Origin: a virus
Virus record (IMG/VR): IMGVR_UViG_3300045988_117466
Span: 64,001-128,000 of that record
DNA: 64,000 nucleotides
Direction: 5' to 3' (one strand)
Part shown: in pieces, positions 1 to 64,000 of the stretch
Layout: every line of letters starts with the position of its first letter
Position numbering within the stretch: position 1 is the first letter of the stretch
Made by a program: the position numbers and the translations under genes
The notes under the pieces: generated by a model
What the model was told of the DNA's origin: nothing
What the model saw: the letters and a program-made list of their open reading frames with translations, nothing else
Databases searched by the model: none

Positions 1-1980
1 TTTTGCTTGTAGTACATATTTTTTGCCAGCTTCGAGTTCAATGGAAGTGATAATATCTTGGTATACAATCCACCCATCGGCTCTTGAATCAGTCTTTTCA
101 AAAGGGGTATCTTTAGTATAAGAAGAAACTCCAGTTAGTAAATTCCTACCATCACCAATATCACTCACATCATAAATCTTAGCAATACTACATGTATCAT
201 AAAAACTACTATCATTAGCAACAGCTCGGAAAGTAACCATAGTAACTGCATCACTATATAAGCTACTATCTTTGCTAACACTCAATACATTGTTACTGAT
301 CGTTAATCCTTTCTGTCCACTTACAACATCTGCGAAGCTAACTCCGCCATCAATGCTGTATTGCCATTTGCCAAAGCTGATTTCTCCTTGAATTGTAGGT
401 TTGATTGTAATTGTGTTCGGTGCGAATGTTTTGCCACCGTCCGTAGACTTAAAGTATTGAGATGAAGGTGTGATAGAGAGGTTTTTGGCATTGTCACCTT
501 TTTGTCCTTTATCACCATATACACCAATAACCTTAGGTGTACTAATAGGTTCACTTGTACCATCACTATACTTGGTCTGATAACAATTCCATAAATATTT
601 TTTATCAGTAGTGAGTTTTTGAGTAGTGATATCTATACTCCAACCAGAAGTAGAAGAAGTTACTCCCGAAGCTTGAGATGTTGCTAAGTAATACTGAACT
701 GTTTCGGAAACTCCACGACCTTCTAAGTCTTCTGGATGAGGTGCATATGGAACTTCTACATTGTTCCTTGATAACATTGGACATGCGACATAGAAAACAG
801 CAGGAGAGTTATTAGTCTGCAACATAAAAGTACAAGTTGTAGCAGTTTCATCTGTGCAATTACCAGAAATACTTACCTTAAACCAATTTCCATTGCCAGC
901 AGCTTCAAAATCTGCTTTTGTAATTTGTTTATTGATTGAAGCGACAGGTTTATAGTCGTGACCTTGTCTAAATCCAATCCATGTGTCCACATTATTGGTT
1001 GTAATTTTACTAACATCGGGGCACATAACCCAGAATGTTAAATATAGATCTTCTCCAATGTTATAATCCGCAAAGTATATAGGTGGAACATCTAATCTTA
1101 CTGAGCTTTGGTTTGCAATTTTAATTGAATTATATCCATTGTATTTGTTTTCTGTATCAACACTAAAACCACTAGCAAGATTCCATTTTTTTGTACCAAC
1201 GGGGAATGAGCTATCTTGAAGAAGATTCCAACTAAACTTCTCACCATCAATTCCCTTGTCGCCAGTTGCTCCCTTTGTCAATACCCACGTATATTTAGAC
1301 GGATCACTTGAGTTGCTTTCTATAAAATCTGCATATTGTCCCATGTGCGTTTTGTTTGTACTATCAACAATAGAAAAATCAATAATTTTATCTACCTGTT
1401 TAACAGTTCCAACCAATGGATCACTACCAAAAGTTGTTGAGTTTGCAGTATAAGTTCCTACTTCAAGAGTTTTGTAAACCCATTTATCATTTTTCCCAAA
1501 TCTAACCAATGTGCTTTCTGTTAATGTAAAACGATAATTTTCACTACAAAGAAACGTAATATTTGCGTAGGCAATATGTACATGTGGGGTCTGTCCGTCT
1601 TGTCCCTTAACACCTTGAGGTCCTTGTTTCCCACAACTCCAAGAAAACTGTTTCTTAACAGTCTGCCCATCAAGCGTAATAGGAATCTCAATTACTCCTG
1701 CATCGGCACCGATAGTAGTACCAGCACTCACACTAAATGTAACTCTTTTACTGTTTTTACTGACAGTAATCCCACTGCCAGAAGTAATATTTCCAATCGT
1801 GTAATCAGTCCGTTCCTGGCTACCACGAATAACAATAATGTCTGTATAGTAACTTTGTGCGGAAGTTACTTTTCTATTTGAATCTGTGGCAAATTGCTGT
1901 GCTTCGTTTGTTAACATGACTGTAAATGGTTCTGTCATATTAGCAACAGTAATCTCACCATAGCCTAAAGTTTTACCCAT
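1..1980 (-). CDS. Tail fibre / receptor-binding protein, C-terminus cut by window edge
   Basis: Open minus-strand frame from ATG 1980-1978 (GGAGG at 1995-1991) running off the window. N-terminus MGKTLGYGEITV parallels the next fibre gene. Collagen-like G-X-Y runs (GKQGPQGVKGQDGQ, GATGDKGIDGEK, GDKGQKGDN). Confidence 0.7.
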   Translation of the reverse strand, partial: MGKTLGYGEITVANMTEPFTVMLTNEAQQFATDSNRKVTSAQSYYTDIIVIRGSQERTDYTIGNITSGSGITVSKNSKRVTFSVSAGTTIGADAGVIEIPITLDGQTVKKQFSWSCGKQGPQGVKGQDGQTPHVHIAYANITFLCSENYRFTLTESTLVRFGKNDKWVYKTLEVGTYTANSTTFGSDPLVGTVKQVDKIIDFSIVDSTNKTHMGQYADFIESNSSDPSKYTWVLTKGATGDKGIDGEKFSWNLLQDSSFPVGTKKWNLASGFSVDTENKYNGYNSIKIANQSSVRLDVPPIYFADYNIGEDLYLTFWVMCPDVSKITTNNVDTWIGFRQGHDYKPVASINKQITKADFEAAGNGNWFKVSISGNCTDETATTCTFMLQTNNSPAVFYVACPMLSRNNVEVPYAPHPEDLEGRGVSETVQYYLATSQASGVTSSTSGWSIDITTQKLTTDKKYLWNCYQTKYSDGTSEPISTPKVIGVYGDKGQKGDNAKNLSITPSSQYFKSTDGGKTFAPNTITIKPTIQGEISFGKWQYSIDGGVSFADVVSGQKGLTISNNVLSVSKDSSLYSDAVTMVTFRAVANDSSFYDTCSIAKIYDVSDIGDGRNLLTGVSSYTKDTPFEKTDSRADGWIVYQDIITSIELEAGKKYVLQAK

Positions 1981-2053
1981 TCAAATATTTCCTCCTTAAC
2001 GATAATTAGGCGTACATTAAAAAAGACAATAATGTACGCCCTGACATTATTGC

Positions 2054-4516
2054 CTATTCACTATCATCAACGACTTCGCAGCCGAAGATCATTTTCCCAT
2101 TTACGACAGATGAATCTAAGAAAATTGCTTTTCCAGATGCATAATTAGAAGCTGTGTCCAATTCCACTCCTTTTTTATCTCTTCGAGTCCAGTTGTAAGT
2201 ATATTTTGGAAGATCGTTACCAGCAGCTGCTGACCAAGCTGTTCCATTATATTTCATTAAAGTAACTGTTTTAGCAGAAGCATCTACCTTATAATAAAAA
2301 TCCCCACTCGCAGGCTTTGCAGGAGCAGAAGTAGAGAATGTTGTAGATTTCAATGTATCAATTTCTTTTCCGTTTCTTGTAACGATTACATATAAAGCAC
2401 CTGCACCCTGTCCATTAATCAATTGATCCCCTAAAGAACTCAATACATTAATTGAACATGGATCACTCTGATCAATAACACTGACATATGCAGAATATGT
2501 CTTACCACCATAAACAGCATTGCATCTGAACGAAGCAACAGAATCTACCATGCTGGGCGTTACTGTTAAATTCGCAGATGTAGCATTTGCGATATTTTGG
2601 TATGCTCCGCTAACATATTTGCTCCATTGATATGTAACACCAGAAGTGACAGTAGTTGTACCATTTGTTAATGTCGTTTGTAGTAAAACGGTGTTACTGT
2701 CATTAATGATATGGCTTCCATTAGGAGCATAAGCCTGAAACAATACAGCATTTACACCATTCGTAGCTTTCGTATTTTTGCTCCAATTAAATTTATGCGT
2801 AGATGTTAATCCTGCTGCAACTATAGAAATAGTAATATCTCCACTCATGGCATTTGCTAAAGAAGCTCCATTCGCAACAGTTAAAATAATTGATCCTTCA
2901 GCAGAAGCAGTTGCATCTGTATTGGATTTTACAGTTATTCCACTTGGTAATGTTCCTACAGTAGCCTTACCTGCAATTCTTGTTGTCCCTTTATAGCAAG
3001 AATATGGAATTGTAATATCTTTAGCTGCACTGGCAGTTCCATTAGGGTTGCAAGGAATTACTTCGCTGTAATTTCCAAGAACTGTACTTACAGCAGAAGT
3101 ACCATCTTTACCATTCCCACCATTTTTACCATCCGCAATAATTGTTACGGTCTGAGTATCCAATAATGTAGTTGTACCGCCAGAAGCATATAATTCTGCT
3201 TTGATTGTCTTAATAGCCGTACTAGAAGGTGTATAGTCAACTCTAGTTTGATCAGAACTTGATGTGTATTTCACTGTATACGTATTTCCATCTGTGCTTT
3301 CAGAGATTTTAAATCTACCAGAATAAGCTGTTGCAGCTGTAGTATTTCCAATTCTCTTATAGGCACTGAACTTAGCCTGTGCTGGGCTAAGTACATTAGA
3401 AGCATTTAGTTTAAGAATATTACTTTCAGCTGTTACCTGATAAATAGTTGCATCACTACCAGATCTGTCTTTATTTAAAGAAAATCTTTTTGTAATATTT
3501 GCCTGACCTGATTTAGTACATACAAATTCAACATAGCCAGAATCAACAGTAATTCCTGTAACAGTATATTTTCTTGTGTCTCCATCCCATGTACCTGTGA
3601 TACCATTACTTGGAGTAGCTTTGATAGTCCAGTTTGCTGAGTCGTCAACTCCACCTTTGTAGATAGTAATTGTAGTATCAGCACCTGTAAGAGATGAACT
3701 ATATAATCCGCCATTGGCGTTACAAGGCACAGATTGTGTATCATTGCTTAACACACAACTATAAACATCTTTACCCGCAGCTCCATCTCTTAGTTTAACA
3801 ATCTGATGAATATCATATACATTATCGTCATTGGTAAGTAATCTAATGACTGCTACATCGTTTACAAACACTGCATCATTATGGTTCACAGTAAGAGTAG
3901 TAGTTGTACTAGCACTAGGGTAAGCAGCAAATGACCCATCTGATTTTTTATACTGCCATTGCTTTACAGAAGTGTTCGTCAATACAGCAGTTAATGTAAT
4001 AGAAGAAGCAGAGGTAATTGCTCCATCTCCATTGTATTTAAATGTAGTATCTCCAGTAATACTACAATCGGATAATTCGGTAGCTTGTTTTACTAGAGAA
4101 AATGACATCTGACATCTTGTTTCTGCTTTGATCTGAGTGTCTGGATCAGTATAAGCAATACTACAAATATAAGTGATCATCTCTGAGCTATTTGGTACCA
4201 ACATACTCTTGCTAACGCTTAACACTCCACTGGATACACTTTCTCCTGTAACAATGTCTGTAGATGCAGCAGATCCAACTTTTCTCTGCCAAGTAATACT
4301 TAAACCAGTCTGAGTAAGTGATACCTGTTTATTGTCAATAAAAATGACTGGAGTAAGTGTTAATTTACTTACTGACCAATCAGGATTATATTTTGTAGTT
4401 GCATTGGGATCATATGATACAAAATTTGGTTGATTTGATGTCACATATGCTTGTATCTGCTTCCCATCTGTCAGGTCTGTAATTGTAATCTCGCCATAGG
4501 CAAGCACTTTTCCCAT
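2054..4516 (-). CDS. Tail fibre / host-specificity protein with tandem Ig-like modules
   Basis: 820-aa ORF with GGAGG SD. N-terminus MGKVLAYGEITITD is paralogous to the 1-1980 gene. Repeated beta-rich Trp-containing modules and a short GKNGGNGKDG run. The C-terminal module (YNWTRR...MIFGCEVV) resembles the Tal C-terminus. Confidence 0.65.
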   Translation of the reverse strand: MGKVLAYGEITITDLTDGKQIQAYVTSNQPNFVSYDPNATTKYNPDWSVSKLTLTPVIFIDNKQVSLTQTGLSITWQRKVGSAASTDIVTGESVSSGVLSVSKSMLVPNSSEMITYICSIAYTDPDTQIKAETRCQMSFSLVKQATELSDCSITGDTTFKYNGDGAITSASSITLTAVLTNTSVKQWQYKKSDGSFAAYPSASTTTTLTVNHNDAVFVNDVAVIRLLTNDDNVYDIHQIVKLRDGAAGKDVYSCVLSNDTQSVPCNANGGLYSSSLTGADTTITIYKGGVDDSANWTIKATPSNGITGTWDGDTRKYTVTGITVDSGYVEFVCTKSGQANITKRFSLNKDRSGSDATIYQVTAESNILKLNASNVLSPAQAKFSAYKRIGNTTAATAYSGRFKISESTDGNTYTVKYTSSSDQTRVDYTPSSTAIKTIKAELYASGGTTTLLDTQTVTIIADGKNGGNGKDGTSAVSTVLGNYSEVIPCNPNGTASAAKDITIPYSCYKGTTRIAGKATVGTLPSGITVKSNTDATASAEGSIILTVANGASLANAMSGDITISIVAAGLTSTHKFNWSKNTKATNGVNAVLFQAYAPNGSHIINDSNTVLLQTTLTNGTTTVTSGVTYQWSKYVSGAYQNIANATSANLTVTPSMVDSVASFRCNAVYGGKTYSAYVSVIDQSDPCSINVLSSLGDQLINGQGAGALYVIVTRNGKEIDTLKSTTFSTSAPAKPASGDFYYKVDASAKTVTLMKYNGTAWSAAAGNDLPKYTYNWTRRDKKGVELDTASNYASGKAIFLDSSVVNGKMIFGCEVVDDSE

Positions 4517-4529
4517 ATAATTTTCCTCC

Positions 4530-7500
4530 TTAATCTAAAGTAGTTGCTAATGTTTCTCCATCAACAACAAAAGAGCAACCAAAAGTCGCTCCATTCATAA
4601 TATCTTGTCTATTTACAACAACACTTTTCATACCAGAGTGTTGTTCATTCCAATAAGTATCTCCGTCTGTATCAGATGATTTTCTACACCATTCAAAGTG
4701 ATCTTCTGACCAATCGTTTGTTACATCCGTACCATTTTTGGTGAGTGTGATGCTTAATGTAGATGTTCCGTCTACACCAAGTCTTGCTCCTGTAGAAGAA
4801 GTAAGAATGATGTTATAACCCATCTCAGTCATTTGAGAATCAAAATCATCCAGTGTGCTGTTCACACTTTCCTTAAAGGTCGTATACTCAACTCCCCACA
4901 AACCGCCTTTACCATCATAAATCTGTGTAATATCAATACCGCCTTGTGCGTTCGCCTCAACAGTAGAAAAGCTTAATTTATCTTTTGAAACCGATTTATC
5001 TCCAAGCATATTATTTACAATCAAACCATCAGCAATCGCATCTTTCGTAATACCTTGGCTTGTCATGATCGTTGCACCTTTATCGTCTTTGATAATAATG
5101 CTTGGATTTTTCTCTGTATCATAACCAATCTGGATGCCTACATTTCCTTCTTTATCTAAGAATTGCATAGCACTTCCATTCATAATGAAGTTGCCGTTCT
5201 CTGAAAGAATACGCATGGTATCAGAGATTGTAATATCGCCTGCGGCTAAGTCACCGATAGTCATTTTGCCTGCAATACCATTAATGATCCATGCGGAGTC
5301 GAACTTTGCGTTTGCTGAGGATAGATTGAATACAATACCTGTTTCTGTGGAAGAAGCACCGATGATTGCACTTTTAATGTTTGCTACTTCAGTTGTTAAA
5401 TTCTTAAACTCACCAACATTAGCAATAACAACTCTTGCGTTAATATAATCGGCATCAATATACTTTGAAAAGAACTTCTCAAACTCAGCTTCAGTACCAA
5501 CAATTTTCTTAACATTTGTTTGATTTGCTGTAATATTTAAAACACTGTTAGGTTGACTATTAATATACTCAACCATATTTCCAACAGCATTACCAAAACC
5601 AACAGATGTAGTTAATTGTCCCGTGATTGCTTTAAGAAGCTCTGGAGTAAGAATTGCATTGATACTTTCATCAACTCCAGTGTAAGCAGTAGAAGTGATA
5701 GAATTTCTGTTATTCTTTGTAGAAGAGTTTAATAAGAATACTTCATCATCTCGTTTTGCTTGAGATTTGATCATATTGGTAAATGAAATTTCAAACTTTT
5801 CAGATGGGTCTTTAGGATTGAAACTAAAAGTGTACAATCTGAATTTCTCTAAATTACCATGACCACCGAATTCATTTCCATCGTCAATTTCTAACCAGAT
5901 ATAATCCCCAAGAACCAATTGATCTAAATAAGGAGAGAAGTTCTCATCACACAATAAATTCTCAATCTGAGGAGAGTAGATATATTGTGGCTGGGCCTGT
6001 GAAGATAATTCCTTAACTGCAGCCTGATATAAATCTTCAGCTCGATCAACATAAGTTTCGATATCATCAAGAGTTGTGATCAAATAATTCTCATTTACAT
6101 AATCAGTTGATACATATAATTTGAGAATTGTCTGGCCCTCTGAGTTAAGATTTCCATCTTTGTCAATAAAATTAAAGTCTGGATTCTTCTTTAGGCTACA
6201 ATCATCATGTGCTTCAGTTCGTTTATCTAAGTATCCCTGAACTTTATCACTTGCCTCTTTATATTCTTTTTCCCTTTCTTCAAGAGCGGCTTTTGCATCA
6301 GCTAATTTCTGAACATACTCCTGATATTCTTTATAGTAATCTGTCTTATTATCAGAAACATCATATGGCTTGTCATATCCTTCTTTTACAAGAGTGTCAA
6401 TAGAATTCTGATACATCTTGATACGAACTTTCAGCTCGTCAACACCAAACAATTCCCATGTAGTTTCCCACTTATCAATTGGCTTTATTTTGTCTTCATC
6501 TTGCTTAGGAATATTAGCTATTGCAATCTTAATATTTGGAATGACATTGTCCACATAAGCAGTATAAGAATACCAGCACATATCTTTGATCATTTGGGCT
6601 TTCAGATCATCTCCAGTTAAGATCGTTTCATATGTTCCATCTTCTTTCTTAATCGGCTCACCATTCTCATTCTTTTTAGCATATCCATACTCTAGTAAAA
6701 TGAAATTAACAGCATCTATATAGATGTCAAGTTGCTTCTGAAGTTCATCTTCCTTGAATGTATCCCAATCAGTTTTTAAACCATCATTAGGAACACGATT
6801 CTTAATTTCATCAGCAACTTTCTTATATTTGCCCCACATTCTAGTGAGATAAGAATAATACTCTCTACGAGTCATTTCTTTTGAAGTTCCATCGTCAAGA
6901 GTATAAGTTACTTTTTCATTCTTGGTGCTATCCCAATGTGTTCCTCTATATTTCAAATAAGCTTCATATTTGTCAATTAGATCCTTAGAAACCAATGGTT
7001 CTTTAAGAACGTATGATAAATTATCAATGGTAATTTCACCAAAGTTTACATATTTAATATCAAGATTCTCTCCACCGGCCACATTAAACTGTGTATAGAC
7101 ATCATTTGTTGCACCGGTTACACTTAAAGAATCAATATAGTTTGTTGTACTTAAAGAAATACCCGTGTCCTTACCAAGTTGACTGATATGATAACAATTG
7201 ATCTTCCTATTTAATATGTCAAATGTGAACACGCATCTATAAGCCTGTGCTACTTTCTGAGTTAAGAAAGCATAAACATTAATAGACTCTTCTTCAAATG
7301 TACCTCTTACGAAAAACCATTCATCTTCTCCGTTCTCATTTTGTCTCTTATAAGGAATAAGCCATTTGGTATTTCCCTCTTCATCAATATAAGATTCATC
7401 GACATGTCCAACAGACCACCCCGGCAAGTTTTCAAGAACTAAATCTAATAAACTTAACTGACGATTATTGGGATCATATAAAGCAACATAGCGCTTTAAG

Positions 7501-7955
7501 ATTTTATTACCTGTTAATTTATCTTCGATAACATTCCCATCAGCAGTATATTCTTTACTTCCTGTTTTTCCTGTATTAACATAGAAAGTAACTAAATCTT
7601 TATTCTCGAGCTCAACATCACAAGACTCAGCTTTGACAGTCTTCATCTCTGAATATCCATCAAACTGAACACTTGAGACCTCAGTGATCACAAAGTATCC
7701 GATACGATCTATATAAATTTCCATTCCCTTATCTAAATATCCATATCCATTTGATAAGACAAAATTTGCATCATTATTAACATCAATATACTTTTCTACA
7801 CTAAAACTCAATTCCCATCTGTCATTAAGAGTAGCAGTGAGAGAAGTAGTAGAAGTGTCAATGCTATTCAAGGCGCAAATTGCCTTGCCTTCTGGATTCA
7901 CCAGATAAAAATCATAGGGCTCTGTATGATTGAAAATGTCTTTTATAAATTCCAA
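4530..7955 (-). CDS. Tail-associated protein (Tal / baseplate hub, minor structural protein)
   Basis: 1141-aa ORF immediately downstream of Dit, the canonical TMP-Dit-Tal order. The N-terminal ~380 aa look like prophage-tail/gp27-like Tal. Central coiled coil and C-terminal Ig-like module (FEWCRK...ATFGCSFVV). Confidence 0.65.
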   Translation of the reverse strand: MEFIKDIFNHTEPYDFYLVNPEGKAICALNSIDTSTTSLTATLNDRWELSFSVEKYIDVNNDANFVLSNGYGYLDKGMEIYIDRIGYFVITEVSSVQFDGYSEMKTVKAESCDVELENKDLVTFYVNTGKTGSKEYTADGNVIEDKLTGNKILKRYVALYDPNNRQLSLLDLVLENLPGWSVGHVDESYIDEEGNTKWLIPYKRQNENGEDEWFFVRGTFEEESINVYAFLTQKVAQAYRCVFTFDILNRKINCYHISQLGKDTGISLSTTNYIDSLSVTGATNDVYTQFNVAGGENLDIKYVNFGEITIDNLSYVLKEPLVSKDLIDKYEAYLKYRGTHWDSTKNEKVTYTLDDGTSKEMTRREYYSYLTRMWGKYKKVADEIKNRVPNDGLKTDWDTFKEDELQKQLDIYIDAVNFILLEYGYAKKNENGEPIKKEDGTYETILTGDDLKAQMIKDMCWYSYTAYVDNVIPNIKIAIANIPKQDEDKIKPIDKWETTWELFGVDELKVRIKMYQNSIDTLVKEGYDKPYDVSDNKTDYYKEYQEYVQKLADAKAALEEREKEYKEASDKVQGYLDKRTEAHDDCSLKKNPDFNFIDKDGNLNSEGQTILKLYVSTDYVNENYLITTLDDIETYVDRAEDLYQAAVKELSSQAQPQYIYSPQIENLLCDENFSPYLDQLVLGDYIWLEIDDGNEFGGHGNLEKFRLYTFSFNPKDPSEKFEISFTNMIKSQAKRDDEVFLLNSSTKNNRNSITSTAYTGVDESINAILTPELLKAITGQLTTSVGFGNAVGNMVEYINSQPNSVLNITANQTNVKKIVGTEAEFEKFFSKYIDADYINARVVIANVGEFKNLTTEVANIKSAIIGASSTETGIVFNLSSANAKFDSAWIINGIAGKMTIGDLAAGDITISDTMRILSENGNFIMNGSAMQFLDKEGNVGIQIGYDTEKNPSIIIKDDKGATIMTSQGITKDAIADGLIVNNMLGDKSVSKDKLSFSTVEANAQGGIDITQIYDGKGGLWGVEYTTFKESVNSTLDDFDSQMTEMGYNIILTSSTGARLGVDGTSTLSITLTKNGTDVTNDWSEDHFEWCRKSSDTDGDTYWNEQHSGMKSVVVNRQDIMNGATFGCSFVVDGETLATTLD

Positions 7956-7981
7956 TTCACTCTCACGCCTCCTTTCTGAAT

Positions 7982-8815
7982 TTAAAAAGCTCCAACCTTC
8001 TTAGGTTCGAGCCACTTGATTTTTATTTTGCAACGACCTGTAATTTCAATCCGATTTTCTCCCGGGACAAGTCGTAGCCAATATAATTTTTGTACAGTGT
8101 CCATCTTGAACACATTTGATAATACAATTCCTTTTCCATTCAGCTTAATAACTTGATGCTGACAATTGATCTCATAAGTACCTTTCGTATCCCATAAGTG
8201 CATTGTACTGTTATTGTCTGAATGATTTGTGATTTGAAGATCTGTCCAAAGCTCAGGGCTTTCAACTTCAATAATAGGATAAACATATTGTTCCAGCTCA
8301 TCTGATCCACAATCAAGAACTAAAGATCCATTATGATTAGGTGTTTCTAGTTTGTTTGTTAGGTCAAATAAATTACTTTCTTTTTCTACAAATCCATATG
8401 GTGCATTACACTCGAAGTCAACTTTTAAACCAGCAATTCCTCCAGCAAGAGCAGGAGTGACCTTAGTAACAATGGCATAATAAATGACATCATTCTTGCT
8501 ACCATCACAACCATAGAACTCTAATTTTCTATAGCTCTTAGGACTTGTTAACCACCTAGTAACTTCAGATACTTCATTTTCAGTAAATCGTTTCTGATCT
8601 TCATGAAGAAGAGTAATCTGGAATCCAAGTTTTCCTGAATATTTTGTATTATAGGCATGATAGATGTTACGATTCATAGTAGTTGAACCGTTTACGATCT
8701 CTCTATCAAGACTGAATGAATCTTCGGATTTGTCAAGATATCCAATGATCATTTTATGTGAAAAGTCCGATAGACTTTTATTGTTATAAGTAAAACTTAC
8801 TGCATTTGAATACAT
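7982..8815 (-). CDS. Distal tail protein (Dit)
   Basis: 277 aa, located between TMP and Tal. N-terminus ..VSFTYNNKSLSDF.. and ..VTRWLTSPKSYRKLEF.. fit siphovirus Dit proteins as I recall them. Confidence 0.6.
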   Translation of the reverse strand: MYSNAVSFTYNNKSLSDFSHKMIIGYLDKSEDSFSLDREIVNGSTTMNRNIYHAYNTKYSGKLGFQITLLHEDQKRFTENEVSEVTRWLTSPKSYRKLEFYGCDGSKNDVIYYAIVTKVTPALAGGIAGLKVDFECNAPYGFVEKESNLFDLTNKLETPNHNGSLVLDCGSDELEQYVYPIIEVESPELWTDLQITNHSDNNSTMHLWDTKGTYEINCQHQVIKLNGKGIVLSNVFKMDTVQKLYWLRLVPGENRIEITGRCKIKIKWLEPKKVGAF

Positions 8816-8890
8816 AAAGTCTCCTTTCTAAAAAATTATCCTGTAAGATGTACAAACTTGTTTTTTAACCTTTACTTTTGGAAGTTATTG

Positions 8891-9097
8891 TCATATAATG
8901 ACATTATTCGTATTTATATACGATGCCTTGAAGGATATGTGGTAGGAAGGGGCATGTCGAGTGCTAAGAACATTACTTGTCGTGATTAGTGTGGCTGCGG
9001 ATATTGCTAGCATAGCCTCACTCGTATTAACTGTACTCCAGTAACAAAAGATGATACATAGTTGTACGGAAGCAAAAGATTTTTGTATTTGACTCAT
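8891..9097 (-). CDS. Hypothetical small hydrophobic protein
   Basis: 68-aa ORF with a weak SD (AAAGG). No recognisable motif. Confidence 0.25.
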   Translation of the reverse strand: MSQIQKSFASVQLCIIFCYWSTVNTSEAMLAISAATLITTSNVLSTRHAPSYHISFKASYINTNNVII

Positions 9098-9450
9098 AAT
9101 ATCTACATACCTTTTTTGCCCAATTGGTGTGCCGGATACTAGAAAGAAAACCCACGTAATAGATTAGGCGAAGATAATACAAAACCTGCTGCTTTAAAAA
9201 ATAATTGAATCAATTCACGATATGTGCTATGATGATATTGACAAGTAAAGTTAAGACATGAGCTTAGCCACTTCAAACCAAATTCAGTAAGAATGGGCAT
9301 CTTACAGGAATTTGAATGATGATTAAAGGATAGTAAAAGGAGGTTACAAGGAGATTAATACTTTGCACTTATCCCGATTGGGAATCTTCCCTTTAACGGG
9401 TTAATCCAATCATCACTGTGAATTTAATTAAACAAATTCACCCATGAGAG

Positions 9451-9485
9451 AAGACACTCACTATTTACAGTGGGTGTCTTTTTCT
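9451..9485. terminator. Bidirectional intrinsic terminator hairpin
   Basis: AAGACACTCAC-loop-GTGGGTGTCTT flanked by A-run and T-run. Confidence 0.5.
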
Positions 9486-9491
9486 TTACTT

Positions 9492-9710
9492 TTATAATAA
9501 ATTTCCATCCCTCATAGAAGCAATTTCTTCCTTAATGTACATAGACTTCATTTTAGGAGTCAGCTCATCAAAAGGAGTTAATCCTTCATCATCCATATAG
9601 TTCATCAGAGCTCCCAGTGAAATTGAATACAGTCTATTCCTGTATTTCATTCGCATAACTCCGATTAATAAAATTCCAATAACAAGTAATAATAATAAAT
9701 TAATTTCCAT
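9492..9710 (-). CDS. Small single-pass membrane protein
   Basis: ATG at 9710 preceded by GGAGG. N-terminus MEINLLLLLVIGILLIGV is a transmembrane helix. Confidence 0.45.
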   Translation of the reverse strand: MEINLLLLLVIGILLIGVMRMKYRNRLYSISLGALMNYMDDEGLTPFDELTPKMKSMYIKEEIASMRDGNLL

Positions 9711-9724
9711 AATTTCCTCCAATT

Positions 9725-9756
9725 TTAAAAAGAGCCCATGCTTTCACATAGGCTCT
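9725..9756 (-). terminator. Intrinsic terminator after the tape-measure gene (GAAA-loop hairpin)
   Basis: AGAGCCTATG-TGAAAG-CATGGGCTCT followed by TTTTT on the minus strand. Confidence 0.6.
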
Positions 9757-9759
9757 ACA

Positions 9760-12700
9760 TTATTTACCGATCGTAGGTTTACGACCAATTTTGTGATATT
9801 CTTTTAGTTTGTTAGCTTGCTCTTGATCATAAACCTGTTTTGCAACAACCTTAAGATCATTCAGAACACTCTTATCAACCATGCCTCCAGATTCTACTTT
9901 GATCAATGCATCATAATAAGAAGAGAAGTCTCCAGTACCAGTCATAATATCTTTTGTCTTAGAGGCTTTAACAACTGATTCAGAAATCTTAACAGCTTGT
10001 TTTAGCACATCAGATGTTTCTGGCTTCAGTAAGATTTCGTCTCTACGGACAGTAGCAATACCGTGATCATGATTACTTTGGATTACACCATTAAGTTTAG
10101 AAATTGGTATTACATCATCAATGACACCACCGTTTCTTACACCTGCATTTTTCAGAGCTTTTAAGATTTTATTTGATTGAGCTTGAGTATATGTTTTCCC
10201 CTTAGCTAAATAAAATTCTTTACCCTTCTTAGAGTTTTTGCTAGTAATTACTCCGAGTTTTCTACCAAGGTCTCCCATTGGGCCTGGATTGTGTACAACA
10301 TCATAACCCTTACTGGCTAAATAATTATTTAGAGGAGACCAGCTTTTAAGCTGAGCTTGAGTATAAGGAGTTCCTGTGTGGAATTTTAATCCTAATGACT
10401 TAGCTTTCTTTTGAGCAGGAGAAAGTTGAATTGTAACACTGAAACTTACTACAATTCCATTAGCCGATCTACACGTTGGAGTAATTGTTCCCTCATTGTC
10501 GCCTTTTGTGGCTGTAATAGTACATGAACTACCAGAGCCTGACATTGTTACATATCCAAGGCTGTTAGGATACCAAGAAAATGATTGTCCAGCTCCATCT
10601 GGAGGAACAATATCAGAAACAGTAACAGTCTTACTTTCTCCAGGGGCTAAAGTAATAGATGCTGGGCTAACACTGAAAGACATAAGATTATGTGCCTGTT
10701 GTTCGGGTGTTTTCATAGAACCACTAACACCACTAGCATTTCCAGTTTCAACTTTTGAAGAATCAACCTTAGAACCCGTAATACCAGTTGTACCAGTTAC
10801 ATTGGTATCAGGATTTGCAACATTATTAGTCACAGAGCTGTTCTTGTTCTGAGTATCTTTTGCGTTCTGTTCAGGTGTCTTGCCATTAGCAGAGCTATTG
10901 TATTCAGAATGATATAACTCACTTAGACCATTAATAAGTCCAGAATTAATAGCAGTGTCATTAATCTTCTTAAAGACATCAGAATAAGAATCTCCAACCT
11001 GTTTTAAGAACTTGCTAATAAGCTTAGATTGTTCATCCAGAGAACCGCTTAAAGATTTAAGCTGTTTATCCAAAGACTCTTGTAATTTTTCAGTCAGATC
11101 ATCGTATCCTTGGGATTCCATAGAATATTGATGTTCTTTCTTAGTGTCATCCATCTGTTCCTGGGCATCAGCAATTTGAGCATCTAATTTAGCTCTTTGT
11201 GCTTTTGCAGCTTCTCCTTCGACACCCTCTAAAGCAGCACGCTGAGCTTCAAGTGCTTGCAAATCTTTTGTCTGACTCTTGATGTTTTTGTCGTAATCGT
11301 AGTATTCTTTCTTACGACTCAATGCCTCTTTACGTTTATTAATGACTTTGACGAGAGCATCAACTTCAGCTTGCATCGTTGTCTTACCAAGTTCTACAAT
11401 TTGATTCTTATAGTCATTGGTATTTGTTGCAGCCTCACGAAGTTGTTTGTTGATTTCAGCTAACTTACTTTCAAAAGTGGCATCGCCAACCATTCGTTTA
11501 CCATTCTCGTCAAAAGTATCATGTAATTTATAGAGAGCATTTCTTTGCTCCATAAGATCAGCCATGTTTTGTTGGCCTTGACGAACATTATCGCTCAAAA
11601 GAGCAATTTTAGCTTTACCGTCTGTAGTCAACTTACCTGTGTCAGGATCGTTTAAGTAATCCTGATTCAGCATATTCATAAGATCGTTATTCTCATCGAT
11701 ACGAGTATTTCTCTTATCAATCTTACGACTGCTTTCATCAAGAGGGATCATAATAGCTTCTTGACGTAACTGTTCATTCTTTTCATCTAAAGAATAATTC
11801 TCTTCACGCCTTGAATACCAATCATCATAAAGCTCTTTGTATCTTTCAGAATCCTTAGCAACCTTATTCATCAGTTCCTGATCAGTTTTCATGATCTCAG
11901 CATTGACAGCAGCTCTGTCATTATTTCTAGCAATCTGATCAGTTTTTGACTGTTTAGTAGCATAGTCGCCATGAGCTTCAGCCATAGAAGCAGTATGTTC
12001 TAAAGCAGTAGCAGCATGTTCAGCTTCATCTGCAAGTCTTGTCAATCTATCAATTTTGATCTGATCAATTTCTTTTCTCACATTTGCAATAGCAGTATCA
12101 GTATCAACAATATTATTCTTAAAAGTTTGAATCTGAGCTTCATATGTATTCTTTTGTTCATCTGTTAAGATTCCCTTTTTCTTAGCCTTATCATACTCTG
12201 CCTGATATTTATTCAATTCTTGTAGCTGAATATTTTTCTGATTCTGATATTGCTGAATCTGATTGTTTAAATTAGCTGTTTTATTATCAAAAGTATCTGT
12301 CCCTTGAGCAATATTAAGATCATTGATCTTTTGATAGTTCTCTAGGATAGCAGACGTTTTAGATGCCATAGCATCATAATAACTAACAACCTTTTCAAGT
12401 TTGGTTTGTACCAGTTCTTGTTGTTGTTTCCTAAGCTCTTCAACTTGCTGTTTGCATTGTTTAGCTTTATCATACCAGTTCTTATATTCTTCAACAGCGC
12501 TACGAATCTTATCATTACTAATAGTTTTGATATCAATAGACCCGTTACGTACTTTCTTGAAATAAGATTTTAAAGCTTTTTGGTTCTTAGCTTTTGAAGC
12601 TTTTTTTGTTTTAGGAGCTTTCTTAACTGCTTGTTTCTCAAAGCTTTCATAGAATTTCTTATATTTCTTATAGCCTTGATTATTAGCAGTGATAGAAGAA

Positions 12701-13177
12701 CCAACACTCTTTAAAGCTTCATCGTAATCATTAACAGCAGAAGTAAGATCATGAACATTTTCTGCTTTAGCTGTCCAAAGATCAGTAGCAGCAGAAAGAT
12801 TTTCAATCTTTACTTCAATGAAATCAAAAGCTTTACCTATCTTATTAAGATAATTTTCAAGAGCTGATTTCTTAGATTTGGTTTTCTTCTTACCATTCCC
12901 AGAACCAGACTTACCAGAACCGGTTTTAGATTTACTAGAAGAAGTAGTTTTCTTCTTTTTACCTACAGTAGTTTTACTACCATTAGATTTAATTTTAATT
13001 CCAGCAGAGTTAGCATGAGCAGATCCATGAGCAAATGCTCCTTCACCACCAACAATCTTAGCTCTACTTCCAGTTTTTCCTTTGTTTAGGAGTTCCTTTG
13101 TTTGTAGGTGATTAAATACTATATCACCACGTTTGAGGTTCACAAATTCTGGGCCTTGAGACCCTACTGTAAACCAT
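9760..13177 (-). CDS. Tape measure protein, exon 3 (5' end is a best guess)
   Basis: Frame is open from 13188. It has no SD and only a GTG at 13143. It opens ..GSQGPEFVNLKRGDIVFNHLQT.., a TMP motif. Long coiled coil, Big_2-like Ig segment (SVSPASITLAPGESKTVTV). Confidence 0.6.
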
Positions 13178-13320
13178 CTATTACCACGTCAATTATGTTT
13201 TCATCGGTTCGCAACACCGACAAGAGTTTTCACTCCTCATGCTTTCACATGAGTTCAGACTATATCTTTTACCTGATTTTATTGTATGTATGTTTTGTTT
13301 GTTTTTTATTTGTGGGTATT

Positions 13321-13355
13321 AAAAAAGAGCAGAAGTAAAATTACTTTTGCTCTTC
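13321..13355 (-). terminator. Intrinsic terminator after the intron A cargo genes
   Basis: GAAGAGCAAAAGTA-loop-TACTTCTGCTCTTTTTT on the minus strand. Confidence 0.6.
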
Positions 13356-13380
13356 GGTAGAGGTTAAATTAATTTGTTTA

Positions 13381-14268
13381 TTATGCTCCTATACTTCGCC
13401 ATTTGCCTTTTGACCATTTGCAAATTTCTTCATCATCTATACAAAGGACATATTTTTTATTCCCGATTTTACAATTACAATGAATCTCTTCATCTCGGAT
13501 ATCCCACCATGTTAAAGATCCTTTGATTTTAAAATTTACCTTAGTCCATGTGCCAGGTTTGAGATCGATGTATTTTTTATTCCCTGTTAGTTTTAAGTTT
13601 CTGTCATATTTTTTGTAATCACAATCTAAAGAATAAGCACCTTTAGAATAAATACGAATTTTTTTATTACTTGCGTTAAAAAGCTTTGTTTTAAAAATAT
13701 TTGATCGAGTATCGTATTTATGCAACCAGCCGTTCATATGAATGCTTTTATATGGTTTTACAATTACGGAAATTGTTTTTTTAAAAGTTGTTGTTTTGTC
13801 CCAGGCGTTTTTAATTATATGATTGTTTAAGTCATCATCATAGTTCCCATTTTCTCCATAGCGATAATCATCATATACAGCAAAATGGTCTTCATAACAA
13901 TCAACACTTAATGTTATTTTGGATTTACCAAATTTCTTTGCATCAACATATGTATATAAATCTTCAACTCCAATTCCTTCATAAGAGTCTAAGGATATAT
14001 TTTTATTAGATCTTGACCATGAAATTGAATTAACATCCAAAGTGTATCCACCCTCTTCATCACCATAGTGCTTCCATAGCGTAGCATCATTTTTCATAAA
14101 TTCCCCATTATAGTATAGCTTAGGAGTAATTTTTTTCATCTGTCCATAATACATTGTAATAGTTTTAGGGACAGAGATACTGAAACCTGCTTGAGCGCTT
14201 TTGGTGTTAATAATCCATAAAAAACTAAACACTAATATAAAGGACATTAATTTTAAAAATTTTTTCAC
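13381..14268 (-). CDS. Secreted protein (intron A cargo)
   Basis: GTG at 14268 after GGAGGAGGG. Signal peptide VKKFLKLMSFILVFSFLWIINTKSAQA. Cys-rich C-terminus. No nuclease motif. Confidence 0.55.
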   Translation of the reverse strand: MKKFLKLMSFILVFSFLWIINTKSAQAGFSISVPKTITMYYGQMKKITPKLYYNGEFMKNDATLWKHYGDEEGGYTLDVNSISWSRSNKNISLDSYEGIGVEDLYTYVDAKKFGKSKITLSVDCYEDHFAVYDDYRYGENGNYDDDLNNHIIKNAWDKTTTFKKTISVIVKPYKSIHMNGWLHKYDTRSNIFKTKLFNASNKKIRIYSKGAYSLDCDYKKYDRNLKLTGNKKYIDLKPGTWTKVNFKIKGSLTWWDIRDEEIHCNCKIGNKKYVLCIDDEEICKWSKGKWRSIGA

Positions 14269-14284
14269 AATAGCACCCTCCTCC

Positions 14285-15154
14285 TTAAAATTCCTTTGTA
14301 ATCGGTTTTGTGAATGGTGTTTCACTTTCATAATAAGTATATTGCCCAGGGGATACCTTATCAGAATTTCCATAAGAAACTATTTCCATTTTGACAATCT
14401 TGTCCTTTGTTTCAAAACTGCTTTCTTCCCACATAGATTGATATGCTTTTAAATTATAGTAGTATAGAGATTGATCGCTTACTACGGTTCCATTTTTATC
14501 ATAAAAACGAATATCAATATTGGCCATATCATAATCATAGTCTGTTAGATTTTTGATTTTTATTCTATATGTCCGATATCCGTATGTAGATGCTTTGACT
14601 TCAATTTTTTCAATTTTATACGTGTCATCTATAAGCGTGGCTCCTTTCGGACAATATCCATTCTCTTTTATAAGTTCGTCATATGATTTCTTATCCCCTT
14701 TGGTTGTAAAAGAAAGATGTGTCTGATCAACTAACTTTTTTAGAATTTCCGCACGCTGGCTATTGTATACATAATAATTGTATTGTATCTTAGTCGGAGC
14801 ACTGGTGTAATCATCAAATAAATCATTTTGTGTATTTAAGGTTTTAATATATTCAGAAATTAAATTTTGTGTATTCTTGTTTTCGAATTGGATTTTAGTT
14901 TCTGAATATTTGTTTAGTGGTTTTAATTCAGTAGCGATATACTTTTGCATCATAGCTGCGTAGTCAGATTGAGATTGATTACTATCATCGGTCTTATCAC
15001 TAATCTCCCATCTTTTTTCGAGCCCAGTTTTTAAATCATTTGCTACTTGTTTGTCTGTGATTTTGGCTTCTTTTTGAGGAGCATCTTTCCCACAAGCACA
15101 AAATAAACATAAACTTGTAAGAAGCATACATCCAATTAAAATTTTCTTTTTCAT
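14285..15154 (-). CDS. Lipoprotein (intron A cargo)
   Basis: ATG at 15154, 7 nt after GGAGGG. MKKKILIGCMLLTSLCLFCAC-GKD is a lipobox-like signal. TATAAT lies at 15192-15187 on the minus strand. Confidence 0.65.
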   Translation of the reverse strand: MKKKILIGCMLLTSLCLFCACGKDAPQKEAKITDKQVANDLKTGLEKRWEISDKTDDSNQSQSDYAAMMQKYIATELKPLNKYSETKIQFENKNTQNLISEYIKTLNTQNDLFDDYTSAPTKIQYNYYVYNSQRAEILKKLVDQTHLSFTTKGDKKSYDELIKENGYCPKGATLIDDTYKIEKIEVKASTYGYRTYRIKIKNLTDYDYDMANIDIRFYDKNGTVVSDQSLYYYNLKAYQSMWEESSFETKDKIVKMEIVSYGNSDKVSPGQYTYYESETPFTKPITKEF

Positions 15155-15542
15155 ACATTTTCCCTCCATAATTTATTTATAAAGCAATTATACATTATTT
15201 GACATGTTTTTCATAGAGAGAATATTTGTTTATCATATTTATCAGGTAATTTATCATTTCGATTTAAACATTACTGTACCGCCATTAGCTTGCGGCTCTA
15301 CTCCTCATAAGAGGATAGTCGTTGAACCTTATCCTATTCGGATCTTGGCTGCTGATTGTCCATTGTAGCAGAAGCAGGGGATTTAACCTCGCTTCCATAT
15401 AATTAATTCTTTTTACTTTCGTAGCGTTCACATCTAGGCATATTTCATCCTTCTGTTGTAGCTTAATTATCTTTAAGACTTTCCAGCAATTAGATAAATT
15501 TTCACATATGTATTACTACATAAGGTCGCATATGTGGTTTAT

Positions 15543-18500
15543 ACGACAAGTTCGTCTCCTAATTCTCCTGTAAGAGCTCGTTCATCTTGTTTTAATCCCC
15601 AATCGCCACCATTAGCATGAGCATCTCCAGCAGATGATTTGAGCTTATCCGTTTTCTCTTGTAAATATTTGTTCTTTTCAGCCTGCACAACAGGATTAAT
15701 TTCTGATAAATCAGAGATTTTTGTTGTTCCCATCGCAAGAGCACGGCTTCCAAGCTTCTTAATTGTTCCGTGAGCAAAAGCACCAAATTCTTCAATATCA
15801 TCAAGCTCATTGTCGTACCAGTCTGTTAAGTCATCAACAGTACCTTGAGCGAAAGCATTTGAATATGGAATGAAAGATCCGTGTGCATTTGCTGTACCAT
15901 GGGCTTTGCCTTTCTTTTTTTTCTTTCCTGAGCTTTTCTTACCTCCTGAGGGCTCAGAAGGAGTACTACCAGTAACGAAATCAACAATTCGAGTGATATG
16001 TTTTGCTGCCCATCCTGCGATTGTTCCATCAGCAAGAGAGGTGTCCGCCTTAAGTTGTGCAGTGTTTGTAACTTTTTGGCTTTTCCATTCCTGAACTTTT
16101 TGATTCGCTTCAGTAATATCTCCTTTAAGATGTCCGGTTTTATCAACCTCAATCCCAAGGTATTCTAAAAGCTTTTGATTAGCTTTAGAAGCATCTACGT
16201 CTAATTTTCCTTCTTTGTCAATTGGAATATTTAAAAAATCAGCTATTTCTTTGGTGGCTTTTTTAGTATCTGCATCAACTTTAACGGTTGTAGACTTCTT
16301 TCCGCCTTTGCCAAGATTATCAATATCTTGTTTTGCCTTTTTGGTATTAGCCTTTACTTCAATAGTAACTTGACCTTTTTTCTTATGTTTATTGTATTCA
16401 TCAACAAGACGTTTAATCTCTTTATCAATCTTATCATTGCCAGTTTTTTCTACGGTATTATCTTTGCCAACCTTAAGTCCAGATTTTAACTTATTAAGTT
16501 GAGTGTTTAATCCAGATTTTGTTTTGATTTGCTTTCTAAAAACACCATTATCACTTTTGCCACTGACCATATTGGCAGTTTCTTTTTCAAGTTTAGATAC
16601 AGTTGTGTTTAAATTTTTGATTCTGCTTTTTAATTTACTTTGAGCTTCATTAAGTTTTTTCTTTGCACTTGCTTTATCATCGTCAGTTTTAGCATCTTTC
16701 CAAGTATCATAAGCATTGCTATAATCCTTTTGAGCTTTCTGTACAGAATCTCTAGCAGATTTAACTTTTTGATAAGAATTTTTCTTCCAGGATTCATATT
16801 TTTCGGTAGAATCTATAGCGTAATGGTTTTTGTCAGCTGTTGATTTAGCATTTGTAATAATTGAGTTACCATATTCAAACGCCTCTTCAGAATACTTATT
16901 ACCATATTTGTTTACAAGCTTTTTATCATTGGAATCAACAGCTCCTTCAAATTTGCTTTCTGCATCTTTAAATTCAGCCTTATCCTGAGCAATCTCAATC
17001 TCAAACTTTAACTTCTTGACCATCTCATCTGGGATATCTTCGCCAGCGTTTTTCAGTTTAAGAATCTGCTGTCTGTAATCCTCAATCTGTTCTCCTAATG
17101 CTGTTTTACCAGCACCATCTTTCATATTTTTCCATTTATCAACCAGTTGGTCAACATAACTTTCAGCTTTTTCGTACTGTTCTGTAACAGATTTAAAATC
17201 AATCTTACCACCATAATCTTTTAAACGATTCAGTACAGCTTCGAAAGGTTCAATACCCATACCCATTGCTTTAGCGGCAGTAGCAGTATTAGTGATCTTT
17301 CCAGAATATGTACCTTCAGCAGTTTTCTTTAAAGTACCAAAATCAGTATTAGCTTTTTGGGATTTGGCAGATAAATCATCTAAGAATTTAACCAGACCGC
17401 TATCATCAGAAGTAAAATACTTAGTAGTCTTAGCCCATGTCTTATCAAAAGTAGCAGCATCAGTCTTACCAGATGAACTCATAACACTTGTCAATGTTTT
17501 GAAATCATCTGTTCCAATAAGTCCTTTGTCACGTTCTTTCTTCTGAGCATTGAATGCTTCACGCATTGCTAAGTAAGTATCACCAGAGTCAGCTGTTTCT
17601 TTTGCTTGAAGATAATCACTCCAAGTAGACTGAGAGTTTGCCTGATTGATTAATTTAAGACGCTCTTTCAACTGATCAAGACTACCTGTCCATTTCTCAG
17701 TTTTAGAATTTAAGATATCAAAGGCTTGAGATGCTTCAGTAAGATTCAAACCATCAATGAAAGATTGAGTATCTTTATTATCACCAAGCTTTTCCTTGAT
17801 ATCTTCAATCATTGATTGAACATCTTTACCATCTTTTAAAAATCCTTCAAAATTTCCTTTATCGTCTAATTTGAAATCAACATTAAAAGAATCAGCCAAA
17901 GATTTGTTTAATTGCTCAATACTAACCCCATCATCTGTGGCAGCCTCTTTAAGCTTATCATAAGCATCTTTGGTATTATTGAGCCAATTCTGAACACCCT
18001 TGTTACTAGATTTATCATAGCTTTTAATAAACTTATCAAGAGCTCCTTGTGCTTTATCATCTTTAGCAAATTTCTTTGCTGCAGCAATAGTATTTTCTCG
18101 TTGTTCCTTGACCCAATCTTTATCTTTTAGATTATCTCTAGTCGCAGTATCTATGTTATAAGTATTAGATCCTAATCCTGTAAGGAAGCTTTGAGCACGA
18201 CTACCCAATTTATTATAATCAGTAATACTACCTGGCAATGAAGTGGCAATATCTTGATTGTATTGATCAAGAGCCTTTTGGGTTTTAGTAAGCCCAATTT
18301 TATATTTTTGAGCATAACCTGAGATTTTAGCGATTTCTTCACTAAGATCAGTTCCCTTAGGTAAATAGTCTTCAGTTTTATCCAAGATCTGCTTATATGA
18401 ACCAATAAATTTGTTCATGTCAGCTTGTTTGTATAAATCGAAGGTTTGATCCTTTGGTAATTTCAACACATCTTTGGCAGCCTTGTTGAAAGCAGTAGTT

Positions 18501-19531
18501 AACTGGCTGGTTTTATCGCCTTGCAGACCGTTTCTTAACTGAGTAGTTAAGGTGTCCATGTCGTTGCCCCAGAACTTATCAACACCAGTTCCAGAAGCTT
18601 TCTTAACATTCTCTATGTTACCTTCAACTAACTTGTCCCAAGTTTCATCAGAAGCATATTTCTTTTGTGCGCTTTCTTGTTTCTTCTCCTGAGATTCAAT
18701 CGCTTTGTCCATCAATCCAGATGTTTTAGCAATTGCATTTCCTTCTGCATCATATCCTGAAATAAGAGAAGGAGTAGTATCTAAAATTTCCTTGCGGATA
18801 CTTAAGAATCTCTCATAAGAAGAAGTATCTAAACTGATGTTATTACCGTATTCGTCTACACCTTTGGATAAAGATTCAAATTCTACTTTATTCCCTTTGA
18901 GAGTGGAAATATTACTTTGGACATCAGACATTTTGTCCTGATAAGTGCTACGGGTTTTATCAGCTTTTTCTACCTTATCTTTGTCATAAGTAGCAGCTTT
19001 CTTAATGTTTTCAATTCCTTTAGAAAGAGCACTTCCTGCAAATTCCATGATTAGACTTGCACCTAATCCTAATAACACATTTGCGGCAAAAGCACCAGCC
19101 TTAGCAGCTATGCCAGAAGCTTTAACATTTTCCACGAAACCTGCTAATCCACCTGCGGCAGATTGAGCAATGCTACCAGATTTTTCAACCTCTTTGTTGA
19201 ATTCTTCAAGACCTTTTCCATAACTATTTTTCTTATCACTAAGATCATAATTATTTTGCTTAGCTTGACCGTAAAGAGTACTAGCTGTATCACGACCTTT
19301 TTCAGTCTTCATTTCATCCTGAAGTCGCTTAAACATGTCCTCTTTTTCTTTGGTAGACTTATTACCAAAGATTTCAGGAACCATGCTGTTACTAAAGAAA
19401 TCCTGCAATCTACTTTGATCAGACTGCATATTCTCATAATTAGCCTTACGTCTTGTAGGACTAAGTGCATTCAGAATAGCACTACCAATTGGAAATTCAT
19501 TTTTACCAGTTTCTTTATTGTACTGTACAAG
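15543..19531 (-). CDS. Tape measure protein, exon 2 (ends are best guesses)
   Basis: Opens at TTG 19534 with no SD. K/E/D-rich coiled coil. Ends ..DAHANGGDWGLKQDERALTGELGDELVV and then stops. Confidence 0.6.
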
Positions 19532-19901
19532 CAAACTGTTTACTCAAGGGCAGGGAAATACCCTATTTTCACACTGGTAAAATATGTATTTGACAATCAC
19601 TAATGCAATATTCTATACTAATTATGTAACAAGAAATATGTATCATATCTCAAAGTAATAACACACATGGGGCTCACAATTCAGTGAGCCTTTTGTGTAT
19701 CTGAAATTAAAGGAGAAGAGAGGTTCATAAAGATACCTCTTTTTCGCAATTAACCTTGCAATATTTGGAAACATAAGTTATAATTAGAAACATCATGGAA
19801 TAATTAGTTCCCCAATTAATTATTTTCATACTAAAGGCATTCCTAGGAGGTAGGGATGCCTTTTCTCCATTTATGGGGTAACGATTCGTTCACCCATCAA
19901 A

Positions 19902-20708
19902 TTAACTTTCTAACTGATCTTCCAGATCCTTAATCTTAGAATCTCTAAATGCAATTTTCTTTCCAGTACTACGATGATTTGTTTCTATGTATCTACGTTT
20001 CAGATTGTTTAGTACATACTCTGCAGTCATTCTGTACATTGGATTTAGAGAACCAGAAGTTTCAATAATCGATTCAAGTTTATCATCGATCATTGTTACG
20101 ATTTTCTGCTTATACTCAGTTGCATTTAGTTTTCTATGATACTCATAGCGGTCTTTCTTTTTTAAATGAACGTGAACATCAATGATCTTATCAACAGTGG
20201 CTTCCAGATTTGTGTAATCAGATTCTAAAAGAACACGATCAATGTTGCGTACAGAATATTTAATTTTATCTGCATCATACTGTCTCTGAAGCTGACATTC
20301 ATCTGAAACTGCTACATCATATAGATCGTTATTATCTTGCTGAAGTTGTGTGATCAGCTCAATCATTCTCTCAAAAGCATCTGTGTATCTAGCTGTAAAG
20401 ATAAGAGCTTTGTTACCAGTAAACTTGTTTACCAGCATTGCAAATCCTTTACGATCAATATAATACATAGGACGCTCCTGGTTATTTAAATCAAGATAAG
20501 AGCCGAGGGAAAAATTTCCGGCGGCTAATTCAGGGATAACTTCTATAAAATGACGAATCTTTTTCATTACATCTGCATGGTCTTTCCCATAAGTCTCAGC
20601 CACATTGAGAGAAGTGGTGTACACATCACCATTGATCTCTTCAAGACCAAATTCCTCATTAATTTCTGCGATTTCACATTCAATAGCTTTCTTTGTTTCT
20701 TTTAACAT
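19902..20708 (-). CDS. Rha-family phage regulatory protein (intron B cargo)
   Basis: ..TSLNVAETYGKDHADVMKKIRHF..NFSLGSYLDLNNQERPMYYIDRKGFAMLVNKFTGNKALIFTARY.. matches the Rha/pRha pattern. Confidence 0.7.
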   Translation of the reverse strand: MLKETKKAIECEIAEINEEFGLEEINGDVYTTSLNVAETYGKDHADVMKKIRHFIEVIPELAAGNFSLGSYLDLNNQERPMYYIDRKGFAMLVNKFTGNKALIFTARYTDAFERMIELITQLQQDNNDLYDVAVSDECQLQRQYDADKIKYSVRNIDRVLLESDYTNLEATVDKIIDVHVHLKKKDRYEYHRKLNATEYKQKIVTMIDDKLESIIETSGSLNPMYRMTAEYVLNNLKRRYIETNHRSTGKKIAFRDSKIKDLEDQLES

Positions 20709-20743
20709 AATTCAATTTCTCCTTTTAATATAAACTTAATTTC

Positions 20744-20769
20744 AAAAGGGGTCGCATTTCACGACCCCC
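20744..20769 (-). terminator. Hairpin terminator between the Bro and Rha genes
   Basis: GGGGTCG-TGAAATG-CGACCCC followed by TTTT on the minus strand. Confidence 0.5.
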
Positions 20770-20793
20770 TATCAACAACAATCTCACCAAACT

Positions 20794-21600
20794 TTAATCT
20801 TCAAGATCCCCAACAACTCTGTAAACAAGTTTCTGACCTTTACCAGTTACATAAGTCTGTGGAACAATCACATTGCAAATCACATGTTCACCAACTTCAA
20901 AACATCCGTTCTCAACGTATCTCTGATATGGCATGTTGTCCCGCATCAGGATTCCATTACTTCTCAGAATCTCAAAAAGACGATTCCTTCCAATGTCATA
21001 TCCATCATTCTGCAACAATTTGGCCATTGTGTTCATGTCGATCGTATCAGAAGAAGCAGTAACACATCTTGCAAAATCTACATCTTCTTTGGAAGCTTCA
21101 AGTTCTCCACGAAGCTCTGCGATTGTAGCTTGCTGAATTTCTAATGCTTTGAGTACAAACTCAGCTTCAGACAGATTTTTATATGGAATGTATCCACCTG
21201 TACGTCTGATCTGTGGAAGAACTTCAGATGTTACCCATCTTTTGAAACGATGTAATTTTTCAATTCTCTCTTCAATAAGGGGGTCATTTTGTGACACCCC
21301 CTTTGCTTTAGCAGGTTGCATTAAGAATAATAATGAATATAGTCCTGATTCATTAAGAACTGTGATGTTTTGCATTCCTCCAGCGGTTTGAATTTTTGCC
21401 ATTGTTTTGTCAGCTTTGTCAATTCTACGCAAGCTACGCTTGTGATTTGTATCTCCAAAAGCTATGCATACATCTTTTCCAACAAACCAAGGTTCATTGT
21501 CAATCTCAACGCATCTGATTGATCCAAATTCGTCATTTACGAAGTTCATGATCTGATTGTTATTTCCTACTTCATTTTCTGCTTTTGTTAAATTTGCCAT
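20794..21600 (-). CDS. Bro-N / KilAC antirepressor-type protein (intron B cargo)
   Basis: ..FGSIRCVEIDNEPWFVGKDVCIAFG..TAGGMQNITVLNESGLYSLLF..FKRWVTSEVLPQIRRTGGY.. is classic Bro-N. The C-terminal half is KilAC-like. Confidence 0.8.
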   Translation of the reverse strand: MANLTKAENEVGNNNQIMNFVNDEFGSIRCVEIDNEPWFVGKDVCIAFGDTNHKRSLRRIDKADKTMAKIQTAGGMQNITVLNESGLYSLLFLMQPAKAKGVSQNDPLIEERIEKLHRFKRWVTSEVLPQIRRTGGYIPYKNLSEAEFVLKALEIQQATIAELRGELEASKEDVDFARCVTASSDTIDMNTMAKLLQNDGYDIGRNRLFEILRSNGILMRDNMPYQRYVENGCFEVGEHVICNVIVPQTYVTGKGQKLVYRVVGDLED

Positions 21601-21670
21601 ATTAAATTCTCCTTTTCTTCAGAAAGGTGCACCAAATGGCATAGAACAGATGGTGCTGATGATTTGCTTA

Positions 21671-21759
21671 TCCTTCTATGCATATATGGCTAATTTACTA
21701 CCCCTTTAAAACACCAGGCTCTACCTAATGTTTTAAGACTCAATTAATGTGGTAAGTCT
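21671..21759 (-). promoter_or_regulatory. Conserved hairpin cassette, copy 1 (upstream of the Bro gene)
   Basis: TTACCACATTAATTGAG, a long imperfect hairpin, then GGGGTAGTAAATTAGCCATATATGCATAGAAGGATAAG. Two more copies lie at 48054-48144 and 48238-48330. Confidence 0.5.
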
Positions 21760-22233
21760 GCTAGAGCAGTATAAAAAGAGTATTAAATTATGTTAATGAG
21801 TATTTATAATATATCATATAAAATTCATTTCCCTATGTGCAAGCATGTTTCCATGCTGATAATTTTCTAGCGGCACATTCGCATACAGTTCTGATCATCC
21901 CTTTCTGATGTCACTCGTAAGGTGAGTTAACCAGATTCCCATTATGATCGATGGACGTTCCTCTAATATAGAGGCTTCGCTGCGGATTCTGTATAAATAT
22001 TGATCTTATTACTATATCTTAGGAATTACCCCTTGCCCTTAATACATCACTGTACTAAGTTAGTAATCAATATCGTTTAACAGTTCCCGTACATAAATTA
22101 TCAAAAAGTATTTCAGTTTCGGTTGTTTTCTAAGCAATCTCTTATTTGTATCACCATTTCGATACAAACTCGTTCTGTGTTACCACTAGATTGCTCTGGG
22201 CATTGTACATGAGGACAACTGATAATTTGCCCT

Positions 22234-25200
22234 ACCCAGCTTTCCTTTCGCTCCTGCGACTCCTAAAGCACCCATAAAGGCTGTTCTAAGAAGCCCAGCT
22301 TTAGTTACTAAATTTGTTATTTGAGTTCCAGCATCTACAAGTCCTTTGATAAAATCAGAAGAAATAGAAGTGTTCCACATTTCTTGGAAACTTGCTGTCA
22401 GCTGATCAACTTTACCTTGGATGGAATCAAGTTGAGTTTCGTTTTCACGAAGAGCTGATCCTTCTGAGTTTTGTGTTTCGTTGTAGACTTTTTCAAGCAT
22501 CTCTGGCTTCTGTAAAATACTGGCAACAATATTAGCTCTATTTTTTCCTGCAATTTTCTCTAAAATAGAAGCTTGTTTAAGGTCACCACCATCGGTAGAA
22601 CCAATTTCGCTCCAGATCTTACCCAATCCAAGTAAAAATTCATATGGATTTTTATAAGATCCATCATCTTTTAATAAATCAAAGCCTTTGTAGTCGTTTG
22701 ATGCTACTTTAGTTTGATTTTTAATGAGATCTCTCAACTGAGATGTGTTCTGAATGTAACCATCAACATCTTCACCTGCTTCTTGAAGCACATTCATATC
22801 AGTGCCTCGAATTCTTAAGGATACTGTTTTTAAACCAGCTCCAACGCTCTCAGGATTTTGCACGACGGAATTCCCAACTGTAGTAAGAGCAACTGACTGT
22901 TCATAGTTAGCACCTGCCGCCTGTAAAGCACTAGCAGATCTCTGTAATGAACTAGCAATCTCATCTGATGAAATAGGCTCTAAGTTACCGATATTATTCA
23001 AAACATCAACAACATTCTCTACATCATCAGCACCCTTATCGAATCCCTGCATAATAGAAATCAATGCATTAGTAGCATCATCTACCTGCTCAAATTCTGA
23101 TACATTCATGAGAATACCTGTCCACTTAGACATCTTCTCAGAATCTTGTGTGTTATAACCTAATCTAGCCCAGTCAGCAGTAGATTTGGTTAATTCCACA
23201 GCATCTCTACCGATATCTTTACCAGTAGCATACATATCTTTTTCGACAGTAGCATAAACATCACTCGTATCACTTGTGACTTTCTTTAACTCTGTCATTG
23301 CAGCATCCATTTCTTTGATGCTTTCAATTCCTTGTTGGAATCCTTGCCATACGACATCGATTCCACCCATTGAGATCAAGTACTTACTTAACTTAGTAAC
23401 TTCTTGACCCATATCTCCAACAATTTGTCCGAACAAACTCTTATATTCAGAACGACTCTTAAGCTGTGATCTAGCAATACCAGTATCCTGATTAAAATTA
23501 ATAGCATACTTTTCAAGCTTTCCATCATCTCTTGATCTTGCTTTGATATAAGCAGCCATTCCATTTCTACCCATACTGGTTTCAAGAATGTTACTGTTTA
23601 CACCAGAAGCTCTAAATAATTCTTCAGCTTTAGCTTCATTGAAATCATTTAAGGATAATCCTTCTCCGATAACAGTTCCCTGATTGTTCTGGAGCTTAAA
23701 TTGGTTTCTAAGTCTACCATGTTCAGTAAGCTCAGCGTTCAGTCTATTAAGCTCTCTAATATCTTCCTCAATTTCTTTATTGTCAAAGAAAACATCTCCA
23801 CTATGTTTTTCTTTTAAATCTCTAATTCGGTTAACTGTAGCTTCAACCTTAGTCGCAAATTCTGTTGTATATTGTTCAAGATCTTGACTAACAATGGTCT
23901 TTGATAAAGCTCTGTCAGCAGCATTTTTAACACGATCAGATTTAGGATTAGTATTCCCTAATGCTGTACCATCGTTTGCTCCACCAACATTTCCACCGGC
24001 TAAAACCTTGTTCATGTTCTTCAAGCCAGTAGCAATCTCACCAGTAAGATTAAATTTCTTATTTAAGTTATCAACCAGTCTTGTAACTTCACGAATTGAA
24101 CTACCAATACCAGCAAAAGCACCTGCGATCTTAGCAGAATAAGCAGTAGACTTGTCAGCTAGATTAGCAATCTTATTTGTCATAGTCTCAATATCAGAAG
24201 CTTTCTTGTCTGTAAAAGACTGTCCTGTATTGAATTTAACTTTTAAATCAAGATTCTTTTTCAGATCATTGATAATCTTCTCAACAGTAACTAAATCGTC
24301 TAATACAGCATCAGTATTGATACCAACTTTAATAGGCTCAGAAGCTTTTTCTCTTAAAGAAGTAAGCTTGCTTTCGGCTTGTGTTAACTCTTCATCATTA
24401 ACATTGATGTCAATTTTTGTGTCTCCGCTGTTAGAATCCTCTTTAAATTTTTGAGTTGAAGTAATAGCTTTCTCAAGATCTTCAACATTGCCTTTAAAAT
24501 TAACCGCAACGTCAATAGCATCCTTAGAGCGAAGTTCATTTACTTGTTGAAGAATGTTATCAATATTCTCTGTATTAGCTTTAAAATTAATAGTAATATC
24601 TATATTTTCTTTTGATCTTAGTTCATTAATTTCTTGTAAAATTGTATTGAACTCGGAATCGTTTGCTTTAAGATTAACAACGATATCTTTGCCTTCGTAA
24701 GAAGCAATCTTTTCATCAACCTTAGCCAATGCAGATTCTAACTGAGAAGTGTCAGCAGTAACTTTTACAGAAGATTCTTTAGGGTGTTCACTTTCTGTAA
24801 CACTGTTTGTCTTAGTTTCAGTAACATTTCTGCTTGGAAATTCACGAATTGCATCTTTGTTTTTGCTTAACCATTCACGGCTTTCTTGAGACCAAGGAGT
24901 TTCAATAGTAGCTCCTTTTTCAGCTTTAATAGATGTGTATGTATCAACAGTTTTAACAGCTTCTTGAAGACCTTTGGCTTCCTCGGCATAGATATTTTCT
25001 CCGTTCTTAATCTTTTCATTGAATTTCTGGATATATTCTCTAGCGCTTTGGAAAGTACTGATCAGGTCTTTGTTACTCATGTCTTTCATGTCAGCAGGCA
25101 TTTCAAAATCTTTATCAACTTCCCTTTGATGGAGTTCTAATTTTTTAACTGCTTCAGATAAGAATTGTGTAATATTTTTATCAACAGCATGAGTAGTAGA

Positions 25201-26307
25201 ACCTTCTTCTGGCTGATAATTGCTTAGTATTTTACTGTAATACTCGGCTTTCTGTAATTCCTCATCGGTAAGAGTTTCACCTTTGGATTGTTTTTCCATC
25301 AGGTTCTTACTGCCGGCTTTTGCACCGTTGTATTGTTGAGGACTAATTGCTTGTCCTTCTTGAAATTTATATGGTTTACTAGAGTCAAACCCAGAAATCA
25401 AAATACCTTCTTGGGCTAAAATATCACTCCATTGTTTATTGAATTGGTTTTTAAGTTTATTGGTTACTCCTGTAGTCTTTTTGATATTTCTATCAGTGCT
25501 AGTCATAGCCTGAGTAAGAGCCTTATTAACCTGTTTAACAACATCCTCTTCGATCGGAGATAAAATATTTTTTAAGTCGATTCCCTGGGCTTGGAACAGG
25601 CTTTTATAACCTTCTGTACCTGCAAAATCAGTTTGTCCTGTTAGCAATTCTTTTATAAACTTTTGCCTAGAAGTAATAGTATTTCTTAACTCACCAGCCT
25701 GTTTGAGCATTTCATCGTTCTTACTCCAATCAGAATTTGACATTAAACCATGCAGTTCTTCAAAAGCTTTTCCAATATCTTCTTGAGCTAGCATTCCAGC
25801 CATTGCATATTCTTTAAAATCATTTAAAGAGATACCATTTTTAGAATTACCATGTAATTCGTTATATTGTGTTTTAGATTCGTTGTAAAAATCTTTATAT
25901 TTATCTTGCTTATAAGTCTTTTTTTGTACTTCGTGTACCTTAGAAGCAGCTCTTGTGGCAAGATCACTGTCCTCGTAGCTACGTTTAGAAACCTTGCTTA
26001 AATTGTCGTTCTTAATTTTTTCAAGATCATTGTAAGTAGTTTTAAGATTCTTTAACTTCTTTTCTGCATCGGCCAAATCTTTAGATTCATATACAAATTG
26101 AAAATTTGTTAATCCAGTTTTATCAATATAACTTCTGATGCTTTTAGCAACTTTATCCATAGAGGATTTATTGATATTAGCACCAATAGGTACTTGGACT
26201 TGTTTAAAACCATTTACTACTTCGCTTTTAGCTTTTTCTAAAGAGGCTTGATCAACGTCAACCCCCATAGAGGCAGTAAAAGAAATTACTTGTGTAGTTT
26301 CTGCCAT
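22234..26307 (-). CDS. Tape measure protein, exon 1
   Basis: ATG at 26307 with GGGGGTG SD. TP901-type TMP core (..KSTADWARLGYNT..LQAAGANYEQSVALTTVGNS..GAGLKTVSLRIRG..). The 15 codons after 22234 (RANYQLSSCTMPRAI-stop) are read as intronic. Confidence 0.8.
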
Positions 26308-26310
26308 TTA

Positions 26311-26808
26311 TTATTTCACCCCCTGTGATTTAAAGTCAGCTATCATTGCAGCTTTTAATTCGTTCATATATTGCCCTTGTACGATCGCCATAGCTTCTTG
26401 GGCACAACTAGCTTCCAACTCAGCTCTTCGGCTGTTAACATCGTTCTCTATAGTCTGCATAGGACTAGGAGAAGAAGTAGGAGTTCCAACATTGTATCCA
26501 CCATGTTCTCCACCAATAAAGTCCCATTCAAATACTGTTTCAGGACTCTGATTATAATGCCCACCTATAGAAGCAGAAGAGATAGTAATTCCACCTTCCG
26601 CTGTTCCAGGCCCACTGATAGTTTTAACCAAAGGCTGACTAGCTTCATATAGTCCATAGCTTCGTCCATATTGCTTAGGACTGTAATCTCCATAAAAGCT
26701 GGCTGCAGCCAATTCACCAATTTCTTTCAATTTTTCTGATGCTAATTGAGCAGCCAAATTAGCTGCAGCAACATTCATTTTCGTTAACACTTCCTGTGCT
26801 TTGCTCAT
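26311..26808 (-). CDS. Hypothetical protein in the tail-assembly-chaperone position
   Basis: 165-aa ORF directly upstream of the TMP. No motif recognised. Confidence 0.3.
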   Translation of the reverse strand: MSKAQEVLTKMNVAAANLAAQLASEKLKEIGELAAASFYGDYSPKQYGRSYGLYEASQPLVKTISGPGTAEGGITISSASIGGHYNQSPETVFEWDFIGGEHGGYNVGTPTSSPSPMQTIENDVNSRRAELEASCAQEAMAIVQGQYMNELKAAMIADFKSQGVK

Positions 26809-26857
26809 GTAATTCTCCTTCCACTAAAAAAGAGCCTCACATGAGACTCTTTTAAAA

Positions 26858-27394
26858 TTATTCTACTTTTAATTTTTCAATCATTGTTTTCATAACTTCA
26901 GTACTATCAATTCCTTTAGCACCTTCTACAATAGCTTCCTGAATGCTTAGATTAATAAATCTTAATTCCCTTGAAACAATGGCTTCTAAAGAATTATGAT
27001 TTCTCATATGGTCTTCCCAAGCTAATTTATATAGCTTTTTAAATTCTTCAAAATCCTTTCCAATTTCCTCTAAGATTCTGTCAATCAATCCAGCTTTAGC
27101 AAGAGAATCTAATACCTCGTAAGTGCTTTCTCCTTCAAACTCAATATTTGTATAAAGCTGTAGAGCAGTAGTGATCAATACATGATAAGCACTGATTGAA
27201 TTTACAGTAACTGTATAGCTTTCGCTTTCTTTCCCCAACGCCTTAACGATTTCTTCAATTGCAGTAATTTTTATTGCAATTGGAACATAATGACCAATTT
27301 TTAAGCTTGGGATAGCATGTTCTAATGTAGCTCCCTCTACAGAGTTATTAAATTCCTCAATAATAGTGTCTAAATTTACTGTATTTTCTCCCAT
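26858..27394 (-). CDS. Acidic protein in the tail-assembly-chaperone position
   Basis: 178 aa, acidic, located between the major tail protein region and the TMP. Confidence 0.35.
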   Translation of the reverse strand: MGENTVNLDTIIEEFNNSVEGATLEHAIPSLKIGHYVPIAIKITAIEEIVKALGKESESYTVTVNSISAYHVLITTALQLYTNIEFEGESTYEVLDSLAKAGLIDRILEEIGKDFEEFKKLYKLAWEDHMRNHNSLEAIVSRELRFINLSIQEAIVEGAKGIDSTEVMKTMIEKLKVE

Positions 27395-27396
27395 AG

Positions 27397-27867
27397 TTAT
27401 TTCTCCTTTTCTTTTTTCTGTTTCTCTTTTTCTTTGCGTCTCTTTCTTCTTTGAGACTGAATATATTCATAAGTTTTCCATCCACCATCAATCTTTGAGT
27501 ATGCTACCCAATAAAAGTTGATATGAGGATATTTATATAGAAGTAATTTTCTTTTCATAGGTGCCACATGATCTGGCATACCTTTTACATCAATGACATC
27601 TTCATGTCCGTCTTTATATGTAAGTACAAAATCTGCCACATATTTAATAGGAAGATATTTTTTATCTTGATGTTCAAATCCTTCCTGTAATAAATATTCT
27701 TTCTGCCGTTCACAATAGGTGATTTCCCCTGAAAGAATACCCGGAAGAACAGCATCTCTGTAAAATCTCATCTCAAGAGCAGAGTCAAATACGATTCCAT
27801 CACACATACGATTATCAGTTCGCTTACTAACATTGTACTTACTGTCTCTTTGTTTCTTTTCGCTCAT
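27397..27867 (-). CDS. DUF1064-like PD-(D/E)XK nuclease
   Basis: ..FDSALEMRFYRDAVLP..KYVADFVLTYKDGHEDVIDVKG..KRKLLL.. fits the DUF1064 pattern from memory. Lys/Glu-rich tail. Confidence 0.5.
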   Translation of the reverse strand: MSEKKQRDSKYNVSKRTDNRMCDGIVFDSALEMRFYRDAVLPGILSGEITYCERQKEYLLQEGFEHQDKKYLPIKYVADFVLTYKDGHEDVIDVKGMPDHVAPMKRKLLLYKYPHINFYWVAYSKIDGGWKTYEYIQSQRRKRRKEKEKQKKEKEK

Positions 27868-27926
27868 AGTCCTCCTTATAAAATCCGTATACTAAAAACA
27901 GCAGAAGTACCTGCTGCCATAATGTT

Positions 27927-28145
27927 CTAAATTAATTCATGTTTACACCAAGCATCATACAGGTGCTTAGTGTCTTCTCTGTTCCAAACAAATAAAATTT
28001 TATTCTGATCGAATCTATTGTCTGGAATGATATCCAAAAGTTCAGCTCCATAACTTAAGTATTTAAAATTCTGAAGCATATTTGGAATAAATACACACTC
28101 ATCCGGTTCATAAGTCTTCCCGGTAATTCCACTTGTAGTTTTCAT
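27927..28145 (-). CDS. Hypothetical protein
   Basis: 72-aa ORF with SD. Confidence 0.35.
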   Translation of the reverse strand: MKTTSGITGKTYEPDECVFIPNMLQNFKYLSYGAELLDIIPDNRFDQNKILFVWNREDTKHLYDAWCKHELI

Positions 28146-28243
28146 AGTTCCTCCTGTTTATAATTAAAAAAAGAGAGACACATAAAACCTAATGGCTATG
28201 TGTCTCTCAGTGATCATTTCTTTTCACTAAGAGATCCGCAAAC

Positions 28244-28582
28244 CTATCTCCATTTCTTCTTACTTCGAGAGTAAGAAGAAGGAGAAGAGGAAGGGGATTG
28301 AGCCGTTTTGTTGGTCTCAGCGAAAACTTTCTCAATAACGCCTAAAACGTCAGGGAGAAAGTCAGATTTGTTAGTTAAATCACACTTGTCCAGTTTTTGT
28401 CTTGTTTGTTCAGCATTGCATTCGCCTGTAGAATATCTCTGACAAGCATCAAATACTTTTCTACAATTGTCTGAATCAAAGATAAAATACCAAGATGGTT
28501 TATCTCTATCGACATCACAATGAGGACAGTAGTGATATGCCTTCCCACAACAAAAACAGGTTCTCTGTTTCGTTTCTCCCAT
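28244..28582 (-). CDS. Zinc-ribbon protein
   Basis: CFCCGKAYHYCPHC motif, SD present. Confidence 0.45.
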   Translation of the reverse strand: MGETKQRTCFCCGKAYHYCPHCDVDRDKPSWYFIFDSDNCRKVFDACQRYSTGECNAEQTRQKLDKCDLTNKSDFLPDVLGVIEKVFAETNKTAQSPSSSPSSYSRSKKKWR

Positions 28583-28657
28583 GATATTCCTCCATTTCTA
28601 AATCGTTTCCAATCAAATAGCTGCCTTATCATTTGACAAGACAGCTTTTAAATTTGA

Positions 28658-29461
28658 TTATTCTGTAGGCATTTTTGGTACGATGATATCGAAAAGTTTC
28701 TTTTCTTTATCACAGTACTGTTGCATACACTGGATTTCAAATGGATGTTTACCATCAGTAGAGAATGTTAAGTCTACATTAGAGCTTAACTTAGCCTGTG
28801 GGAATACAAGATAAGCATTGTACAGTGTACTTACGTTACATACGTCAGCACCTAAAATCTGTACAATCAGTTTTCCAGCTTTAGGGAATTTTGTAGCACT
28901 GTTAGTTACTTTAACAGCTTCATCTGTCTCATATTCGTATTCAACGAATAACTGAGAACCTTTAGATAAACCAGTTGGTAATGTTACACTATCTGTTCCT
29001 TTAGCATGAACAAATTTATCATCACTAGCAGCTGCACCATTAGTGTATTTCTTTCCTAATGTGCTATCACCTTTTAATTCATAGATGTATTTAATCTGCT
29101 CTGTAGGTGTGTGTTTTAATGTAACAGCAGTACCAGCTGTAATATCAATTGTTTCGAAAGCTGTAGCAATTACTTTAGACTCAGCATCAGCAACTTGTTT
29201 CTTTGTACCAAACTGAGCAGCAGCTAATCCTAAATCGAATAAAGAGTTAGTTGCAGAGAAAGTAGCTTTCTTAGCTCTATCGAATTCCATAATAGGAACT
29301 TCAAGAGCATCAGTAGCCTGAGTTGTGTCAGACTCGCATTTGATAGATGGCTCTGTAATCTGATTAATAGACCATAAGATTTCTCCTGTGTCTGTATCTA
29401 CCATGATTGCACGTAAGCATCTATCGATGACAAAGTTATTAATGTCGAATGTACTTGCCAT
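28658..29461 (-). CDS. Major tail protein (positional call)
   Basis: 267 aa with a strong SD, the last large gene before the chaperone-position genes. No sheath-sized gene is present, so a non-contractile tail is inferred. Confidence 0.5.
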   Translation of the reverse strand: MASTFDINNFVIDRCLRAIMVDTDTGEILWSINQITEPSIKCESDTTQATDALEVPIMEFDRAKKATFSATNSLFDLGLAAAQFGTKKQVADAESKVIATAFETIDITAGTAVTLKHTPTEQIKYIYELKGDSTLGKKYTNGAAASDDKFVHAKGTDSVTLPTGLSKGSQLFVEYEYETDEAVKVTNSATKFPKAGKLIVQILGADVCNVSTLYNAYLVFPQAKLSSNVDLTFSTDGKHPFEIQCMQQYCDKEKKLFDIIVPKMPTE

Positions 29462-29519
29462 GTTTAATCCTCCTTGAAATATTTAAAAATTTGTATAAAA
29501 AAAAGCAGCTCCATAAGAG

Positions 29520-30236
29520 CTACTTAATCCAATTAAGGTCTTCGGTTTTAATTTTTGAGGTATCTATCATACCTGAATAGCATCCTTGTAAAAGTGCAAC
29601 AGCTTGTTTCTTTTTCTGAATCTGTTCAACGCTAGACATAAAAGCTGAGATATTTAAATCTTGAACAGATTGATAATCATACTTGAACTCTTCAGTATTT
29701 ACCATTGAGATAACAAGAGGAAGAAGTATTGGTTCAAACTCTTTGTTTTGGTTCATTTCATATTTCATCTTGTCTTCTTCAATAAGGATTTTTTTAGTTT
29801 CTTCGTTACCAGCGATTTCTACTTTAGGTTTGAGGCCGTGCAAAGATCTAAAATAATCACATATTTTGATATAGGCTAGCTTGTCAATCATGATGTCGTC
29901 TTCCATATCAACAAGAACAAGGTCTCCATTTACTTGATTTTGAGCCATCTCAAATTTACTGAGATCAACTCCCATGAATAATCGTTGAGATATGTCAGTT
30001 TCAAGAGTTGGAGCCATGAGCATAAATAAATCAAAGTCTTCAACTTCTTCGTAGTCTAATCCCAATTTAAAAAGCCTGTATTTCATATCACTAGGAATAC
30101 AGGTTAATGTAAATACAGCTTGAAAGTATTTGTCTTCACCCATCTCTTTTATGTCTCTAAGAGTAGGCTGATGAATACTTATTGCATCATTGATATAATA
30201 ATCATCTCCGAAAATGATAGACAGGTCTTTATCCAT
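29520..30236 (-). CDS. Hypothetical neck/tail-completion region protein
   Basis: 238-aa ORF overlapping the upstream gene end. Confidence 0.3.
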   Translation of the reverse strand: MDKDLSIIFGDDYYINDAISIHQPTLRDIKEMGEDKYFQAVFTLTCIPSDMKYRLFKLGLDYEEVEDFDLFMLMAPTLETDISQRLFMGVDLSKFEMAQNQVNGDLVLVDMEDDIMIDKLAYIKICDYFRSLHGLKPKVEIAGNEETKKILIEEDKMKYEMNQNKEFEPILLPLVISMVNTEEFKYDYQSVQDLNISAFMSSVEQIQKKKQAVALLQGCYSGMIDTSKIKTEDLNWIK

Positions 30237-30792
30237 GGTCTACCGTATTGTTAGGAATTTCCTCATGTGAGACATTGTTATGGGCATTATTTCTATTGTC
30301 CATTCGTCCCTGATAAGGATTACTTGGAGTGATCACTCGGAATTTCAATGTCCTGCAAACATATCTGGTATCAGTAGTTCCTGACACATCGTATGTAAGT
30401 TTCATTTGAAATCCTAAATTGTTACTCCACTGAAAATTATCTCTGATGCAATATCCTAAAAGATCATGTCTTTCAGCTCCATAAGGAGTAGCGAGATTAT
30501 CTTCGTGGCAAAATACTCTAAAAGTACATACCTGTTCTTTCATCATCCCATTTCTGTCATTGATATCTACATCATCAATGTCGAAACAAATGAAATTCTG
30601 GACTTCAGATTGTACTGGTTCAATATGAACTGCGGGGAATATGTTTACTCCCAAATATTCATCTGGAGAGTTTGAATCAAGTTTTGGGTTATCCAAAAGC
30701 TCGATAATATCAGAATCATTGTAAAGAATTTCTTTAATAATCCTTTTCTTGTAGATAATATCATCATCTATGTTCTGAAAATCTCTTATCAT
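30229..30792 (-). CDS. Hypothetical neck region protein
   Basis: 187-aa ORF with a 4-nt overlap with the upstream gene. Confidence 0.3.
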   Translation of the reverse strand: MIRDFQNIDDDIIYKKRIIKEILYNDSDIIELLDNPKLDSNSPDEYLGVNIFPAVHIEPVQSEVQNFICFDIDDVDINDRNGMMKEQVCTFRVFCHEDNLATPYGAERHDLLGYCIRDNFQWSNNLGFQMKLTYDVSGTTDTRYVCRTLKFRVITPSNPYQGRMDNRNNAHNNVSHEEIPNNTVDHG

Positions 30793-31412
30793 AATCCAAT
30801 CACCTCCGTCTGAAATTCAGCTGTTAAATCATGTACAAATGCTTGGATGGTGATCGTCTCACCAATTAGAGAGTACACCTTATGACATTTGATATTCACT
30901 GTTGTGTCATCACAAACAATGTCAAAGTCATCTAAGTGACCCTGTGGTACTATAACATTCCACTCCACTTTTTCAGGAGAAGAAGTAGTACCATCTCCAC
31001 GTTTAATAATAGTAGAGAATTTTTTAGCACTACCGCCACATTTAATCTGTGGTTTAGCACCAGCAAAGTTGATCACCAATTTATCATCTGGAAGATCAGG
31101 CAACGTAGGCTTGTCTTCATCAGTTTCAATAGTTGGTGGAACTTCGGTTTTATAATAGTCAGCAATCAACTCGTCCACATTGTCTGTGTGACCATTGAAA
31201 GCATCTTGTTTTAATGTAATTTTTGTAATCCCAAGAGGAACTGCATCCTCTCGTTTTGTAACTTTCCATGCCACTGGATGTAATGGATTACGTGTAATTA
31301 AGAATCGTGTATCGTAGTCTATGGTGTTAACCGTGTCATTGGTTGGAACCCAAAACTGTATCTGATTTTCCACAGAAGTCACGAGATAATCAGTCCAAGT
31401 TCCTTGATTGTT
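30789..31412 (-). CDS. Neck-region structural gene, exon 2 (5' end uncertain by about 20-40 nt)
   Basis: The frame is open upstream of GTG 31382 with no SD. It continues the 32794-33198 ORF across intron N. Confidence 0.45.
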   Translation of the reverse strand, partial: NNQGTWTDYLVTSVENQIQFWVPTNDTVNTIDYDTRFLITRNPLHPVAWKVTKREDAVPLGITKITLKQDAFNGHTDNVDELIADYYKTEVPPTIETDEDKPTLPDLPDDKLVINFAGAKPQIKCGGSAKKFSTIIKRGDGTTSSPEKVEWNVIVPQGHLDDFDIVCDDTTVNIKCHKVYSLIGETITIQAFVHDLTAEFQTEVIGL

Positions 31413-32793
31413 CTTTGATTTTTTGTCTAGTCTCGTAAGGACTAGGCGATTTTGTTTACAAAAGAAGATAAGTATTTATCATATTTACGCTGTAAATAAA
31501 TAGTTGCGTCATTGTACATCCAATGCGCCATATATGTAGCATTTTTACCAGAGAAGTTTATAACTCCAGTAAAATCATTTCCTTTTTTGGCATTTCGAAT
31601 ATTGTATTTAACATCAGTAAAATTCTGGGTAAAATAGTTAATAAATCCCTCACAAAATGTTTTTGTTGATACAATTGAAAGATAATGGCCATGCGCCATA
31701 GTCCCATTTCCGTCAAAATAACCTCTAATAAAATGAGAATGTAAATCTTTTCTAAGCCATGTTGGGTATTCTAAGCAATAACTTTTTCTTGGGACCATCC
31801 CAAGTGATTGTAATTGGCGACACATGTGAGCACTAAAAATTAACATTCTATATTGATTTTGATAAGAATATCCAAAATCATGCTTATTTGAATAATCTAT
31901 AAATTCCAATGGATGTTCATTATCCATCTCCTTACAAATTCTTTCAAGGATAGGGCGATCTCCTTCTTGCAAAGACATGGAGATAGTTTATTTAGGCATA
32001 TAATTACAACCATCTGCATCTAAAAAGCCTAAAATATAAGCTTTTTCTGGGGTATCAATCTCATCAAAATAATGTTCATTTACACTATAAGATCTTCGAC
32101 CATTACCAATTCTTGCAATTCCATAGGTGTCCAGAATTCTTCCAACTAATTTGTGACTTATACCATATTTTTTACCAATTGCAACAGAAGAGGCTCCATC
32201 TTTATACATTTGAGCCATATCATCTTTATGTTTTTGTGAAATGTCTTTATGGGTAAAACGTCCACCCTTTAAATCTTTTATAATTTTATGAATTTCAGGA
32301 TATCCATCTCCTGTAATGTCTACAATTTCTGATAAAGTTTTTCCTTCTTTAAATAAATTTCTATAATAATCTGTTTCGTATTTCATTGAATTTCCTCCTA
32401 AAAATTTCAATATAAAAAAGACAGTAATTGTTGTGTTAGGAGCACAACAAAAGAGGAGCTACCTCCTGTCCTGTCTTAATTAACTATTTATGTAAACTAA
32501 AATCCTTATGCTTTCACATAAGAGAAGAGCACATCAACACCATATTGTGAATACAACTTAGGTGGCTCCCGTTTTCAGGCACTTGCCTTACTTTGCTCGT
32601 TGAAGGTTTCTCTGTTCGAGACTTCCCGGCTGATTGTCCAATTTATTTTTTTTCAAACATTCACGCTCGCCCATATTTCATGACCACGTTGTAGTAAAAT
32701 AACTTTAAGGAGTTTCCAGCAAAAAGAGAGCTTTTTCACTAACAAGTTTCCCTGATAGTGCGCACAAATTTACGAATTTCGGCTGCGGATTGC
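31413..32793 (-). mobile_element. Group I intron N with a LAGLIDADG endonuclease gene (boundaries approximate)
   Basis: Candidate P1 TTGGT|/GCCGA. TTGCTGGAAACTCCTTAAAG..CTACAAC..ATGAAATATG (32671-32722) is near-identical to intron A. Core GGACAATCAGCCGGGAAG at 32617-32639. GAAA hairpin at 32506-32523. Confidence 0.65.
31442..32386 (-). pseudogene. LAGLIDADG homing endonuclease interrupted by one in-frame TAA (31990-31988)
   Basis: ATG at 32386 after AGGAGG. First motif ILGFLDADG, second motif IRGYFDGNG. The two ORFs are in the same frame, separated by a single TAA. Confidence 0.7.
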
Positions 32794-33198
32794 ACCAAGA
32801 CATGAATACACTTTCCCATTTGCAACCCACTTAAAAGTCCAATTGCAAAGAAGAATATTGTACCGATAGAAAAGAGGATGATTATCATGATCAACAATTA
32901 ACCAAGTACTAAATTCCTCATCATCATTGACAGGAATATCTACATAAGTTCCTAAAGGATACTTAACCCCTGGTCTAAACTGCAGATGATAATCAATCGC
33001 ATCTTTACTGATACTGTTTTTTGTATACGCTAAAAACTTTGCGTCAACATCTTCACCTAATATCCTACATTCCCGAAAGGCGGGGTCCTTTGTGAATGTG
33101 ACATCCATAGCTTTCAGCGAATGGGCTCTGTACTTTTTAGAAGCAGCAGTACTATGAGCACCATTATTTAACCTATTTCTATAACTCTCTAGACTCAT
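32794..33198 (-). CDS. Neck-region structural gene, exon 1 (3' end uncertain)
   Basis: The ORF stops at 32770, immediately before the conserved intron arm. It is the only gene here whose downstream partner lacks a start signal. Confidence 0.45.
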
Positions 33199-33514
33199 CT
33201 ACATCATCCTCCTTGATATGGTCAACAAGTGATGTAGCATCGAGAATAGCTTTTCTATAAGCTGCATGATCGTAATCTTCTTTTAATGCTTCATCTCTAG
33301 CCTGAGCTAAGATAGCAAGAAGATCTAATACGACTGTCTGATTAGAAAAGATTTTATTGTATCCAGATAATTTCCATAATAATCCTGCAAAGTATCTATC
33401 CAAATTAGGATCTTTTTCTTCACGCATATATAACAGCTTGAAGATGGAATTCTGAATAGTTTTTTTATGAGCATGGATCTGCTCCTTTGGAAAATTTCCA
33501 TATTTGCTATTCAT
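33179..33514 (-). CDS. Hypothetical head-tail region protein
   Basis: 111-aa ORF. Confidence 0.3.
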   Translation of the reverse strand: MNSKYGNFPKEQIHAHKKTIQNSIFKLLYMREEKDPNLDRYFAGLLWKLSGYNKIFSNQTVVLDLLAILAQARDEALKEDYDHAAYRKAILDATSLVDHIKEDDVDESREL

Positions 33515-33523
33515 ACATTTCTC

Positions 33524-33946
33524 CTAACTATTGTTCTGTCTAAATTTTTCTGTTTGATAATCTCTGTAAGCTTTTTGTTTTTCTACTCTGATCTGATCTC
33601 TCAAGGCCATTACCTTATCTAATTGATTTGATTGAGCATAAAATTTTTCTTCAGCTCCACCAAAAATCTGTTTAGTAAGAAGAGTAGAGTTCACCTGAGG
33701 GCGAATCCATTCTTCTACCATAGACAAGGCTAAGATTTCAATTTCAATATCTGAAAGATCATCTTCAAAGACCCCTTCAGTATCATCTCTCTTGGAAAGA
33801 TCAGAAGTACATTTGCTAAACTTAGAAATGCTTGCAATTAAATAACCTAACATCATTTCATTAGCATCTTTATCAGATAGATCAGCAAAATTATAATCTT
33901 CGATCTTTAATAAGAAAACAGAGTAGATGCGTTCGTAAGAGGTCAT
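33524..33946 (-). CDS. Putative head-tail connector/adaptor protein
   Basis: 140 aa, acidic, positioned after the capsid gene. Call is positional only. Confidence 0.3.
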   Translation of the reverse strand: MTSYERIYSVFLLKIEDYNFADLSDKDANEMMLGYLIASISKFSKCTSDLSKRDDTEGVFEDDLSDIEIEILALSMVEEWIRPQVNSTLLTKQIFGGAEEKFYAQSNQLDKVMALRDQIRVEKQKAYRDYQTEKFRQNNS

Positions 33947-33956
33947 AATACACCTC

Positions 33957-34532
33957 CTAGAGCACTAACTTAGCAAACTCAGTTCCCAGTGATTTGTCGA
34001 TTGTTTTCACAATACGAATACTATCCAGCTGTCCATCTTTAATAAGTTTTGCAGCAGCTGTTCTAGCAGCATCTTTTACTCCTTCTGGAGCATTGTTTAA
34101 GAATGACTCTAAGGCATCTGGTGTCTTATCAAAGAAGCTTCTAGGATCATCTAATCCATAGAACTGATTTGTAATTTCCTGTAACTGAGGGTTTTCTTTT
34201 AAGAAATCTTCATCCATAACAATAAAATAAGGATAAAACAGGTAATCGGATTTTCTGGCTAACATTGCTTTTAAGTCCTGATACTCAACATCAGTAATTT
34301 CTCCATACTGGAGCCACTCATATCGAGTACGAGATTTTGCGAATGTTTCGTGATAAATTAATTCTCCTGTTGTTACTGACATACAAGGAATTAATTCCTC
34401 CTTGTCAAACACACGAGCTTTTGGCTCTGGTTTAGGAGTAGCTTTTTTTGTTCTAGTTCTTTTCGCTGTGGACTTAGCAGCAGCTTTTTCCTCGACTGCA
34501 TTTTCTGTGTTAGTTTTATTAGTTTCTGGCAT
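33957..34532 (-). CDS. Hypothetical protein with a Lys/Ala-rich N-terminus
   Basis: ATG at 34532 after AAGGAG. Confidence 0.3.
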   Translation of the reverse strand: MPETNKTNTENAVEEKAAAKSTAKRTRTKKATPKPEPKARVFDKEELIPCMSVTTGELIYHETFAKSRTRYEWLQYGEITDVEYQDLKAMLARKSDYLFYPYFIVMDEDFLKENPQLQEITNQFYGLDDPRSFFDKTPDALESFLNNAPEGVKDAARTAAAKLIKDGQLDSIRIVKTIDKSLGTEFAKLVL

Positions 34533-34584
34533 TTTATATCTCCTTTTTAATATCAAAAGAGCCAGCATTTAACTGGCTCAGATT

Positions 34585-35694
34585 TTATCCTACTGTAAAT
34601 TTGTAAGTTCCGAATAACTGGTTGATAACAACATTGATACCAAGTTTCTGCATTAACTCGTACTCATATGTCATATCCTGGTTTGTTGCGCCATCATTGA
34701 CCTGTTTAACGATAGCTTCACCTTCGTTAACAAGTTTGATAGGTTTGTTATCAGCATCAATAGGCATTAACAGTAATTTCTTATTGTCAAGCTTTTTGTT
34801 TCTTGTTCCCTGTTCATTAACCTGAGGGATAGCCATTAATCTGATTCCTTCAAACTGCCCTAATGTACCAGTTGTATGTCTTTCATTTCTCATATCATCT
34901 GAAATCCAAGCAGAAGGAGAAAGAGCGATAACTTGAGAAATAGCAGATCTTGTACCACAGATAACAACTTCTTTACCTGTATCTGTTTCAAGATTCTGAA
35001 CAGCTTCAATTAATTTATCAGCCTCTAATTTACCTGTGATTTTTAAGTCTGTAGGTAATTTTTCATCAGCTCCCATGAAAGCTTCATAGATCATGTCATT
35101 GATCTTTCTGTCAAAAGCTTCATATACTTTTGTGATCATAGCAGCAAAGTCACGTCTACCAGCCATGAAAAGTTCAAACTCTTCATAGATCTTAATTCCA
35201 TACCAGTCTGTAGTAACAGAGAAGCTTTCTCCGATTCCTAATTTCTGGCGGATTAAGTTGTGATGATTACCAGAGAATCTACTAACTGTTAATACAGCCT
35301 GCTCTTCAACATAGAATACATTCTGATCTCCATCAGCTAAGTTTCTCTGATCAACCCATTCCATGAAGAAAGGATTGTCTCCCCAACCGCTTACAAGTAA
35401 GTTCTCTAATGTTTCCTCTAACAGTTCGAAAACTTCTGTCTGATGTCTACGGATAGCTTTTCTAAGGACTTTACGATTCTTTTCATCTTCAGCAACTCCA
35501 AGAACCTGGGCAAATTTCTTTCTGATAACAGTATTAGCAGCACCTTTAGCATCTGCAACACCGTCAATTTTCTTCATTTTATCGTTAGCTGTGTCTAACA
35601 TTAAAGCAGAGAAGTCCATATATTCCTGCTCACCTTGTTCAAAAACAGCCTGAACTGTTTCAGCCAGTTCGCTAAATTTCATAAGTCTTAACAT
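34585..35694 (-). CDS. Major capsid protein (positional call)
   Basis: 369 aa with a strong SD GAGGAGGGGAG, in the order portal / 511-aa protein / 177-aa protein / this gene. Confidence 0.55.
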   Translation of the reverse strand: MLRLMKFSELAETVQAVFEQGEQEYMDFSALMLDTANDKMKKIDGVADAKGAANTVIRKKFAQVLGVAEDEKNRKVLRKAIRRHQTEVFELLEETLENLLVSGWGDNPFFMEWVDQRNLADGDQNVFYVEEQAVLTVSRFSGNHHNLIRQKLGIGESFSVTTDWYGIKIYEEFELFMAGRRDFAAMITKVYEAFDRKINDMIYEAFMGADEKLPTDLKITGKLEADKLIEAVQNLETDTGKEVVICGTRSAISQVIALSPSAWISDDMRNERHTTGTLGQFEGIRLMAIPQVNEQGTRNKKLDNKKLLLMPIDADNKPIKLVNEGEAIVKQVNDGATNQDMTYEYELMQKLGINVVINQLFGTYKFTVG

Positions 35695-35712
35695 ATATTT
35701 CTCCCCTCCTCA

Positions 35713-36246
35713 TTACGCACTAACTTCTGTGTTTTTCATTACTTCAAGCATGACCATAGTTACACCAGATTTGATGTATGTATAACGAATTTTCGCTACA
35801 AATCCATAATCTGTAACAGCTGTTGCCTTAGCAATTTCCTGATATTTACGATCTTTTGCAACAACTAAGTTACCAACTGTAACTTTTTCTCCAGTAGCTT
35901 TTGTGATCAGATAATCAGAAATTCCATACATATCTCTTGGGACAAGAGTATAAGCACGAGCACCTTTACCTGCTTCGATCACATAGTTGTATTCAGCCTG
36001 TCCAACTGTTGTAGACTGATCATAAATTAATGCTGGATTAGCAATTAAAACAACCTGACTACCTTTTGTAGGTGTAGCCACTTTGTATTCTTCATTCCCA
36101 CTTGTTTCTACTGGATCACCCAGAGCAACAATCATTCCGTTTTCCATAGCAGCAGCATCGTCAACTACAGAAAAAATGTGTCCACCACCGAGATAAGTAG
36201 CATTGATTTTACTTGTCTCGACAACACCGTATTTTGTATTTGCCAT
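35713..36246 (-). CDS. Head scaffold or decoration candidate
   Basis: ATG at 36246 after AAGGAGG. 177 aa. Confidence 0.3.
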   Translation of the reverse strand: MANTKYGVVETSKINATYLGGGHIFSVVDDAAAMENGMIVALGDPVETSGNEEYKVATPTKGSQVVLIANPALIYDQSTTVGQAEYNYVIEAGKGARAYTLVPRDMYGISDYLITKATGEKVTVGNLVVAKDRKYQEIAKATAVTDYGFVAKIRYTYIKSGVTMVMLEVMKNTEVSA

Positions 36247-36314
36247 TAAATTTTCCTCCTTGTTTTTAGACATTAAAAAAAGACACCACATAGGCATCCT
36301 TTAAAATTCATGTA

Positions 36315-37850
36315 TTATTTTTCGAAATCATCAAATAATGAACCATATGGTTTATTTGCTGTAGATTCAGGTGATTTTCCGCCAACGCTCATACCAAACT
36401 TATGTTTAGCAGGGTTTTTGTAAGCAAATTCACCACTGATAGCAGCTTTTCCAATGATTTTTAAACATTCGTTTTCTAATTCTCCAACAGAGAATTTTTC
36501 GATCTGTTCATATAGAGCAGAATATTCTTCAGAACCTTTTAATTTTTCTTGGAAAGAATCTAACATGGCTGTCTTTTCTTTCTTATCAGCCTCTTTCTTA
36601 AACTCTCTAAGAGTTTCTAATTCAGGTTCCATTGCTTCATAATCAGCAACCTTTGATGTTAATTCACCAATTTTAGCTGTATATTTTTCTTCAACTGTCT
36701 TTTCAGTTGCTTTTTCAGCTTCATATTTAGCTTTATCAATCTCAGGTTGTACAATATCAGCAAGAGAGAAGTCTTCAGCTGGTTCCTCAGAACCTTCGAA
36801 ATCTACAATTGTATATTTCTTTCTTTTCTTAGAGTCAAAATCAATTTTAACTTCATCGCCTGCAACATCAAAGCTGAATCCAAATAATTTGTATCCATCT
36901 TCTCTGTCGTAAGCATAAACTTCTCTGCTGTCTAGATCATAGTCCACTACAAAATATTTAGAATAGCTTCCCCAGTCAGTTTCAATTTTCTGATCAGCAA
37001 AAGCTTCACTCATAGCTTCTCCGAGATTACTAGACAGTAAGAATTCTTTTGTCTCTTTCATCTGTGTTAATTTTTCAGTCAGGGCTTTTTCGTCCATGTC
37101 TGCATATTCAAAATCAAGAGACTCTGGATCAAATCCAAAAGATTTGATAAGTTCTTTCTTATTCAAGTCATGTTCCTCCTTTTTCTTTGTGATTTCTGTG
37201 TTTTTCATTTCAAAACAGTACTGTTTAAAGTCTTCAAACATTTCATTCATTGATTCTTTGAAAGTATCTGCACTATATGTTTCTAAACATGCTGATTCAA
37301 AACATGGTGGAGCACTCTCTAACAATGTGAACGCCTGAAATTCAAAATCAGTAACATGACACACACCATCAACCATTTCATATGAATTAACACCAATCTC
37401 CATGGATTGATCTGTAATGCCATTTTCTTTGATGTGGTCATAAACTGCCTGACGTTTCCACAGAAGGACCTCACAACAAAAATAAGTCTTCACACGGCCA
37501 TCATCTTCAGTAACATTTTCCCAATACCACTGTGGAGATTCAGGAATTACACCTAATGGATCAGTCAGATTGTATTCTTTCAAAACCCCGTTCTTATCTT
37601 TTCTAAATGTCGAGTCGTGAGAACCAATCTTGTCTTCATCAATTGAATAATTTGCTACAAGAGGTACGTAAGCAAGAGAAGAAGTAGCTTTTTCAAATGA
37701 TTTTGTACTAATATAGCTACCATTTCTGTTTTTGCCCTCATAAGCAATGTGTAACATTCCTTTATCAAAAGTGCTATTTGCAGACACAATGTCCTCAATA
37801 TAGGCACTGTATTTTAAACTCATTTTTGTTTTTTGTTTGTTTTTAGCCAA
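36315..37850 (-). CDS. Putative prohead protease/scaffold-like head morphogenesis protein
   Basis: 511 aa following the portal, with an acidic coiled-coil C-terminal half. Confidence 0.35.
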   Translation of the reverse strand: MAKNKQKTKMSLKYSAYIEDIVSANSTFDKGMLHIAYEGKNRNGSYISTKSFEKATSSLAYVPLVANYSIDEDKIGSHDSTFRKDKNGVLKEYNLTDPLGVIPESPQWYWENVTEDDGRVKTYFCCEVLLWKRQAVYDHIKENGITDQSMEIGVNSYEMVDGVCHVTDFEFQAFTLLESAPPCFESACLETYSADTFKESMNEMFEDFKQYCFEMKNTEITKKKEEHDLNKKELIKSFGFDPESLDFEYADMDEKALTEKLTQMKETKEFLLSSNLGEAMSEAFADQKIETDWGSYSKYFVVDYDLDSREVYAYDREDGYKLFGFSFDVAGDEVKIDFDSKKRKKYTIVDFEGSEEPAEDFSLADIVQPEIDKAKYEAEKATEKTVEEKYTAKIGELTSKVADYEAMEPELETLREFKKEADKKEKTAMLDSFQEKLKGSEEYSALYEQIEKFSVGELENECLKIIGKAAISGEFAYKNPAKHKFGMSVGGKSPESTANKPYGSLFDDFEK

Positions 37851-37908
37851 ATTTCATCTTCACCGCCTTTCTTTTTGTTTTTTACAACTAAAAAAAGACC
37901 TCAGCGGT

Positions 37909-38106
37909 CTAGAATGTCATTTTATTTGTGAAAACCATCTTCATACGGTCATCCAGCGAAAATTCCATATCTACGGCTTCCAATTTATTTTCAAAAATAT
38001 AAACCGTATGATCTTTACATTTTTCAACTTTTAACAGCTTACATTTTTGTTCTAATTTTTCTTTTAGTTGCTCATCTATACAAAAGATGAATGGTTTATT
38101 CTCCAT
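37909..38106 (-). CDS. Hypothetical small protein
   Basis: The ATG at 38106 overlaps the portal stop. A terminator hairpin follows. Confidence 0.35.
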   Translation of the reverse strand: MENKPFIFCIDEQLKEKLEQKCKLLKVEKCKDHTVYIFENKLEAVDMEFSLDDRMKMVFTNKMTF

Positions 38107-39643
38107 TTTTATTCTCCTCTCTGGTTGCAATACCTTCCTCAGTCATATCATCAAGATTCTTTTCTTCAGCACCGCCTTTAGAGTCAGTTGTACCTGTATT
38201 AGATGTATAAGAAGAGTTAAGAGGCTTCCATAATTCATCTAATCCCAGTGCATTTTCCAAACCAGTATTCTGCATAACTTCATAAGGCGTATAACCCAAA
38301 GAAGTAGCAAGTTCCATTTTTACTGGAACACCTAAGGCAGCAGCATCTTTTCTCACGTTGATATAATCTTCTTGTGTGAAATATGTATATCTGTGGAACT
38401 TGATAATATAATTTTCATCAATATTGTTTTTGATGTACATCTGAGCCCATCTCTCAATCTTAACTAAGAAATCTATGGCTACAGTTTCATCAACTTCTAT
38501 AGAATGTTTCAATCCAACAGATCCACCTTTGTCAGAATTGAATAACATTTCAGATACACCAACTTTGCTCATTAAATTAGATAAAGAATTAGCAAAGATA
38601 TCGGTGTCAGACGTGTCATTTGTTTTAAAAGGAACGACTTCAAGATCACATGGGCTGTAAGCAGTTGCAACCAAAGAAGGAACAGCTTCACTTAAAAGTC
38701 CATCCATAGCTTGTACAAGATCTAAATCAACAGCAAAATCATTGATTTCTTTTGTACCAGATAATAATGGGATTTTTTGAAGTAATAAGACACTTGCTTC
38801 CAACTCTGTCTTAGCTTTGATTAAATTTTCATAGTCTAAAAGATCAATCAAAGACACAAAGAGTGGAAGTAGATATGGAAGCGGAAGAAGTGGATCGTTT
38901 CCAGAAATGATACAAATAGAGGTTTCCATAGGAATTTGAAACCATTTGTAATCCTGACCATTACTTTTGTAAGCATTGTAGCCAGTGCTAAATATAGAAT
39001 CCCACTCTTCAAGATAAATACTATTATTTCCCTGATCAAAGAAGCTTGCATCAAAGTCAAATCCATAAACACCATTGTCTACCTGAGTAACTTTGCAGTA
39101 TTTAGCTTCTAACTGGTATAAAAAGCATTCATCATCTCCATTGTCATAAACAAATCCAAAATAAGCACCATCTCTAAGTGCTGCTGCAATAACACCGGGC
39201 ATATCGGCTTTAAAATTAATTCGTTGAACACCTTTCACAGCTTCTGTATAAGAAGTAATGAAATCAGTCTGTCCACTACTCAATAGGTCCTCTTTGGGGA
39301 CTAGCTGATAGTTATATAACAACATAGAAGAGTAGTATTCGATCAGTTTCCGATATGGCATACTTACTCTGTATAACCATTCAGAAACAGCTCTGATATT
39401 GTTAATGTTCGATTGTGGATTCTGAATATATTGTTGTAGTTTTGCTTTTGTGTAACGAGTATAACTACGACTCGTTTCTTTATTAGCTTTTTGTAAAATT
39501 AAACTATTGACCTGGCTTTGACTGAAAGTAGAAGCAAAAGGTCTTGAATAATTTCCTGATTGCATTTGTGTAACTTTACGTTTTATGGGTTGATTCTTAC
39601 GCACGGGTTTCCCAGTATTTTGTTTTTTCGCCACATTATCCAA
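38096..39643 (-). CDS. Portal protein (positional call)
   Basis: 515 aa. TTG at 39643 lies 9 nt after AGGAGG, directly downstream of the terminase large subunit. Confidence 0.6.
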   Translation of the reverse strand: MDNVAKKQNTGKPVRKNQPIKRKVTQMQSGNYSRPFASTFSQSQVNSLILQKANKETSRSYTRYTKAKLQQYIQNPQSNINNIRAVSEWLYRVSMPYRKLIEYYSSMLLYNYQLVPKEDLLSSGQTDFITSYTEAVKGVQRINFKADMPGVIAAALRDGAYFGFVYDNGDDECFLYQLEAKYCKVTQVDNGVYGFDFDASFFDQGNNSIYLEEWDSIFSTGYNAYKSNGQDYKWFQIPMETSICIISGNDPLLPLPYLLPLFVSLIDLLDYENLIKAKTELEASVLLLQKIPLLSGTKEINDFAVDLDLVQAMDGLLSEAVPSLVATAYSPCDLEVVPFKTNDTSDTDIFANSLSNLMSKVGVSEMLFNSDKGGSVGLKHSIEVDETVAIDFLVKIERWAQMYIKNNIDENYIIKFHRYTYFTQEDYINVRKDAAALGVPVKMELATSLGYTPYEVMQNTGLENALGLDELWKPLNSSYTSNTGTTDSKGGAEEKNLDDMTEEGIATREENKNGE

Positions 39644-39656
39644 GTTCTTTCACCTC

Positions 39657-39790
39657 CTAGTATTGCTTCCAGTTAAATTTGGCCGGACGAATATTAATAA
39701 ATTGTTGTGTATAATCAGTTTTCTTTGGTTTACGCTTAGTAATATGCTCACGTCTTCTCTGAGCTAACTCCCAAGCGAGCATGGCGATTA
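39657..39790 (-). CDS. terL: Terminase large subunit, exon 2
   Basis: After G 39791 the frame reads (L)IAMLAWELAQRRREH... This completes the C-terminal HDD..A...A.W nuclease block begun in exon 1. No start signal of its own. Confidence 0.7.
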
Positions 39791-41036
39791 CATCGTTCTG
39801 TTACTTTTTTTGACCTGTATATCAAACACTATATTTCCAAATAAAACCTCCTGATGTTTTACAATGACCAGAACAGCAATATTGAATATTTTCTTTTTTA
39901 ATTCCAGTTTGCTTTTCAGCAATAAGGGCAGATTCGAACTGACGTAAGAAATCACCTTTTTTTGAATATTGCAAAACACTTTTCCGTTTTATTGAAGTGG
40001 TTTTAGAATGTTTAAAATCAGTCAACAGATCTTCTTGATGATCGGAGACTGAGTATTTGTCTACATATCTAAAAATAAATCCTTTACAAGTTTTTCTTTT
40101 TTTGTTACATACGGAAGAAATTTGTCCACCAGTAGCATTAATGCTTTCCCCCGCTTCTGTGGCACTTTTATATATACCAAGTAGATTAAAATCTAAATCA
40201 TATTTGACGACCATTTTTGGCATTTGAGATACTTTGAGATAAGAAAAGTCAAAATCAGGTGAGTTATAATCATTTTCATATACCCAAAAAAACCCACCAA
40301 TAGTTTTTTGATAATTTTGGCGTTCACAACATGATCGTATCCCTCGAATGTACAATCCTAAAGTTTTACCAGCATGTGAACAGCTATCCCATTTATGTAC
40401 TATTTGTAAATCTTTATCTAATTGCAATACAGATTTGGGATTTTGAATATGTCGCATTTTAAATATCTCATTTTCTGAATGCTCGTACCCAACGATCCCT
40501 TTGCCTCCAATACATTGATTGTAAACATGATTTTTTGAGCTAAAAAATTTAATCCATTTTTGCTCTCTGTCATCAAGTGTTGCTACATCACAAGTTTCAA
40601 CAGATTTAAACTCAAAATTATCTTCACCATATTTATTCCAGTCTCTTTGAAGTAGACAATTATGATGGCGGTTATTGTTTAAATCTGACTTATGGTGACG
40701 CCATCTTTTGTTTAATTGGGAGGTTTGTCCAATATAATAAGTGTCATTAATTTTATTTTTTATGTAGTATATATTTCCATTCATTTTCCATTTACTTCTT
40801 GGTATCTATACAGGCGAATAAGACGTTAATCTTATTTCTCATATTTCATTTGTTATAGTATGAGTCCAGACTATCGCATCTCCATATAATTGCCGATGGA
40901 GTTCTTTCACTTAGTCGTTGCAGCTGCACGGTTTTCCTGCTTGCTGTGGGTTATCCTCTACAGGACTTTCCCAAATTGATCAGAAAGAATTGAAAATACA
41001 GTTTATGGATTATGCTGTATTTGCCCTATGCGATTA
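39791..41036 (-). mobile_element. Group I intron T in terL with a GIY-YIG endonuclease gene
   Basis: P1 GCCT|/GGGC (41040-41037 / 41026-41023), terminal G at 39791. Core-like GGATAACCCACAGCAAGCAGG at 40936-40956. Spliced ORF is in frame (662 codons). Confidence 0.75.
39822..40784 (-). CDS. GIY-YIG homing endonuclease
   Basis: N-terminus NIYYIKNKINDTYYIGQTSQLNKRWRHHKSDLNNNRHHNCLLQRDWNKYG is the GIY-YIG module. Repeated ..GGF.W.Y.. DNA-binding modules follow. Confidence 0.85.
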   Translation of the reverse strand: MNGNIYYIKNKINDTYYIGQTSQLNKRWRHHKSDLNNNRHHNCLLQRDWNKYGEDNFEFKSVETCDVATLDDREQKWIKFFSSKNHVYNQCIGGKGIVGYEHSENEIFKMRHIQNPKSVLQLDKDLQIVHKWDSCSHAGKTLGLYIRGIRSCCERQNYQKTIGGFFWVYENDYNSPDFDFSYLKVSQMPKMVVKYDLDFNLLGIYKSATEAGESINATGGQISSVCNKKRKTCKGFIFRYVDKYSVSDHQEDLLTDFKHSKTTSIKRKSVLQYSKKGDFLRQFESALIAEKQTGIKKENIQYCCSGHCKTSGGFIWKYSV

Positions 41037-42888
41037 AGGCTCTATCGTCATGCATTTTATTAGCTTTCTGGGGATCAAGATCAAATCTGTCCTTGCCAGA
41101 AGCCTGTTTGAATCGATAAATATTAACCAATTCAGTTTTTGCGTGATCAATTTGTTTCAAAGCAATCTCTTCATAAGTGGTTAACTTGTGAATTTGAGTA
41201 TCAACAGTGATTTCTTTTTTGCTTAATATTTTTTCCTCGTCCTCGGATGGGAAATAATCACGCAGAGTACGATTACCATTTTTATCAATCTCATAAATTA
41301 AGTTGATGAATCCCTTTCCGTCATACTCATTCGGAAATTCAATCAGACCTAAATCCATCATTTGAATCAAAGATTCAAACATTTCAGACTTATATTTCAA
41401 TGGGGACATCAGTTTTACGATGTCTGGGATAGCATTAGGGAAGTTTCTAGCTTCCTCGGCAGAATATTCCTTATCAATCAATCCTCGATGCATTAATCCG
41501 TCTGAATCTTCCCAATCCTCCAGAAAGAAGTCAGTAATAGGTACGCCAGCTCCACCAGAACCTGCATCAACTAAAAATCTCTTGATATTTTGGTAATCAG
41601 CAACGCCATCACCGTTATAATCTAATAGTAATTGTTTGATTGCTTTAATCTGATTTGGGGTATTCATAGGAGTTTTATTAGCTTTGAAATAATCTTGAAG
41701 ACATACAAGATTGACAATTTTCATTTTTAATCCCTGTGTAGGATCTTCATAAAGTTCTCCTATGGCAAGAGCAGAATTATCGTGTGATCTAGCAGGGTCA
41801 TATGCAAAAACATACTTTCTGCGACCATCTGGATTCTTAAGAACTGGAATTCTGTTGTAAGAGTTCTTAATGATCCTTGCTCTTTTAATGATCTGACCAT
41901 CTCCACCTTCATTTGTGAAGATGTTATAATATTCACGCAATGCGGCTTCCTTATCTGTTCGCATAGCACTGTCTACAGTACTTTGACTTAACAGAGGTTT
42001 AGGTAGTCCAATGCCTCTTTTTGTTGCTTTAATAATGACATCACAGCTAATATCAGCACAAAAATAGTTTTTATCTCCTGCATCCATTCGTAGGCTACAT
42101 TCTCTGTACTTTTTATAAAAATACTGGTCAGTACGACCTGCAGAAGAGCAGTAGAGTAACTGATTTTCGAACATAGGTGGTTTCATAAGCATTTCAGAAC
42201 CATCTCCATTTGTTCCTAATGCAAAATCAGCGTTCTGAGTTGTAAATGGTTCAGAAGTATCAAATAATTCATCTGGACTGTTCATTGCTTCATCATATAC
42301 ATTGCAATTGCTACGCTTGGAGCGGTTGTTGTTATATGCACCGTTCAAAGTAAAAATCTGTGCATCATTGTACAATTGATGATGATATGAAGCAGGATTG
42401 TGAACAAATCCATCTTTATTTGCATGAGATTTAATAATTTCACTTGCATAAACACTTGTAAGTGTTGTAAATGAAGGAACTTCATTCTTTGTGATCTTTT
42501 CAAGCTTTGAATACATTTCAATAGACTGTGATCCAACACCGCATAGAATATAAGCGGTGAAGTTTGGTACTAACAGCGATTTAGTCATCAAATAGATAGA
42601 TGCCAATGCACTTTTACCACCATTTCGACTCATAGCCCATACTGCAACCTTAGAAGTCCAAGTATTCATGAATATATAGGTCTGATAGTCCATTAATTCA
42701 ACACCGAATATCTCTGATGCGAATCTGGTAGGATTCCTTCGGCCCCATTGAATGAACTCAGCAGTCTCTTTGTATTGCTCATACTGACGATTTGTAATGT
42801 CATATAGACTAGGTTTTTTGAAGATTTGATAATTCTTTGGGAGATATACACCAGATTCGTGTAATTCGTATTTCTTACTTTCTCTCAA
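41037..42888 (-). CDS. terL: Terminase large subunit, exon 1
   Basis: Walker-A-like MSRNGGKS, Walker-B-like CNVYDEAMN. Ends ..KMHDDRA. Located upstream of the portal. Confidence 0.8.
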
Positions 42889-44063
42889 TAATCAATCACC
42901 TCACCATCTTCAGTCATGAGGCGCTTTTCAATTAGAAAATCTTTAAGATCTCTGTTTTCTACGAGAAGGATTCTTGCCCTTTCAAGAGCTTCATCACGTT
43001 CTCTACTATATTGTTCAACTAACTCAACTTTAATATCTTTGATTTCTGATGCAATGTTCTCATCATAGCCAATCTGTTTATGACGAGCTTCTTCTGAAAT
43101 CTCTGCAACCTGGCGCATTCCTTCACAAGTACCAATATCAAAGGTGTTAATTTCTGCCTCTCGGAACCCAATATCTCGTAAATGCTTTTCTTTCCCGGAC
43201 AGAGTGAATGCACCTTTGGATTTATTATTGTTATTTGTGATAGAAATACCATTTTCTTTAGCTAATGAGTTAATATTATTGACCAGTTTTGAAACTGTTT
43301 CAGATAAGTTTTTGACAACAGCATTGTTCTGTACAGCAGTTGTAACATCAATCGTGTACGCATCAATAGCTGCGTTAAGATTTGTGATCTGAGCTTGTGA
43401 CTTAACAATTTGGATTGCAGCAATCATCTTCATTGCATCATTTTTAGTTTCTTCATCCAAAAAGTTAACAAGCTGAGAGTAGAGTAGAGGCATGTCTTTT
43501 TCACTTGGGTATTCATCAAATGGATCATACCCAATGATTTTAATGACATCCTTCCTATTTTGTTCATATGCTTCTTTAAGAGCTTCAGCATCAGTATAAA
43601 TGGATTCTGTTTTTACTTTGGATACATGAGTCATATCTTTAAAAATATCACTATCACGCCAACGCTTACCATGATACTGATTCAAACCAAGACTTGTTAG
43701 ATAAACACCCCATATAGTTTTATTTTCTTTCTTTTTACCTCTTTCTGGAGGCTTGTTTGCACTGAATACAGCAGTTTCCCATAAATCTTCATAGAATGGC
43801 TTATCTAAATACTCTAAAGCATCTTGAACGCTTTCTCTTGTCTCTCCAAGAAATTCTCCAGCATCAGTTTTTCTACGAGCAACAGCAGTAGAACAATCTT
43901 TACAGATTCTTGTAATACCTGTTAAAACTCTAGGATCTGAACTACTATAGAATTTTGTCTTTGGAAGATCTTTGTTGCAAAAAGGACAGCGAAATGTTTC
44001 TTCTTTTTGCGCTTGTACCTTTTTAGCAGAGGATTGTGTACGGCGCATTGCAGTTTTCGCCAT
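42885..44063 (-). CDS. Putative terminase small subunit with N-terminal zinc ribbon
   Basis: Overlaps the terL start. CPFC..CKDC motif and a coiled-coil C-terminus. Positional call. Confidence 0.4.
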   Translation of the reverse strand: MAKTAMRRTQSSAKKVQAQKEETFRCPFCNKDLPKTKFYSSSDPRVLTGITRICKDCSTAVARRKTDAGEFLGETRESVQDALEYLDKPFYEDLWETAVFSANKPPERGKKKENKTIWGVYLTSLGLNQYHGKRWRDSDIFKDMTHVSKVKTESIYTDAEALKEAYEQNRKDVIKIIGYDPFDEYPSEKDMPLLYSQLVNFLDEETKNDAMKMIAAIQIVKSQAQITNLNAAIDAYTIDVTTAVQNNAVVKNLSETVSKLVNNINSLAKENGISITNNNNKSKGAFTLSGKEKHLRDIGFREAEINTFDIGTCEGMRQVAEISEEARHKQIGYDENIASEIKDIKVELVEQYSRERDEALERARILLVENRDLKDFLIEKRLMTEDGEVIDY

Positions 44064-44072
44064 ATCTTACTC

Positions 44073-45275
44073 CTAACTTAAATATATTTTTTCAGAAGCG
44101 GTTCTACCCTTACCTTCTTCAAAGATCGTAAAGTAGGCAGCAGAATCGCTTGATTGTAAAATTTTCTCAGCGAATGGATCAACACCCATTACACTTGGAA
44201 CATTAATAACTTCAGCATGACGACCAACATCAGAGCTTTCTAGATGATGTATGTGACCTGCAACCAAGTAGTCTAACTTTACACCATAGAAGTTCTGAAA
44301 TTTACCATACGCATCTTTAATGTTCTTTTTATCACCATGAAAAGCCAGAACATTGAAACCACAGATGTTTTCATAGATCAATCCAGTGGGATTCTCAATT
44401 ACCTCAATGTTCGGGTTATTCTCTAATAATATTTTTAACATTGCTCTTACTACGATACCAAGATTTTCATGACTGAAAGTACCCTTAGGCTGTCCAAGCA
44501 TTCTCAATTCACTATGGTTACCATCAGTCATGTGGAATTTGATTCGTACGTATTGAGACAATTCATTTAACCAATTTGCAAGAAAATATCCATATCTTAC
44601 AGAGCTATCAATAACTCCATATCGCAATATGAATAATTGTCCAACTCTCAGAAGACCATCAATAAAGTCTCCAAGAGAGAAGATGTGTAGCTCTGATAGA
44701 TTATGTTCATCAATCAGGCCAATTGTGTAGCTTAAAAGTTTATACATTCGATTTTCAAAGATTTCTGGATTATATGAATTGATAATCTCACCTGAAAGGC
44801 CTTTAATTTCAAATTCAACACCATAGTGCTCATCTCCGAAGAACAAACAACCAGCTTCTCGATTATGAGTTACCGGCAATAAATCTGGAATTATAAAAGG
44901 TTCAAGATCTTTCATTGCCGATCCAATCTTTTCAAAGATCAGATCATCTCGACCAATCTCACGTTTCCATCTGTTTAATTCAAGTTTTTCTGTTTGAACC
45001 TGTGTCTTCAAAAGCTCTAACTCTCTAGTTTTAGCTTTCACGGCAATAAGTTCACTGCTCTGAGTCATATCAGAAAATACATTTTCATAATATTTCTGAG
45101 CGTTTTGATATTCTTTACGATACTTAGACTCCCCATAGTTGTAACCAAGTTCTTTATTAAGATGTTTGGCTAATTCTTCCCAACTATTGCCTATAATACC
45201 GTTACTCTTCATGTCACACAGTCTCCATATGTACTGTTTTTCGTTTTCGTTTTCCTGTCTGCTTAAATCTACCAA
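44073..45275 (-). CDS. Calcineurin-like metallophosphoesterase
   Basis: GDEHYG, GDFIDG, GNHS and GHIHH motifs appear in the canonical order. Confidence 0.75.
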   Translation of the reverse strand: MVDLSRQENENEKQYIWRLCDMKSNGIIGNSWEELAKHLNKELGYNYGESKYRKEYQNAQKYYENVFSDMTQSSELIAVKAKTRELELLKTQVQTEKLELNRWKREIGRDDLIFEKIGSAMKDLEPFIIPDLLPVTHNREAGCLFFGDEHYGVEFEIKGLSGEIINSYNPEIFENRMYKLLSYTIGLIDEHNLSELHIFSLGDFIDGLLRVGQLFILRYGVIDSSVRYGYFLANWLNELSQYVRIKFHMTDGNHSELRMLGQPKGTFSHENLGIVVRAMLKILLENNPNIEVIENPTGLIYENICGFNVLAFHGDKKNIKDAYGKFQNFYGVKLDYLVAGHIHHLESSDVGRHAEVINVPSVMGVDPFAEKILQSSDSAAYFTIFEEGKGRTASEKIYLS

Positions 45276-45281
45276 TGTGTC

Positions 45282-45692
45282 TTAACCCTCCCAATCTTCG
45301 TTTACCAGTTCCTTAAATCTATCAGTGAATTTACCATATGGTTGTAGTTTTGCAGGAACTGTAATAGGTTCTCTGTTCCTTGGATCAACCAATTCCTTTT
45401 CAGGAATATACCGAGATCCCAGTACAATACCAGAAGCGAGAGAAATCTCAGTGTCTTCAGCATCATTAGTTTCTTTCATAATCTTCATAACACAATCAGG
45501 AATAGCATCTAACACGATTTTACAATCACCCTTAGTGAAACCTGTTGCATCAGAAACCATTGAAACAAGATCACGTTGTTTGTGTTTAAAATAATCTCTT
45601 TTTTTCTTTTTCAATTTTCCAGCACCATCCTTTTTATCATTTCTCCGAGTTACAGTCCGTGCTTGCTGCTCATAAAGAGTCAGCGTACACAT
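45282..45692 (-). CDS. HU/IHF-like DNA-binding protein with a Lys-rich N-terminal extension
   Basis: ..DLVSMVSDATGFTKGDCKIVLDAIPDCVMKIM..VDPRNREPITVPAKLQPYGKF.. fits the HU fold pattern. Confidence 0.65.
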   Translation of the reverse strand: MCTLTLYEQQARTVTRRNDKKDGAGKLKKKKRDYFKHKQRDLVSMVSDATGFTKGDCKIVLDAIPDCVMKIMKETNDAEDTEISLASGIVLGSRYIPEKELVDPRNREPITVPAKLQPYGKFTDRFKELVNEDWEG

Positions 45693-45702
45693 TTGGACAT
45701 AG

Positions 45703-45775
<73 letters not shown>

Positions 45776-45959
45776 ACAAAAAGAGTACATTGTAACTACC
45801 AACAATGTACTCAAATTTAGAAAAGAGGTATAAATTATGATTCCTACAAGAAATCTTAATAGCTTTGTAAATCTTTCTGAGGTATGAAACAACAATAGAA
45901 AAGCGCAATAATCAAAACTTCACAAGAAAGGAGATAATATGATTCCTCAGAAAGATTAA

Positions 45960-46031
45960 CAGGGATAACTGGATTTGAACCAGTGAATACAGCAGTCAAA
46001 GTGCTGTGCCTTACCGCTTGGCGATATCCCT
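45960..46031 (-). tRNA. tRNA-Gln (UUG)
   Basis: Acceptor AGGGATA/TATCCCT, anticodon loop CTTTGAC, T-loop TTCAAAT. Confidence 0.85.
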
Positions 46032-46644
46032 ATATGTATTTTAATTTTAAAGCAGGTCTTCACCTTACAGTCATTTGTGGAATAGTTTGTTCTGCAACAT
46101 AGTAGATAAGTCTGAGCTTTGAGGAGCGACCTCTAACTTCTTACCTAAGTCTAAAAGACCAGTTCTATGACATGATCAATACATGCAATGTCAACCCGCC
46201 ATTCAGAATTAAGTTTTATTGTTATATACTCTATTAGCATATATATTCATTTTGAATTTGAACTTACCCTTAACTGACTTGAGCGACATACCAGCGACTT
46301 TTCTTATACACTGTCTTTTGAACAGCTTCACATCAAACTACATTATTTGGCTTTTCCACCTTTTACGTACCTGCCAGAGTACGCATTGAAGTGGATTATT
46401 CTCCACAGGAGCGTCTATTGTTGTAGCGAAAAGTTCTGTGCGTTAACCAGACCAAAATGCTGCACAATATCCATTTGCTTGAGAGTTTCTCTCTTGTCCA
46501 TATCAAATCACTCCGACATAAAAAGAGACACAAAGAACGTATCCGTACAATGTATCTCTCCAATTCGACATATGTGCCTAGAATATTTCTCGGACTCATG
46601 GCATTGAGTTTTATAACCGAGTTGCTTATGTTTTAAAATACAAA
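46032..46644 (-). ncRNA. ORF-free 613-nt insert in the tRNA array; candidate large structured RNA (strand assumed)
   Basis: No credible ORF on either strand. Flanked directly by tRNA-Gln and tRNA-Trp. Several local hairpins (GTGGA..TCCAC, ACGTAC..GTACGT). Confidence 0.3.
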
Positions 46645-46716
46645 CACCCTAAGCTGGATTTGAACCAGCACGAACGGTTTTGGAGACCGTCATTCTACCA
46701 ACTAAATTATTAGGGC
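46645..46716 (-). tRNA. tRNA-Trp (CCA)
   Basis: Acceptor GCCCTAA/TTAGGGT, anticodon loop CTCCAAA, T-loop TTCAAAT. Confidence 0.85.
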
Positions 46717-46723
46717 GATATTA

Positions 46724-46797
46724 CTGACATGACAGGACTCGAACCTGCAACACCAACGTCCGTAGCGTTGTGCTCTGTCCAGTTGAGCTACATGTCA
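46724..46797 (-). tRNA. tRNA-Arg (ACG)
   Basis: Acceptor TGACATG/CATGTCA, anticodon loop CTACGGA, T-loop TTCGAGT. Confidence 0.85.
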
Positions 46798-46841
46798 TTA
46801 AAATTCGACCTCAATCCACATAGGATTTTGAGGTACTTTCG

Positions 46842-46925
46842 TCCCTGTTGAGGGAATCGAACCCACTCGTGACCGAAGCCATCTGATTTACAGTCAGATC
46901 CGCCTCCTTAGCGGGATAAACAGGG
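46842..46925 (-). tRNA. tRNA-Tyr (GUA), long variable arm
   Basis: Acceptor CCCTGTT/AACAGGG, anticodon loop CTGTAAA, variable arm TGGCTTCGGTCA. Confidence 0.8.
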
Positions 46926-46968
46926 ATATAAGCCCGTGAGCTCGAAAGACATCACAGGACAACCTAAA

Positions 46969-47054
46969 CGCTGCGACAAGGATTCGAACCTTGAGGTCAC
47001 TAGGACACAATAGTTTTCAAGACTACGCCGTTATAACCATTTCGGTACCGCAGC
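46969..47054 (-). tRNA. tRNA-Ser (UGA), long variable arm
   Basis: Acceptor GCTGCGG/TCGCAGC, anticodon loop CTTGAAA, T-loop TTCGAAT. Confidence 0.85.
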
Positions 47055-47059
47055 AAAAG

Positions 47060-47151
47060 CGTACAGAGTGGGCTACGACCCCACGTTACATGTATTCGCA
47101 TGTAAACCCAATTAGCAGTCGGGCGCCTTAAACCAACTCAGCCATCTGTAC
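47060..47151 (-). tRNA. tRNA-Ser (GCU), long variable arm, atypical T-loop
   Basis: Acceptor GTACAGA/TCTGTAC, anticodon loop CTGCTAA. T-loop is GTCGTAG rather than TTCRANN. Confidence 0.7.
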
Positions 47152-47335
47152 ATAATTTTTGTAGACCACTTGAAGTAAAGATTCACAAATCACATTGAAC
47201 CAAGTTATCGAAAGCTTCTACATGTCTTCGTCCGTGCGCATCAGACTAATCATTTTACGATGTGTGATTTATTTATACTGCCTTAGCAGTTGGTTCACCA
47301 AAATCTGTTCGCAAACAGTCTGGATCTCTCGTCAA

Positions 47336-47719
47336 TTACTTGACTAAGTATACTTTTCGGTATTTCTTCCCAAATTTTCTAACTTGGCTGTGAGAAGAGA
47401 AGTACATGTCGATGTGTTTTCCTTTTACGCCGCCTCCGACATCTTCGGCTACCAGTGTCTTACCACCAATTCTCACTTTGCTACCGAGTTTAATTTTTCT
47501 TCGATCGACTGAGATAGTTCTACCGGCTTTTGCTCTGCGTCCAGAAGCAGTACGATTTCCCCATCCACCAGAACAACTACGACAACCACAGTAAGCTGTG
47601 ATTTTGTATGTTCCTAAACATTTGACTTTTTTGCTCTTTGCTGGAACAGAAGAAGTAAGTCCTCTAACTGTGATCAACAAGGCCATTAACAGTGCGATCA
47701 TTGAAATTCTCTTTTTCAT
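47336..47719 (-). CDS. 3D-domain (MltA/RlpA-like barrel) exported cell-wall-active protein
   Basis: Signal/TM MKKRISMIALLMALLITV. ..TAYCGC..GNRTASGRRAKAGRTISVDRRKIKLGSKVRIGGKTLVAEDVGGGVKGKHIDMYF.. matches the 3D-domain pattern. Confidence 0.7.
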   Translation of the reverse strand: MKKRISMIALLMALLITVRGLTSSVPAKSKKVKCLGTYKITAYCGCRSCSGGWGNRTASGRRAKAGRTISVDRRKIKLGSKVRIGGKTLVAEDVGGGVKGKHIDMYFSSHSQVRKFGKKYRKVYLVK

Positions 47720-47924
47720 GTTTGTCTCCTTTGGTTGCTTTTACAAGTTTCCTCTGGAGGTCTATATATGTTATGGACAGTTGCAAGTCTCGGATGTCAT
47801 CTCTGATTTTTTGTTTTTAGCATAGACCTCGGAACCTACGAAGCGAATATTCTTTGTTGAAACAGCGTAGGCGTGAATCTTTGATCCACTGACATTTTGA
47901 GATTTTATCTGCCCTAATAACCAA

Positions 47925-48047
47925 TTATTTACTCTTGGAATCTTTTTTGATCTGCTGGCGTTTCTTGAATGGAACTGGTTTCAATCCCCATGCAGTTCTT
48001 AAATCTTCCAGTGAGTTGTAATGTTCAGTTACTGTATTCCTTTTCAT
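47925..48047 (-). CDS. Hypothetical 40-aa basic peptide downstream of hairpin cassette copy 3
   Basis: ATG at 48047 follows GAAAGGAAGGATATAGACA. MKRNTVTEHYNSLEDLRTAWGLKPVPFKKRQQIKKDSKSK. Confidence 0.3.
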   Translation of the reverse strand: MKRNTVTEHYNSLEDLRTAWGLKPVPFKKRQQIKKDSKSK

Positions 48048-48053
48048 TGTCTA

Positions 48054-48144
48054 TATCCTTCCTTTCATATATCACTATTTTACCACCCCTTCAAAACACT
48101 AGGTTTTACCTGGGTTTCTGAGGGGTATTTAATGTGGTAATTCT
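48054..48144 (-). promoter_or_regulatory. Conserved hairpin cassette, copy 3
   Basis: TTACCACATTAAATAC, hairpin, GGGGTGGTAAAATAGTGATATATGAAAGGAAGGATA. Confidence 0.5.
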
Positions 48145-48237
48145 GCTCACCACTCAAAAATTTGTCTTAAAATACACTTTTTAGTATATATAATTAACTT
48201 TATTTTCTTTTTGAAAATCTGATCTTTTGAGCATTTC

Positions 48238-48330
48238 CTTATCCTTCCTTCCATATATCACTATTTTACCACCCCCTGAAAAACGTAGGTAGAACCTAGC
48301 GTTTTCAGGGTCAATTAATGTGGTAATTCT
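48238..48330 (-). promoter_or_regulatory. Conserved hairpin cassette, copy 2
   Basis: TTACCACATTAATTGAC, hairpin CCCTGAAAACGCTAGG/CCTACGTTTTTCAGGG, GGTGGTAAAATAGTGATATATGGAAGGAAGGATAAGG. Confidence 0.5.
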
Positions 48331-48341
48331 TTTTGCTGGCC

Positions 48342-49196
48342 TTATTTTTTGTCAGAATTATAGTATTTAGTATATCTATTTAACTGCATTTCATTCTTAC
48401 AAGAAATACAATACTGTCTAAGCCGTCCTTTACGATGCTTTTTCTTTTTTGAGATGTCTCTAAAAGGTTCTCCACAACAAGAGCATACAGAAATCTCAGG
48501 ATATCCAATAAAGTGAAGATATCTGTTCCCAAGATTCTTGAAGTCTGTAATTTCAAGAGCGACATCTCCTGAATCAGCAAGAATATCTACAGAGAAGTTT
48601 AAGCTATTAACTTTCTTGCTCATTGTTATACAATCGCTTCTGAACAGTCTGCCGATTATTTGGCATCTACGTTCTCTTGTACCTACTGTATTACCCAATG
48701 AGAATAAATCTTTGTAGTCTGTATTCACCCAGCTGTTATTTTGAGGATTCAGAGCATTATAATACTTGGCCAAACAAAGAGCAGTGAAGAGGATCTTTTG
48801 ATCTCTAAGATTCTCTAACCCATTTATAGTTTCCATTTCAGATTCATAGATCGGCAGTGAATCAATTTCTACAAGAGGATACTTTTTAGCTTTATGAATT
48901 ATCTCATCAATGCATGAATACCATTTGGCTTCTCTGTAGCTCTCACAGGACTCTTTTAAGAACTCATTGATAGTTTTATATACCTCTGCAGGTTCTAAGC
49001 CTTCCTCGTGGATATAATACTTTGCAAGCAGGGTAGCAGTATATGGGATACTGCCTTCCAGCTCTTTTGTTTCTAAAATTTTTTCTACCAGTTTTTTTTC
49101 ATTTAGTACGATATTAATAACAATCAGCCTCCTCAAACATAGATGATTCAATTTGTTTAATAGTTTCAATGACGAAAGAATCTCCGTCATATTCAA
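48342..49196 (-). CDS. Hypothetical protein with C-terminal zinc ribbon (start uncertain)
   Basis: CSCCGEPF..YCISCKNE motif. Overlaps the RNAP stop. The only SD (GAGGAGG) is followed by ATT/ATC codons rather than ATG. Confidence 0.4.
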   Translation of the reverse strand: MNMTEILSSLKLLNKLNHLCLRRLIVINIVLNEKKLVEKILETKELEGSIPYTATLLAKYYIHEEGLEPAEVYKTINEFLKESCESYREAKWYSCIDEIIHKAKKYPLVEIDSLPIYESEMETINGLENLRDQKILFTALCLAKYYNALNPQNNSWVNTDYKDLFSLGNTVGTRERRCQIIGRLFRSDCITMSKKVNSLNFSVDILADSGDVALEITDFKNLGNRYLHFIGYPEISVCSCCGEPFRDISKKKKHRKGRLRQYCISCKNEMQLNRYTKYYNSDKK

Positions 49197-50256
49197 AATC
49201 TCCTGATTCAGCTCTTACAGGATAAGAGATCTGGTGATAGTTTCTCTCTAAGAGTCTTTGGACAAGAATGTCTCCAAACATGTCCCATACAAACTGCTTA
49301 CTCTTACCATTGGTGTAGCAGAGATCAAGAAGAATGTCACAAGCTTTCTCAGGATCAGGAACAGCAGTAGCAACAGCTTCTCTGAACAACATGACTCGAT
49401 TATTGATAATGTCTGTTACATTTAGACCAAAACCACCCTTACCGTTGATCAGAGCATTTAAGGTTTTCATTTTCTTTGAATATTCACTGTACAGCTTCTT
49501 AAGAGCATAATAATCATTCTTGTTGTACTCATGATCTCTTTTGAGAATGGAGTAATCAAAATCTGTTTGTGTGTTCAACTTCTTTAAGTATCCATCAAAC
49601 TCATCCTCAAAGAGCTTACAGATTCGATTCATTACACAAGGCCCTGTACCTACAGGCAAGAACTTATAGTAGTGGTCTAAGAATTCCGCTTCATCCTCTG
49701 TGATAGGTTCTGTATCAGCTTTCTTGAGCAATTCATCAATCGTACACCCAAACCAGATGATGCATTTGTCATTTGAAGCTTTCACATAATTTGTATAATC
49801 CTTTCTCAGATGAGAGTAGATGTAGATCATGAAGTATGGCTTCTTGTCAGCTACGATTCTCTGGTTGAATTCTTTCCGCTTACGATCCTTTGGTGAGTCT
49901 TCAGGATGGATGTTATTTTCCTTGCGATTGTACCAGTAAGATGGTATTGGTTTACACACGATGCCTTTTAGACGATCAATACTTCCTTGTTGATATAGCT
50001 GACCACAAATGATTCTGTAATCTAGTTCTTTAAACTCATCACTGTCAGGGGAGTAATGAGACTGTACTTCAAACTGAGAAGTGATGATGTTTGTTGTGAA
50101 GCCAATTTCGTCTCCAAAGGCATCCTTGTAAGCTTTTAGGATGTCTTTCTTTTTGGGAACAATCTTATTAGCCTTACGCTGCACACAAATGATTGATGGA
50201 AGAGGACGATTGTTCTCAACAAGTATTCTGTTGTTAGTTGTGAAGAAGAGGTCTCC
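49114..50256 (-). CDS. Two-barrel (YonO/QDE-1-like) RNA polymerase, exon 2
   Basis: The frame opens GDLFFTTNNRILVEN.. right after G 50257. No SD. Contains SIDRLKG. Confidence 0.65.
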   Translation of the reverse strand, partial: GDLFFTTNNRILVENNRPLPSIICVQRKANKIVPKKKDILKAYKDAFGDEIGFTTNIITSQFEVQSHYSPDSDEFKELDYRIICGQLYQQGSIDRLKGIVCKPIPSYWYNRKENNIHPEDSPKDRKRKEFNQRIVADKKPYFMIYIYSHLRKDYTNYVKASNDKCIIWFGCTIDELLKKADTEPITEDEAEFLDHYYKFLPVGTGPCVMNRICKLFEDEFDGYLKKLNTQTDFDYSILKRDHEYNKNDYYALKKLYSEYSKKMKTLNALINGKGGFGLNVTDIINNRVMLFREAVATAVPDPEKACDILLDLCYTNGKSKQFVWDMFGDILVQRLLERNYHQISYPVRAESGDFEYDGDSFVIETIKQIESSMFEEADCY

Positions 50257-50599
50257 CGATGTACCCTCGGTTTCCCGATATTTATGGAGAAAGGGGACTA
50301 GACTATATCATTACACAGCATAGGTCTTACACTGTGATGCTCGGCACTTCCCTTGGGGAGTTTCACCCTTTTGGTACTCTACTTGCTACCGATACCGTAT
50401 TCCTCGAATATCAGTGCTTTGGTTAGTCGTTTAACTTTCAATTTCTTGCTTAGCACAGGATTACCACCGACTCTACTCGCTGAGGCTTCCCTGTTAGCAC
50501 ATGTGTTAACTTCCATTTCCTGAAGCTACTGTATGTCACATGTACACCTTACATTTGTAAGTTCACCGAGTTTTACTTCGACAAATGGTATGCTCAGAT
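50257..50599 (-). mobile_element. ORF-less group I intron R (343 nt) in the RNA polymerase gene
   Basis: 7-bp P1 CTTCGAT|/GTCGAAG (50606-50600 / 50582-50576) with U.G at the splice site, terminal G at 50257. Core-like AATCCTGTGCTAAGC at 50448-50462. Splicing restores DFDGD in frame. Confidence 0.85.
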
Positions 50600-52330
50600 A
50601 TCGAAGTCGCAGCCGTTAAGTGATTCACATGTATTGTCCCAATTGTTGATCACACAAATGGATGGGAGATACTGGAACCAATATGAAAGCTGCTCATTGT
50701 TCTTCACTTTAAGATTGACGATATTGTAATGGCTTGTCATTGGAGCTCTGAAACAAGCTACTTCATCAACCTGTCTATCAACCCAATGCTTGTGATACAT
50801 TTCTCCTGCTTTAAGTAATCCTGTGACTTCAAGCCCAAACATAGACTGCATGAGAGCATATGGATCACCAGCAACGATTGAATAATTACCTTTCACTTTG
50901 ATGCGTCCAATCTTAGCATCTTGGATTCGTTTCTTAATGAGCGAATGAATCTTAGATCGAATGAAAGGATCTTTGATCATCTCAGGTTCAGCTATGAGTG
51001 CCTGGATGTATGTAAAAGCATCTGACTGTAAGATGTTCTTCTCAGTCATATTCTTACCTCGTAGGAAGAGCAGAGTCTTTCTGTAATCCATTCCAAGAAT
51101 GTCTTTGATCTCTTTTATGGTTGGCTCACAAAGCTCTCTTATTTGGGCGTCTGTGAGGTGATAGCTCTGTAAGAACTGATAGTTAAGATTTCTTTCAGTA
51201 TCACATTCTTGTTCAGCTGTCTTGGCAAGAGCAAAGTGATAATCATACTTCTCAATGTTCTCTAAGTAGTCTTCCATGGAATCATATGCGTCCCAGAGTT
51301 TAAACATAGATGTTGTAAGTATCACCTGAGCGTCTCTAACGTCCCTAGGATGGCCCCAAGCATCAATAATGGTATAAGTGTTGGCTACGTTCTCTGCAAA
51401 GGCTCTAAAGTCCATACAGTGAAGCATACCTTTACAGAATGGCCAACCTCTCATGTTGCCAGATGGAAGAGGAGTATCATAATCTCCATTCAGTTCACCA
51501 TTCCATTGCTTTGCAAGTTCTGGAAGAACTAATCCTTCTCCATCAGATCCATTGTGCACAAACTCTTGGTTATCAAGAAGAGTTACTTCTGGTTCATCTG
51601 AGTTTGTATCATCCACATAAAGAGCTTGTCCCTTAAAGACCGTCTCACAATCTTGTACAACAATCACTCCTGATGGTGGAGTAACAACTGTAGAAGAAGA
51701 GCAGAAGAGTGCTTTGTATGCTCCAAGCTTGTGAGTTATGATCGGAACCTCTTTGTTCCTTCCTGCATCTACTTTCTCACAGAGAGTATCGTACACGTTG
51801 TCACTGACAAAGATTACAACACTGTTCTTTAATCCTCCTGTAGTTCCTAAGAAGAGATTGTAGTGAAGATCGTTTACAATGAATCCATGCTTGCTACAGT
51901 AGTCATAATCTTTCTTTGTGTCGAAGACCACTGTGAGGTAGTCTGTTTGGAATCGACATTTGTACAAGTCATTGTAGAGTAGTGAGATAAGTTCTTTGCT
52001 TCCTCTGTTGGCTGAAAGCTCTTTGATCTTCTTTCGGATTCTTTTTGCTCTTATGTCTGAATCATAGTCATGGATTAATGAGTCGATTGTTCTTAATGCT
52101 TCAGAGCTTGAAAGAGTAATAATGTCATCTCCATTCTCCCTCGCTTCATTGAGTGGTAGAGAAAGTTTCCACTTCGCCTTTCTTAACCGGCTGCTGTGTA
52201 GTTTGTAAATATATTTCTGACTCGTCTTTTGCTTAGAAATAATGATCACTCCTTTTTTGATTTTTGTGTATGTTTTTACAGTAAATTGGAAAAATATGGA
52301 AAGCGAGTATATTTTCATATAAATACTCAT
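50600..52330 (-). CDS. Two-barrel (YonO/QDE-1-like) RNA polymerase, exon 1 (start uncertain)
   Basis: Ends ..ACFRAPMTSHYNIVNLKV..NWDNTCESLNGCDFD|. The only SD (AGGAG 52253-52249) is followed by ATC/ATT/ATT at 52246-52238. The upstream ATGs lack an SD. Confidence 0.6.
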
Positions 52331-52443
52331 TGTTACTACGTAACAACAAGTATTTTATAAAAATAGGATAATTAAATATTATATAATACTTAATTTTAGT
52401 AATGTATTAATAGTTTCAGACTTATCTTGAAACAAATGTCGAT

Positions 52444-52463
52444 TTTATGCGGGTTTAAGAACC
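52444..52463 (+). repeat. Direct repeat TTTATGCGGGTTTAAGAACC (partner at 54420-54438)
   Basis: 13-nt exact core TTTATGCGGGTTT plus similar flanks. Overlaps the stop of ORF 52455-53585. Confidence 0.5.
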
Positions 52464-53585
52464 TATTCGAGGTTTACAGCCGGCCATCATTGTCCAATGA
52501 TTTTGGCCCCCTTTGTAAAGAAAATCGACAACCTTTCGAACATCCGTTCCATACCTTGAAAATTTCTTTTTCCAGTAATCTATGGTAGATAAAGTATATA
52601 CATGAACTAATTCTTCATCGATTTCAAGTTCTGTTGACTGAGGAAGAAATTGATGAAATTTGAATTTCATTGACATATCGTTGATTAATTTATCCTTCCT
52701 GGACTGAGCAAGTTTGAGAACTTTTGGTTTCAAATTGTGCTGCAGTCTTTTTTGATACATATAAAAATCAAACTCTTTTAGGTATGAATGTTCATCTGGA
52801 TAAAGATATTCTGGCTCGATCACAAACCTATAATATAAACCTTGGAACTCAGGATAAGATGTAAGTATTTCCCGAAACTTTGGATATACTTCTGGATAAA
52901 TCTTAGCCGTTTCGATCTCAATGGAGCGTGCCGTATTAAAGGTTTTTCGTAAAGCCTGTTCATACAAGTACCGTTCTCGTTTGGTAAATTCTCTTAGAGG
53001 TTCATCTATAGTTCTTCTACACACAATACGTGTTCTTCTTTTAATGATTCCTCTTTTTTCCATATTTACCAAAGTGTCATGCAATCTTGTATGTGCGATT
53101 TGTTTCATACAGTCATATGCCACCTCAAAATAAGATGGAGAATATTTAAATTCACTCAGATCATAATCTTTTCTGTTTGCCACCAAGAGACCAAGTACTT
53201 CACACCATTTGTTTTTATCCCAGTTTTCATTGATGTGATTATCTAAGATATGAATGATCATCATTTCCAACATATATCCTGTACTCATAAATGGCTTCCT
53301 AAGTTCCCAAGAGAATGGGTTCTCAACCAACTCACCTTTGACCTTTGTGATTTTAATTTGTCCATCTTTTTGTTTCTGAGTGCATAAGAAGTAATCGAGC
53401 TTTTCTTTATAATACGCATATTTGTTTTTCCTTGCTTCTTTACTAATGCCAGCCATTTGAAGAATTTCGCCGTAATTTTTGTACTTTGTACCCTTTTTAA
53501 ATCCTGACATATCGAACAAGTGCTGTCTTTCTTGCTGGAACCATGATTGTTCTGTTAGATATTCGTTTCTTTCTTGTATCGTCAT
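52455..53585 (-). CDS. Hypothetical protein with a wHTH-like segment; first gene of the minus-strand block
   Basis: 376-aa ORF with AAGGAGG SD. ..LHDTLVNMEKRGIIKRRTRIV.. looks winged-helix-like (weak). Confidence 0.35.
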   Translation of the reverse strand: MTIQERNEYLTEQSWFQQERQHLFDMSGFKKGTKYKNYGEILQMAGISKEARKNKYAYYKEKLDYFLCTQKQKDGQIKITKVKGELVENPFSWELRKPFMSTGYMLEMMIIHILDNHINENWDKNKWCEVLGLLVANRKDYDLSEFKYSPSYFEVAYDCMKQIAHTRLHDTLVNMEKRGIIKRRTRIVCRRTIDEPLREFTKRERYLYEQALRKTFNTARSIEIETAKIYPEVYPKFREILTSYPEFQGLYYRFVIEPEYLYPDEHSYLKEFDFYMYQKRLQHNLKPKVLKLAQSRKDKLINDMSMKFKFHQFLPQSTELEIDEELVHVYTLSTIDYWKKKFSRYGTDVRKVVDFLYKGGQNHWTMMAGCKPRIGS

Positions 53586-54120
53586 TTTTTGACCTCCTTT
53601 GTGTTGTTTGCTTTTGTTAATTCAATGAAAAAGTGCATTTGTCTGAGCAATGACACTTTTCTTTCGATGAATTCACATTACCATAGATGTAGAGTAAAAT
53701 CAATAGTTTTTTGAAGAAAAAATAAAATTGTGTGAGTAATGACACTTTTTATTTCATTTAAGTACGTTTAAGGAGGCTTAGACTAGGATTTTTGTGTCAA
53801 GTGTTTTTTGAAAATTTCTTAAAATAATGTTTTCTTTGGCTGTTTTACTGGGCTTGTTCTGGATTTTTCTTTAACTCATTGTACTTATATAGGTAGAAAT
53901 ATGGCTGTTTTATGCGATTGTACAAAAATAAAATAAATTAATTTTTTATACGCTAAAGTATTGACTTTTGAAAAATCAAGTGTTTTTTGAAAGAAATTTA
54001 AAAAAATTTTTACCGTGTGGATTTCTCAGAGAGGGTGTTTGCATTTATATAAGAAGAGCCTGGTTTTTGAAAAAATTTCAGAAAAGTGGGTTTAAAGCAG
54101 AACAGGTGTTCTATATTTTA

Positions 54121-54270
54121 GAGTGTGTTAAGAGGTGCGTTTCTGGGGAAAGTTTTTATGAGGGGGGAGGGGTGTATGTGTGGTGTTCGGAAAGAAATGT
54201 GGAGGATGTTTTTAGAGGGTTTTGAGGGGTTAAGTGGCGTAGATGTGGGGTGGAGAAACGTCTGGCTGAA
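54121..54270 (+). other. G/T-rich, nearly C-free island with six G3-G6 tracts
   Basis: ..CTGGGGAAAG..ATGAGGGGGGAGGGGTG..AGAGGGTTTTGAGGGGTT..GATGTGGGGTGGAG.. in an otherwise AT-rich genome. Confidence 0.6.
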
Positions 54271-54419
54271 CTTGTGGTATAGAATTACCAGCTATACGAA
54301 TATCAGCAAAACTGCGATTTAAAAATAGTTTTAAGTAGCCCCCTAAACACTTTTAAAAGTCTGTAAATAACTATTTACTTGCGTTTTTGATCAGAAATAG
54401 ATAGTCAAAAAAGCACGTA

Positions 54420-54438
54420 TTTATGCGGGTTTGAGACC
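54420..54438 (+). repeat. Direct repeat TTTATGCGGGTTTGAGACC (partner at 52444-52463)
   Basis: See partner. A shorter TTTTATGCG lies near 53906. Confidence 0.5.
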
Positions 54439-54946
54439 GTTTGAAAAGATTTTTAAAAATATTTTTTTTAGGGTATTGCAAAATTTTGGTGGGCATGGTC
54501 TTATACAGTTGTTCCAAGGGACAAGGAACTAAAACAAAAGTTCAAAAATTTAAAAAGAAAGAAGATGATAAAAGCCCAGTGCGTGGGCAGAACGCACGAA
54601 CAAACGAAAAATTGAAAATCTTTCCTAAAGTAGGCGTTCCCTACCACTAAGAAAGTAGTCATAGGTACAGCGACTATAAACCAGTACCCGCACTTTGACA
54701 AAATAATACTCTTTTCAAGTCTTTGGCGGTTAGTCCGTCAATCACATGGTTAGTCCATGCCCCAAAAGACCTGAATCGTTAGGTATCGACATACGCAAAA
54801 ACTCTACTTTGCTACAAGTGGACTTTGCCAAAAAATCGGTTTTGATTCTATATCGGGAAAATACAGTAGCAGGAAATTTGCCCTTTGACGTTGGAACGTA
54901 TTACGTCCAACTCATAAACAATTATTTTAGTTTGTTGAGTCTTGAA

Positions 54947-55034
54947 CTCAATTAGCCAACAGGTGGCAATCCTACGCAATAACTCTATCCTTTTTTAGAG
55001 TTTGGGTTAATCGGTTCGACTCCGATAGTTGAGA
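54947..55034 (+). ncRNA. tRNA-like element 1 (acceptor + D-arm + T-arm, no standard anticodon arm)
   Basis: CTCAATT/AGTTGAG acceptor, GCCA-ACAGG-TGGC, ATCGG-TTCGACT-CCGAT. The middle is a 7-bp hairpin with an 8-nt loop plus a 15-nt spacer. Confidence 0.4.
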
Positions 55035-55092
55035 TTTAACCAATAACAATGTTTTTAGCTGACACACTTAGTCAGCAGATAGGAGAATTATT

Positions 55093-55968
55093 ATGTTAAA
55101 TATCAAAACTTACAACAAAACAACAGCTTCTTTTGACAGCACAATCAACATGGTTGAACCTAAGAACCTTATCAAAGAAGAGTCAGACAACTTTGCTACA
55201 GCTGTACAGGTACAGGCTATGCACTGGACTTTTTGCAACGCTCGCAACAAGTGTGATGATATTCGTAAAGAATACCCACAGTTTGATACTTTAAAAGATG
55301 ATGATATTTCTAAGTTATCAGCAGAAGAAGTATCTGCTTACAGTAAATATCTTGAGAATAAAGCTGTTGTCACAGCTTATGAAAACTATAGCTTCACAGA
55401 AGAAGAACAGGAACTACTCAAAAGACACGACAAACTGCCAACCATGGTAAGATTTTACGCAAGCTTTCTGTCTAGTGACGAGGGTATTTGTATGAATGGA
55501 TTCGACAGCATTTACAAGAAATGCCGTAGTTTATTCAATGATTACATTCTTACAGACACAACAGACGCTATGAATTCTGACGAGAGCTTCAAAGCTCTGC
55601 GTAAAGAAATTGTTACATGGTATAACAATCTGTTCAAACTCGCAGAAGACAACGAGTATCTTACAGCACGTGGTTCATCTATCAGCAAAGTGTCAGCTTC
55701 TTTTGTAAAGCTCTTAGTATCTGACTTTAAAGTCCCTGCTAAGCTCAATAGAAAAACTGGAAAAGCTGAGATTGGTTCATACAGACAGATGAAAACTTGC
55801 AAGAAAATTTTCCGTACATACATTCTTGCAAAAGTACAGAATCTGTCTTTAGACGAAGCAAAGAAAGCTATTCAGGACGCAATCAGCAAAGAAACAAACA
55901 AAGTGGAATCAGAGTCTAAAAAAGACGAAGTAGTTAAAGATGCAGACACAACAGAAGAAACAAAATAG
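55093..55968 (+). CDS. Hypothetical early protein
   Basis: 291-aa ORF with AGGAG SD. Confidence 0.5.
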   Translation: MLNIKTYNKTTASFDSTINMVEPKNLIKEESDNFATAVQVQAMHWTFCNARNKCDDIRKEYPQFDTLKDDDISKLSAEEVSAYSKYLENKAVVTAYENYSFTEEEQELLKRHDKLPTMVRFYASFLSSDEGICMNGFDSIYKKCRSLFNDYILTDTTDAMNSDESFKALRKEIVTWYNNLFKLAEDNEYLTARGSSISKVSASFVKLLVSDFKVPAKLNRKTGKAEIGSYRQMKTCKKIFRTYILAKVQNLSLDEAKKAIQDAISKETNKVESESKKDEVVKDADTTEETK

Positions 55969-55991
55969 ATACCTCCAAAATTGTAATAGAC

Positions 55992-56041
55992 AGCACGACC
56001 GATAGGCGGTATAGGCAGAGTTCGACTCTCTGCCCGTGCTT
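55992..56041 (+). ncRNA. tRNA-like element 2 (about 50 nt, lacks an anticodon arm)
   Basis: AGCACG/CGTGCT acceptor, ACCG-ATAGG-CGGT, GGCAGAG-TTCGACT-CTCTGCC. Confidence 0.4.
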
Positions 56042-56097
56042 TGAAACCAACAAACTACTATCCTACGACCGTAGGACTAAAGAACAGGAGTGAAATT

Positions 56098-56526
56098 ATG
56101 AGACAATTTAGAACTGTCAAGTCATTCAATGAACAACTCCACGGACGAAAACTCCCAAAAGGTGCAGTCTGTGGATGTTACAAGGGTACAACATACTATT
56201 GTACTAACCTTAGCACCTATTGGCTTTATGTACACGTCCGTATCTGGAATGATGATTTTCAGATGTGGGAAGAACTCGACAACAAAGACAATGAATCTAT
56301 TTGTAAGTTCATAGCATCTAAAATCAGACGCTTCCACTTATCAAACAGTGACATTGAGTATCCTTTAGAGTATAAGTCTGCAGACGTATTGCCACGTCAG
56401 AAGATGCCACAAACTTATAGTGGTTATCAATTTAGAGCTGGCAATATGCACAATCGCACCATGACCGACTCAGACGCCATGAGACCGTACCGTTTTAATG
56501 ACGAATACGGTATCAAACCAACATAG
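56098..56526 (+). CDS. Hypothetical early protein
   Basis: ATG at 56098 after CAGGAG. The listed upstream extension lacks an SD and overlaps tRNA-like element 2. Confidence 0.5.
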   Translation: MRQFRTVKSFNEQLHGRKLPKGAVCGCYKGTTYYCTNLSTYWLYVHVRIWNDDFQMWEELDNKDNESICKFIASKIRRFHLSNSDIEYPLEYKSADVLPRQKMPQTYSGYQFRAGNMHNRTMTDSDAMRPYRFNDEYGIKPT

Positions 56527-56539
56527 ACACCTCCAAACT

Positions 56540-56596
56540 CACACTCCTGTGCGTATTCTATGCACATAGTATAGTTGTAAATCGGACAGGAGTGTG
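56540..56596 (+). promoter_or_regulatory. Long hairpin sequestering the SD of the next gene
   Basis: CACACTCCTGT (56540-56550) pairs perfectly with ACAGGAGTGTG (56586-56596). The ATG is at 56600. Confidence 0.5.
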
Positions 56597-56599
56597 ATT

Positions 56600-56803
56600 A
56601 TGACTATATACTACTTGACCTATACGATGGGTATTGACATGACTCCGTTGTCAAACCAGTATACAGTGTATTTTAATTCCAAAGATGCACTGGACACGTT
56701 TATTAATGGGTTTATGAAAAATACCTATCAAGAGGGTTACAACGAGATAATCAGCAAGGGAAAAGCCCACTGGAACTCTTATGGAATCCTCATACCAAAG
56801 TAG
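56600..56803 (+). CDS. Hypothetical small protein
   Basis: 67-aa ORF from ATG 56600. Confidence 0.4.
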   Translation: MTIYYLTYTMGIDMTPLSNQYTVYFNSKDALDTFINGFMKNTYQEGYNEIISKGKAHWNSYGILIPK

Positions 56804-56898
56804 TACTTAGACAGGATGGGATAGTATATCTATCTCATTCTGTGTGAGCAACAAAGGAAATCAATTCTCTGTGACCACAGGGAGAAAGGAAATGAAAC

Positions 56899-57204
56899 AT
56901 GAAAACGAAAAGAGATAACACGTCAACAATACTAGGAATGGTAGCAATGGTGTTTTTGAGTATAGTTCTAATATTAACATTAGTATTTCCATATGTAAGA
57001 AATAAGACAGCTAAGGTAAACACTCGCACAATCAATGGAACTTACAACAACGGAACTATTGTAACTACAGACAACAACGTCTGGAAAGTAACCAACTACA
57101 ATGGAATCAACACAAAAGGAAATCATAAGGTATCTGTCAAGTTTGATACAAAAGGAACTGACAGCGTACTTGATGACGAAATTGTAGAAATTAAAGAGAA
57201 ATAG
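56899..57204 (+). CDS. Single-pass membrane protein
   Basis: GAAAGGAAA box upstream. TM segment ILGMVAMVFLSIVLILTLVF. Confidence 0.5.
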   Translation: MKTKRDNTSTILGMVAMVFLSIVLILTLVFPYVRNKTAKVNTRTINGTYNNGTIVTTDNNVWKVTNYNGINTKGNHKVSVKFDTKGTDSVLDDEIVEIKEK

Positions 57205-57220
57205 AAAGGAAATCAAAGCC

Positions 57221-57406
57221 ATGATGAGCCAAAGATGTAAACAAGAACACTATAAACATATGAAAGGAAGAAAGCGTAAACATAAATACTATATTGTGGA
57301 TACTGGGTGTGAAGCTGGATTCTTTAGGAAGTATAAAGATGCACGCAGATATGCAAGAAAAAACAGAATAGGAATACTTGTACCTAAAATATACAAAGAC
57401 AGATAA
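57221..57406 (+). CDS. Small highly basic protein
   Basis: GAAAGGAAA box upstream. 61 aa, Lys/Arg-rich. Confidence 0.45.
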   Translation: MMSQRCKQEHYKHMKGRKRKHKYYIVDTGCEAGFFRKYKDARRYARKNRIGILVPKIYKDR

Positions 57407-57423
57407 GAAAGGAAACTAAAACC

Positions 57424-58146
57424 ATGACAAAACAGGAAATAGAAATTATCAAAGCAAAAGCAATCACAACTCTTGCAACTTCACTAAATCGAGTTGAACT
57501 AAAAGATAGCCACAAAACAGTTACAAGATGTGAACATAAATGGAAATTTAAATGTAAATCAGATACAGAACACTTCTATGTAGAAAGTATCTTTGATGCT
57601 GTAGATTGGCTGTATGAAGATTTAATTGCGGATGACGAAGAAGAGAAATGGAAACTCAGATTCACAACAAGGGTAGAGCCAAAGATTGTAAGAGATATTT
57701 TGGAGAGTCTAAGTGAATACAGTGAGATTCTTACAGATATGTCAGACACGGCTTGGGGTCTATATCGAGAAAATGGAAATGAAATCCATCTCGGAGAAAA
57801 TAGTGCATATATAGCTGGAGCAGATTTGTTTGACCAGATGCGAGAGAACCTAGAAAATGACTTAAAAGAACAGAGCACTGAAAAGAAAGATAGAATTCAG
57901 GAATCACAGGCAAAAAGCGATATAGGACAATCAGTGCTTACGCAGACTATAGAAGAAGCGAAAAGAGAAGGGGAATATGATGCACTAAGAGAGGTGAATG
58001 GTTTTTGTGCTGTAAAGTTGGCATTCGAAACCAGTTCAGATGCTCAATTAGCATACTTGTATGTGCAAAAACATATTGAAGAGCTAAAAACAAAAAATAG
58101 AAGACAATCAATAAGTCAATACATAGAAAGGAAACTAAGACCATGA
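57424..58146 (+). CDS. Hypothetical acidic early protein
   Basis: GAAAGGAAA box upstream. Shares the IEEAKRE motif with the next gene. Confidence 0.5.
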   Translation: MTKQEIEIIKAKAITTLATSLNRVELKDSHKTVTRCEHKWKFKCKSDTEHFYVESIFDAVDWLYEDLIADDEEEKWKLRFTTRVEPKIVRDILESLSEYSEILTDMSDTAWGLYRENGNEIHLGENSAYIAGADLFDQMRENLENDLKEQSTEKKDRIQESQAKSDIGQSVLTQTIEEAKREGEYDALREVNGFCAVKLAFETSSDAQLAYLYVQKHIEELKTKNRRQSISQYIERKLRP

Positions 58147-58694
58147 GAACAAAAAGAGAATTAATGACAGAAATTTTAGAAACAGCTGTAATCGAATCTG
58201 TAAAATCAGATTGTGAAGTTGTCCATTACGATGTAGAAGTACACGGGGAGATGCACAGATTACAAGTAATTACAGGTCAATTTTTTGTTGAGTTTCATCA
58301 TCTGGAAGATGGAGAGTATGACTACAATTGTCCACACTTAGTCTATACTTTCGATCCATGGGAAATCGAAGAAGCGTTGGATACTTTCTTTATGATGGAT
58401 GGAGAAACAGGAGAACTTCATGTTGACGAAAGCAAAATCGAACTTGGTATTGACTCTGATTTTACACCAGAAGCGAAACCAGAAATCACACGAGAAGATA
58501 TCGAGGAAGCGAAAAGAGAAGCACAGATTGAGATGCTTCATCGTATTAAAACCTATAGCCTTTCTGTAAGTTTTGAAAACGCAAAAAACCTCAACAAAAC
58601 AGGGAACTGCTTTTATGATGGTAAAATAGAAGCATATAAAGACATTAATGAAACGTGTGAAGCTTTGCTATACCGATTAGGAGAAGAAGACTAA
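58143..58694 (+). CDS. Hypothetical acidic early protein
   Basis: GAAAGGAAA box upstream, 4-nt overlap with the upstream gene. IEEAKREAQIEML. Confidence 0.5.
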   Translation: MRTKRELMTEILETAVIESVKSDCEVVHYDVEVHGEMHRLQVITGQFFVEFHHLEDGEYDYNCPHLVYTFDPWEIEEALDTFFMMDGETGELHVDESKIELGIDSDFTPEAKPEITREDIEEAKREAQIEMLHRIKTYSLSVSFENAKNLNKTGNCFYDGKIEAYKDINETCEALLYRLGEED

Positions 58695-58770
58695 AGCAAA
58701 TCAATACATAGAGGGGTAGTGATTTGATATATATCTAGTACAAACTGTATATATTTGTAGCTAGAAAATC

Positions 58771-58810
58771 AGCCTTAGATAGCCAGTAAAGGAAATCTAA
58801 GGCTCTTTTT
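58771..58810 (+). terminator. Intrinsic terminator
   Basis: AGCCTTAGAT..ATCTAAGGCT followed by CTTTTT. Confidence 0.6.
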
Positions 58811-58862
58811 GTATCTATAAATATATTAATTCTTGTGGATGCACAAGAGAAAGGAAGAGCTT

Positions 58863-59135
58863 ATGGGATTAACAAAAAAAGAAATCTGCGAACGCTCAGA
58901 AACCATTGCATATTACAGTGGTTTATGTGGCGTAGAAGTGAAACAAATTACCTATGGAATAGAAGACTACATGTACTGTGAGTCTGGAGCTTGGGGTGGT
59001 GGCAAGAGCTATCACAAACTAAAAATCCAGACAGACAACAAAGGAAATATGTTCGTGAAATTACACGGATATAGACTATTCTTAGATGAATTCATTCGCA
59101 CAGGAAAGGAACAGACAGAGCTATGGGAACAATAA
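58863..59135 (+). CDS. Hypothetical protein
   Basis: ATG at 58863 after GAAAGGAAG. Confidence 0.45.
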   Translation: MGLTKKEICERSETIAYYSGLCGVEVKQITYGIEDYMYCESGAWGGGKSYHKLKIQTDNKGNMFVKLHGYRLFLDEFIRTGKEQTELWEQ

Positions 59136-59410
59136 CATCTTTAACATTGTTTGAACAACAATGCATGGAACAAAAGACATTCAAACTGAAAACACTAAAA
59201 GATTTTGGTCATGCAACTTACAAAGGATTTACACTTCGCAATGGATACAGATATGGAGTCACAGAGGAAGACGGAATCCATGTTGCGACTTCAAACTGGC
59301 AGCAAGGGAACTTCATTTATATGTACTTCTACAATGAATTAACAAGCCAGTGGGAAGGATTATGGATTGACTTAGAAGACGTAGAGATTGTGGAAGAGAA
59401 AGGAAATTAA
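59123..59410 (+). CDS. Hypothetical protein
   Basis: GAAAGGAAC box upstream. 95 aa. Confidence 0.45.
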   Translation: MGTITSLTLFEQQCMEQKTFKLKTLKDFGHATYKGFTLRNGYRYGVTEEDGIHVATSNWQQGNFIYMYFYNELTSQWEGLWIDLEDVEIVEEKGN

Positions 59411-59411
59411 G

Positions 59412-59819
59412 ATGGAAATTATACAATCTGTAATGTATATGGTAGCTGTGTGGTTTGGAATGTGGATGGAAAGATTTTTACTCAAAAAGCAAGGTAAAAC
59501 CTATGAAAAAGTAAAAGAAGAAAATCTTGAATTAAAAGATATGTTATATTCTATTGAGGAAAATAGAAACTATTATAAAATGTTAAGTGATAATTATTAT
59601 GATCTAAATACAAGATTAAAAAGACTAAATTATATACTAGAAGAGGAAGTTAAGATACTAAAAACTCAACCAGAGGCAACAACACAGCACATAAACCCAG
59701 CAGACCAAGAAATCATAGAAGCTGTCAAGTATGCTATGAAAATGTCTCATCCAGACAACAATGGAAACGCAGAAGACTTTATGAAGTTCAGAAAGCTTTA
59801 TAAAGAAATAACAGAATAG
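59412..59819 (+). CDS. Membrane-anchored protein with a J-domain-like C-terminus
   Basis: TM segment MEIIQSVMYMVAVWFGMW. C-terminus ..IIEAVKYAMKMSHPDNNGNAEDFMKFRKLYKEI carries the HPD tripeptide in the helix II/III context. Confidence 0.45.
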   Translation: MEIIQSVMYMVAVWFGMWMERFLLKKQGKTYEKVKEENLELKDMLYSIEENRNYYKMLSDNYYDLNTRLKRLNYILEEEVKILKTQPEATTQHINPADQEIIEAVKYAMKMSHPDNNGNAEDFMKFRKLYKEITE

Positions 59820-59831
59820 GAAGTGAAACAT

Positions 59832-60122
59832 ATGTGGAAAATTGGAGATAGAGTAATTGTTGTTGAGGCTCCAGAAGAAAAGAATATTTGGAGATTAAAT
59901 ATTTCAGCAGGCGACAAGGGAACCATTATAGCCAAAAGAGATGGTCAGTATTTAATCCAATTTGATAAGGATATTGGTGGGCATGATGGAGCTTTTGAAA
60001 AACCACTAGGTAAAGATGGTCATTGTTGGTGGTTGTATGAAGAACATTCTTACCTTGTAAGTTGTGCCTTAGAGCTTAAGTGTAAGTGGATTCCAAAGAA
60101 AAGAAACAACAACTTCTACTAA
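59832..60122 (+). CDS. Small paralog family member A (GDRV type), tail KKRNNNFY
   Basis: MWKIGDRVIVVEAPEE..GTIIAKRDGQYLIQFD.. Ends IPKKRNNNFY. Confidence 0.55.
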   Translation: MWKIGDRVIVVEAPEEKNIWRLNISAGDKGTIIAKRDGQYLIQFDKDIGGHDGAFEKPLGKDGHCWWLYEEHSYLVSCALELKCKWIPKKRNNNFY

Positions 60123-60140
60123 AAGAAAGGCAAGGTAAAC

Positions 60141-60440
60141 ATGAGAGAACTTAAACTTGAAGATTGTAAGGTTGGGATGACTCTTAAGCTAAAGGAAGAT
60201 TGTCCTTTTAGAGAGTATTGGGAAATAGATCCTAAGGAACCGGTAAAGTGCATTGTCCTAGAGGTGATCGGGAGTCAAATAGATAGCATTTTTGTAGATA
60301 TCTACTATAAAAATGGGCGAAAATGTGTCCCGAGGAATTGGTATTTCTATACAGAAGATTCAATAATAGAGGCTAACGGTTATGAACTAATCTCAAAGAA
60401 CTTAGAGTATCCGAACAAGCGAAAGAACAATTACTATTGA
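60141..60440 (+). CDS. Small paralog family member B (EDC.VG type), tail KRKNNYY
   Basis: ..LEDCKVGMTLKLKEDCPF.. Ends PNKRKNNYY. Confidence 0.55.
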   Translation: MRELKLEDCKVGMTLKLKEDCPFREYWEIDPKEPVKCIVLEVIGSQIDSIFVDIYYKNGRKCVPRNWYFYTEDSIIEANGYELISKNLEYPNKRKNNYY

Positions 60441-60451
60441 GAGGTGCAAAT

Positions 60452-60757
60452 ATGCAAAAAGAAAAGGGAATTCGATTCGAAGATTGCCATGTTGGAGATG
60501 TATTTAGGTTAAAAACAAGGTGTCCTTTTGTGTACTATTACCTTATATCTGAGGGGATTGCTGTAGCAATAGAAGATAAAGTTACTGCAAGAGTAGTTCA
60601 TAAAGAAAGAGATACTCTTGATGTAATGGTATATGTAAATGGGAAAAGATGTGCAACAGATTGGGATTGTTGGCTTGCAAGCAGTTCGATCTATCGTGAA
60701 CATAGTTTTTACCTTAATGTCGATTCAAAGATTAATCGAAAGAACAACTATTATTAG
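60452..60757 (+). CDS. Small paralog family member C (EDC.VG type), tail NRKNNYY
   Basis: ..FEDCHVGDVFRLKTRCPF.. Ends KINRKNNYY. Confidence 0.55.
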   Translation: MQKEKGIRFEDCHVGDVFRLKTRCPFVYYYLISEGIAVAIEDKVTARVVHKERDTLDVMVYVNGKRCATDWDCWLASSSIYREHSFYLNVDSKINRKNNYY

Positions 60758-60782
60758 ATATAAGAGAAAGGAAAATAAGGCT

Positions 60783-61298
60783 ATGGGATATTTTAAAGTA
60801 GGAGATAGAGTAGAAGTAATAGGCATCTATGGGCAACTTCCTGCCTATTATGAAGAACAAATAGAGATAGGTTCAAAGGGAACTATAATTACTGTAGATT
60901 GGTATGGTATTGACGTAATATTTGACGATCTTAAACCTTATAAAGAGCCATCAAAGAACTCTTTGAATTTTGCTCCAATGTGGGATGATGATAAGGATAG
61001 TGAAGAATTTATTGATTCTGATATCCAAGGGACTGTTATTTTGGGCAAGGAAAACGCACCAAAAGCAGAGGTTCAAGTGAAATCTATTAAAATCAAAGAT
61101 CGGACTGTTATAAGAGACAATAACGGAGACCGCTTAGATGTAGAAATTATTACAGATCAGGGAAAGATTTTGGGAAGCACTTGTAGATGCTACAAAGGTT
61201 GCCACAATACTTGGGACATAACCAATTTAATAGGCAGAAAATTTCAAGGTATGAATGGTTTACTTCGTTATTTAATTGTGGAACAGAAAGGAAAATAA
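60783..61298 (+). CDS. Small paralog family member D (GDRV type), longer and without the tail
   Basis: MGYFKVGDRVEVIGIYG..GTIITVDWYGIDVIFD.. Ends EQKGK. Confidence 0.5.
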   Translation: MGYFKVGDRVEVIGIYGQLPAYYEEQIEIGSKGTIITVDWYGIDVIFDDLKPYKEPSKNSLNFAPMWDDDKDSEEFIDSDIQGTVILGKENAPKAEVQVKSIKIKDRTVIRDNNGDRLDVEIITDQGKILGSTCRCYKGCHNTWDITNLIGRKFQGMNGLLRYLIVEQKGK

Positions 61299-61300
61299 AA

Positions 61301-61600
61301 GTGAAAGATAGAGAAATTCGGACAGGAGATAGAGTAGAAGTTATTAAAAGTCATAACGAGGATTCATGTATTGATCACTATGCTCCTGTAGGGCTTAAAG
61401 GAACTGTAGTTTATGCAGAACCGAGACATTTGACAAAGCAAATAGCTGTTGAGTTTGATAAGTCTTTTAAAGAAGGACACGGTTGTAGTGGAAAAGTAAG
61501 AGGTAAGCGAGGGCAGTGGTATGAATATGATCCACATTCCAATATATATTGGAAAAATTGCTTAAAAATCTTATCCAAAAAGAAAAACAACTATTACTAA
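61301..61600 (+). CDS. Small paralog family member E (GDRV type), tail KKKNNYY
   Basis: GTG at 61301 after GAAAGGAAA. ..IRTGDRVEVIKSH..GTVVYAEP.. Ends LSKKKNNYY. Confidence 0.5.
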   Translation: MKDREIRTGDRVEVIKSHNEDSCIDHYAPVGLKGTVVYAEPRHLTKQIAVEFDKSFKEGHGCSGKVRGKRGQWYEYDPHSNIYWKNCLKILSKKKNNYY

Positions 61601-61647
61601 AGGTATTTCAAAATCAGTGGAGTGATTTTTGTTAATACATGAAGAAA

Positions 61648-61674
61648 GGCGGGATTTATTCCCGTCTTTTTTTA
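61648..61674 (+). terminator. Intrinsic terminator
   Basis: GGCGGGA-TTTA-TTCCCGTC followed by TTTTTTT. Confidence 0.6.
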
Positions 61675-61693
61675 AAACAGAAAGGAAATTAAG

Positions 61694-62074
61694 ATGAGTA
61701 AATTTAGATATTTAAATGAAGAAGAAACAAAAGTGTTATTACAGGTAACAGAATGGTTAGATAATCATTTCTTTAATCCAGAAAATAAATTCGATGAAGA
61801 ATATTTTGAGAAATACATGAGAGCAATCATTGACAACACAAGGGAAATGTACGAAGCGGTATACATCTGTGTGAACACAAAACCTGTAACTGTAATGATT
61901 TATGACTATGTACTTGACATTATTATTACCGATGCACGAGTTGACAAAGAAGCTAGAGAGATTGTAGAGATTGCTTTTACAACTTGGTTAATAAACATGA
62001 CAGATAAACCATTTGAAAAGATTTTTGAATGGATGATTAGGCTCGCAATCCAATCACGTAAAGCTGATGAGTAA
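61694..62074 (+). CDS. Hypothetical protein
   Basis: GAAAGGAAA box upstream. 126 aa. Confidence 0.45.
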   Translation: MSKFRYLNEEETKVLLQVTEWLDNHFFNPENKFDEEYFEKYMRAIIDNTREMYEAVYICVNTKPVTVMIYDYVLDIIITDARVDKEAREIVEIAFTTWLINMTDKPFEKIFEWMIRLAIQSRKADE

Positions 62075-62124
62075 AGAGTCATACAAAACAGAGAATATAC
62101 AAATAAAAGTGAGGCGATAAATAA

Positions 62125-63234
62125 ATGTTAAAAGCCTATAAATATAGATTATATCCAAACAGACAACAAATAAAACAAATTCAAAAAACTTTTGGGTGTT
62201 GTAGATTTGTATATAATCAAACTCTCGCATATAGGAAAGCAATGTATGAAACGAAAAAAGAATCTATGAATAAAACTTCTTGTAACAACTATGTTAATCA
62301 AGTTCTAAAAAAAAAATACGAATGGTTAAAGGAAGTGGATAAATTTGCTCTTACGAATGCAATTTATGATATGGATTTCGCATATCAGAAATTTTTCAAA
62401 GAGCATACAGGTTTTCCAAAGTTCAAATCTAAACGAGATAATAAAAAGTCATATTCTACTAATTTTACAAACAACAATATCGGAGTATCGTTTGAGAATA
62501 ATAGGATTAAACTTCCGAAACTTAAATGGATTAAAGCAAAGATTCATAGAGAATTTATAGGGAAGATAAAATCCGCAACAATTTCACAAGTACCGTCTGG
62601 CAAATATTTTGTATCAATTCTTGTAGAAACAGAGCATATTCCAATGGAGTCTACCGGTTGTATGATTGGTATTGACTTAGGTGTTAAAGATTTACTTATC
62701 ACTTCCGATGGAGCAAAATTTGATAATATTCGCACCACTAAAAAATATGAAGATAAACTAGCAAAAGAACAAAGAAAATTGTCTCATAAAGTAAAAGGTA
62801 GTATGAATTGGAATAAACAGAGAATAAAAGTAGCAAGAATACATGAAAAGATTCACAATACCAGAATTGATAACTTACATAAAATTTCTCATAAACTTGT
62901 CAGCGAAAACCAAGTGATAGTTTCTGAGGACTTATCTGTAAGTAATATGGTGAAGAATCGTAATCTTGCGAAGGCGATTTTAGATTGTGGATGGTATGAA
63001 TTAACAAGACAGATAAGTTATAAGTCTGATTGGAATAATCGTCAGTATATCAAGATTGGAAGATTTACAAAATCAAGCCAACCTTGTAATATATGTGGTT
63101 ACATTAATAAAAACACAAAAGATTTATCTGTTAGAGAATGGATATGTCCTCAATGTGGAACTATCCATGATAGAGATATCAATGCTGCAATTAATATTCT
63201 TAATGAAGGATTGAGATTATTAGATGTAGTATAA
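62125..63234 (+). mobile_element. tnpB: TnpB (IS200/IS605-family OrfB, RNA-guided nuclease type), with no TnpA nearby
   Basis: MLKAYKYRLYPN..FGCCRFVYNQ N-terminus. RuvC triad context IGIDLGVKD, VSEDLSV, HDRDINAAINI. Zinc finger CNICG..CPQCG. Confidence 0.85.
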
Positions 63235-63345
63235 ATAATACTTAGTACGACAGGGACTGTCGGAATTTACGCTTGTGGAGTTAGTAGGTTACGAGGACGA
63301 TGAAACAAGAAGCCCAACGAGCTTTAGCTCGTGGGTAGTTCAAGA
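63235..63345 (+). ncRNA. Candidate TnpB omega/right-end RNA scaffold (extent uncertain)
   Basis: Directly 3' of tnpB. Hairpins CGACAG-GGA-CTGTCG (63248-63262) and CCCAACGAGC-TTT-AGCTCGTGGG (63313-63335). Confidence 0.4.
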
Positions 63346-63383
63346 AAGTTACAGGATAAGACAAAGAAGAGAGGATGAAGACG

Positions 63384-63527
63384 ATGAATAGATTTGAAAC
63401 AGTAATGAAGTTAATTTGTTGGATTGCAGCAGTGACATTGGCATGGATGCACGTTTCAATTGTTGCAGTGATTGCACTTGCATTGGTTGGAACTTTTGGA
63501 AGTGAGGTTGATTTGGGTGCAAAGTAG
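63384..63527 (+). CDS. 47-aa membrane peptide
   Basis: ATG after AGAGAGGA. MNRFETVMKLICWIAAVTLAWMHVSIVAVIALALVGTFGSEVDLGAK. Below the ORF-track cutoff. Confidence 0.35.
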   Translation: MNRFETVMKLICWIAAVTLAWMHVSIVAVIALALVGTFGSEVDLGAK

Positions 63528-63867
63528 ACAATTAGGAAGGCAAGTATGTTTTAAAGATTGTCATGTTGGAGATGTTTTTGGAATAGATAAAGACAGTCCT
63601 TATATGCGTAGAAGTAGAAGCAGATTGGTTGTAGATAATTTATACGATCTTGAACCATCAGACATATTAAAAGCAAAAGTTATATCTGTAGAGGAAGAAG
63701 ATTCTACCATTTGCATAGATGTTTATGTAAATAATGAAGAGTATCCAAGGGTTTCAGGCTGGCTTTACTCCTGGATATACAATTCAGAAACACCACTGCA
63801 TGGTTCAGATTTGTGGATTGAGAATAATCTCAGATTCTTGTCAAAGAGAAAGAATAACTACTGGTAA
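63517..63867 (+). CDS. Small paralog family member F (EDC.VG type), tail KRKNNYW
   Basis: GTG at 63517. ..FKDCHVGDVFGIDKDSPY.. Ends LSKRKNNYW. Confidence 0.5.
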   Translation: MQSRQLGRQVCFKDCHVGDVFGIDKDSPYMRRSRSRLVVDNLYDLEPSDILKAKVISVEEEDSTICIDVYVNNEEYPRVSGWLYSWIYNSETPLHGSDLWIENNLRFLSKRKNNYW

Positions 63868-63881
63868 AGAGAGGTGTGAGA

Positions 63882-64000
63882 ATGGAGTTAAAAGTTGGGA
63901 TGAAACTCTACGACAAAAAACACAATATTGTATTAGTAATTGTGGATTTAGACATAGACAAAATATGTGTTTATAGTAAATCTTTTACCGGCAATAGAAA
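63882..64000 (+). CDS. Further small family-like gene, cut by window end
   Basis: ATG after GAGAGG. MELKVGMKLYDKKHNIVLVIVDLD.. Confidence 0.4.
   Translation, partial: MELKVGMKLYDKKHNIVLVIVDLDIDKICVYSKSFTGNR

Follow-up and report, generated by a model that had tools for sequence, protein, structure and literature searches.

A box-hairpin-box cassette repeated downstream of a split YonO-type RNA polymerase gene: a candidate promoter module of YonO-family phages

Genes and repeated cassettes at the locus

The window analysed here, a whole stretch of 64,000 nucleotides of DNA from an SPbeta-like gut phage, carries all of its genes from about 53.6 kb to 2 kb on the minus strand. Within this block, a unit of ~95 nt occurs three times on the same strand. 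Two copies (A and B) lie in tandem after the genes for a phage RNA polymerase and its partner protein, and one (C) lies before a Bro/Rha gene pair. The features on which the analysis draws are the following.

49114..52330, minus strand: YonO-type single-subunit RNA polymerase gene, split (translated homology search)
48342..49190, minus strand: YonO partner protein, ~260-280 aa, with a C-terminal CxxC...CxxC (homology to the protein after YonO in distant phages)
48234..48330, minus strand: cassette A; 5' box 48330-48313 (AGAATTACCACATTAATT), hairpin 48310-48274, 3' box 48273-48234 (GGTGGTAAAATAGTGATATATGGAAGGAAGGATAAGGAA)
48048..48144, minus strand: cassette B; 5' box 48144-48127, hairpin 48124-48088, 3' box 48087-48048
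47925..48047, minus strand: 40-aa ORF after cassette B (conserved at the protein level in the sister lineages L077, L219 and L218)
45703..47719, minus strand: first genes downstream of the tandem cassettes; 3D-domain protein (47336-47719), seven tRNAs and an embedded ROOL RNA (46034-46645)
21663..21759, minus strand: cassette C; 5' box 21759-21742, hairpin 21739-21703, 3' box 21702-21663
19902..21600, minus strand: Bro-N/KilAC gene (20794-21600) and Rha gene (19902-20708), downstream of cassette C (domain matches)

Read along the minus strand, the cassettes run from 48330 to 48234, from 48144 to 48048 and from 21759 to 21663, and each consists of a conserved box, a variable hairpin of fixed length and a second conserved box. 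The initial annotation had recognised three minus-strand copies (48330-48238, 48144-48054 and 21759-21671), and our pattern scans agree with it. The pattern TTACCACATTAA-N25-55-GGGGTRGTAAA matched three times in the 64-kb window, against 0.00 matches expected from 100 shuffles, and the 3' box pattern by itself also matched three times, against 0.17 expected. The copies form the top direct-repeat family (D1) of the window. In all three, the 5' box has the consensus AGA(A/C)TTACCACATTAA(T/A)T and is followed by an imperfect hairpin of ~37 nt, which folds in RNAfold as the earlier reading had described for each copy; the 3' box has the consensus GGGGT(G/A)GTAAA(A/T)TAG..ATATATG.A..GAAGGATA. Cassette B lies 186 nt downstream of A, and the two are part of a 186-nt tandem duplication (families D1 and D10) that starts within the 3' end of the upstream gene. 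A search of Rfam 15 over the cassettes returned no family, either at the gathering score or at E<=10.

The tandem pair had been placed immediately downstream of a phage RNA polymerase operon, and homology searches of the upstream genes bear this out. The ORFs at 50594-52330 and 49114-50184 (578 aa and 356 aa) are the two halves of one YonO homologue, which in tblastn is 41% identical to its counterpart in Clostridium phage c-st, 39% to those in Enterocloster phages and 28% to SPBc2 yonO. The halves are separated by an insert of ~410 nt (50185-50593), which begins directly after the residues ...CDFD and has a weak match to Intron_gpI (50278-50569, 26.8 bits). In one relative, the corresponding gap of YonO contains an HNH ORF. 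The next gene encodes the partner protein, which shares 30-32% identity (E 1e-33 to 1e-39) with a ~260-aa protein whose gene overlaps the end of YonO at about 60 distant loci. In the window, 11 nt separate the stop codon of the partner gene from cassette A, and the final ~45 nt of the gene fall within the duplicated 186-nt unit. The partner protein matched no Pfam family, and its PHROG match is unannotated. Its AlphaFold model is confident (pLDDT 84.7); its matches in the PDB do not reach significance (best E 0.085) and fall mostly on winged-helix DNA-binding domains. The 5' box, with its CCACAWTTAA, may be a site for this protein.

The ORFs that had been listed downstream of the three copies were likewise recovered. 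The 3' box of cassette A runs into the ATG of a 17-codon ORF (48234-48181), cassette B ends at the ATG of the conserved 40-codon ORF (47925-48047), and the Bro gene (20794-21600) encodes Bro-N and KilAC domains. Beyond the tRNAs and the ROOL RNA, genes for an HU-like protein and a YonJ-like exonuclease lead on to the structural genes. Cassette C occupies the space that separates the tape-measure gene from the Bro/Rha insert, and is followed by a leader of ~85 nt and then by Bro. In the relative L024, Bro is absent, and cassette C with its leader stands directly before Rha. Copy C had also been assigned to the inside of an intron ('intron B'), a placement that we could not reproduce: no intron-family match was found in 20500-23000 (E<=10) or in 19300-20100 (E<=1).

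Distribution and conservation of the cassette

We found no DNA-level relatives of the window among deposited phages. Pattern scans of viral, metagenome and genome collections recovered the cassette in about 20 closely related viral and metagenome contigs (up to ~130-270 kb), always at the same two syntenic loci, in one orientation and with at most three copies per contig. Nothing similar was found in 185,579 reference genomes; an HMM rejected as chance the scan matches L004, L017 and L026, together with all 30 genome matches. The exact cassette sequence is confined to one phage lineage. In one member of it, L018, one cassette has been lost and a single A/B recombinant is present; L018 and L024 show what appears to be a portable expression unit. 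Walking outwards from the flanking proteins led to sister lineages with diverged cassettes, present as two tandem copies in L077 and L219, three in L217 and two in L218. The L218 cassettes are followed by the same small ORF, 3D-domain protein, Bro, tRNAs and ROOL. Rfam searches on the equivalent elements of 16 related loci returned only tRNAs, ROOL and chance matches.

A repeat of this kind could be a miniature mobile or recombinogenic element with no regulatory role, and the inverted termini (TTACCAC/GTGGTAA) and a copy number that varies by recombination (the loss in L018, and two to three tandem copies in relatives) would suit one. We consider this very improbable, given that the cassette keeps to two syntenic loci and one orientation in about 20 contigs, that no target-site duplications were seen, that the reference genomes hold nothing similar, and that its boxes, spacing and base pairing are, by the comparisons that follow, under selection.

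Conservation was assessed in a close set of 17 cassette variants and in a wide set of 12 cassette types from five phage lineages. The cassette stems are 16-17 bp long with a loop of 3-5 nt, and for the three copies of the window RNAfold gives energies between -23 and -25 kcal/mol, with z-scores of about -2.1 to -2.5. It had been noted from the three copies that the inner stem varies in sequence yet stays paired, and the relatives confirm this. The inner hairpin has four covarying pairs in the close set and both-sided, compensatory changes at 13 of its 17 pairs in the wide set, where 77% of cells are paired. Covariation in related phages had been named beforehand as a check; the inner hairpin scored 0.280 against 0.151 in shuffles (0/500 reached 0.280) and a maximum of 0.162 in slid controls. 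The inner hairpin is under selection. Its layout is also rigid: there is no indel in the 66 nt between the boxes, and the wide-set alignment of 12 types runs from CCACA to TATATG with no internal gap. The AAAA before and the UUUU after a variable inner stem of ~8 bp are invariant in 12/12 types, and the apex has a conserved sequence, yAGr-loop-ACCTA, of which the apical AG...CT is kept.

The same cannot be said of the outer TTACCAC/GTGGTAA pairing, which the initial annotation described as kept. This outer helix (P1) is paired at 6/7 positions in copy C and suffers uncompensated breaks in relatives, and we reject it as a conserved feature: both-sided change occurs at 0/7 pairs, three pairs in the close set and five in the wide set show mismatches only, and pairing in the wide set amounts to 64% of cells. 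From this helix the flanking CAC...GTG core alone recurs, in a shifting register; an inverted CAC/GTG flanks the hairpin in every lineage.

A hairpin that covaries may act in RNA. One possible but unlikely reading is that the cassette is a transcribed RNA element, such as a processing site (e.g., for RNase III), a stabiliser or a translational leader, carried in read-through or locally started transcripts; CCACAWUUAA and the 3' boxes would then be recognition sequences for a protein or the ribosome. Beyond the covariation, all copies are co-oriented with the genes, and four of the five cassette types of the window and its closest sister contig, L077 (A, B, A' and B'), have a start codon 6-10 nt past their end, along with an SD-like GAAGGA. 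The sense strand is slightly more stable (mean -13.8 vs -11.9 kcal/mol), which is a mild bias; strand asymmetry gives no clear signal in the close set, and the counts of G.U and A.C are equal (15 vs 16). Upstream of copy C, a sigma-70-like TTAACA-17-TATACT ending 9 nt before the cassette would put it at an mRNA 5' end, and B could be transcribed from A; however, this site is within shuffle expectation, and none was found upstream of A or B. Further arguments against an RNA element are the lack of an Rfam match, the lack of conserved pairing outside the hairpin (the outer helix has 0 compensatory pairs) and the marginal hairpins of L218 (-8 to -14 kcal/mol). Moreover, an RNA hairpin would tolerate changes in length, of which there are none in 12 types.

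Outside the stem, the most conserved parts of the cassette in the wide set are CCACAWTTAA and a (W)WGTGA that is followed, after 0-10 T-rich nt, by TATATATG-R-A. Within the 3' box, TGATATATG had been singled out as close to an extended -10. It is a poor one; a better site, TGGTAAAAT, lies 8 nt upstream and is itself unconserved in relatives. A, B and L077 B' all carry TGGTAAAAT (TGn plus 5/6 of TATAAT), and A/T bases lying 5-9 nt downstream of it are conserved; cassette C precedes Bro and Rha, which are typical moron genes. These observations would fit a host sigma-A cassette in which TGGTAAAAT is an extended -10 and the hairpin an ordinary terminator, that is, a 'moron'-type terminator-promoter-RBS unit unrelated to YonO. 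We regard such a unit as improbable. The TG is missing from C (TAGTAAATT) and from L077 A' (GGGTAAAAT), and the -10-like TAAAAT of the window becomes TGTGAT in L217 and GAAACT in L218, although the box is otherwise kept. A sigma-70/sigma-A promoter scan found no match inside any cassette and no -35, and more distant phages have GATGAG at the position of the hexamer. The ATG inside ATATATG is not a start codon either, since the ORFs that it would open are 1-6 codons long or unconserved and the triplet is TTG in several distant phages; the leader-peptide and leaderless-mRNA readings were rejected on these grounds.

The corresponding slot in distant phages and in SPbeta

Using a profile of the C-terminal halves of YonO, we collected 67 distant loci with 40-45% identity (elements in L092-L158). 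In almost all of them, an intact YonO (~915 aa) is followed by the ~260-aa partner, a gap of 100-350 nt, and a ~70-aa protein or YonJ. In nearly all distant YonO phages, this gap holds TGTTGGAAAAAAT, a strong hairpin and the box TTTGATGAG.TGCTT.TATGAAGGGAAAT. The hairpin typically reads CCCC..AAA..inner stem..TTT..GGGG, is sometimes wholly different in sequence, and covaries at 10/15 pairs. Most but not all of these hairpins have the A-tract and U-tract, several being without a U run, and one subgroup has the box without a hairpin. The 3' box, of ~35 nt, occurs once per ~11-kb locus and on the sense strand every time. Its TGATG and a later TG are invariant, GATGAG occupies the place of the window's -10-like hexamer, and the 8 nt from TTGATG to the AT-rich segment are a misfit to a sigma-70 promoter. 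In roughly half of the distant loci, GAAGGGAAAT forms the 5' arm of a following stem-loop, and a purine-rich box end that serves as a 5' stem arm fits an RNA that begins there. A hammerhead ribozyme reading of the distant TTTGATGAG...GAA box was rejected: UGAUGA is preceded by U, G or A instead of C3, the 11 nt before GAA cannot pair as stem II, and there is no Rfam hammerhead match.

The tandem cassettes of the window occupy the same position as these distant elements, on the sense strand directly 3' of the YonO partner gene. They also share the order of parts and the near-constant length, with a 5' box, a hairpin of ~37 nt, and a 3' box of ~35 nt that ends in TG and purines. The differences lie in the boxes themselves (TGTTGGAAAAAAT / TTTGATGAG.TGCTT.TATGAAGGG in the distant phages vs CCACATTAA / GGTAAAATAGTGATATATGGAAGG in the window), in copy number (single vs two to three tandem copies in the window's lineage) and in what follows (a leader of 60-100 nt with a second stem-loop vs an immediate start codon). 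With nhmmer and PWM models of the distant element, the cassettes were not among the top matches for the full box. The 14-nt core alone ranks them 4th and 12th of 128,000 positions, a ranking confounded by SD-like sequence. A covariance model of the distant elements (R1) gave copy B 15.2 bits (E 3.4) and L077 16.3 bits (E 1.9), which is below chance matches. As the distant-element models miss the cassettes of the window, we treat the two as equivalent by position and layout, and not by demonstrable sequence homology.

A published precedent for transcription from this region comes from SPbeta, whose late genes are transcribed by YonO as one operon that starts upstream of yonK, from a promoter left undefined (Forrest et al., 2017; PMC5467207). 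The published start is at position 2225998 of the 168 genome (PMC5467207), and we found no later definition of the YonO promoter in the papers searched. The SPbeta order, yonO - yonN (HU) - non-coding region - yonK - yonJ, is mirrored by the window. In both systems the polymerase is of the same family, and the slot in question comes after yonO, near an HU-like gene and before yonK/yonJ and the structural genes, with a long co-directional late block downstream. In SPbeta, too, a hairpin lies just upstream of a conserved block within the region bracketed by primer extension. The published oligonucleotides bracket positions 8931-9123 of L032, and among SPBc2, Goe14 and SPbetaL1 conservation in this bracket begins at a small covarying hairpin of 5-6 bp (around 8998-9020 of L032), with stems ACTGC/GCAGT vs CTACA/TGTAG. 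The corresponding stem in Bacillus altitudinis is AGGAG/CTCCT, which precedes the conserved AGTCGGATAAT by 2-3 nt. In the SPbeta group, this AGTCGGATAAT block forms one strand of a long helix that is itself conserved, so the SPbeta RNA must start at or before AGTCGGATAAT. In the equivalent region of a Geobacillus prophage, there are two tandem units of a hairpin plus TAATAAATG.

There is no detectable sequence similarity between the SPbeta region and the cassette. A likeness between the 3' box of the window and SPbeta GGATAATAGTCATTTATGAGGG was downgraded because that stretch serves as the 5' strand in an RNA helix that is conserved, and the resemblance is probably coincidental. SPbeta further differs in its hairpin of 5-6 bp, in the structured non-coding RNA of ~1 kb between the start and yonK, and in the absence of the ~260-aa partner gene.

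A candidate boundary between early and late transcription

The initial annotation had proposed a phage promoter/operator or structured leader that might be recognised by the phage polymerase. Of its supports, the outer helix, the intron context and TGATATATG have fallen away. The position after YonO and its partner holds, and to it are added the slot shared with other YonO phages and the precedent of the SPbeta late start. With this slot shared and the SPbeta late transcript starting there, a promoter for the phage polymerase is the best reading of the cassette.

More specifically, we favour, with a probability of roughly 0.45, the cassette as a boundary module made up of a terminator-like hairpin, at which early transcription by the host polymerase would end, and, after it, a compact YonO-specific promoter or initiation box, the whole having been duplicated in tandem and copied once more before Bro/Rha. 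Host RNA polymerase would transcribe an early operon of YonO and the zinc-ribbon partner. The hairpin, with its A-tract, variable inner stem-loop of ~8 bp, UUUU run and flanking complementarity, would end or insulate this early transcript. The 3' box (WWGTGA..TATATATG-purine-rich), which is too compact for sigma-70 spacing, is a candidate promoter or initiation region for YonO, and initiation could be placed at or just after the invariant T-G. From there, YonO would start a long co-directional late transcript through the small ORFs, the tRNAs and ROOL, HU, YonJ and the structural genes. Tandem duplication of a 186-nt unit that included the 3' end of the partner gene would have produced A and B, and a third copy in front of the Bro/Rha insert would allow Bro and Rha to be expressed with the late set. 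We infer the YonO start at the cassette, the termination at the hairpin and the position of the start from the sequence comparisons above.

Several observations weigh against such a boundary module. The HMM, PWM and covariance models of the distant element miss the cassettes, and a terminator scan did not report the cassette hairpins, though their inner stem of ~8 bp precedes an invariant UUUU. Several distant hairpins lack a U run, one distant subgroup lacks the hairpin altogether, and a sigma-70-like site precedes copy C. In addition, the indel-free spacing, the conserved apex and the strong 5' box are not explained by a plain terminator plus promoter, and we therefore keep a structured promoter under consideration. 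In such a promoter, the fixed-length hairpin, as DNA extruded under supercoiling or as a nascent or non-template strand, would be read together with its flanking boxes by YonO and/or its winged-helix/zinc-ribbon partner.

We judge a structured hairpin promoter to be rather unlikely. It would account for a hairpin length and spacing free of indels in 12 types, for the conserved apex and the flanking inverted CAC/GTG of every lineage, and for the retention of the hairpin in every duplicated copy. The SPbeta group, in which a 5-6-bp hairpin of three different sequences stands 2-3 nt before the conserved block, and the tandem hairpin units of the Geobacillus prophage are consistent with it, as are the mostly winged-helix fold matches of the partner. 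These fold matches, however, are weak and not significant, the distant subgroup has a box with no hairpin, and stems of 16-17 bp far exceed those of N4 promoters. If true, a structured promoter would mean that hairpin promoters like those of N4 had been invented a second time, independently. It would also provide the first promoter grammar for YonO-type polymerases, with box sequences that co-vary with the polymerase lineage.

The cassette can be compared with several known kinds of phage and plasmid element. The promoters of phage N4 virion RNA polymerase have stems of 5-7 bp and loops of 3 nt, and are used by a T7-like enzyme together with host SSB. The cassette resembles them in having an inverted repeat immediately upstream of the presumed start, conserved flanking and loop bases, and a phage polymerase that works without sigma; it differs in its stems of 16-17 bp, which lie about 20 nt from the presumed start, and in the fold of YonO. 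T7-group promoters are compact (~25-35 bp), highly conserved, polymerase-specific and repeated in the genome, with adjoining stem-loops that are RNase III sites or terminators. Here the likeness extends to an AT-rich segment that leads into a purine-rich, initially transcribed sequence, and to the stem-loops next to the promoters. The T7-like single-subunit polymerase, however, is unrelated to the two-barrel YonO, and the promoter-like box of the cassette is always found together with a long, fixed-length hairpin and a conserved box far upstream.

Reduced two-barrel RNA polymerases also serve the cytoplasmic linear plasmids of yeast, whose UCS/INR promoters have a short upstream conserved sequence (UCS) 20-40 nt before the start codon and whose RNA stem-loops with a U-tract mark the 3' ends (PMC6211774). 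There, too, a stem-loop and then a compact promoter are found at gene junctions. These plasmids differ from the phage system in being eukaryotic, cytoplasmic and poxvirus-related, in having an unrelated motif (ATNTGA) before every gene, and in an initiation that depends on a helicase and on a capping enzyme.

Both phage-polymerase promoters and terminator-promoter junctions belong to known kinds of element. What is new here is a candidate promoter module of the YonO family that comes with an obligatory hairpin, fixed in length, and with a conserved partner gene. To our knowledge, YonO is the only characterised single-chain relative of the multisubunit RNA polymerases from a bacterial virus. 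The cassette and its equivalents in dozens of YonO phages offer concrete, mutable candidate promoter sequences for this enzyme, and the conserved partner protein is a candidate specificity factor. For annotators, the cassette would supply a marker of the early/late boundary in a large group of Firmicutes phages. If the hairpin is part of recognition, it would be relevant to the way in which DNA is opened by minimal two-barrel polymerases that lack sigma or TFB-like factors.

The YonO gene and its partner

The gene for the single-subunit RNA polymerase YonO is accompanied by a partner gene, whose product is a candidate YonO cofactor:

48342-49190 (-), YonO partner protein, ~260-280 aa, with an invariant C-terminal CxxC...CxxC motif

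With few exceptions, the YonO phages of Clostridia have this gene overlapping the 3' end of YonO; SPbeta does not. The AlphaFold model of the protein is confident; its fold matches were only weak and mainly to winged-helix proteins. In the window, the YonO gene itself is broken directly after the ...CDFD sequence, in the catalytic-motif region, by ~410 nt (50185-50593, minus strand) that include a weak group I intron match (50278-50569, 26.8 bits, E 1e-4). In the relative L079, the corresponding gap (L079 1138-1611) holds an ORF for an HNH_3 endonuclease, and in most distant phages the YonO gene is intact (~915 aa).

Beyond YonO, a divergent intergenic region at 53600-55100 separates the minus-strand block from the plus-strand genes. 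It contains the direct-repeat pairs D13 (53797/53976) and D16 (53627/53716) and several sigma-70-like sites, and is probably the early promoter/operator region. Further along, repeat families D2, D4, and D6 (57181-61700, plus strand) are simply the ribosome-binding region AGAAAGGAAA-N6-9-ATG, which recurs in highly uniform form before many plus-strand genes; this consensus raises the PWM scores of any GAAGGA-containing motif.

Surroundings of the cassettes in the window and its relatives

Directly downstream of the two tandem hairpin cassettes, A and B, lies a tRNA array, within which a full-length ROOL RNA (46034-46645, minus strand, 303.7 bits) is embedded:

45703-47151 (-), seven-tRNA array

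In L218, a sister lineage with 41% identity, the cassettes are likewise followed by a ROOL and tRNA block (L218 7102-7658). The close relative L018 has only one, chimeric cassette (L018 519-607), with its hairpin from A and its downstream part from B, and the 17-codon ORF that follows cassette A is therefore dispensable. In another close relative, L024, the Rha gene comes directly after the third cassette, C (L024 551-1518), so Bro is an indel. In the window, the Bro/Rha segment spans 2.6 kb between two large ORFs, possibly once a single gene:

22186-26307 (-), tape-measure ORF, 1373 aa, whose match to a tape-measure profile of 2625 positions is confined to the middle part of the profile
15539-19534 (-), next large ORF, 1331 aa, TTG start, with no PHROG match

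Hairpin elements in other YonO phages

The distant YonO phages (L092-L158) share a family-wide element, TGTTGGAAAAAAT - hairpin - TTTGATGAG.TGCTT.TATGAAGGGAAAT, covered by no Rfam family. It lies about 60-110 nt 3' of the partner gene (e.g., L132 6830-6906 and L104 6815-6902), often followed by a second stem-loop and then a conserved ~70-aa protein (..RTMKQKSKRHHYYCEE..).

In SPbeta-like Bacillus phages (SPBc2, L032 8650-10100; Goe14, L214 1503-1612 and 2809-2874), the 1.7-kb yonN-yonK gap contains a skipping-rope RNA (Goe14 annotation), a DUF3800-VIII RNA (SPBc2, 47.5 bits), and a long conserved helix. The region termed "unannotated non-coding RNA", which lies downstream of where YonO starts in SPbeta, is this gap. 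Upstream of the yonK/yonJ block of a Geobacillus prophage (L222 9680-9790) are two tandem units in which TAATAAATG(G/A) comes after a short hairpin, a further example of tandem hairpin-plus-box units, here in a YonO prophage.

Follow-up and report, generated by a model that had tools for sequence, protein, structure and literature searches.

A gut-phage gene for a single-chain, YonO-type RNA polymerase is interrupted by a group I intron inside its catalytic aspartate loop

Phage introns of the IA2 type include those of the SPO1 and SP82 DNA polymerase genes (with I-HmuI), those of the Staphylococcus phages Twort and K, and those of td, nrdB and nrdD of T4. The PhiPA3 gp210 system involves an intron in the gene for the beta-like subunit of the virion RNA polymerase, and nicking of the polymerase gene of an intron-less, co-infecting relative has been shown for it against PhiKZ (Birkholz et al. 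2024, PMC11620839). YonO of the Bacillus prophage SPbeta is a single-chain DNA-dependent RNA polymerase whose Asp triad is essential and which transcribes the late genes of SPbeta (Forrest et al. 2017, PMC5467207).

Here we describe a locus in 64,000 nt of virus DNA (IMGVR_UViG_3300045988_117466:64001-128000; hereafter the window, with positions counted from its first letter) at which a gut phage encodes a single-chain RNA polymerase of its own, in a gene that is cut inside the catalytic Asp loop by a group I intron. Our overall reading, to which we give a probability of about 0.88, is that the gene of an ortholog-level YonO relative is interrupted by a mobile intron of the IA type that would be removed by splicing (Table 1). 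The gene sits near the head of a late operon of packaging and structural genes, and is followed on the same strand by an HU-like gene (45282-45692), an exonuclease-like gene and the genes for the large terminase and the portal, a position consistent with transcription of late genes by the predicted polymerase.

The spliced product is a two-barrel RNA polymerase of the YonO/QDE-1 type. BLASTP aligns it with SPbeta YonO (E = 3e-28, 28% identity over 506 aa), setting DFDGD against the DNDGD of YonO, and tblastn finds SPbeta-like phages with E values from 1e-17 to 3e-22. The D-x-D-G-D and R-x-P motifs of the beta-prime-like barrel and the conserved Asp and Lys residues of the beta-like barrel are all present, and R501, P503, D548, D550, D552, D236, K273 and K317 do not vary among 51 sequences, YonO included. 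An AlphaFold model of the 97%-identical protein P0001 (pLDDT 87.8) was compared with the PDB using Foldseek; the top 21 matches are all QDE-1 or RDR2 (E 1e-17 to 5e-13), with probability 1.00, TM 0.40-0.49 and 740-990 aligned columns. A profile of the family matches only RDR2 (2e-05) and QDE-1 (1e-03) in the PDB, and its sDfDgDl is aligned to GGDLDGDLFF of RDR2. The Pfam RdRP family PF05183 matches 19 of 36 close homologs (45-59% identity; best E = 4.3e-17); the window protein itself has no PF05183 match at E <= 1. The preliminary description of this locus had proposed that the phage encodes its own polymerase of the YonO/QDE-1 family, and these comparisons, which recovered the QDE-1/RDR2 fold, bear this out. 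A link to crAss gp66, also suggested there, was not recovered: the crAss virion RNA polymerase is absent among the 50 PDB and 50 BFVD Foldseek matches listed. We predict that the enzyme carries out DNA-dependent transcription for the phage, its template specificity being extrapolated from YonO.

Both exons lie on the minus strand. The ORF of exon 1 (52330-50594) ends in ..NWDNTCESLNGCDFDI and a stop; it is open up to an ATG at 52330, although the extension beyond 52240 is not conserved. Directly past G50257 the frame reopens as GDLFFTTNNRILVEN.. and stays open in translation to the stop at 49116-49114, the earliest ATG, GTG or TTG in it being a GTG at 50184, 24 codons beyond the junction. When the last base of exon 1 (50600; ..NGCDFD) is joined computationally to the first base of exon 2 (50256; GDLFF..), ..SLNGCDFDGDLFF.. 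results in frame, and the spliced ORF, counted from the upstream ATG, comprises 958 codons including the stop and encodes 957 aa. The two ORFs, the reopening after G50257 with its lone GTG and the 958-codon join had all been described before, and checking the sequence found them correct, the junction being matched by uninterrupted alleles. In the metal-binding D-x-D-G-D loop the intron separates the second Asp from the Gly that follows, and exon 2 encodes, in addition, the invariant ID-x-x-K motif (SIDRLKG).

The junction is exact and coincides with the boundary between homolog residues 550 and 551. When P0001, a homolog of 930 aa without interruption, is aligned by tblastn, the match is broken at precisely this point in 14 loci, that of the window and 13 others, by inserts of 317-910 nt. 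Over 2793 nt, three metagenome alleles that have no insert (94-95% identity) align collinearly with the spliced CDS; the intron-less alleles L001 and L008 are collinear with it as well. Five uninterrupted alleles, 94-97% identical, read straight through the predicted junction, and removal of the intron recreates their uninterrupted, conserved reading frame. Exon 2 is under purifying selection (dN/dS 0.004 between the window and L009), which points to its expression as coding sequence, and the exon ORFs remain intact even where dS is saturated.

Table 1. Features of the interrupted polymerase gene (positions in the window)
Feature	Position	Strand	Remarks
Extended Shine-Dalgarno AAAGGAGTGATC	52244..52255	-	GTG 52249-52247 inside it
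Candidate start codon ATT	52238..52240	-	8 nt past AGGAG; family alignment
Exon 1	50600..52240	-	beta-like barrel, R-x-P motif, first two catalytic Asp
Catalytic Asp codons, exon 1	GAC 50608-50606, GAT 50602-50600	-	
Predicted group I intron	50257..50599	-	343 nt, IA-type, without endonuclease ORF
Internal guide sequence GUCGAAGU	50575..50582	-	P1 with exon 50607-50600
P3 5' strand CUCGG	50566..50570	-	pairs with CCGAG 50344-50340
Two peripheral hairpins	50497..50561	-	50561-50548 and 50545-50497; between P3 5' strand and J3/4
P4-P5-P6 domain	50434..50493	-	P6a CAA-GAAA-UUG tetraloop hairpin 50448-50439
P7	50430, 50428-50424 with 50305-50300	-	within 50300..50430
Enclosed by P7	P7.1 50417-50385, P7.2 50371-50353, P3 3' strand, P8 50336-50314	-	
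P9, P9a (GAAA tetraloop) and terminal G50257	50257..50295	-	
Exon 2	49114..50256	-	opens GGA GAC (Gly and third catalytic Asp); stop TAA 49116-49114

In its architecture the insert is a phage-type (IA) group I intron, and it is predicted to be self-splicing. Its P1, which is recovered by MFE folding, consists of 8 bp between the exon sequence ACUUCGAU (50607-50600) and the intron sequence GUCGAAGU (50582-50575), with a U50600·G50582 wobble at the splice site; the intron strand GTCGAAG (50582-50576) and the U·G pair had been recognized previously, but the helix had been given as 7 bp. In L210 the guide, GUCUGC, has shifted its target 6 nt upstream, where it pairs with GCAGAU of the exon, and in c-st the guide co-varies with the exon (read by eye). 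An in-frame TGA is the second codon past the 5' splice site. The terminal guanosine is G50257, and all 13 related introns end in ..CG or ..AG. The presence of P7.1 and P7.2 between P7 and the 3' strand of P3 places the intron in subgroup IA, while the two hairpins between P3 and J3/4 are unusually placed and could be matched to no named subgroup. The J8/7-P7 sequence is AAUGAUAUAGUCU.

Covariation argues for this structure. In an alignment of 8 related introns, for a structure with 81 pairs, 96.6% of the cells are standard pairs, against 32-39% when the partners are slid, and both partners have changed in 26 pairs, where shuffles give 10.3 +/- 2.3 and none of 500 reached 26. P3 occurs as 9 different strands among 11 divergent introns, every one pairing 5/5; in P7.1 five of the 9 pairs have changed doubly, covariation is seen in the inner pairs of P7.2, and in the two peripheral hairpins 3, 4 and 4 pairs have undergone compensatory change. 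The inner hairpin of the P9 region covaries in c-st, with CAUG/CAUG in place of CGG/CCG (by eye). P4, P6, P7 and P9 are invariant in the intron set, so that for these helices the support comes from the Rfam alignment alone. In a 551-nt scan, Rfam RF00028 matches 50569-50278 end to end (model 1-253) with E = 7.9e-05 and a score of 26.8 bits, short of the gathering threshold (50 bits), and no RF00028 match to the intron is reported in scans of the whole window. Such a score agrees with what has been remarked of the IA introns of phages, a heterogeneous group that is modelled poorly and that the Rfam model under-detects (PMC11878797). The MFE z-score of the intron region is unremarkable (-0.98). 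The Rfam alignment, the covariation, the P3 pairing and the exact junction together uphold the earlier proposal that a ribozyme interrupts the catalytic loop. Its description as ORF-less stands as regards ORFs of the size of a homing endonuclease, none of which is found in the window copy, but not literally, for a 45-codon ORF (50516-50379) overlies the ribozyme core.

At the 5' end of the gene, AGGAG (52253-52249) is followed by GTG, ATC, ATT and ATT, and the earlier remark that no ATG stands behind a Shine-Dalgarno sequence is correct; the gene shares in a pattern seen across the family. AAAGGAGTGATC, which we take to be complementary to the 3' tail of 16S rRNA (..GGAUCACCUCCUUUCU-3'), or else a GAGGTGA motif, is found at the corresponding position throughout the family. 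Among 57 distinct members, the aligned start codon is ATG, TTG or GTG in 10 relatives and ATT, ATA, ATC or CTG in the 47 others, and in 16 lineages an upstream in-frame stop excludes any canonical alternative. We infer that in this phage the gene probably starts at ATT 52240-52238.

In the mechanism that we propose, the primary transcript would fold into a ribozyme in which an exogenous guanosine attacks the phosphate past U50600, held in the U·G pair of P1; the freed exon 1 would then attack past the terminal G50257, and the exons would be ligated. The spliced mRNA would encode a protein of ~927 aa with the loop NGCDFDGD. On unspliced RNA, the TGA two codons into the intron would halt ribosomes ahead of the ribozyme core, and only a fragment of 547-577 aa without the third Asp would be made, exon 2 itself offering no start codon that would take in its conserved residues. 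The window copy is without the I-HmuI-like HNH nicking endonuclease that its siblings have in P6, having either lost it or never acquired it. Vertical inheritance can maintain such a copy, and mobilisation in trans is a further possibility. That the intron resides in the catalytic loop would reflect the DNA there, which as a target is better conserved than any other in the gene.

Of 14 alleles that are 94-99% identical, 9 have the intron and 5 do not; coming and going in this way among near-identical phages, it behaves as a dispensable mobile element. Five sibling introns (L002, L003, L005, L014 and L015) bear in P6, where the window copy has its P6a tetraloop hairpin, an HNH_3 ORF of 157-177 aa homologous to I-HmuI (PDB 1U3E, E = 1.2e-07). 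In the 300 nt that follow the site downstream, the intron-bearing alleles differ from the intron-less L001 by 24-33 substitutions per 150 nt, against 0-6 per 150 nt in ten upstream bins; this divergent tract of exon DNA is a co-conversion footprint. L008, which lacks the intron, and L014, whose intron has the HNH ORF, are almost the same in sequence around the junction. The intron core resembles introns in 256 Firmicute-phage records (blastn), the closest of which interrupts nrdD and bears an HNH ORF; the same ribozyme lineage is found in nrdD and, to judge by resemblance of the flanks, in genes like those for terminase and tape measure. Within the polymerase gene, related introns are found at three positions, after D548, after D550 and after D644, which fits the targeting of conserved DNA and not regulation. 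The intron is best read as a selfish homing element parked in an invariant catalytic motif rather than as a dedicated regulator, although for the window copy the homing mechanism is putative.

The preliminary description had held that production of active enzyme is gated by splicing. Taken literally this is true, because active enzyme is impossible without splicing; as a statement about regulation it finds no support. A regulatory gate would mean that the intron is kept since the efficiency of splicing times or doses the polymerase, for example through GTP level, translation state or host factors. Such a gate could draw on the obligatory need for splicing, on the near-cognate start, with which the gene is apparently built for low translation and which would fit tight dosing, and on the occurrence of the intron in 9 of 14 close alleles. 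We nevertheless consider it improbable: the five alleles of 94-97% identity that lack the intron keep an intact gene, so the intron is dispensable, and the sibling homing endonuclease, the co-conversion tract in the flanking exon, the same lineage in nrdD and, by flank resemblance, other genes, and the three insertion positions all weigh against it. It is harder still to believe that each ORF makes a polypeptide of its own and the two assemble into the enzyme, or that the gene is a pseudogene disrupted by the insertion. The database annotations of c-st (where CST179 and CST178 are separate proteins), of CB473P3 and of PHROGs (which has exon-1-only and exon-2-only families) do imply something similar, and a 563-aa 'RdRP' in BFVD matches the exon-1 half only. 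But a product begun at GTG 50184 would be short of 24 conserved residues and of the third Asp, two chains would have to share the metal-binding loop, the insert has a covarying ribozyme structure, its breakpoint is exact to the codon against the uninterrupted alleles, and purifying selection on exon 2 is strong (dN/dS 0.004).

The selfish homing element could, in addition, serve as a weapon between phages, which we regard as possible but doubtful: HNH-bearing copies would nick the polymerase gene of intron-less relatives in co-infection, and the window copy would be an immunity allele by which the site is protected. There is a direct precedent in a phage RNA polymerase gene, beside conserved Asp residues (PMC11620839). 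HNH-bearing siblings occupy the identical site, and the intron-less L001, recoded there (GCC GAT CAC GAT GGC for TGC GAC TTC GAT GGA) and followed by the divergent tract, resembles an escape allele. The window, however, encodes no endonuclease, and the co-conversion footprint is equally expected under plain selfish homing. This reading extends the best explanation and is no strict alternative to it. We would suggest, as tentatively, that YonO-type genes in phages of Clostridia and Lachnospiraceae jointly have throttled translation and catalytic motifs contested by intron endonucleases. If so, the throttling would reside in the AUU, AUA, AUC or CUG start behind an extended Shine-Dalgarno in 47 of 57 members, I-HmuI-type endonucleases at D-x-D/G-D and I-D/x-x-K would be inter-phage weapons, as in PhiPA3 and PhiKZ, and ORF-less introns such as the window copy would be immunity alleles. 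The AUU start of infC is sensitive to IF3, and throttled YonO-type starts would resemble it.

Compared with known systems, the polymerase is closest to YonO, with which it shares direct homology, the aligned D-x-D-G-D triad and the invariant residues; both genes head a late operon and have an HU-like gene downstream (yonN in SPbeta). The window protein is, however, ~90 aa longer and only 28% identical, the YonO gene is uninterrupted and starts with TTG where ours probably starts with ATT, and the C-terminal CxxC..CxxC of YonO seems to be a separate downstream ORF here (a weak match, E = 0.016). QDE-1 and RDR2 (PDB 2J7N, 7W82, 7ROZ; PF05183) share the overall fold, but identity is 11-14%, the window protein misses PF05183, and by extrapolation from YonO DNA-templated phage transcription, not RNAi, would be expected of it. 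As in PhiPA3 gp210, a group I intron has inserted into a phage RNA polymerase gene next to codons for conserved catalytic Asp residues, and the I-HmuI-like HNH nicking endonuclease of that system corresponds to the kind of ORF borne by the sibling introns here; in PhiPA3, however, the host gene encodes a subunit of a multisubunit jumbo-phage polymerase and not a single-chain YonO-type enzyme, the motif belongs to the beta-like barrel and not to the beta-prime-like D-x-D-G-D, and the window copy is without the endonuclease. With IA2-type phage introns ours has in common P7.1 and P7.2, an early in-frame stop past the 5' splice site, insertion in a conserved catalytic motif and, in the sibling copies, an ORF in a peripheral loop; the P4-P6 and J8/7-P7 sequences are presumably td-like, too. 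It differs from them in that its two hairpins stand between the P3 5' strand and J3/4 and not before P3, and in its sub-threshold Rfam score. No group I intron has been reported before in a YonO-type gene, and both the host gene and the insertion site are new.

The minus-strand ORF that carries the first part of the RNAP gene terminates with ..NWDNTCESLNGCDFD-I-stop, and the frame reopens after G50257 with GDLFFTTNNRILVEN.., where the first canonical start, GTG 50184, comes 24 codons later. With 50600 joined to 50256 the frame is kept and reads ..NGCDFDGDLFF..; the predicted ligated junction is ..TGCGACTTCGAT|GGAGACCTCTTC.., and its product would be shorter than the DNA by 343 nt. The preliminary description, made from the sequence alone, had placed both exon ends, the reopening and the in-frame join correctly, as we verified on the sequence; it had also called the intron ORF-less, and its sole ORF has 45 codons and overlaps the ribozyme core.

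A database search retrieved a 97% identical, uninterrupted homolog of 930 aa (P0001). In a tblastn comparison of P0001 with 88 related loci, the alignment of the window broke exactly at residues 550|551, as did those of 13 further loci; the insert measures 317 nt in Clostridium phage c-st and 336-354 or 897-910 nt in the rest. Over all of its 2793 nt, the CDS spliced in silico aligns collinearly, at 94-95% identity, with another three metagenome alleles that have no interruption. We regard this comparative evidence, the exact break and the collinear uninterrupted alleles, as decisive for a predicted intron at this point. A search of metagenome contigs for the ligated junction matched long DNA contigs only, which represent intron-less alleles and not RNA, and neither a megablast of the locus against phage records nor an exact-sequence look-up of the exon-1 ORF gave a match. 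Exon 2 differs little in protein between the window and the intron-bearing locus L009 (dN 0.001, dS 0.267, dN/dS 0.004), and its reading frame stays open in lineages with saturated synonymous sites. Having no initiation site of its own, exon 2 would be translatable only after exon ligation. For the window gene, splicing is predicted from sequence and template specificity by analogy, and the start codon discussed below is the one that we infer.

Rfam reported no intron in the window at curated or gathering thresholds, did not list it with E-value reporting over the whole window, and returned nothing at E <= 0.1 in an E-value scan of five related loci. A permissive scan of 551 nt aligned the group I model end to end, with 26.8 bits and E = 7.9e-05 (gathering score 50), and the best Rfam match of the c-st intervening sequence was also the group I model (E = 0.004). 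Because the Rfam model is insensitive for this intron lineage, we turned to a family profile run with nhmmer. The intron region has an uninformative MFE z-score (-0.98). Eight related introns, when aligned, support a complete group I architecture for the putative ribozyme, with helices P1, P3, P4-P6, P7, P7.1, P7.2, P8, P9 and P9a. Over 81 pairs, 96.6% of cells in these introns are standard pairs, against 32-39% with slid partners, and 26 pairs are changed in both partners; shuffles give 10.3 +/- 2.3, none of 500 reaching 26. The guide GTCGAAG and the U·G at the splice site were recognized in the preliminary description; the pairing that it gave as 7 bp is one base longer, making P1 8 bp.

P3 was ambiguous in the close set and was settled by eleven divergent family members, which carry nine different 5-nt strands, all pairing 5/5 as compared with 2.9/5 in cross-combinations. 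An alternative P3, GUGCU/AGCAU, was rejected since it is in conflict with a covarying hairpin stem and locus L210 lacks it; CUCGG/CCGAG has nine compensatory states. L210 itself carries a homologous intron 6 nt upstream (NGAD|FDSD), with its guide changed to GUCUGC, matching exon GCAGAU. The presence of P7.1 and P7.2 indicates the phage IA type. Instead of preceding P3, two covarying hairpins, flanked by conserved UGAAC, GGUGU and GCUAAC, occupy the stretch from the P3 5' strand to J3/4-P4; the arrangement is family-wide, being found also in L098, L115, L135, L156, L168, L175, L183, L197 and L210. Nothing relevant to a name for these P3-P4 hairpins (P3.1/P3.2) appeared in the literature searched.

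The spliced protein matches YonO, the single-chain RNAP of Bacillus prophage SPbeta, over 506 residues (E = 3e-28), with LNGCDFDGD aligned to YonO LLQFDNDGD. Forrest et al. (PMC5467207) showed the Asp triad of YonO to be essential and the enzyme to be a DNA-dependent RNAP responsible for transcribing SPbeta late genes. Pfam gave no match on the spliced window protein, including the RdRP family PF05183, which matches 19 of 36 homologs (best E = 4.3e-17). The AlphaFold model of P0001 (pLDDT 87.8, pTM 0.83) was searched with Foldseek, and the top 21 PDB matches were all to the cellular RNA-dependent RNA polymerases QDE-1 and RDR2 (E 1e-17 to 5e-13), bacterial beta-prime subunits giving weak matches only. 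Matches in BFVD are phage "RdRP" models, one of which covers just the exon-1 half. PDB searches by single sequence or shallow profile returned nothing; a 51-sequence profile including YonO and distant representatives found only RDR2 and QDE-1 (2e-05 to 1e-03), with the Asp loop aligned to RDR2 GGDLDGDLFF. Residues invariant in this alignment include R501, P503, D548, D550, D552, D236, K273 and K317, and the eight-residue signature of two-barrel RNAPs (PMC2919709) fits the family's invariant residues. The assignment to the YonO/QDE-1 two-barrel family, proposed at the outset, is borne out by sequence, predicted structure and profile; the link drawn at the same time to crAss virion RNAP found no such entry among the matches listed.

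The lack of an ATG at the 5' end had been remarked on, and AGGAG is indeed followed by GTG, ATC, ATT and ATT; among 57 distinct family sequences (loci L001-L087) the aligned codon is non-canonical in most. The codon aligned with window ATT 52240-52238 stands directly before a conserved [SA]-K-Q and 7-11 nt after a GGAG/GAGG-type motif, and is ATT in 17 sequences, ATA in 16, CTG in 11, TTG in 6, ATG and ATC in 3 each and GTG in 1. For 16 sequences, a stop farther upstream in the same frame rules out any canonical start. A motif GAGGTGA or AAAGGAGTGATC recurs near the start, matching the complement of the 16S rRNA 3' tail, and this match would make the window GTG part of an extended Shine-Dalgarno. 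We rejected GTG 52249 as the start on that ground and because the aligned codon is a stop in many lineages, and ATG 52330 because close relatives have in-frame stops in that upstream part of the frame. ATT 52240 is most likely the start, giving a predicted product of 927 aa.

The RNAP gene is close to the start of a series of minus-strand ORFs that spans ~50 kb, with diverging plus-strand ORFs from about 55 kb. Following it are a conserved 284-aa ORF, a 3D-domain protein, seven tRNAs with a ROOL RNA, and HU-like, exonuclease-like, large terminase and portal genes. SPbeta shows a parallel arrangement, in which yonO is followed by the HU-like gene yonN. Homology of the conserved ORF sets in near 49121, at a point that lacks a canonical start; an ATT with GAGGAGG upstream overlaps the RNAP stop codon and may be another AUU start. 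The C-terminal CxxC..CxxC of this ORF weakly resembles the extreme C-terminus of YonO (E = 0.016). Farther along, in the structural region, two adjacent ORFs of equal length, seen in the ORF list only, may have arisen by tandem duplication. As relatives we found uncultivated gut-type phages (60-130 kb), Enterocloster phages and a single Roseburia MAG, the last (45% identity) being the only hit in a bacterial genome scan for the host.

Coordinates of features at and around the RNAP gene in the window
Feature	Position	Strand	Remark
ORF ending in the intron	52330-50594	-	
Shine-Dalgarno motif and likely ATT start	52238-52255	-	
AGGAG	52253-52249	-	
Exon 1	52240-50600	-	start most likely ATT
Predicted group I intron	50599-50257	-	343 nt
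P1 guide	50582-50576	-	
Rfam group I match	50569-50278		
Two covarying hairpins	50497-50561	-	
Exon 2	50256-49114	-	stop TAA 49116-49114
Conserved ORF downstream of RNAP	48342-49196	-	ortholog of c-st CST177, E = 6e-23
Candidate AUU start	49118-49116	-	
Seven-tRNA array	45703-47151	-	between RNAP/3D-domain genes and HU-like gene
ROOL RNA	46034-46645	-	303.7 bits; inside tRNA array
Equal-length ORF pair	19902-20708, 20794-21600	-	268 aa each

We rejected an intein, a frameshift and an IS insertion as accounts of the interruption, because the insert contains stops in frame, folds as a ribozyme and has boundaries in exact codon phase. As for the role of the intron, splicing had been proposed to gate the production of active enzyme; our data lend no support to a dedicated regulatory gate. 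Among alleles 94-99% identical to the window gene, nine bear the intron (seven ORF-less, two with an HNH ORF in P6) and five lack it (L001, L008, L213, L214, L215). The HNH ORF belongs to Pfam HNH_3 and is homologous to I-HmuI (PDB 1U3E, E = 1.2e-07). Compared with intron-less L001, intron-bearing alleles show 24-33 differences per 150 nt across the 300 nt just downstream of the site, versus 0-6 in the ten upstream bins. At the site itself L001 has been recoded (ADHD-G, GCC GAT CAC GAT GGC, L001 7636-7665), where the window and L008 (5636-5665) have CDFD-G, TG[CT] GAC TTC GAT GG[AG]; the L001 site would not pair with the intron guide and may represent a homing-resistant allele. Around the junction, intron-less L008 and L014, an allele with the HNH intron, are almost the same in sequence. 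These patterns are what homing with co-conversion, or else precise loss, would be expected to leave behind.

By family profile and blastn, the same ribozyme lineage was detected in 256 Firmicute-phage records, in nrdD (from the record's own annotation, or flank resemblance) and, judging flanking translations by eye only, in terminase-like, tape-measure-like and DNA-polymerase-like genes. In the YonO family we count at least three insertion positions for related introns: after D550; after D548, the first catalytic Asp (NGAD|, in L210); and after D644 of the invariant ID-x-x-K. This second hot spot, QQxxID|xxKG at 644|645, is occupied in L015 (6834-7971) and L007 (3060-3515) and uninterrupted in the window (SIDRLKG); several truncated representatives among P0151-P0214 end there. 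Taken together, the polymorphism, flank footprint, HNH siblings, other host genes and multiple sites show what we interpret as a selfish mobile intron targeting invariant catalytic DNA.

The gene is usually called as two or three "hypothetical proteins" (in c-st since 2005, in Enterocloster phages, in two PHROG half-families and in a BFVD half-model), and the intron explains these long-standing split annotations. Because of such split calls, for which Rfam thresholds offer no rescue, the phage's own RNAP escapes notice or is wrongly labelled "RNA-dependent". YonO-type RNAPs and phage group I introns in catalytic motifs are already well known; the literature searched contained neither an intron report for the YonO branch of two-barrel polymerases nor the combination of host gene, site, multiple sites and polymorphism. 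The rule that mobile introns occupy the most conserved catalytic DNA is here extended to that branch, in a family with at least three insertion positions and intron presence varying within one species. With intron-plus, intron-minus and endonuclease-plus alleles occurring naturally in one gene, homing and competition could be tested in phages of gut Clostridia; if confirmed, the near-cognate starts would be an unusually clear case of gene-family-wide non-canonical initiation in bacteria. As precedent, the PhiPA3 gp210 intron comes closest: it is inserted next to conserved Asp codons in the gene for a jumbo-phage RNAP subunit and plays a part in competition between phages (PMC11620839).

Follow-up and report, generated by a model that had tools for sequence, protein, structure and literature searches.

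Our analysis of a 64,000-nucleotide stretch of DNA (the window), whose source is an uncultured gut phage, confirmed that a short C-terminal tail is shared by several small genes and that their array is larger than the first-pass annotation had reported. Between positions 59832 and 63867, five ORFs on the + strand end in [KR]-K/N-N-N-[YF]-[YW] followed directly by the stop codon, and on the basis of sequence comparisons and structure models we see about an even chance that this tail is a short linear docking motif linking varied heads to one reader. All five tails and the three codon strings quoted by the first-pass annotation are present in the sequence. Computed from the amino-acid composition of the 64-kb window, 1.3e-6 such endings per ORF end, or ~0.0003 per window, are expected by chance, compared with the five observed, and neither the remaining ORFs of real length in the window nor its structural proteins have this ending. 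The genes and elements of the array are located as follows (barrels as predicted):

59832..60122, + strand: gene A, 96 aa, GDRV-type small beta-barrel (ORF and translation)
60099-60119, + strand: codons of the gene A tail, ...PKKRNNNFY
60141..60440, + strand: gene B, 99 aa, EDC.VG-type small beta-barrel
60417-60437, + strand: codons of the gene B tail, ...NKRKNNYY
60452..60757, + strand: gene C, 101 aa, EDC.VG type
60734-60754, + strand: codons of the gene C tail, ...INRKNNYY
60783..61298, + strand: gene D, 171 aa, without tail; GDRV-type barrel at the N-terminus, C-terminal part longer
61301..61600, + strand: gene E, 99 aa, GTG start, GDRV type
61577-61597, + strand: codons of the gene E tail, ...SKKKNNYY
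61650..61673, + strand: hairpin resembling an intrinsic terminator, CGGGA-TTTAT-TCCCG with a T run after it, as read in the sequence
63517..63867, + strand: gene I, 116 aa, GTG start, GAGG 9 nt upstream, EDC.VG type
63844-63864, + strand: codons of the gene I tail, ...SKRKNNYW
63882..64000, + strand: gene J, seventh paralogue, 5' part only (MELKVGMKLYDKKHN...), cut by the window end

The seven small genes described previously are present as paralogues, but they are not strictly adjacent, as E and I are separated by an unrelated gene of 126 aa, a TnpB insertion of 1304 bp and a further gene of 50 aa. The A-E block is closed by the terminator-like hairpin, which a scan calls as the same hairpin on the opposite strand. 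Gene I starts at the GTG at 63517, matched by the JGI protein P0008 (VQSRQLGRQV), while the ATG at 63546 is out of frame. Gene C resembles gene B (BLASTP, E = 1e-11), the gene E orthologues P0061 and P0071 have the N-terminus MKDREIRTGDRV, and a 171-aa orthologue of gene D occupies the same place in relatives; orthologues of gene A keep the tail, and that of gene B is identical in many orthologues. Gene J is probably a member of the 'DNELKIGM' class, judged from a weak match (BLASTP, E = 0.007). In relatives, this class has the C-terminus ...NRKNNYY, and in L001-L004 the gene at the position of gene J has the tail.

Conservation of the tail and selection on the peptide

The array is truncated by the window end; complete relatives are ~130-kb uncultured siphovirus-like phages, in which 11-17 tail genes were counted per fetched locus and ~20 per genome. 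When homologues of related phages were checked, the tail was kept in every one: it is retained in 85 of 89 profile matches, the other four being truncated or frameshifted, and distant relatives (clusters with <50% identity) end in KKNNYY, KKNNYW or KNNFY. Throughout a catalogue of 212 tail proteins, which is defined by the tail ending, the terminus is Y-Y, Y-W or F-Y with the motif directly at the stop codon (212/212), and the ribosome-binding site of the next gene usually follows 10-25 nt after this stop. The tail was not found in cultured phages or cellular genomes, and for most members there is no Pfam or PHROG family. The first-pass annotation knew of no described motif matching the tail, and our follow-up search likewise found none.

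That selection acts on the peptide and not on the DNA, as previously proposed from varying codons, is borne out by 48 distinct tail DNA variants, in which positions 1 and 2 of the K-N-N-Y codons are invariant, third positions have ~1 bit of entropy, and Arg is encoded by AGA, CGA, AGG, CGG and CGT; the tail genes use stop codons of all three kinds. The codon pattern thus shows purifying selection on the tail at the peptide level. It is extremely improbable that the conserved element acts in cis instead, either through a motif of the DNA or RNA, such as a promoter, recombination site or RNase site, or as a ribosome-pausing nascent peptide, whose pause at the stop codon would couple translation of the next gene, a role that the invariable position of the motif at the stop (by definition of the catalogue) and the nearby ribosome-binding site would suit. 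The DNA/RNA version is excluded because third positions are free, five Arg codons and three stops are used and no Rfam match was found, whereas the nascent-peptide version is opposed by gene E, which has the tail yet is followed by a terminator, and by the extra residues that come after the tag in other lineages. Moreover, we know of no arrest peptide that resembles the tail.

Tags in other lineages

To assess generality, 73 loci from phages that carry the same E1 cassette were tested for at least three small ORFs sharing a 4-mer within their last 10 residues. Such a C-terminal 4-mer was shared in 13/73 loci, compared with 0-1/73 for internal sequence windows, and in one locus an LL terminus is present on 14 of 21 small ORFs. 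The lineage tags found elsewhere include ...EELI, ...DDLI, LMDFL, CLLL and ...xLL, most such tags ending in two hydrophobic residues (LL, LI, IL), and some lineages have 0-7 variable residues after the tag or a tag that ends in LLRGG, ILTRGG or MLGGSK. As far as these ORF ends tell, related phages use other tags likewise.

Predicted body folds and modularity

Confident, all-beta or beta-rich AF2 models had a mean pLDDT of 85.7 for gene A, with six strands, and of 83 for the beta-rich gene B, with values <50 for residues 93-96 and 95-99, respectively, so that the last 4-5 residues of both models, and with them the tail, are predicted to lie flexible and outside the fold. The SH3/KOW-like beta bodies suggested by the first-pass annotation were recovered for gene E by Pfam (PF18129, SH3_12; 28.9 bits, above the cut-off of 26.2) and for both types by Foldseek, which matched SH3, Tudor, KOW and Sm folds weakly; genes A and D reached only 14 bits with SH3_12, below the cut-off of 26.2, and B, C and I had no Pfam match. 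In the PDB, Foldseek matched gene A to SH3, KOW and a Pif1 SH3-like domain (E ~0.03-0.3, probability up to 0.97) and gene B to Agenet, Tudor, FeoA and Sm barrels (E of at least 0.39, none significant), with no match at E 0.001 for either. Both body types are predicted by these models and matches to be small SH3-like barrels.

After removal of the last 8 residues, the bodies fell into at least six BLASTP clusters, and hhalign comparisons between clusters were mostly insignificant. The two body types recognized earlier both exist but are not the only ones, the tail being present on at least six body classes. Those two types may be distant relatives, as genes B and E align over their full length (BLASTP, E = 0.003) and hhalign of the B and E types without the tail gave E = 0.0023 at a probability of just 12.6%. 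GDRV-type homologues in other lineages have their own tails (NLEEIL, INISELI, DLDDLI, PTSLL and similar). On this comparative evidence, tail and body are separable modules, because the tail occurs on at least six dissimilar classes and GDRV homologues carry the tails of their lineage; the earlier idea of a grafted tail is best backed by such different tails on homologous bodies, rather than by the two types. In several classes, the 10-15 residues upstream of the tail loosely resemble each other in a strand-like pattern, and therefore all bodies could be one very divergent family, which would weaken the notion of 'unrelated domains' but not the separability of the tail. We consider it quite unlikely that the tail has no docking role of its own and is just the part that is conserved best in a single, rapidly diverging paralogous family, at whose end it would serve structure or oligomerisation: the full-length alignment of B and E, the small SH3-like barrel of both types and the common pattern before the tail speak for this, whereas the tail has pLDDT <50 in the models of A and B, stays invariant while body similarity drops below detection and is replaced by other tails on homologous bodies of other lineages, and sharing is confined to the C-terminus, with none in internal sequence windows.

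Possible alternative roles of the tail

A disordered, invariant C-terminus would be just as expected of a degron, of a packaging signal or of a handle for an enzyme. A C-terminal degron for a host AAA+ protease (ClpXP, ClpCP, Lon or FtsH), which would restrict the small proteins to a brief phase of the infection or jam the protease, is unlikely in our view. The flexible C-terminus, its hydrophobic or aromatic end, the basic patch and the two terminal hydrophobics (LL, LI, IL) of most other lineage tags agree with such a signal, and precedents are the ssrA-type and MuA-type (RRKKAI) degrons for ClpX and the C-terminal tail of lambda CII for FtsH; a hub tail of comparable build is the C-terminal DDDIPF of SSB. 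Like these four, the array tail, a C-terminal peptide predicted to be disordered, terminates in hydrophobic or aromatic residues with the carboxylate free, and a common machine would be its reader, but KNNY[YW] matches none of them. Host protease degron preferences are broadly conserved, whereas tags differ sharply between related gut phages (KNNYY vs EELI vs CLLL), a variation far exceeding that of host degron rules; in addition, known degrons need less than invariance at five or six positions, and the surroundings of the array showed neither a protease gene nor an adaptor gene. That the tail serves as a capsid-loading signal, the small proteins being injected with the DNA, is very unlikely. 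One short terminal peptide on many diverse small proteins is reminiscent of T4 internal proteins (IPs) and of encapsulin cargo, which is loaded via short terminal peptides, and lineage-specific tags would suit co-evolution with a capsid or scaffold protein. However, the capsid-targeting sequence of T4 internal proteins is N-terminal and removed by the prohead protease, and their genes are expressed together with those of the head, whereas the array tail is at the extreme C-terminus, encoded outside the structural module and on the opposite strand, in a block that includes a Bro-N gene, the Ubl/E1 cassette and a reverse transcriptase and precedes the replication genes, and the structural proteins of the window lack it.

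We also find it improbable that the tail is a handle for the neighboring phage Ubl/JAB/E1 cassette, whether the E1-like enzyme would activate its terminal carboxylate (compare Cap2 on CD-NTases and MccB on MccA), the JAB peptidase would trim it, or the tail would dock the small proteins onto the ~570-aa cassette protein as substrates or adaptors. The cassette sits past the window end, its position being known from relatives, in which it comprises a 79-aa beta-grasp-like protein, a 574-aa protein, a JAMM-motif protein and ThiF/E1. Tail genes lie on both sides of it in relatives (L031, L034, L049-L058), with no gap after E1, tag arrays also flank it in other lineages, and its E1 is a true member of the E1 superfamily (Pfam ThiF, 2e-21; PDB matches UBA5, MccB, MoeB and PaaA). 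The LLRGG, ILTRGG and MLGGSK ends and the 0-7 extra residues of some lineages look like Ubl precursors, and the array shares with Ubl/E1 substrates (Ubl-E1-JAB operons, CBASS, MccB, PaaA) a small protein with a conserved flexible C-terminus and E1-like and JAMM neighbors; in CBASS, Cap2/Cap3 act on the CD-NTase C-terminus (see PMC10097602). Against this, the cassette has its own Ubl, whose C-terminus, VVKAD[SNG][AG] with 0-3 further residues, has been conserved between lineages along with the E1; the E1 is 45-68% identical between lineages whereas the small-protein tails differ completely, and ~80% of E1 loci, including the fairly close relatives L059 and L061, have no tag array within 10 kb. 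Ubl modifiers have a beta-grasp fold and a C-terminal Gly-Gly or small residue that is exposed or carries a short extension, whereas the array bodies are predicted to be SH3-like, not beta-grasp, and their tails lack Gly-Gly and end in Y-Y, Y-W or F-Y. Furthermore, adjacency to the cassette may reflect nothing but a shared gene region, because all loci examined were chosen via E1 or are members of this clade.

Proposed docking of variable heads onto one reader

A docking motif has a precedent in phage T4, where gp43, gp55 and gp33 have in common C-terminal peptides that bind the clamp, sit on flexible linkers and can be interchanged (PMC2988020). As in T4, a short C-terminal peptide is common to several otherwise unrelated phage proteins; the T4 epitopes are characterized by an unstructured linker, docking to one hub and exchangeability between proteins (PMC2988020). 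The T4 clamp motif is hydrophobic and acidic, whereas the array tail is basic and aromatic (K/R-K-N-N-Y-Y), and in T4 the reader is known (gp45) and the DNA polymerase bears the motif, whereas here the tail is on ~20 small paralogues: it is absent from the DnaE-like polymerase (...ERMREA), DnaB-like helicase (...KQFFF), nuclease (...RKFIF) and RecD2-like helicase (...NKFSF) of the same clade, and none was found outside the array in loci L129-L165. The EELI, DDLI and LMDFL tags of other lineages fit the hydrophobic and acidic T4-type description. The bacterial beta-clamp motif QL[SD]LF and the PIP box Qxx[LIM]xx[FY][FY], which begin with Q and have a hydrophobic residue at a set distance from it, were rejected for the array tail, which has N, S, I or K at position -8 and K at position -5. 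An RRNPP or arbitrium-type propeptide was rejected as well: these systems have a short precursor with an N-terminal secretion signal, encoded by a single gene beside the receptor gene, and the mature peptide is the C-terminal 5-7 residues, whereas the array has ~100-aa predicted folded barrels, no visible hydrophobic N-terminal signal and ~20 genes per genome. The F-box-like multigene families of poxvirus ankyrin/PRANC proteins are likewise expanded viral families in which the target-binding heads vary and a C-terminal element for one machine stays constant, but PRANC is a folded ~50-residue domain with Skp1 as partner and the array tail a 6-residue linear motif.

The only genes enriched in tag-bearing loci (presence/absence, within 10 kb) were those of the small proteins themselves, and the Ubl/JAB/E1 cassette is a weakly supported candidate for the reader. 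Partner binding in trans, a single reader and its identity are what we infer. According to the docking model, the window's five tail genes would be the first members of a family of ~20 genes per genome, with SH3-like barrels of ~80-120 aa as bodies and the last six residues, [KR]-K-N-N-[YF]-[YW]-COOH, as a flexible C-terminal short linear motif. The variable barrel, or head, would provide each paralogue with its own target or activity, and the invariant tail would dock every paralogue onto one common reader, presumably via the free terminal carboxylate, the two aromatic side chains and the preceding basic patch. The lineage specificity of the tails favors a reader that is encoded by the phage and co-evolves with them over a universally conserved host machine.

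A co-oriented array of small genes with a common C-terminal tail

Between 59.8 and 64.0 kb the window holds a co-oriented series of small plus-strand genes. All five tails quoted in the first-pass annotation were found, on genes A, B, C, E and I, and the quoted tail codon strings match the sequence exactly. The strict adjacency of the genes, also claimed there, does not hold, as a terminator-like hairpin follows gene E and after it come, in order, an unrelated 126-aa gene, a 1304-bp insertion carrying only TnpB, and a 50-aa gene.

Small genes and terminator-like element of the array
59832-60122, +, gene A, tail ...KKRNNNFY
60141-60440, +, gene B, tail ...KRKNNYY
60452-60757, +, gene C, tail ...NRKNNYY
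60783-61298, +, gene D, GDRV N-terminus, without the tail
61301-61600, +, gene E, GTG start, tail ...KKKNNYY
61650-61673, terminator-like hairpin after gene E
63517-63867, +, gene I, GTG start, tail ...KRKNNYW
from 63882, +, gene J, running past the window end

A six-frame scan of the 64-kb window found no other real ORF with this ending, and given the amino-acid composition of the window an ORF would end in K-N-N-[YF]-[YW] by chance with a probability of 1.3e-6, giving ~0.0003 per window. Gene D consists of a GDRV barrel and a ~110-residue C-terminal extension from which the tail is absent. The metagenomic protein P0054 (119 aa) combines the N-terminus of D with the C-terminus of E, tail included, which suggests recombination within the array. 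A sigma-70 promoter scan returned fewer sites than in shuffled sequence.

The insertion is an IS605-family element (62038-63341; TnpB ORF 62125-63234, + strand, with Pfam matches to OrfB_IS605, the Cas12f1-like TNB and HTH_OrfB), placed precisely by comparison with relatives that do not carry it (locus L002). It alters the C-terminus of the 126-aa gene (61694-62074), and the presumed guide-RNA region downstream of TnpB has no Rfam match.

The source phage and its relatives

The source is a tailed phage, with tape measure, portal, terminase and tail genes on the minus strand of the window, which also holds seven tRNAs. Its portal shares only ~30% identity with the portals of large Firmicute siphoviruses, e.g., Brevibacillus phage Sundance, and no DNA similarity to cultured phages was found, near-identical or distant. 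Metagenomic contigs make up the relatives, most of them about 104-134 kb long and one 270 kb. A full-length ROOL RNA (46034-46645, - strand; Rfam RF03087, scoring 303.7 bits where the gathering score is 99.1) is embedded in the seven-tRNA gene cluster (45.7-47.2 kb). A 343-nt insert (50257-50599) interrupts the gene for an RdRP-like (YonO-type) phage RNA polymerase (49117-52249, - strand; 930 aa in relatives) after residue 550, leaving ORFs of 356 and 578 aa; the insert, whose flanks are 96-98% identical to the related locus L001 and which has no Rfam match, may represent an intron or some other small insertion.

The tail is conserved as a peptide and was found in one gene block only

Across 48 distinct DNA versions of the tail, codon positions 1 and 2 of K-N-N-Y are invariant, whereas third positions carry about one bit of entropy; arginine is encoded by AGA, CGA, AGG, CGG and CGT, and TAA, TGA and TAG are each used as the stop. 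This pattern upholds the claim of selection on the peptide and excludes a promoter, a recombination site or an RNA motif; nor does the tail element have an Rfam match.

Conservation in homologues, for which a profile search had been set as a check, is likewise borne out. A profile of the five window proteins gave 89 matches, all unnamed and metagenomic, 85 of which keep the tail ending, and the other four are truncated or frameshifted. Searching 1.84 billion cluster representatives exhaustively with a profile brought in more distant small proteins, again with KKNNYY, KKNNYW or KNNFY at the end. Among 212 catalogued proteins, every one has N-N at -4/-3 and Y or W at -1; R or K stands at -6 in 211, Y or F at -2 in 211, and K at -5 in 201. 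Since a regular expression for the tail served to assemble this catalogue, the figures free of that bias are the 85/89 and the distant representatives.

Related loci carry 11-17 tail genes each. On the contig of L034, about 12 of them are followed by a seven-gene block with Ubl, JAB and E1 genes (hereafter the cassette), which in relatives lies beyond the point where the window ends, and then without a gap by 8 more, so that reading through gives about 20 tail genes per genome. Elsewhere in the relatives no tail was found along a further ~40-50 kb downstream, large enzymes included, in a walk that reached to within about 10 kb of one contig end and about 6 kb of the other, and that crossed an integrase-like gene, a toxin-like gene and replication genes (DnaB-like helicase, PD-(D/E)XK nuclease, split DnaE-like polymerase and RecD2-like helicase). 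The replication module of the same clade (L152:10001-21169) has a different shared C-terminal pattern, F-x-F, in the DnaB-like helicase (...KQFFF), the PD-(D/E)XK nuclease (...RKFIF) and the RecD2-like helicase (...NKFSF), and two small ORFs there end in ...EKLNF and ...TSGSF. The pattern may serve as a second tail for binding a hub.

A protein search of 185,579 species genomes returned no relatives of the tail proteins. Matches there to a DNA pattern for AGA-K-N-N-Y-Y-stop were scattered singles, nearly all in ORFs of <35 aa, and were set aside as chance. Three IMG/VR contigs with a 165-aa ...FQRKNNYY ORF and the locus L019 are unrelated sequences picked by the pattern itself. Apart from SH3_12 for E, neither a Pfam or PHROG family nor a named homologue nor a cultured phage was found for the tail proteins. 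The first-pass annotation had known of no described motif of this kind, in agreement with our literature search for KNNYY-type tails (including RKNNYY, KNNYW and KNNFY), which found nothing relevant.

Predicted SH3-like barrels and tails evolve as separate modules

AlphaFold2 models built from family alignments are confident and beta-rich (mean pLDDT 83 for B and 85.7 for A), with pLDDT <50 only at the very C-terminus (residues 95-99 of B and 93-96 of A). Gene E clears the Pfam threshold for the Xrn1 SH3-like domain. Foldseek neighbours of A are SH3, KOW and Pif1 SH3-like domains (E about 0.03, probability up to 0.97), and those of B are Agenet, Tudor, FeoA and Sm barrels, the latter without significance. 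On these models, the Pfam match and the Foldseek neighbours, both window types are predicted to be small SH3-like barrels with a free tail, much like the SH3/KOW-like beta domains first proposed.

The two N-terminal types described for the array, GDRV (A, D and E) and EDC.VG (B, C and I), are both present in the window; family-wide the division is too simple, as BLASTP separates the tail proteins into at least six clusters once the last eight residues are removed. Profile-profile comparison among these body clusters is mostly insignificant (EDC versus GDRV, 12.6% probability, E = 0.0023, 72 columns). B and E align weakly over their full length, which makes common ancestry of some body classes possible.

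A stronger argument for modularity than this clustering comes from other lineages, in which homologues of the GDRV body (BLASTP below 1e-6) end in NLEEIL, INISELI, DLDDLI, PTSLL, FDVLL etc., each bearing the tag of its own lineage. Homologous bodies with different tails agree with the earlier proposal that the tail is grafted, and body and tail are thus separately evolving modules.

Other phage lineages carry their own tags

Several of the 80 IMG/VR loci gathered through the E1-like gene of the cassette contain arrays of small ORFs with a common, lineage-specific C-terminal tag.

C-terminal tags of small-ORF arrays in other lineages
[NG][ILV]EE[LI]I, 11 genes (in L117, 11 small ORFs ending in ...EE[LI]I)
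[ILV]DDLI, small-ORF array
NLEE[IV]L, small-ORF array
[NS]CLLL, small-ORF array
FRSLL, small-ORF array
LMDFL plus 1-2 residues, small-ORF array
INN[FYLI], small-ORF array
FN[GS]LE plus 0-7 residues, small-ORF array
...xLL, at least two dozen ORFs in 20 kb of L077

In 13 of 73 loci, at least three small ORFs have a 4-mer in common within their last ten residues, whereas three internal windows of ten residues give 0-1 of 73 and N-terminal windows give 2-4 of 73; by this comparison of sequences, the sharing is specific to the C-terminus and no by-product of paralogy. Control regions (structural, replication and unrelated phage contigs) had no comparable tag sharing. Very large arrays of small ORFs with their own tags occur in further phages that share the cassette (L077, L081, L074, L079, L087 and L117-L119), and in L081 and L074 some tags have ubiquitin-like ends (LLRGG, ILTRGG, MLGGSK).

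The cassette as a candidate reader

The cassette (L034:2786-7941; IMGVR_UViG_3300045988_185495) is also present in L046-L048 and most of L049-L128.

Genes of the cassette
gene 1, ~120-aa protein
gene 2, 79-aa beta-grasp-like Ubl with a ThiS/MoaD-like sequence pattern, ending in VVKAD[SNG][AG] plus 0-3 residues
gene 3, 460-630-aa protein without a database match, with a C-terminal CPNPH...C.G motif
gene 4, JAMM peptidase, motif HSHVxMxxxPSxxD
gene 5, ThiF/E1-superfamily enzyme
last gene, usually a reverse transcriptase

A few of the 79-aa Ubls end in GG plus 1-2 residues. The JAMM motif is present in 25/26 orthologues, the JAB assignment resting on HxHx7SxxD. The E1 family is widespread in metagenomes (1355 matches), with no cultured-phage E1 above 46% identity. 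Neither the 574-aa protein of the cassette (the ~570-aa member) nor the JAB-like protein has a PDB sequence match, and by hhalign the small barrels are not homologous to the N-terminal part of the ~570-aa protein. Literature searches on phage ThiF/JAB/Ubl proteins, or on multigene families with a conserved C-terminus, returned only bacterial defence systems and unrelated work.

Because tail genes stand around the cassette and some tags in other lineages have Ubl-like RGG or GG-plus-extension ends, the tails could be handles of a phage-borne protein-tagging system, read by the cassette or its ~570-aa protein. Either ~20 SH3-like heads would be activated and conjugated via their own C-termini, as Cap2 does for CD-NTases, or the heads would be exchangeable substrate adaptors steering Ubl modification to host or phage targets, which would amount to an F-box-like logic in a bacteriophage. 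However, the cassette encodes a Ubl of its own with a C-terminus that is conserved alongside E1 across lineages, whereas the tags of the small proteins are entirely different from lineage to lineage; a tag array is absent within 10 kb of most E1 loci, and genes enriched within 10 kb at tag-bearing over tag-free loci are only the small proteins themselves. On these three counts we keep the cassette as a candidate reader, but an unlikely one.

Discussion

Taken from the sequences, the most likely role of the tail is that of a C-terminal short linear motif that would dock varied small barrel heads onto one common reader. As the tags differ between related phages, they point to a reader that would be phage-encoded and co-evolving with them; a universally conserved host machine would fit less well. 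Rival explanations are a degron, a packaging signal, an end with a purely structural role and a nascent peptide that acts in cis.

The closest documented precedent for a shared docking tail is found in T4, in which the polymerase, gp55 and gp33 have interchangeable C-terminal clamp-binding peptides on flexible linkers (PMC2988020). In contrast to these, the KNNYY-type tail is basic and aromatic and sits on about 20 paralogues, and it is missing from the clade's replisome proteins, several of which have F-x-F ends instead. A shared terminal docking peptide is already known as a principle. What is new is the motif itself, the way it has spread through an expanded family, and that homologous bodies have swapped tags between lineages.

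If the docking reading is true, one gene block, presumed early, of many uncultured gut Firmicute-type phages would have a hub-and-tag organisation, in which small ORFs now labelled "hypothetical", dozens in each genome, are linked to a single partner through a six-residue tag. Should the cassette prove to be the reader, phages would encode a new kind of protein-tagging system. Small phage genes that otherwise escape annotation can be grouped by the tag sequence, which also offers an experimental handle by which the reader should be identifiable in a peptide pull-down. Tag swapping between lineages on homologous bodies is in effect a natural experiment on how a linear motif and its reader co-evolve.
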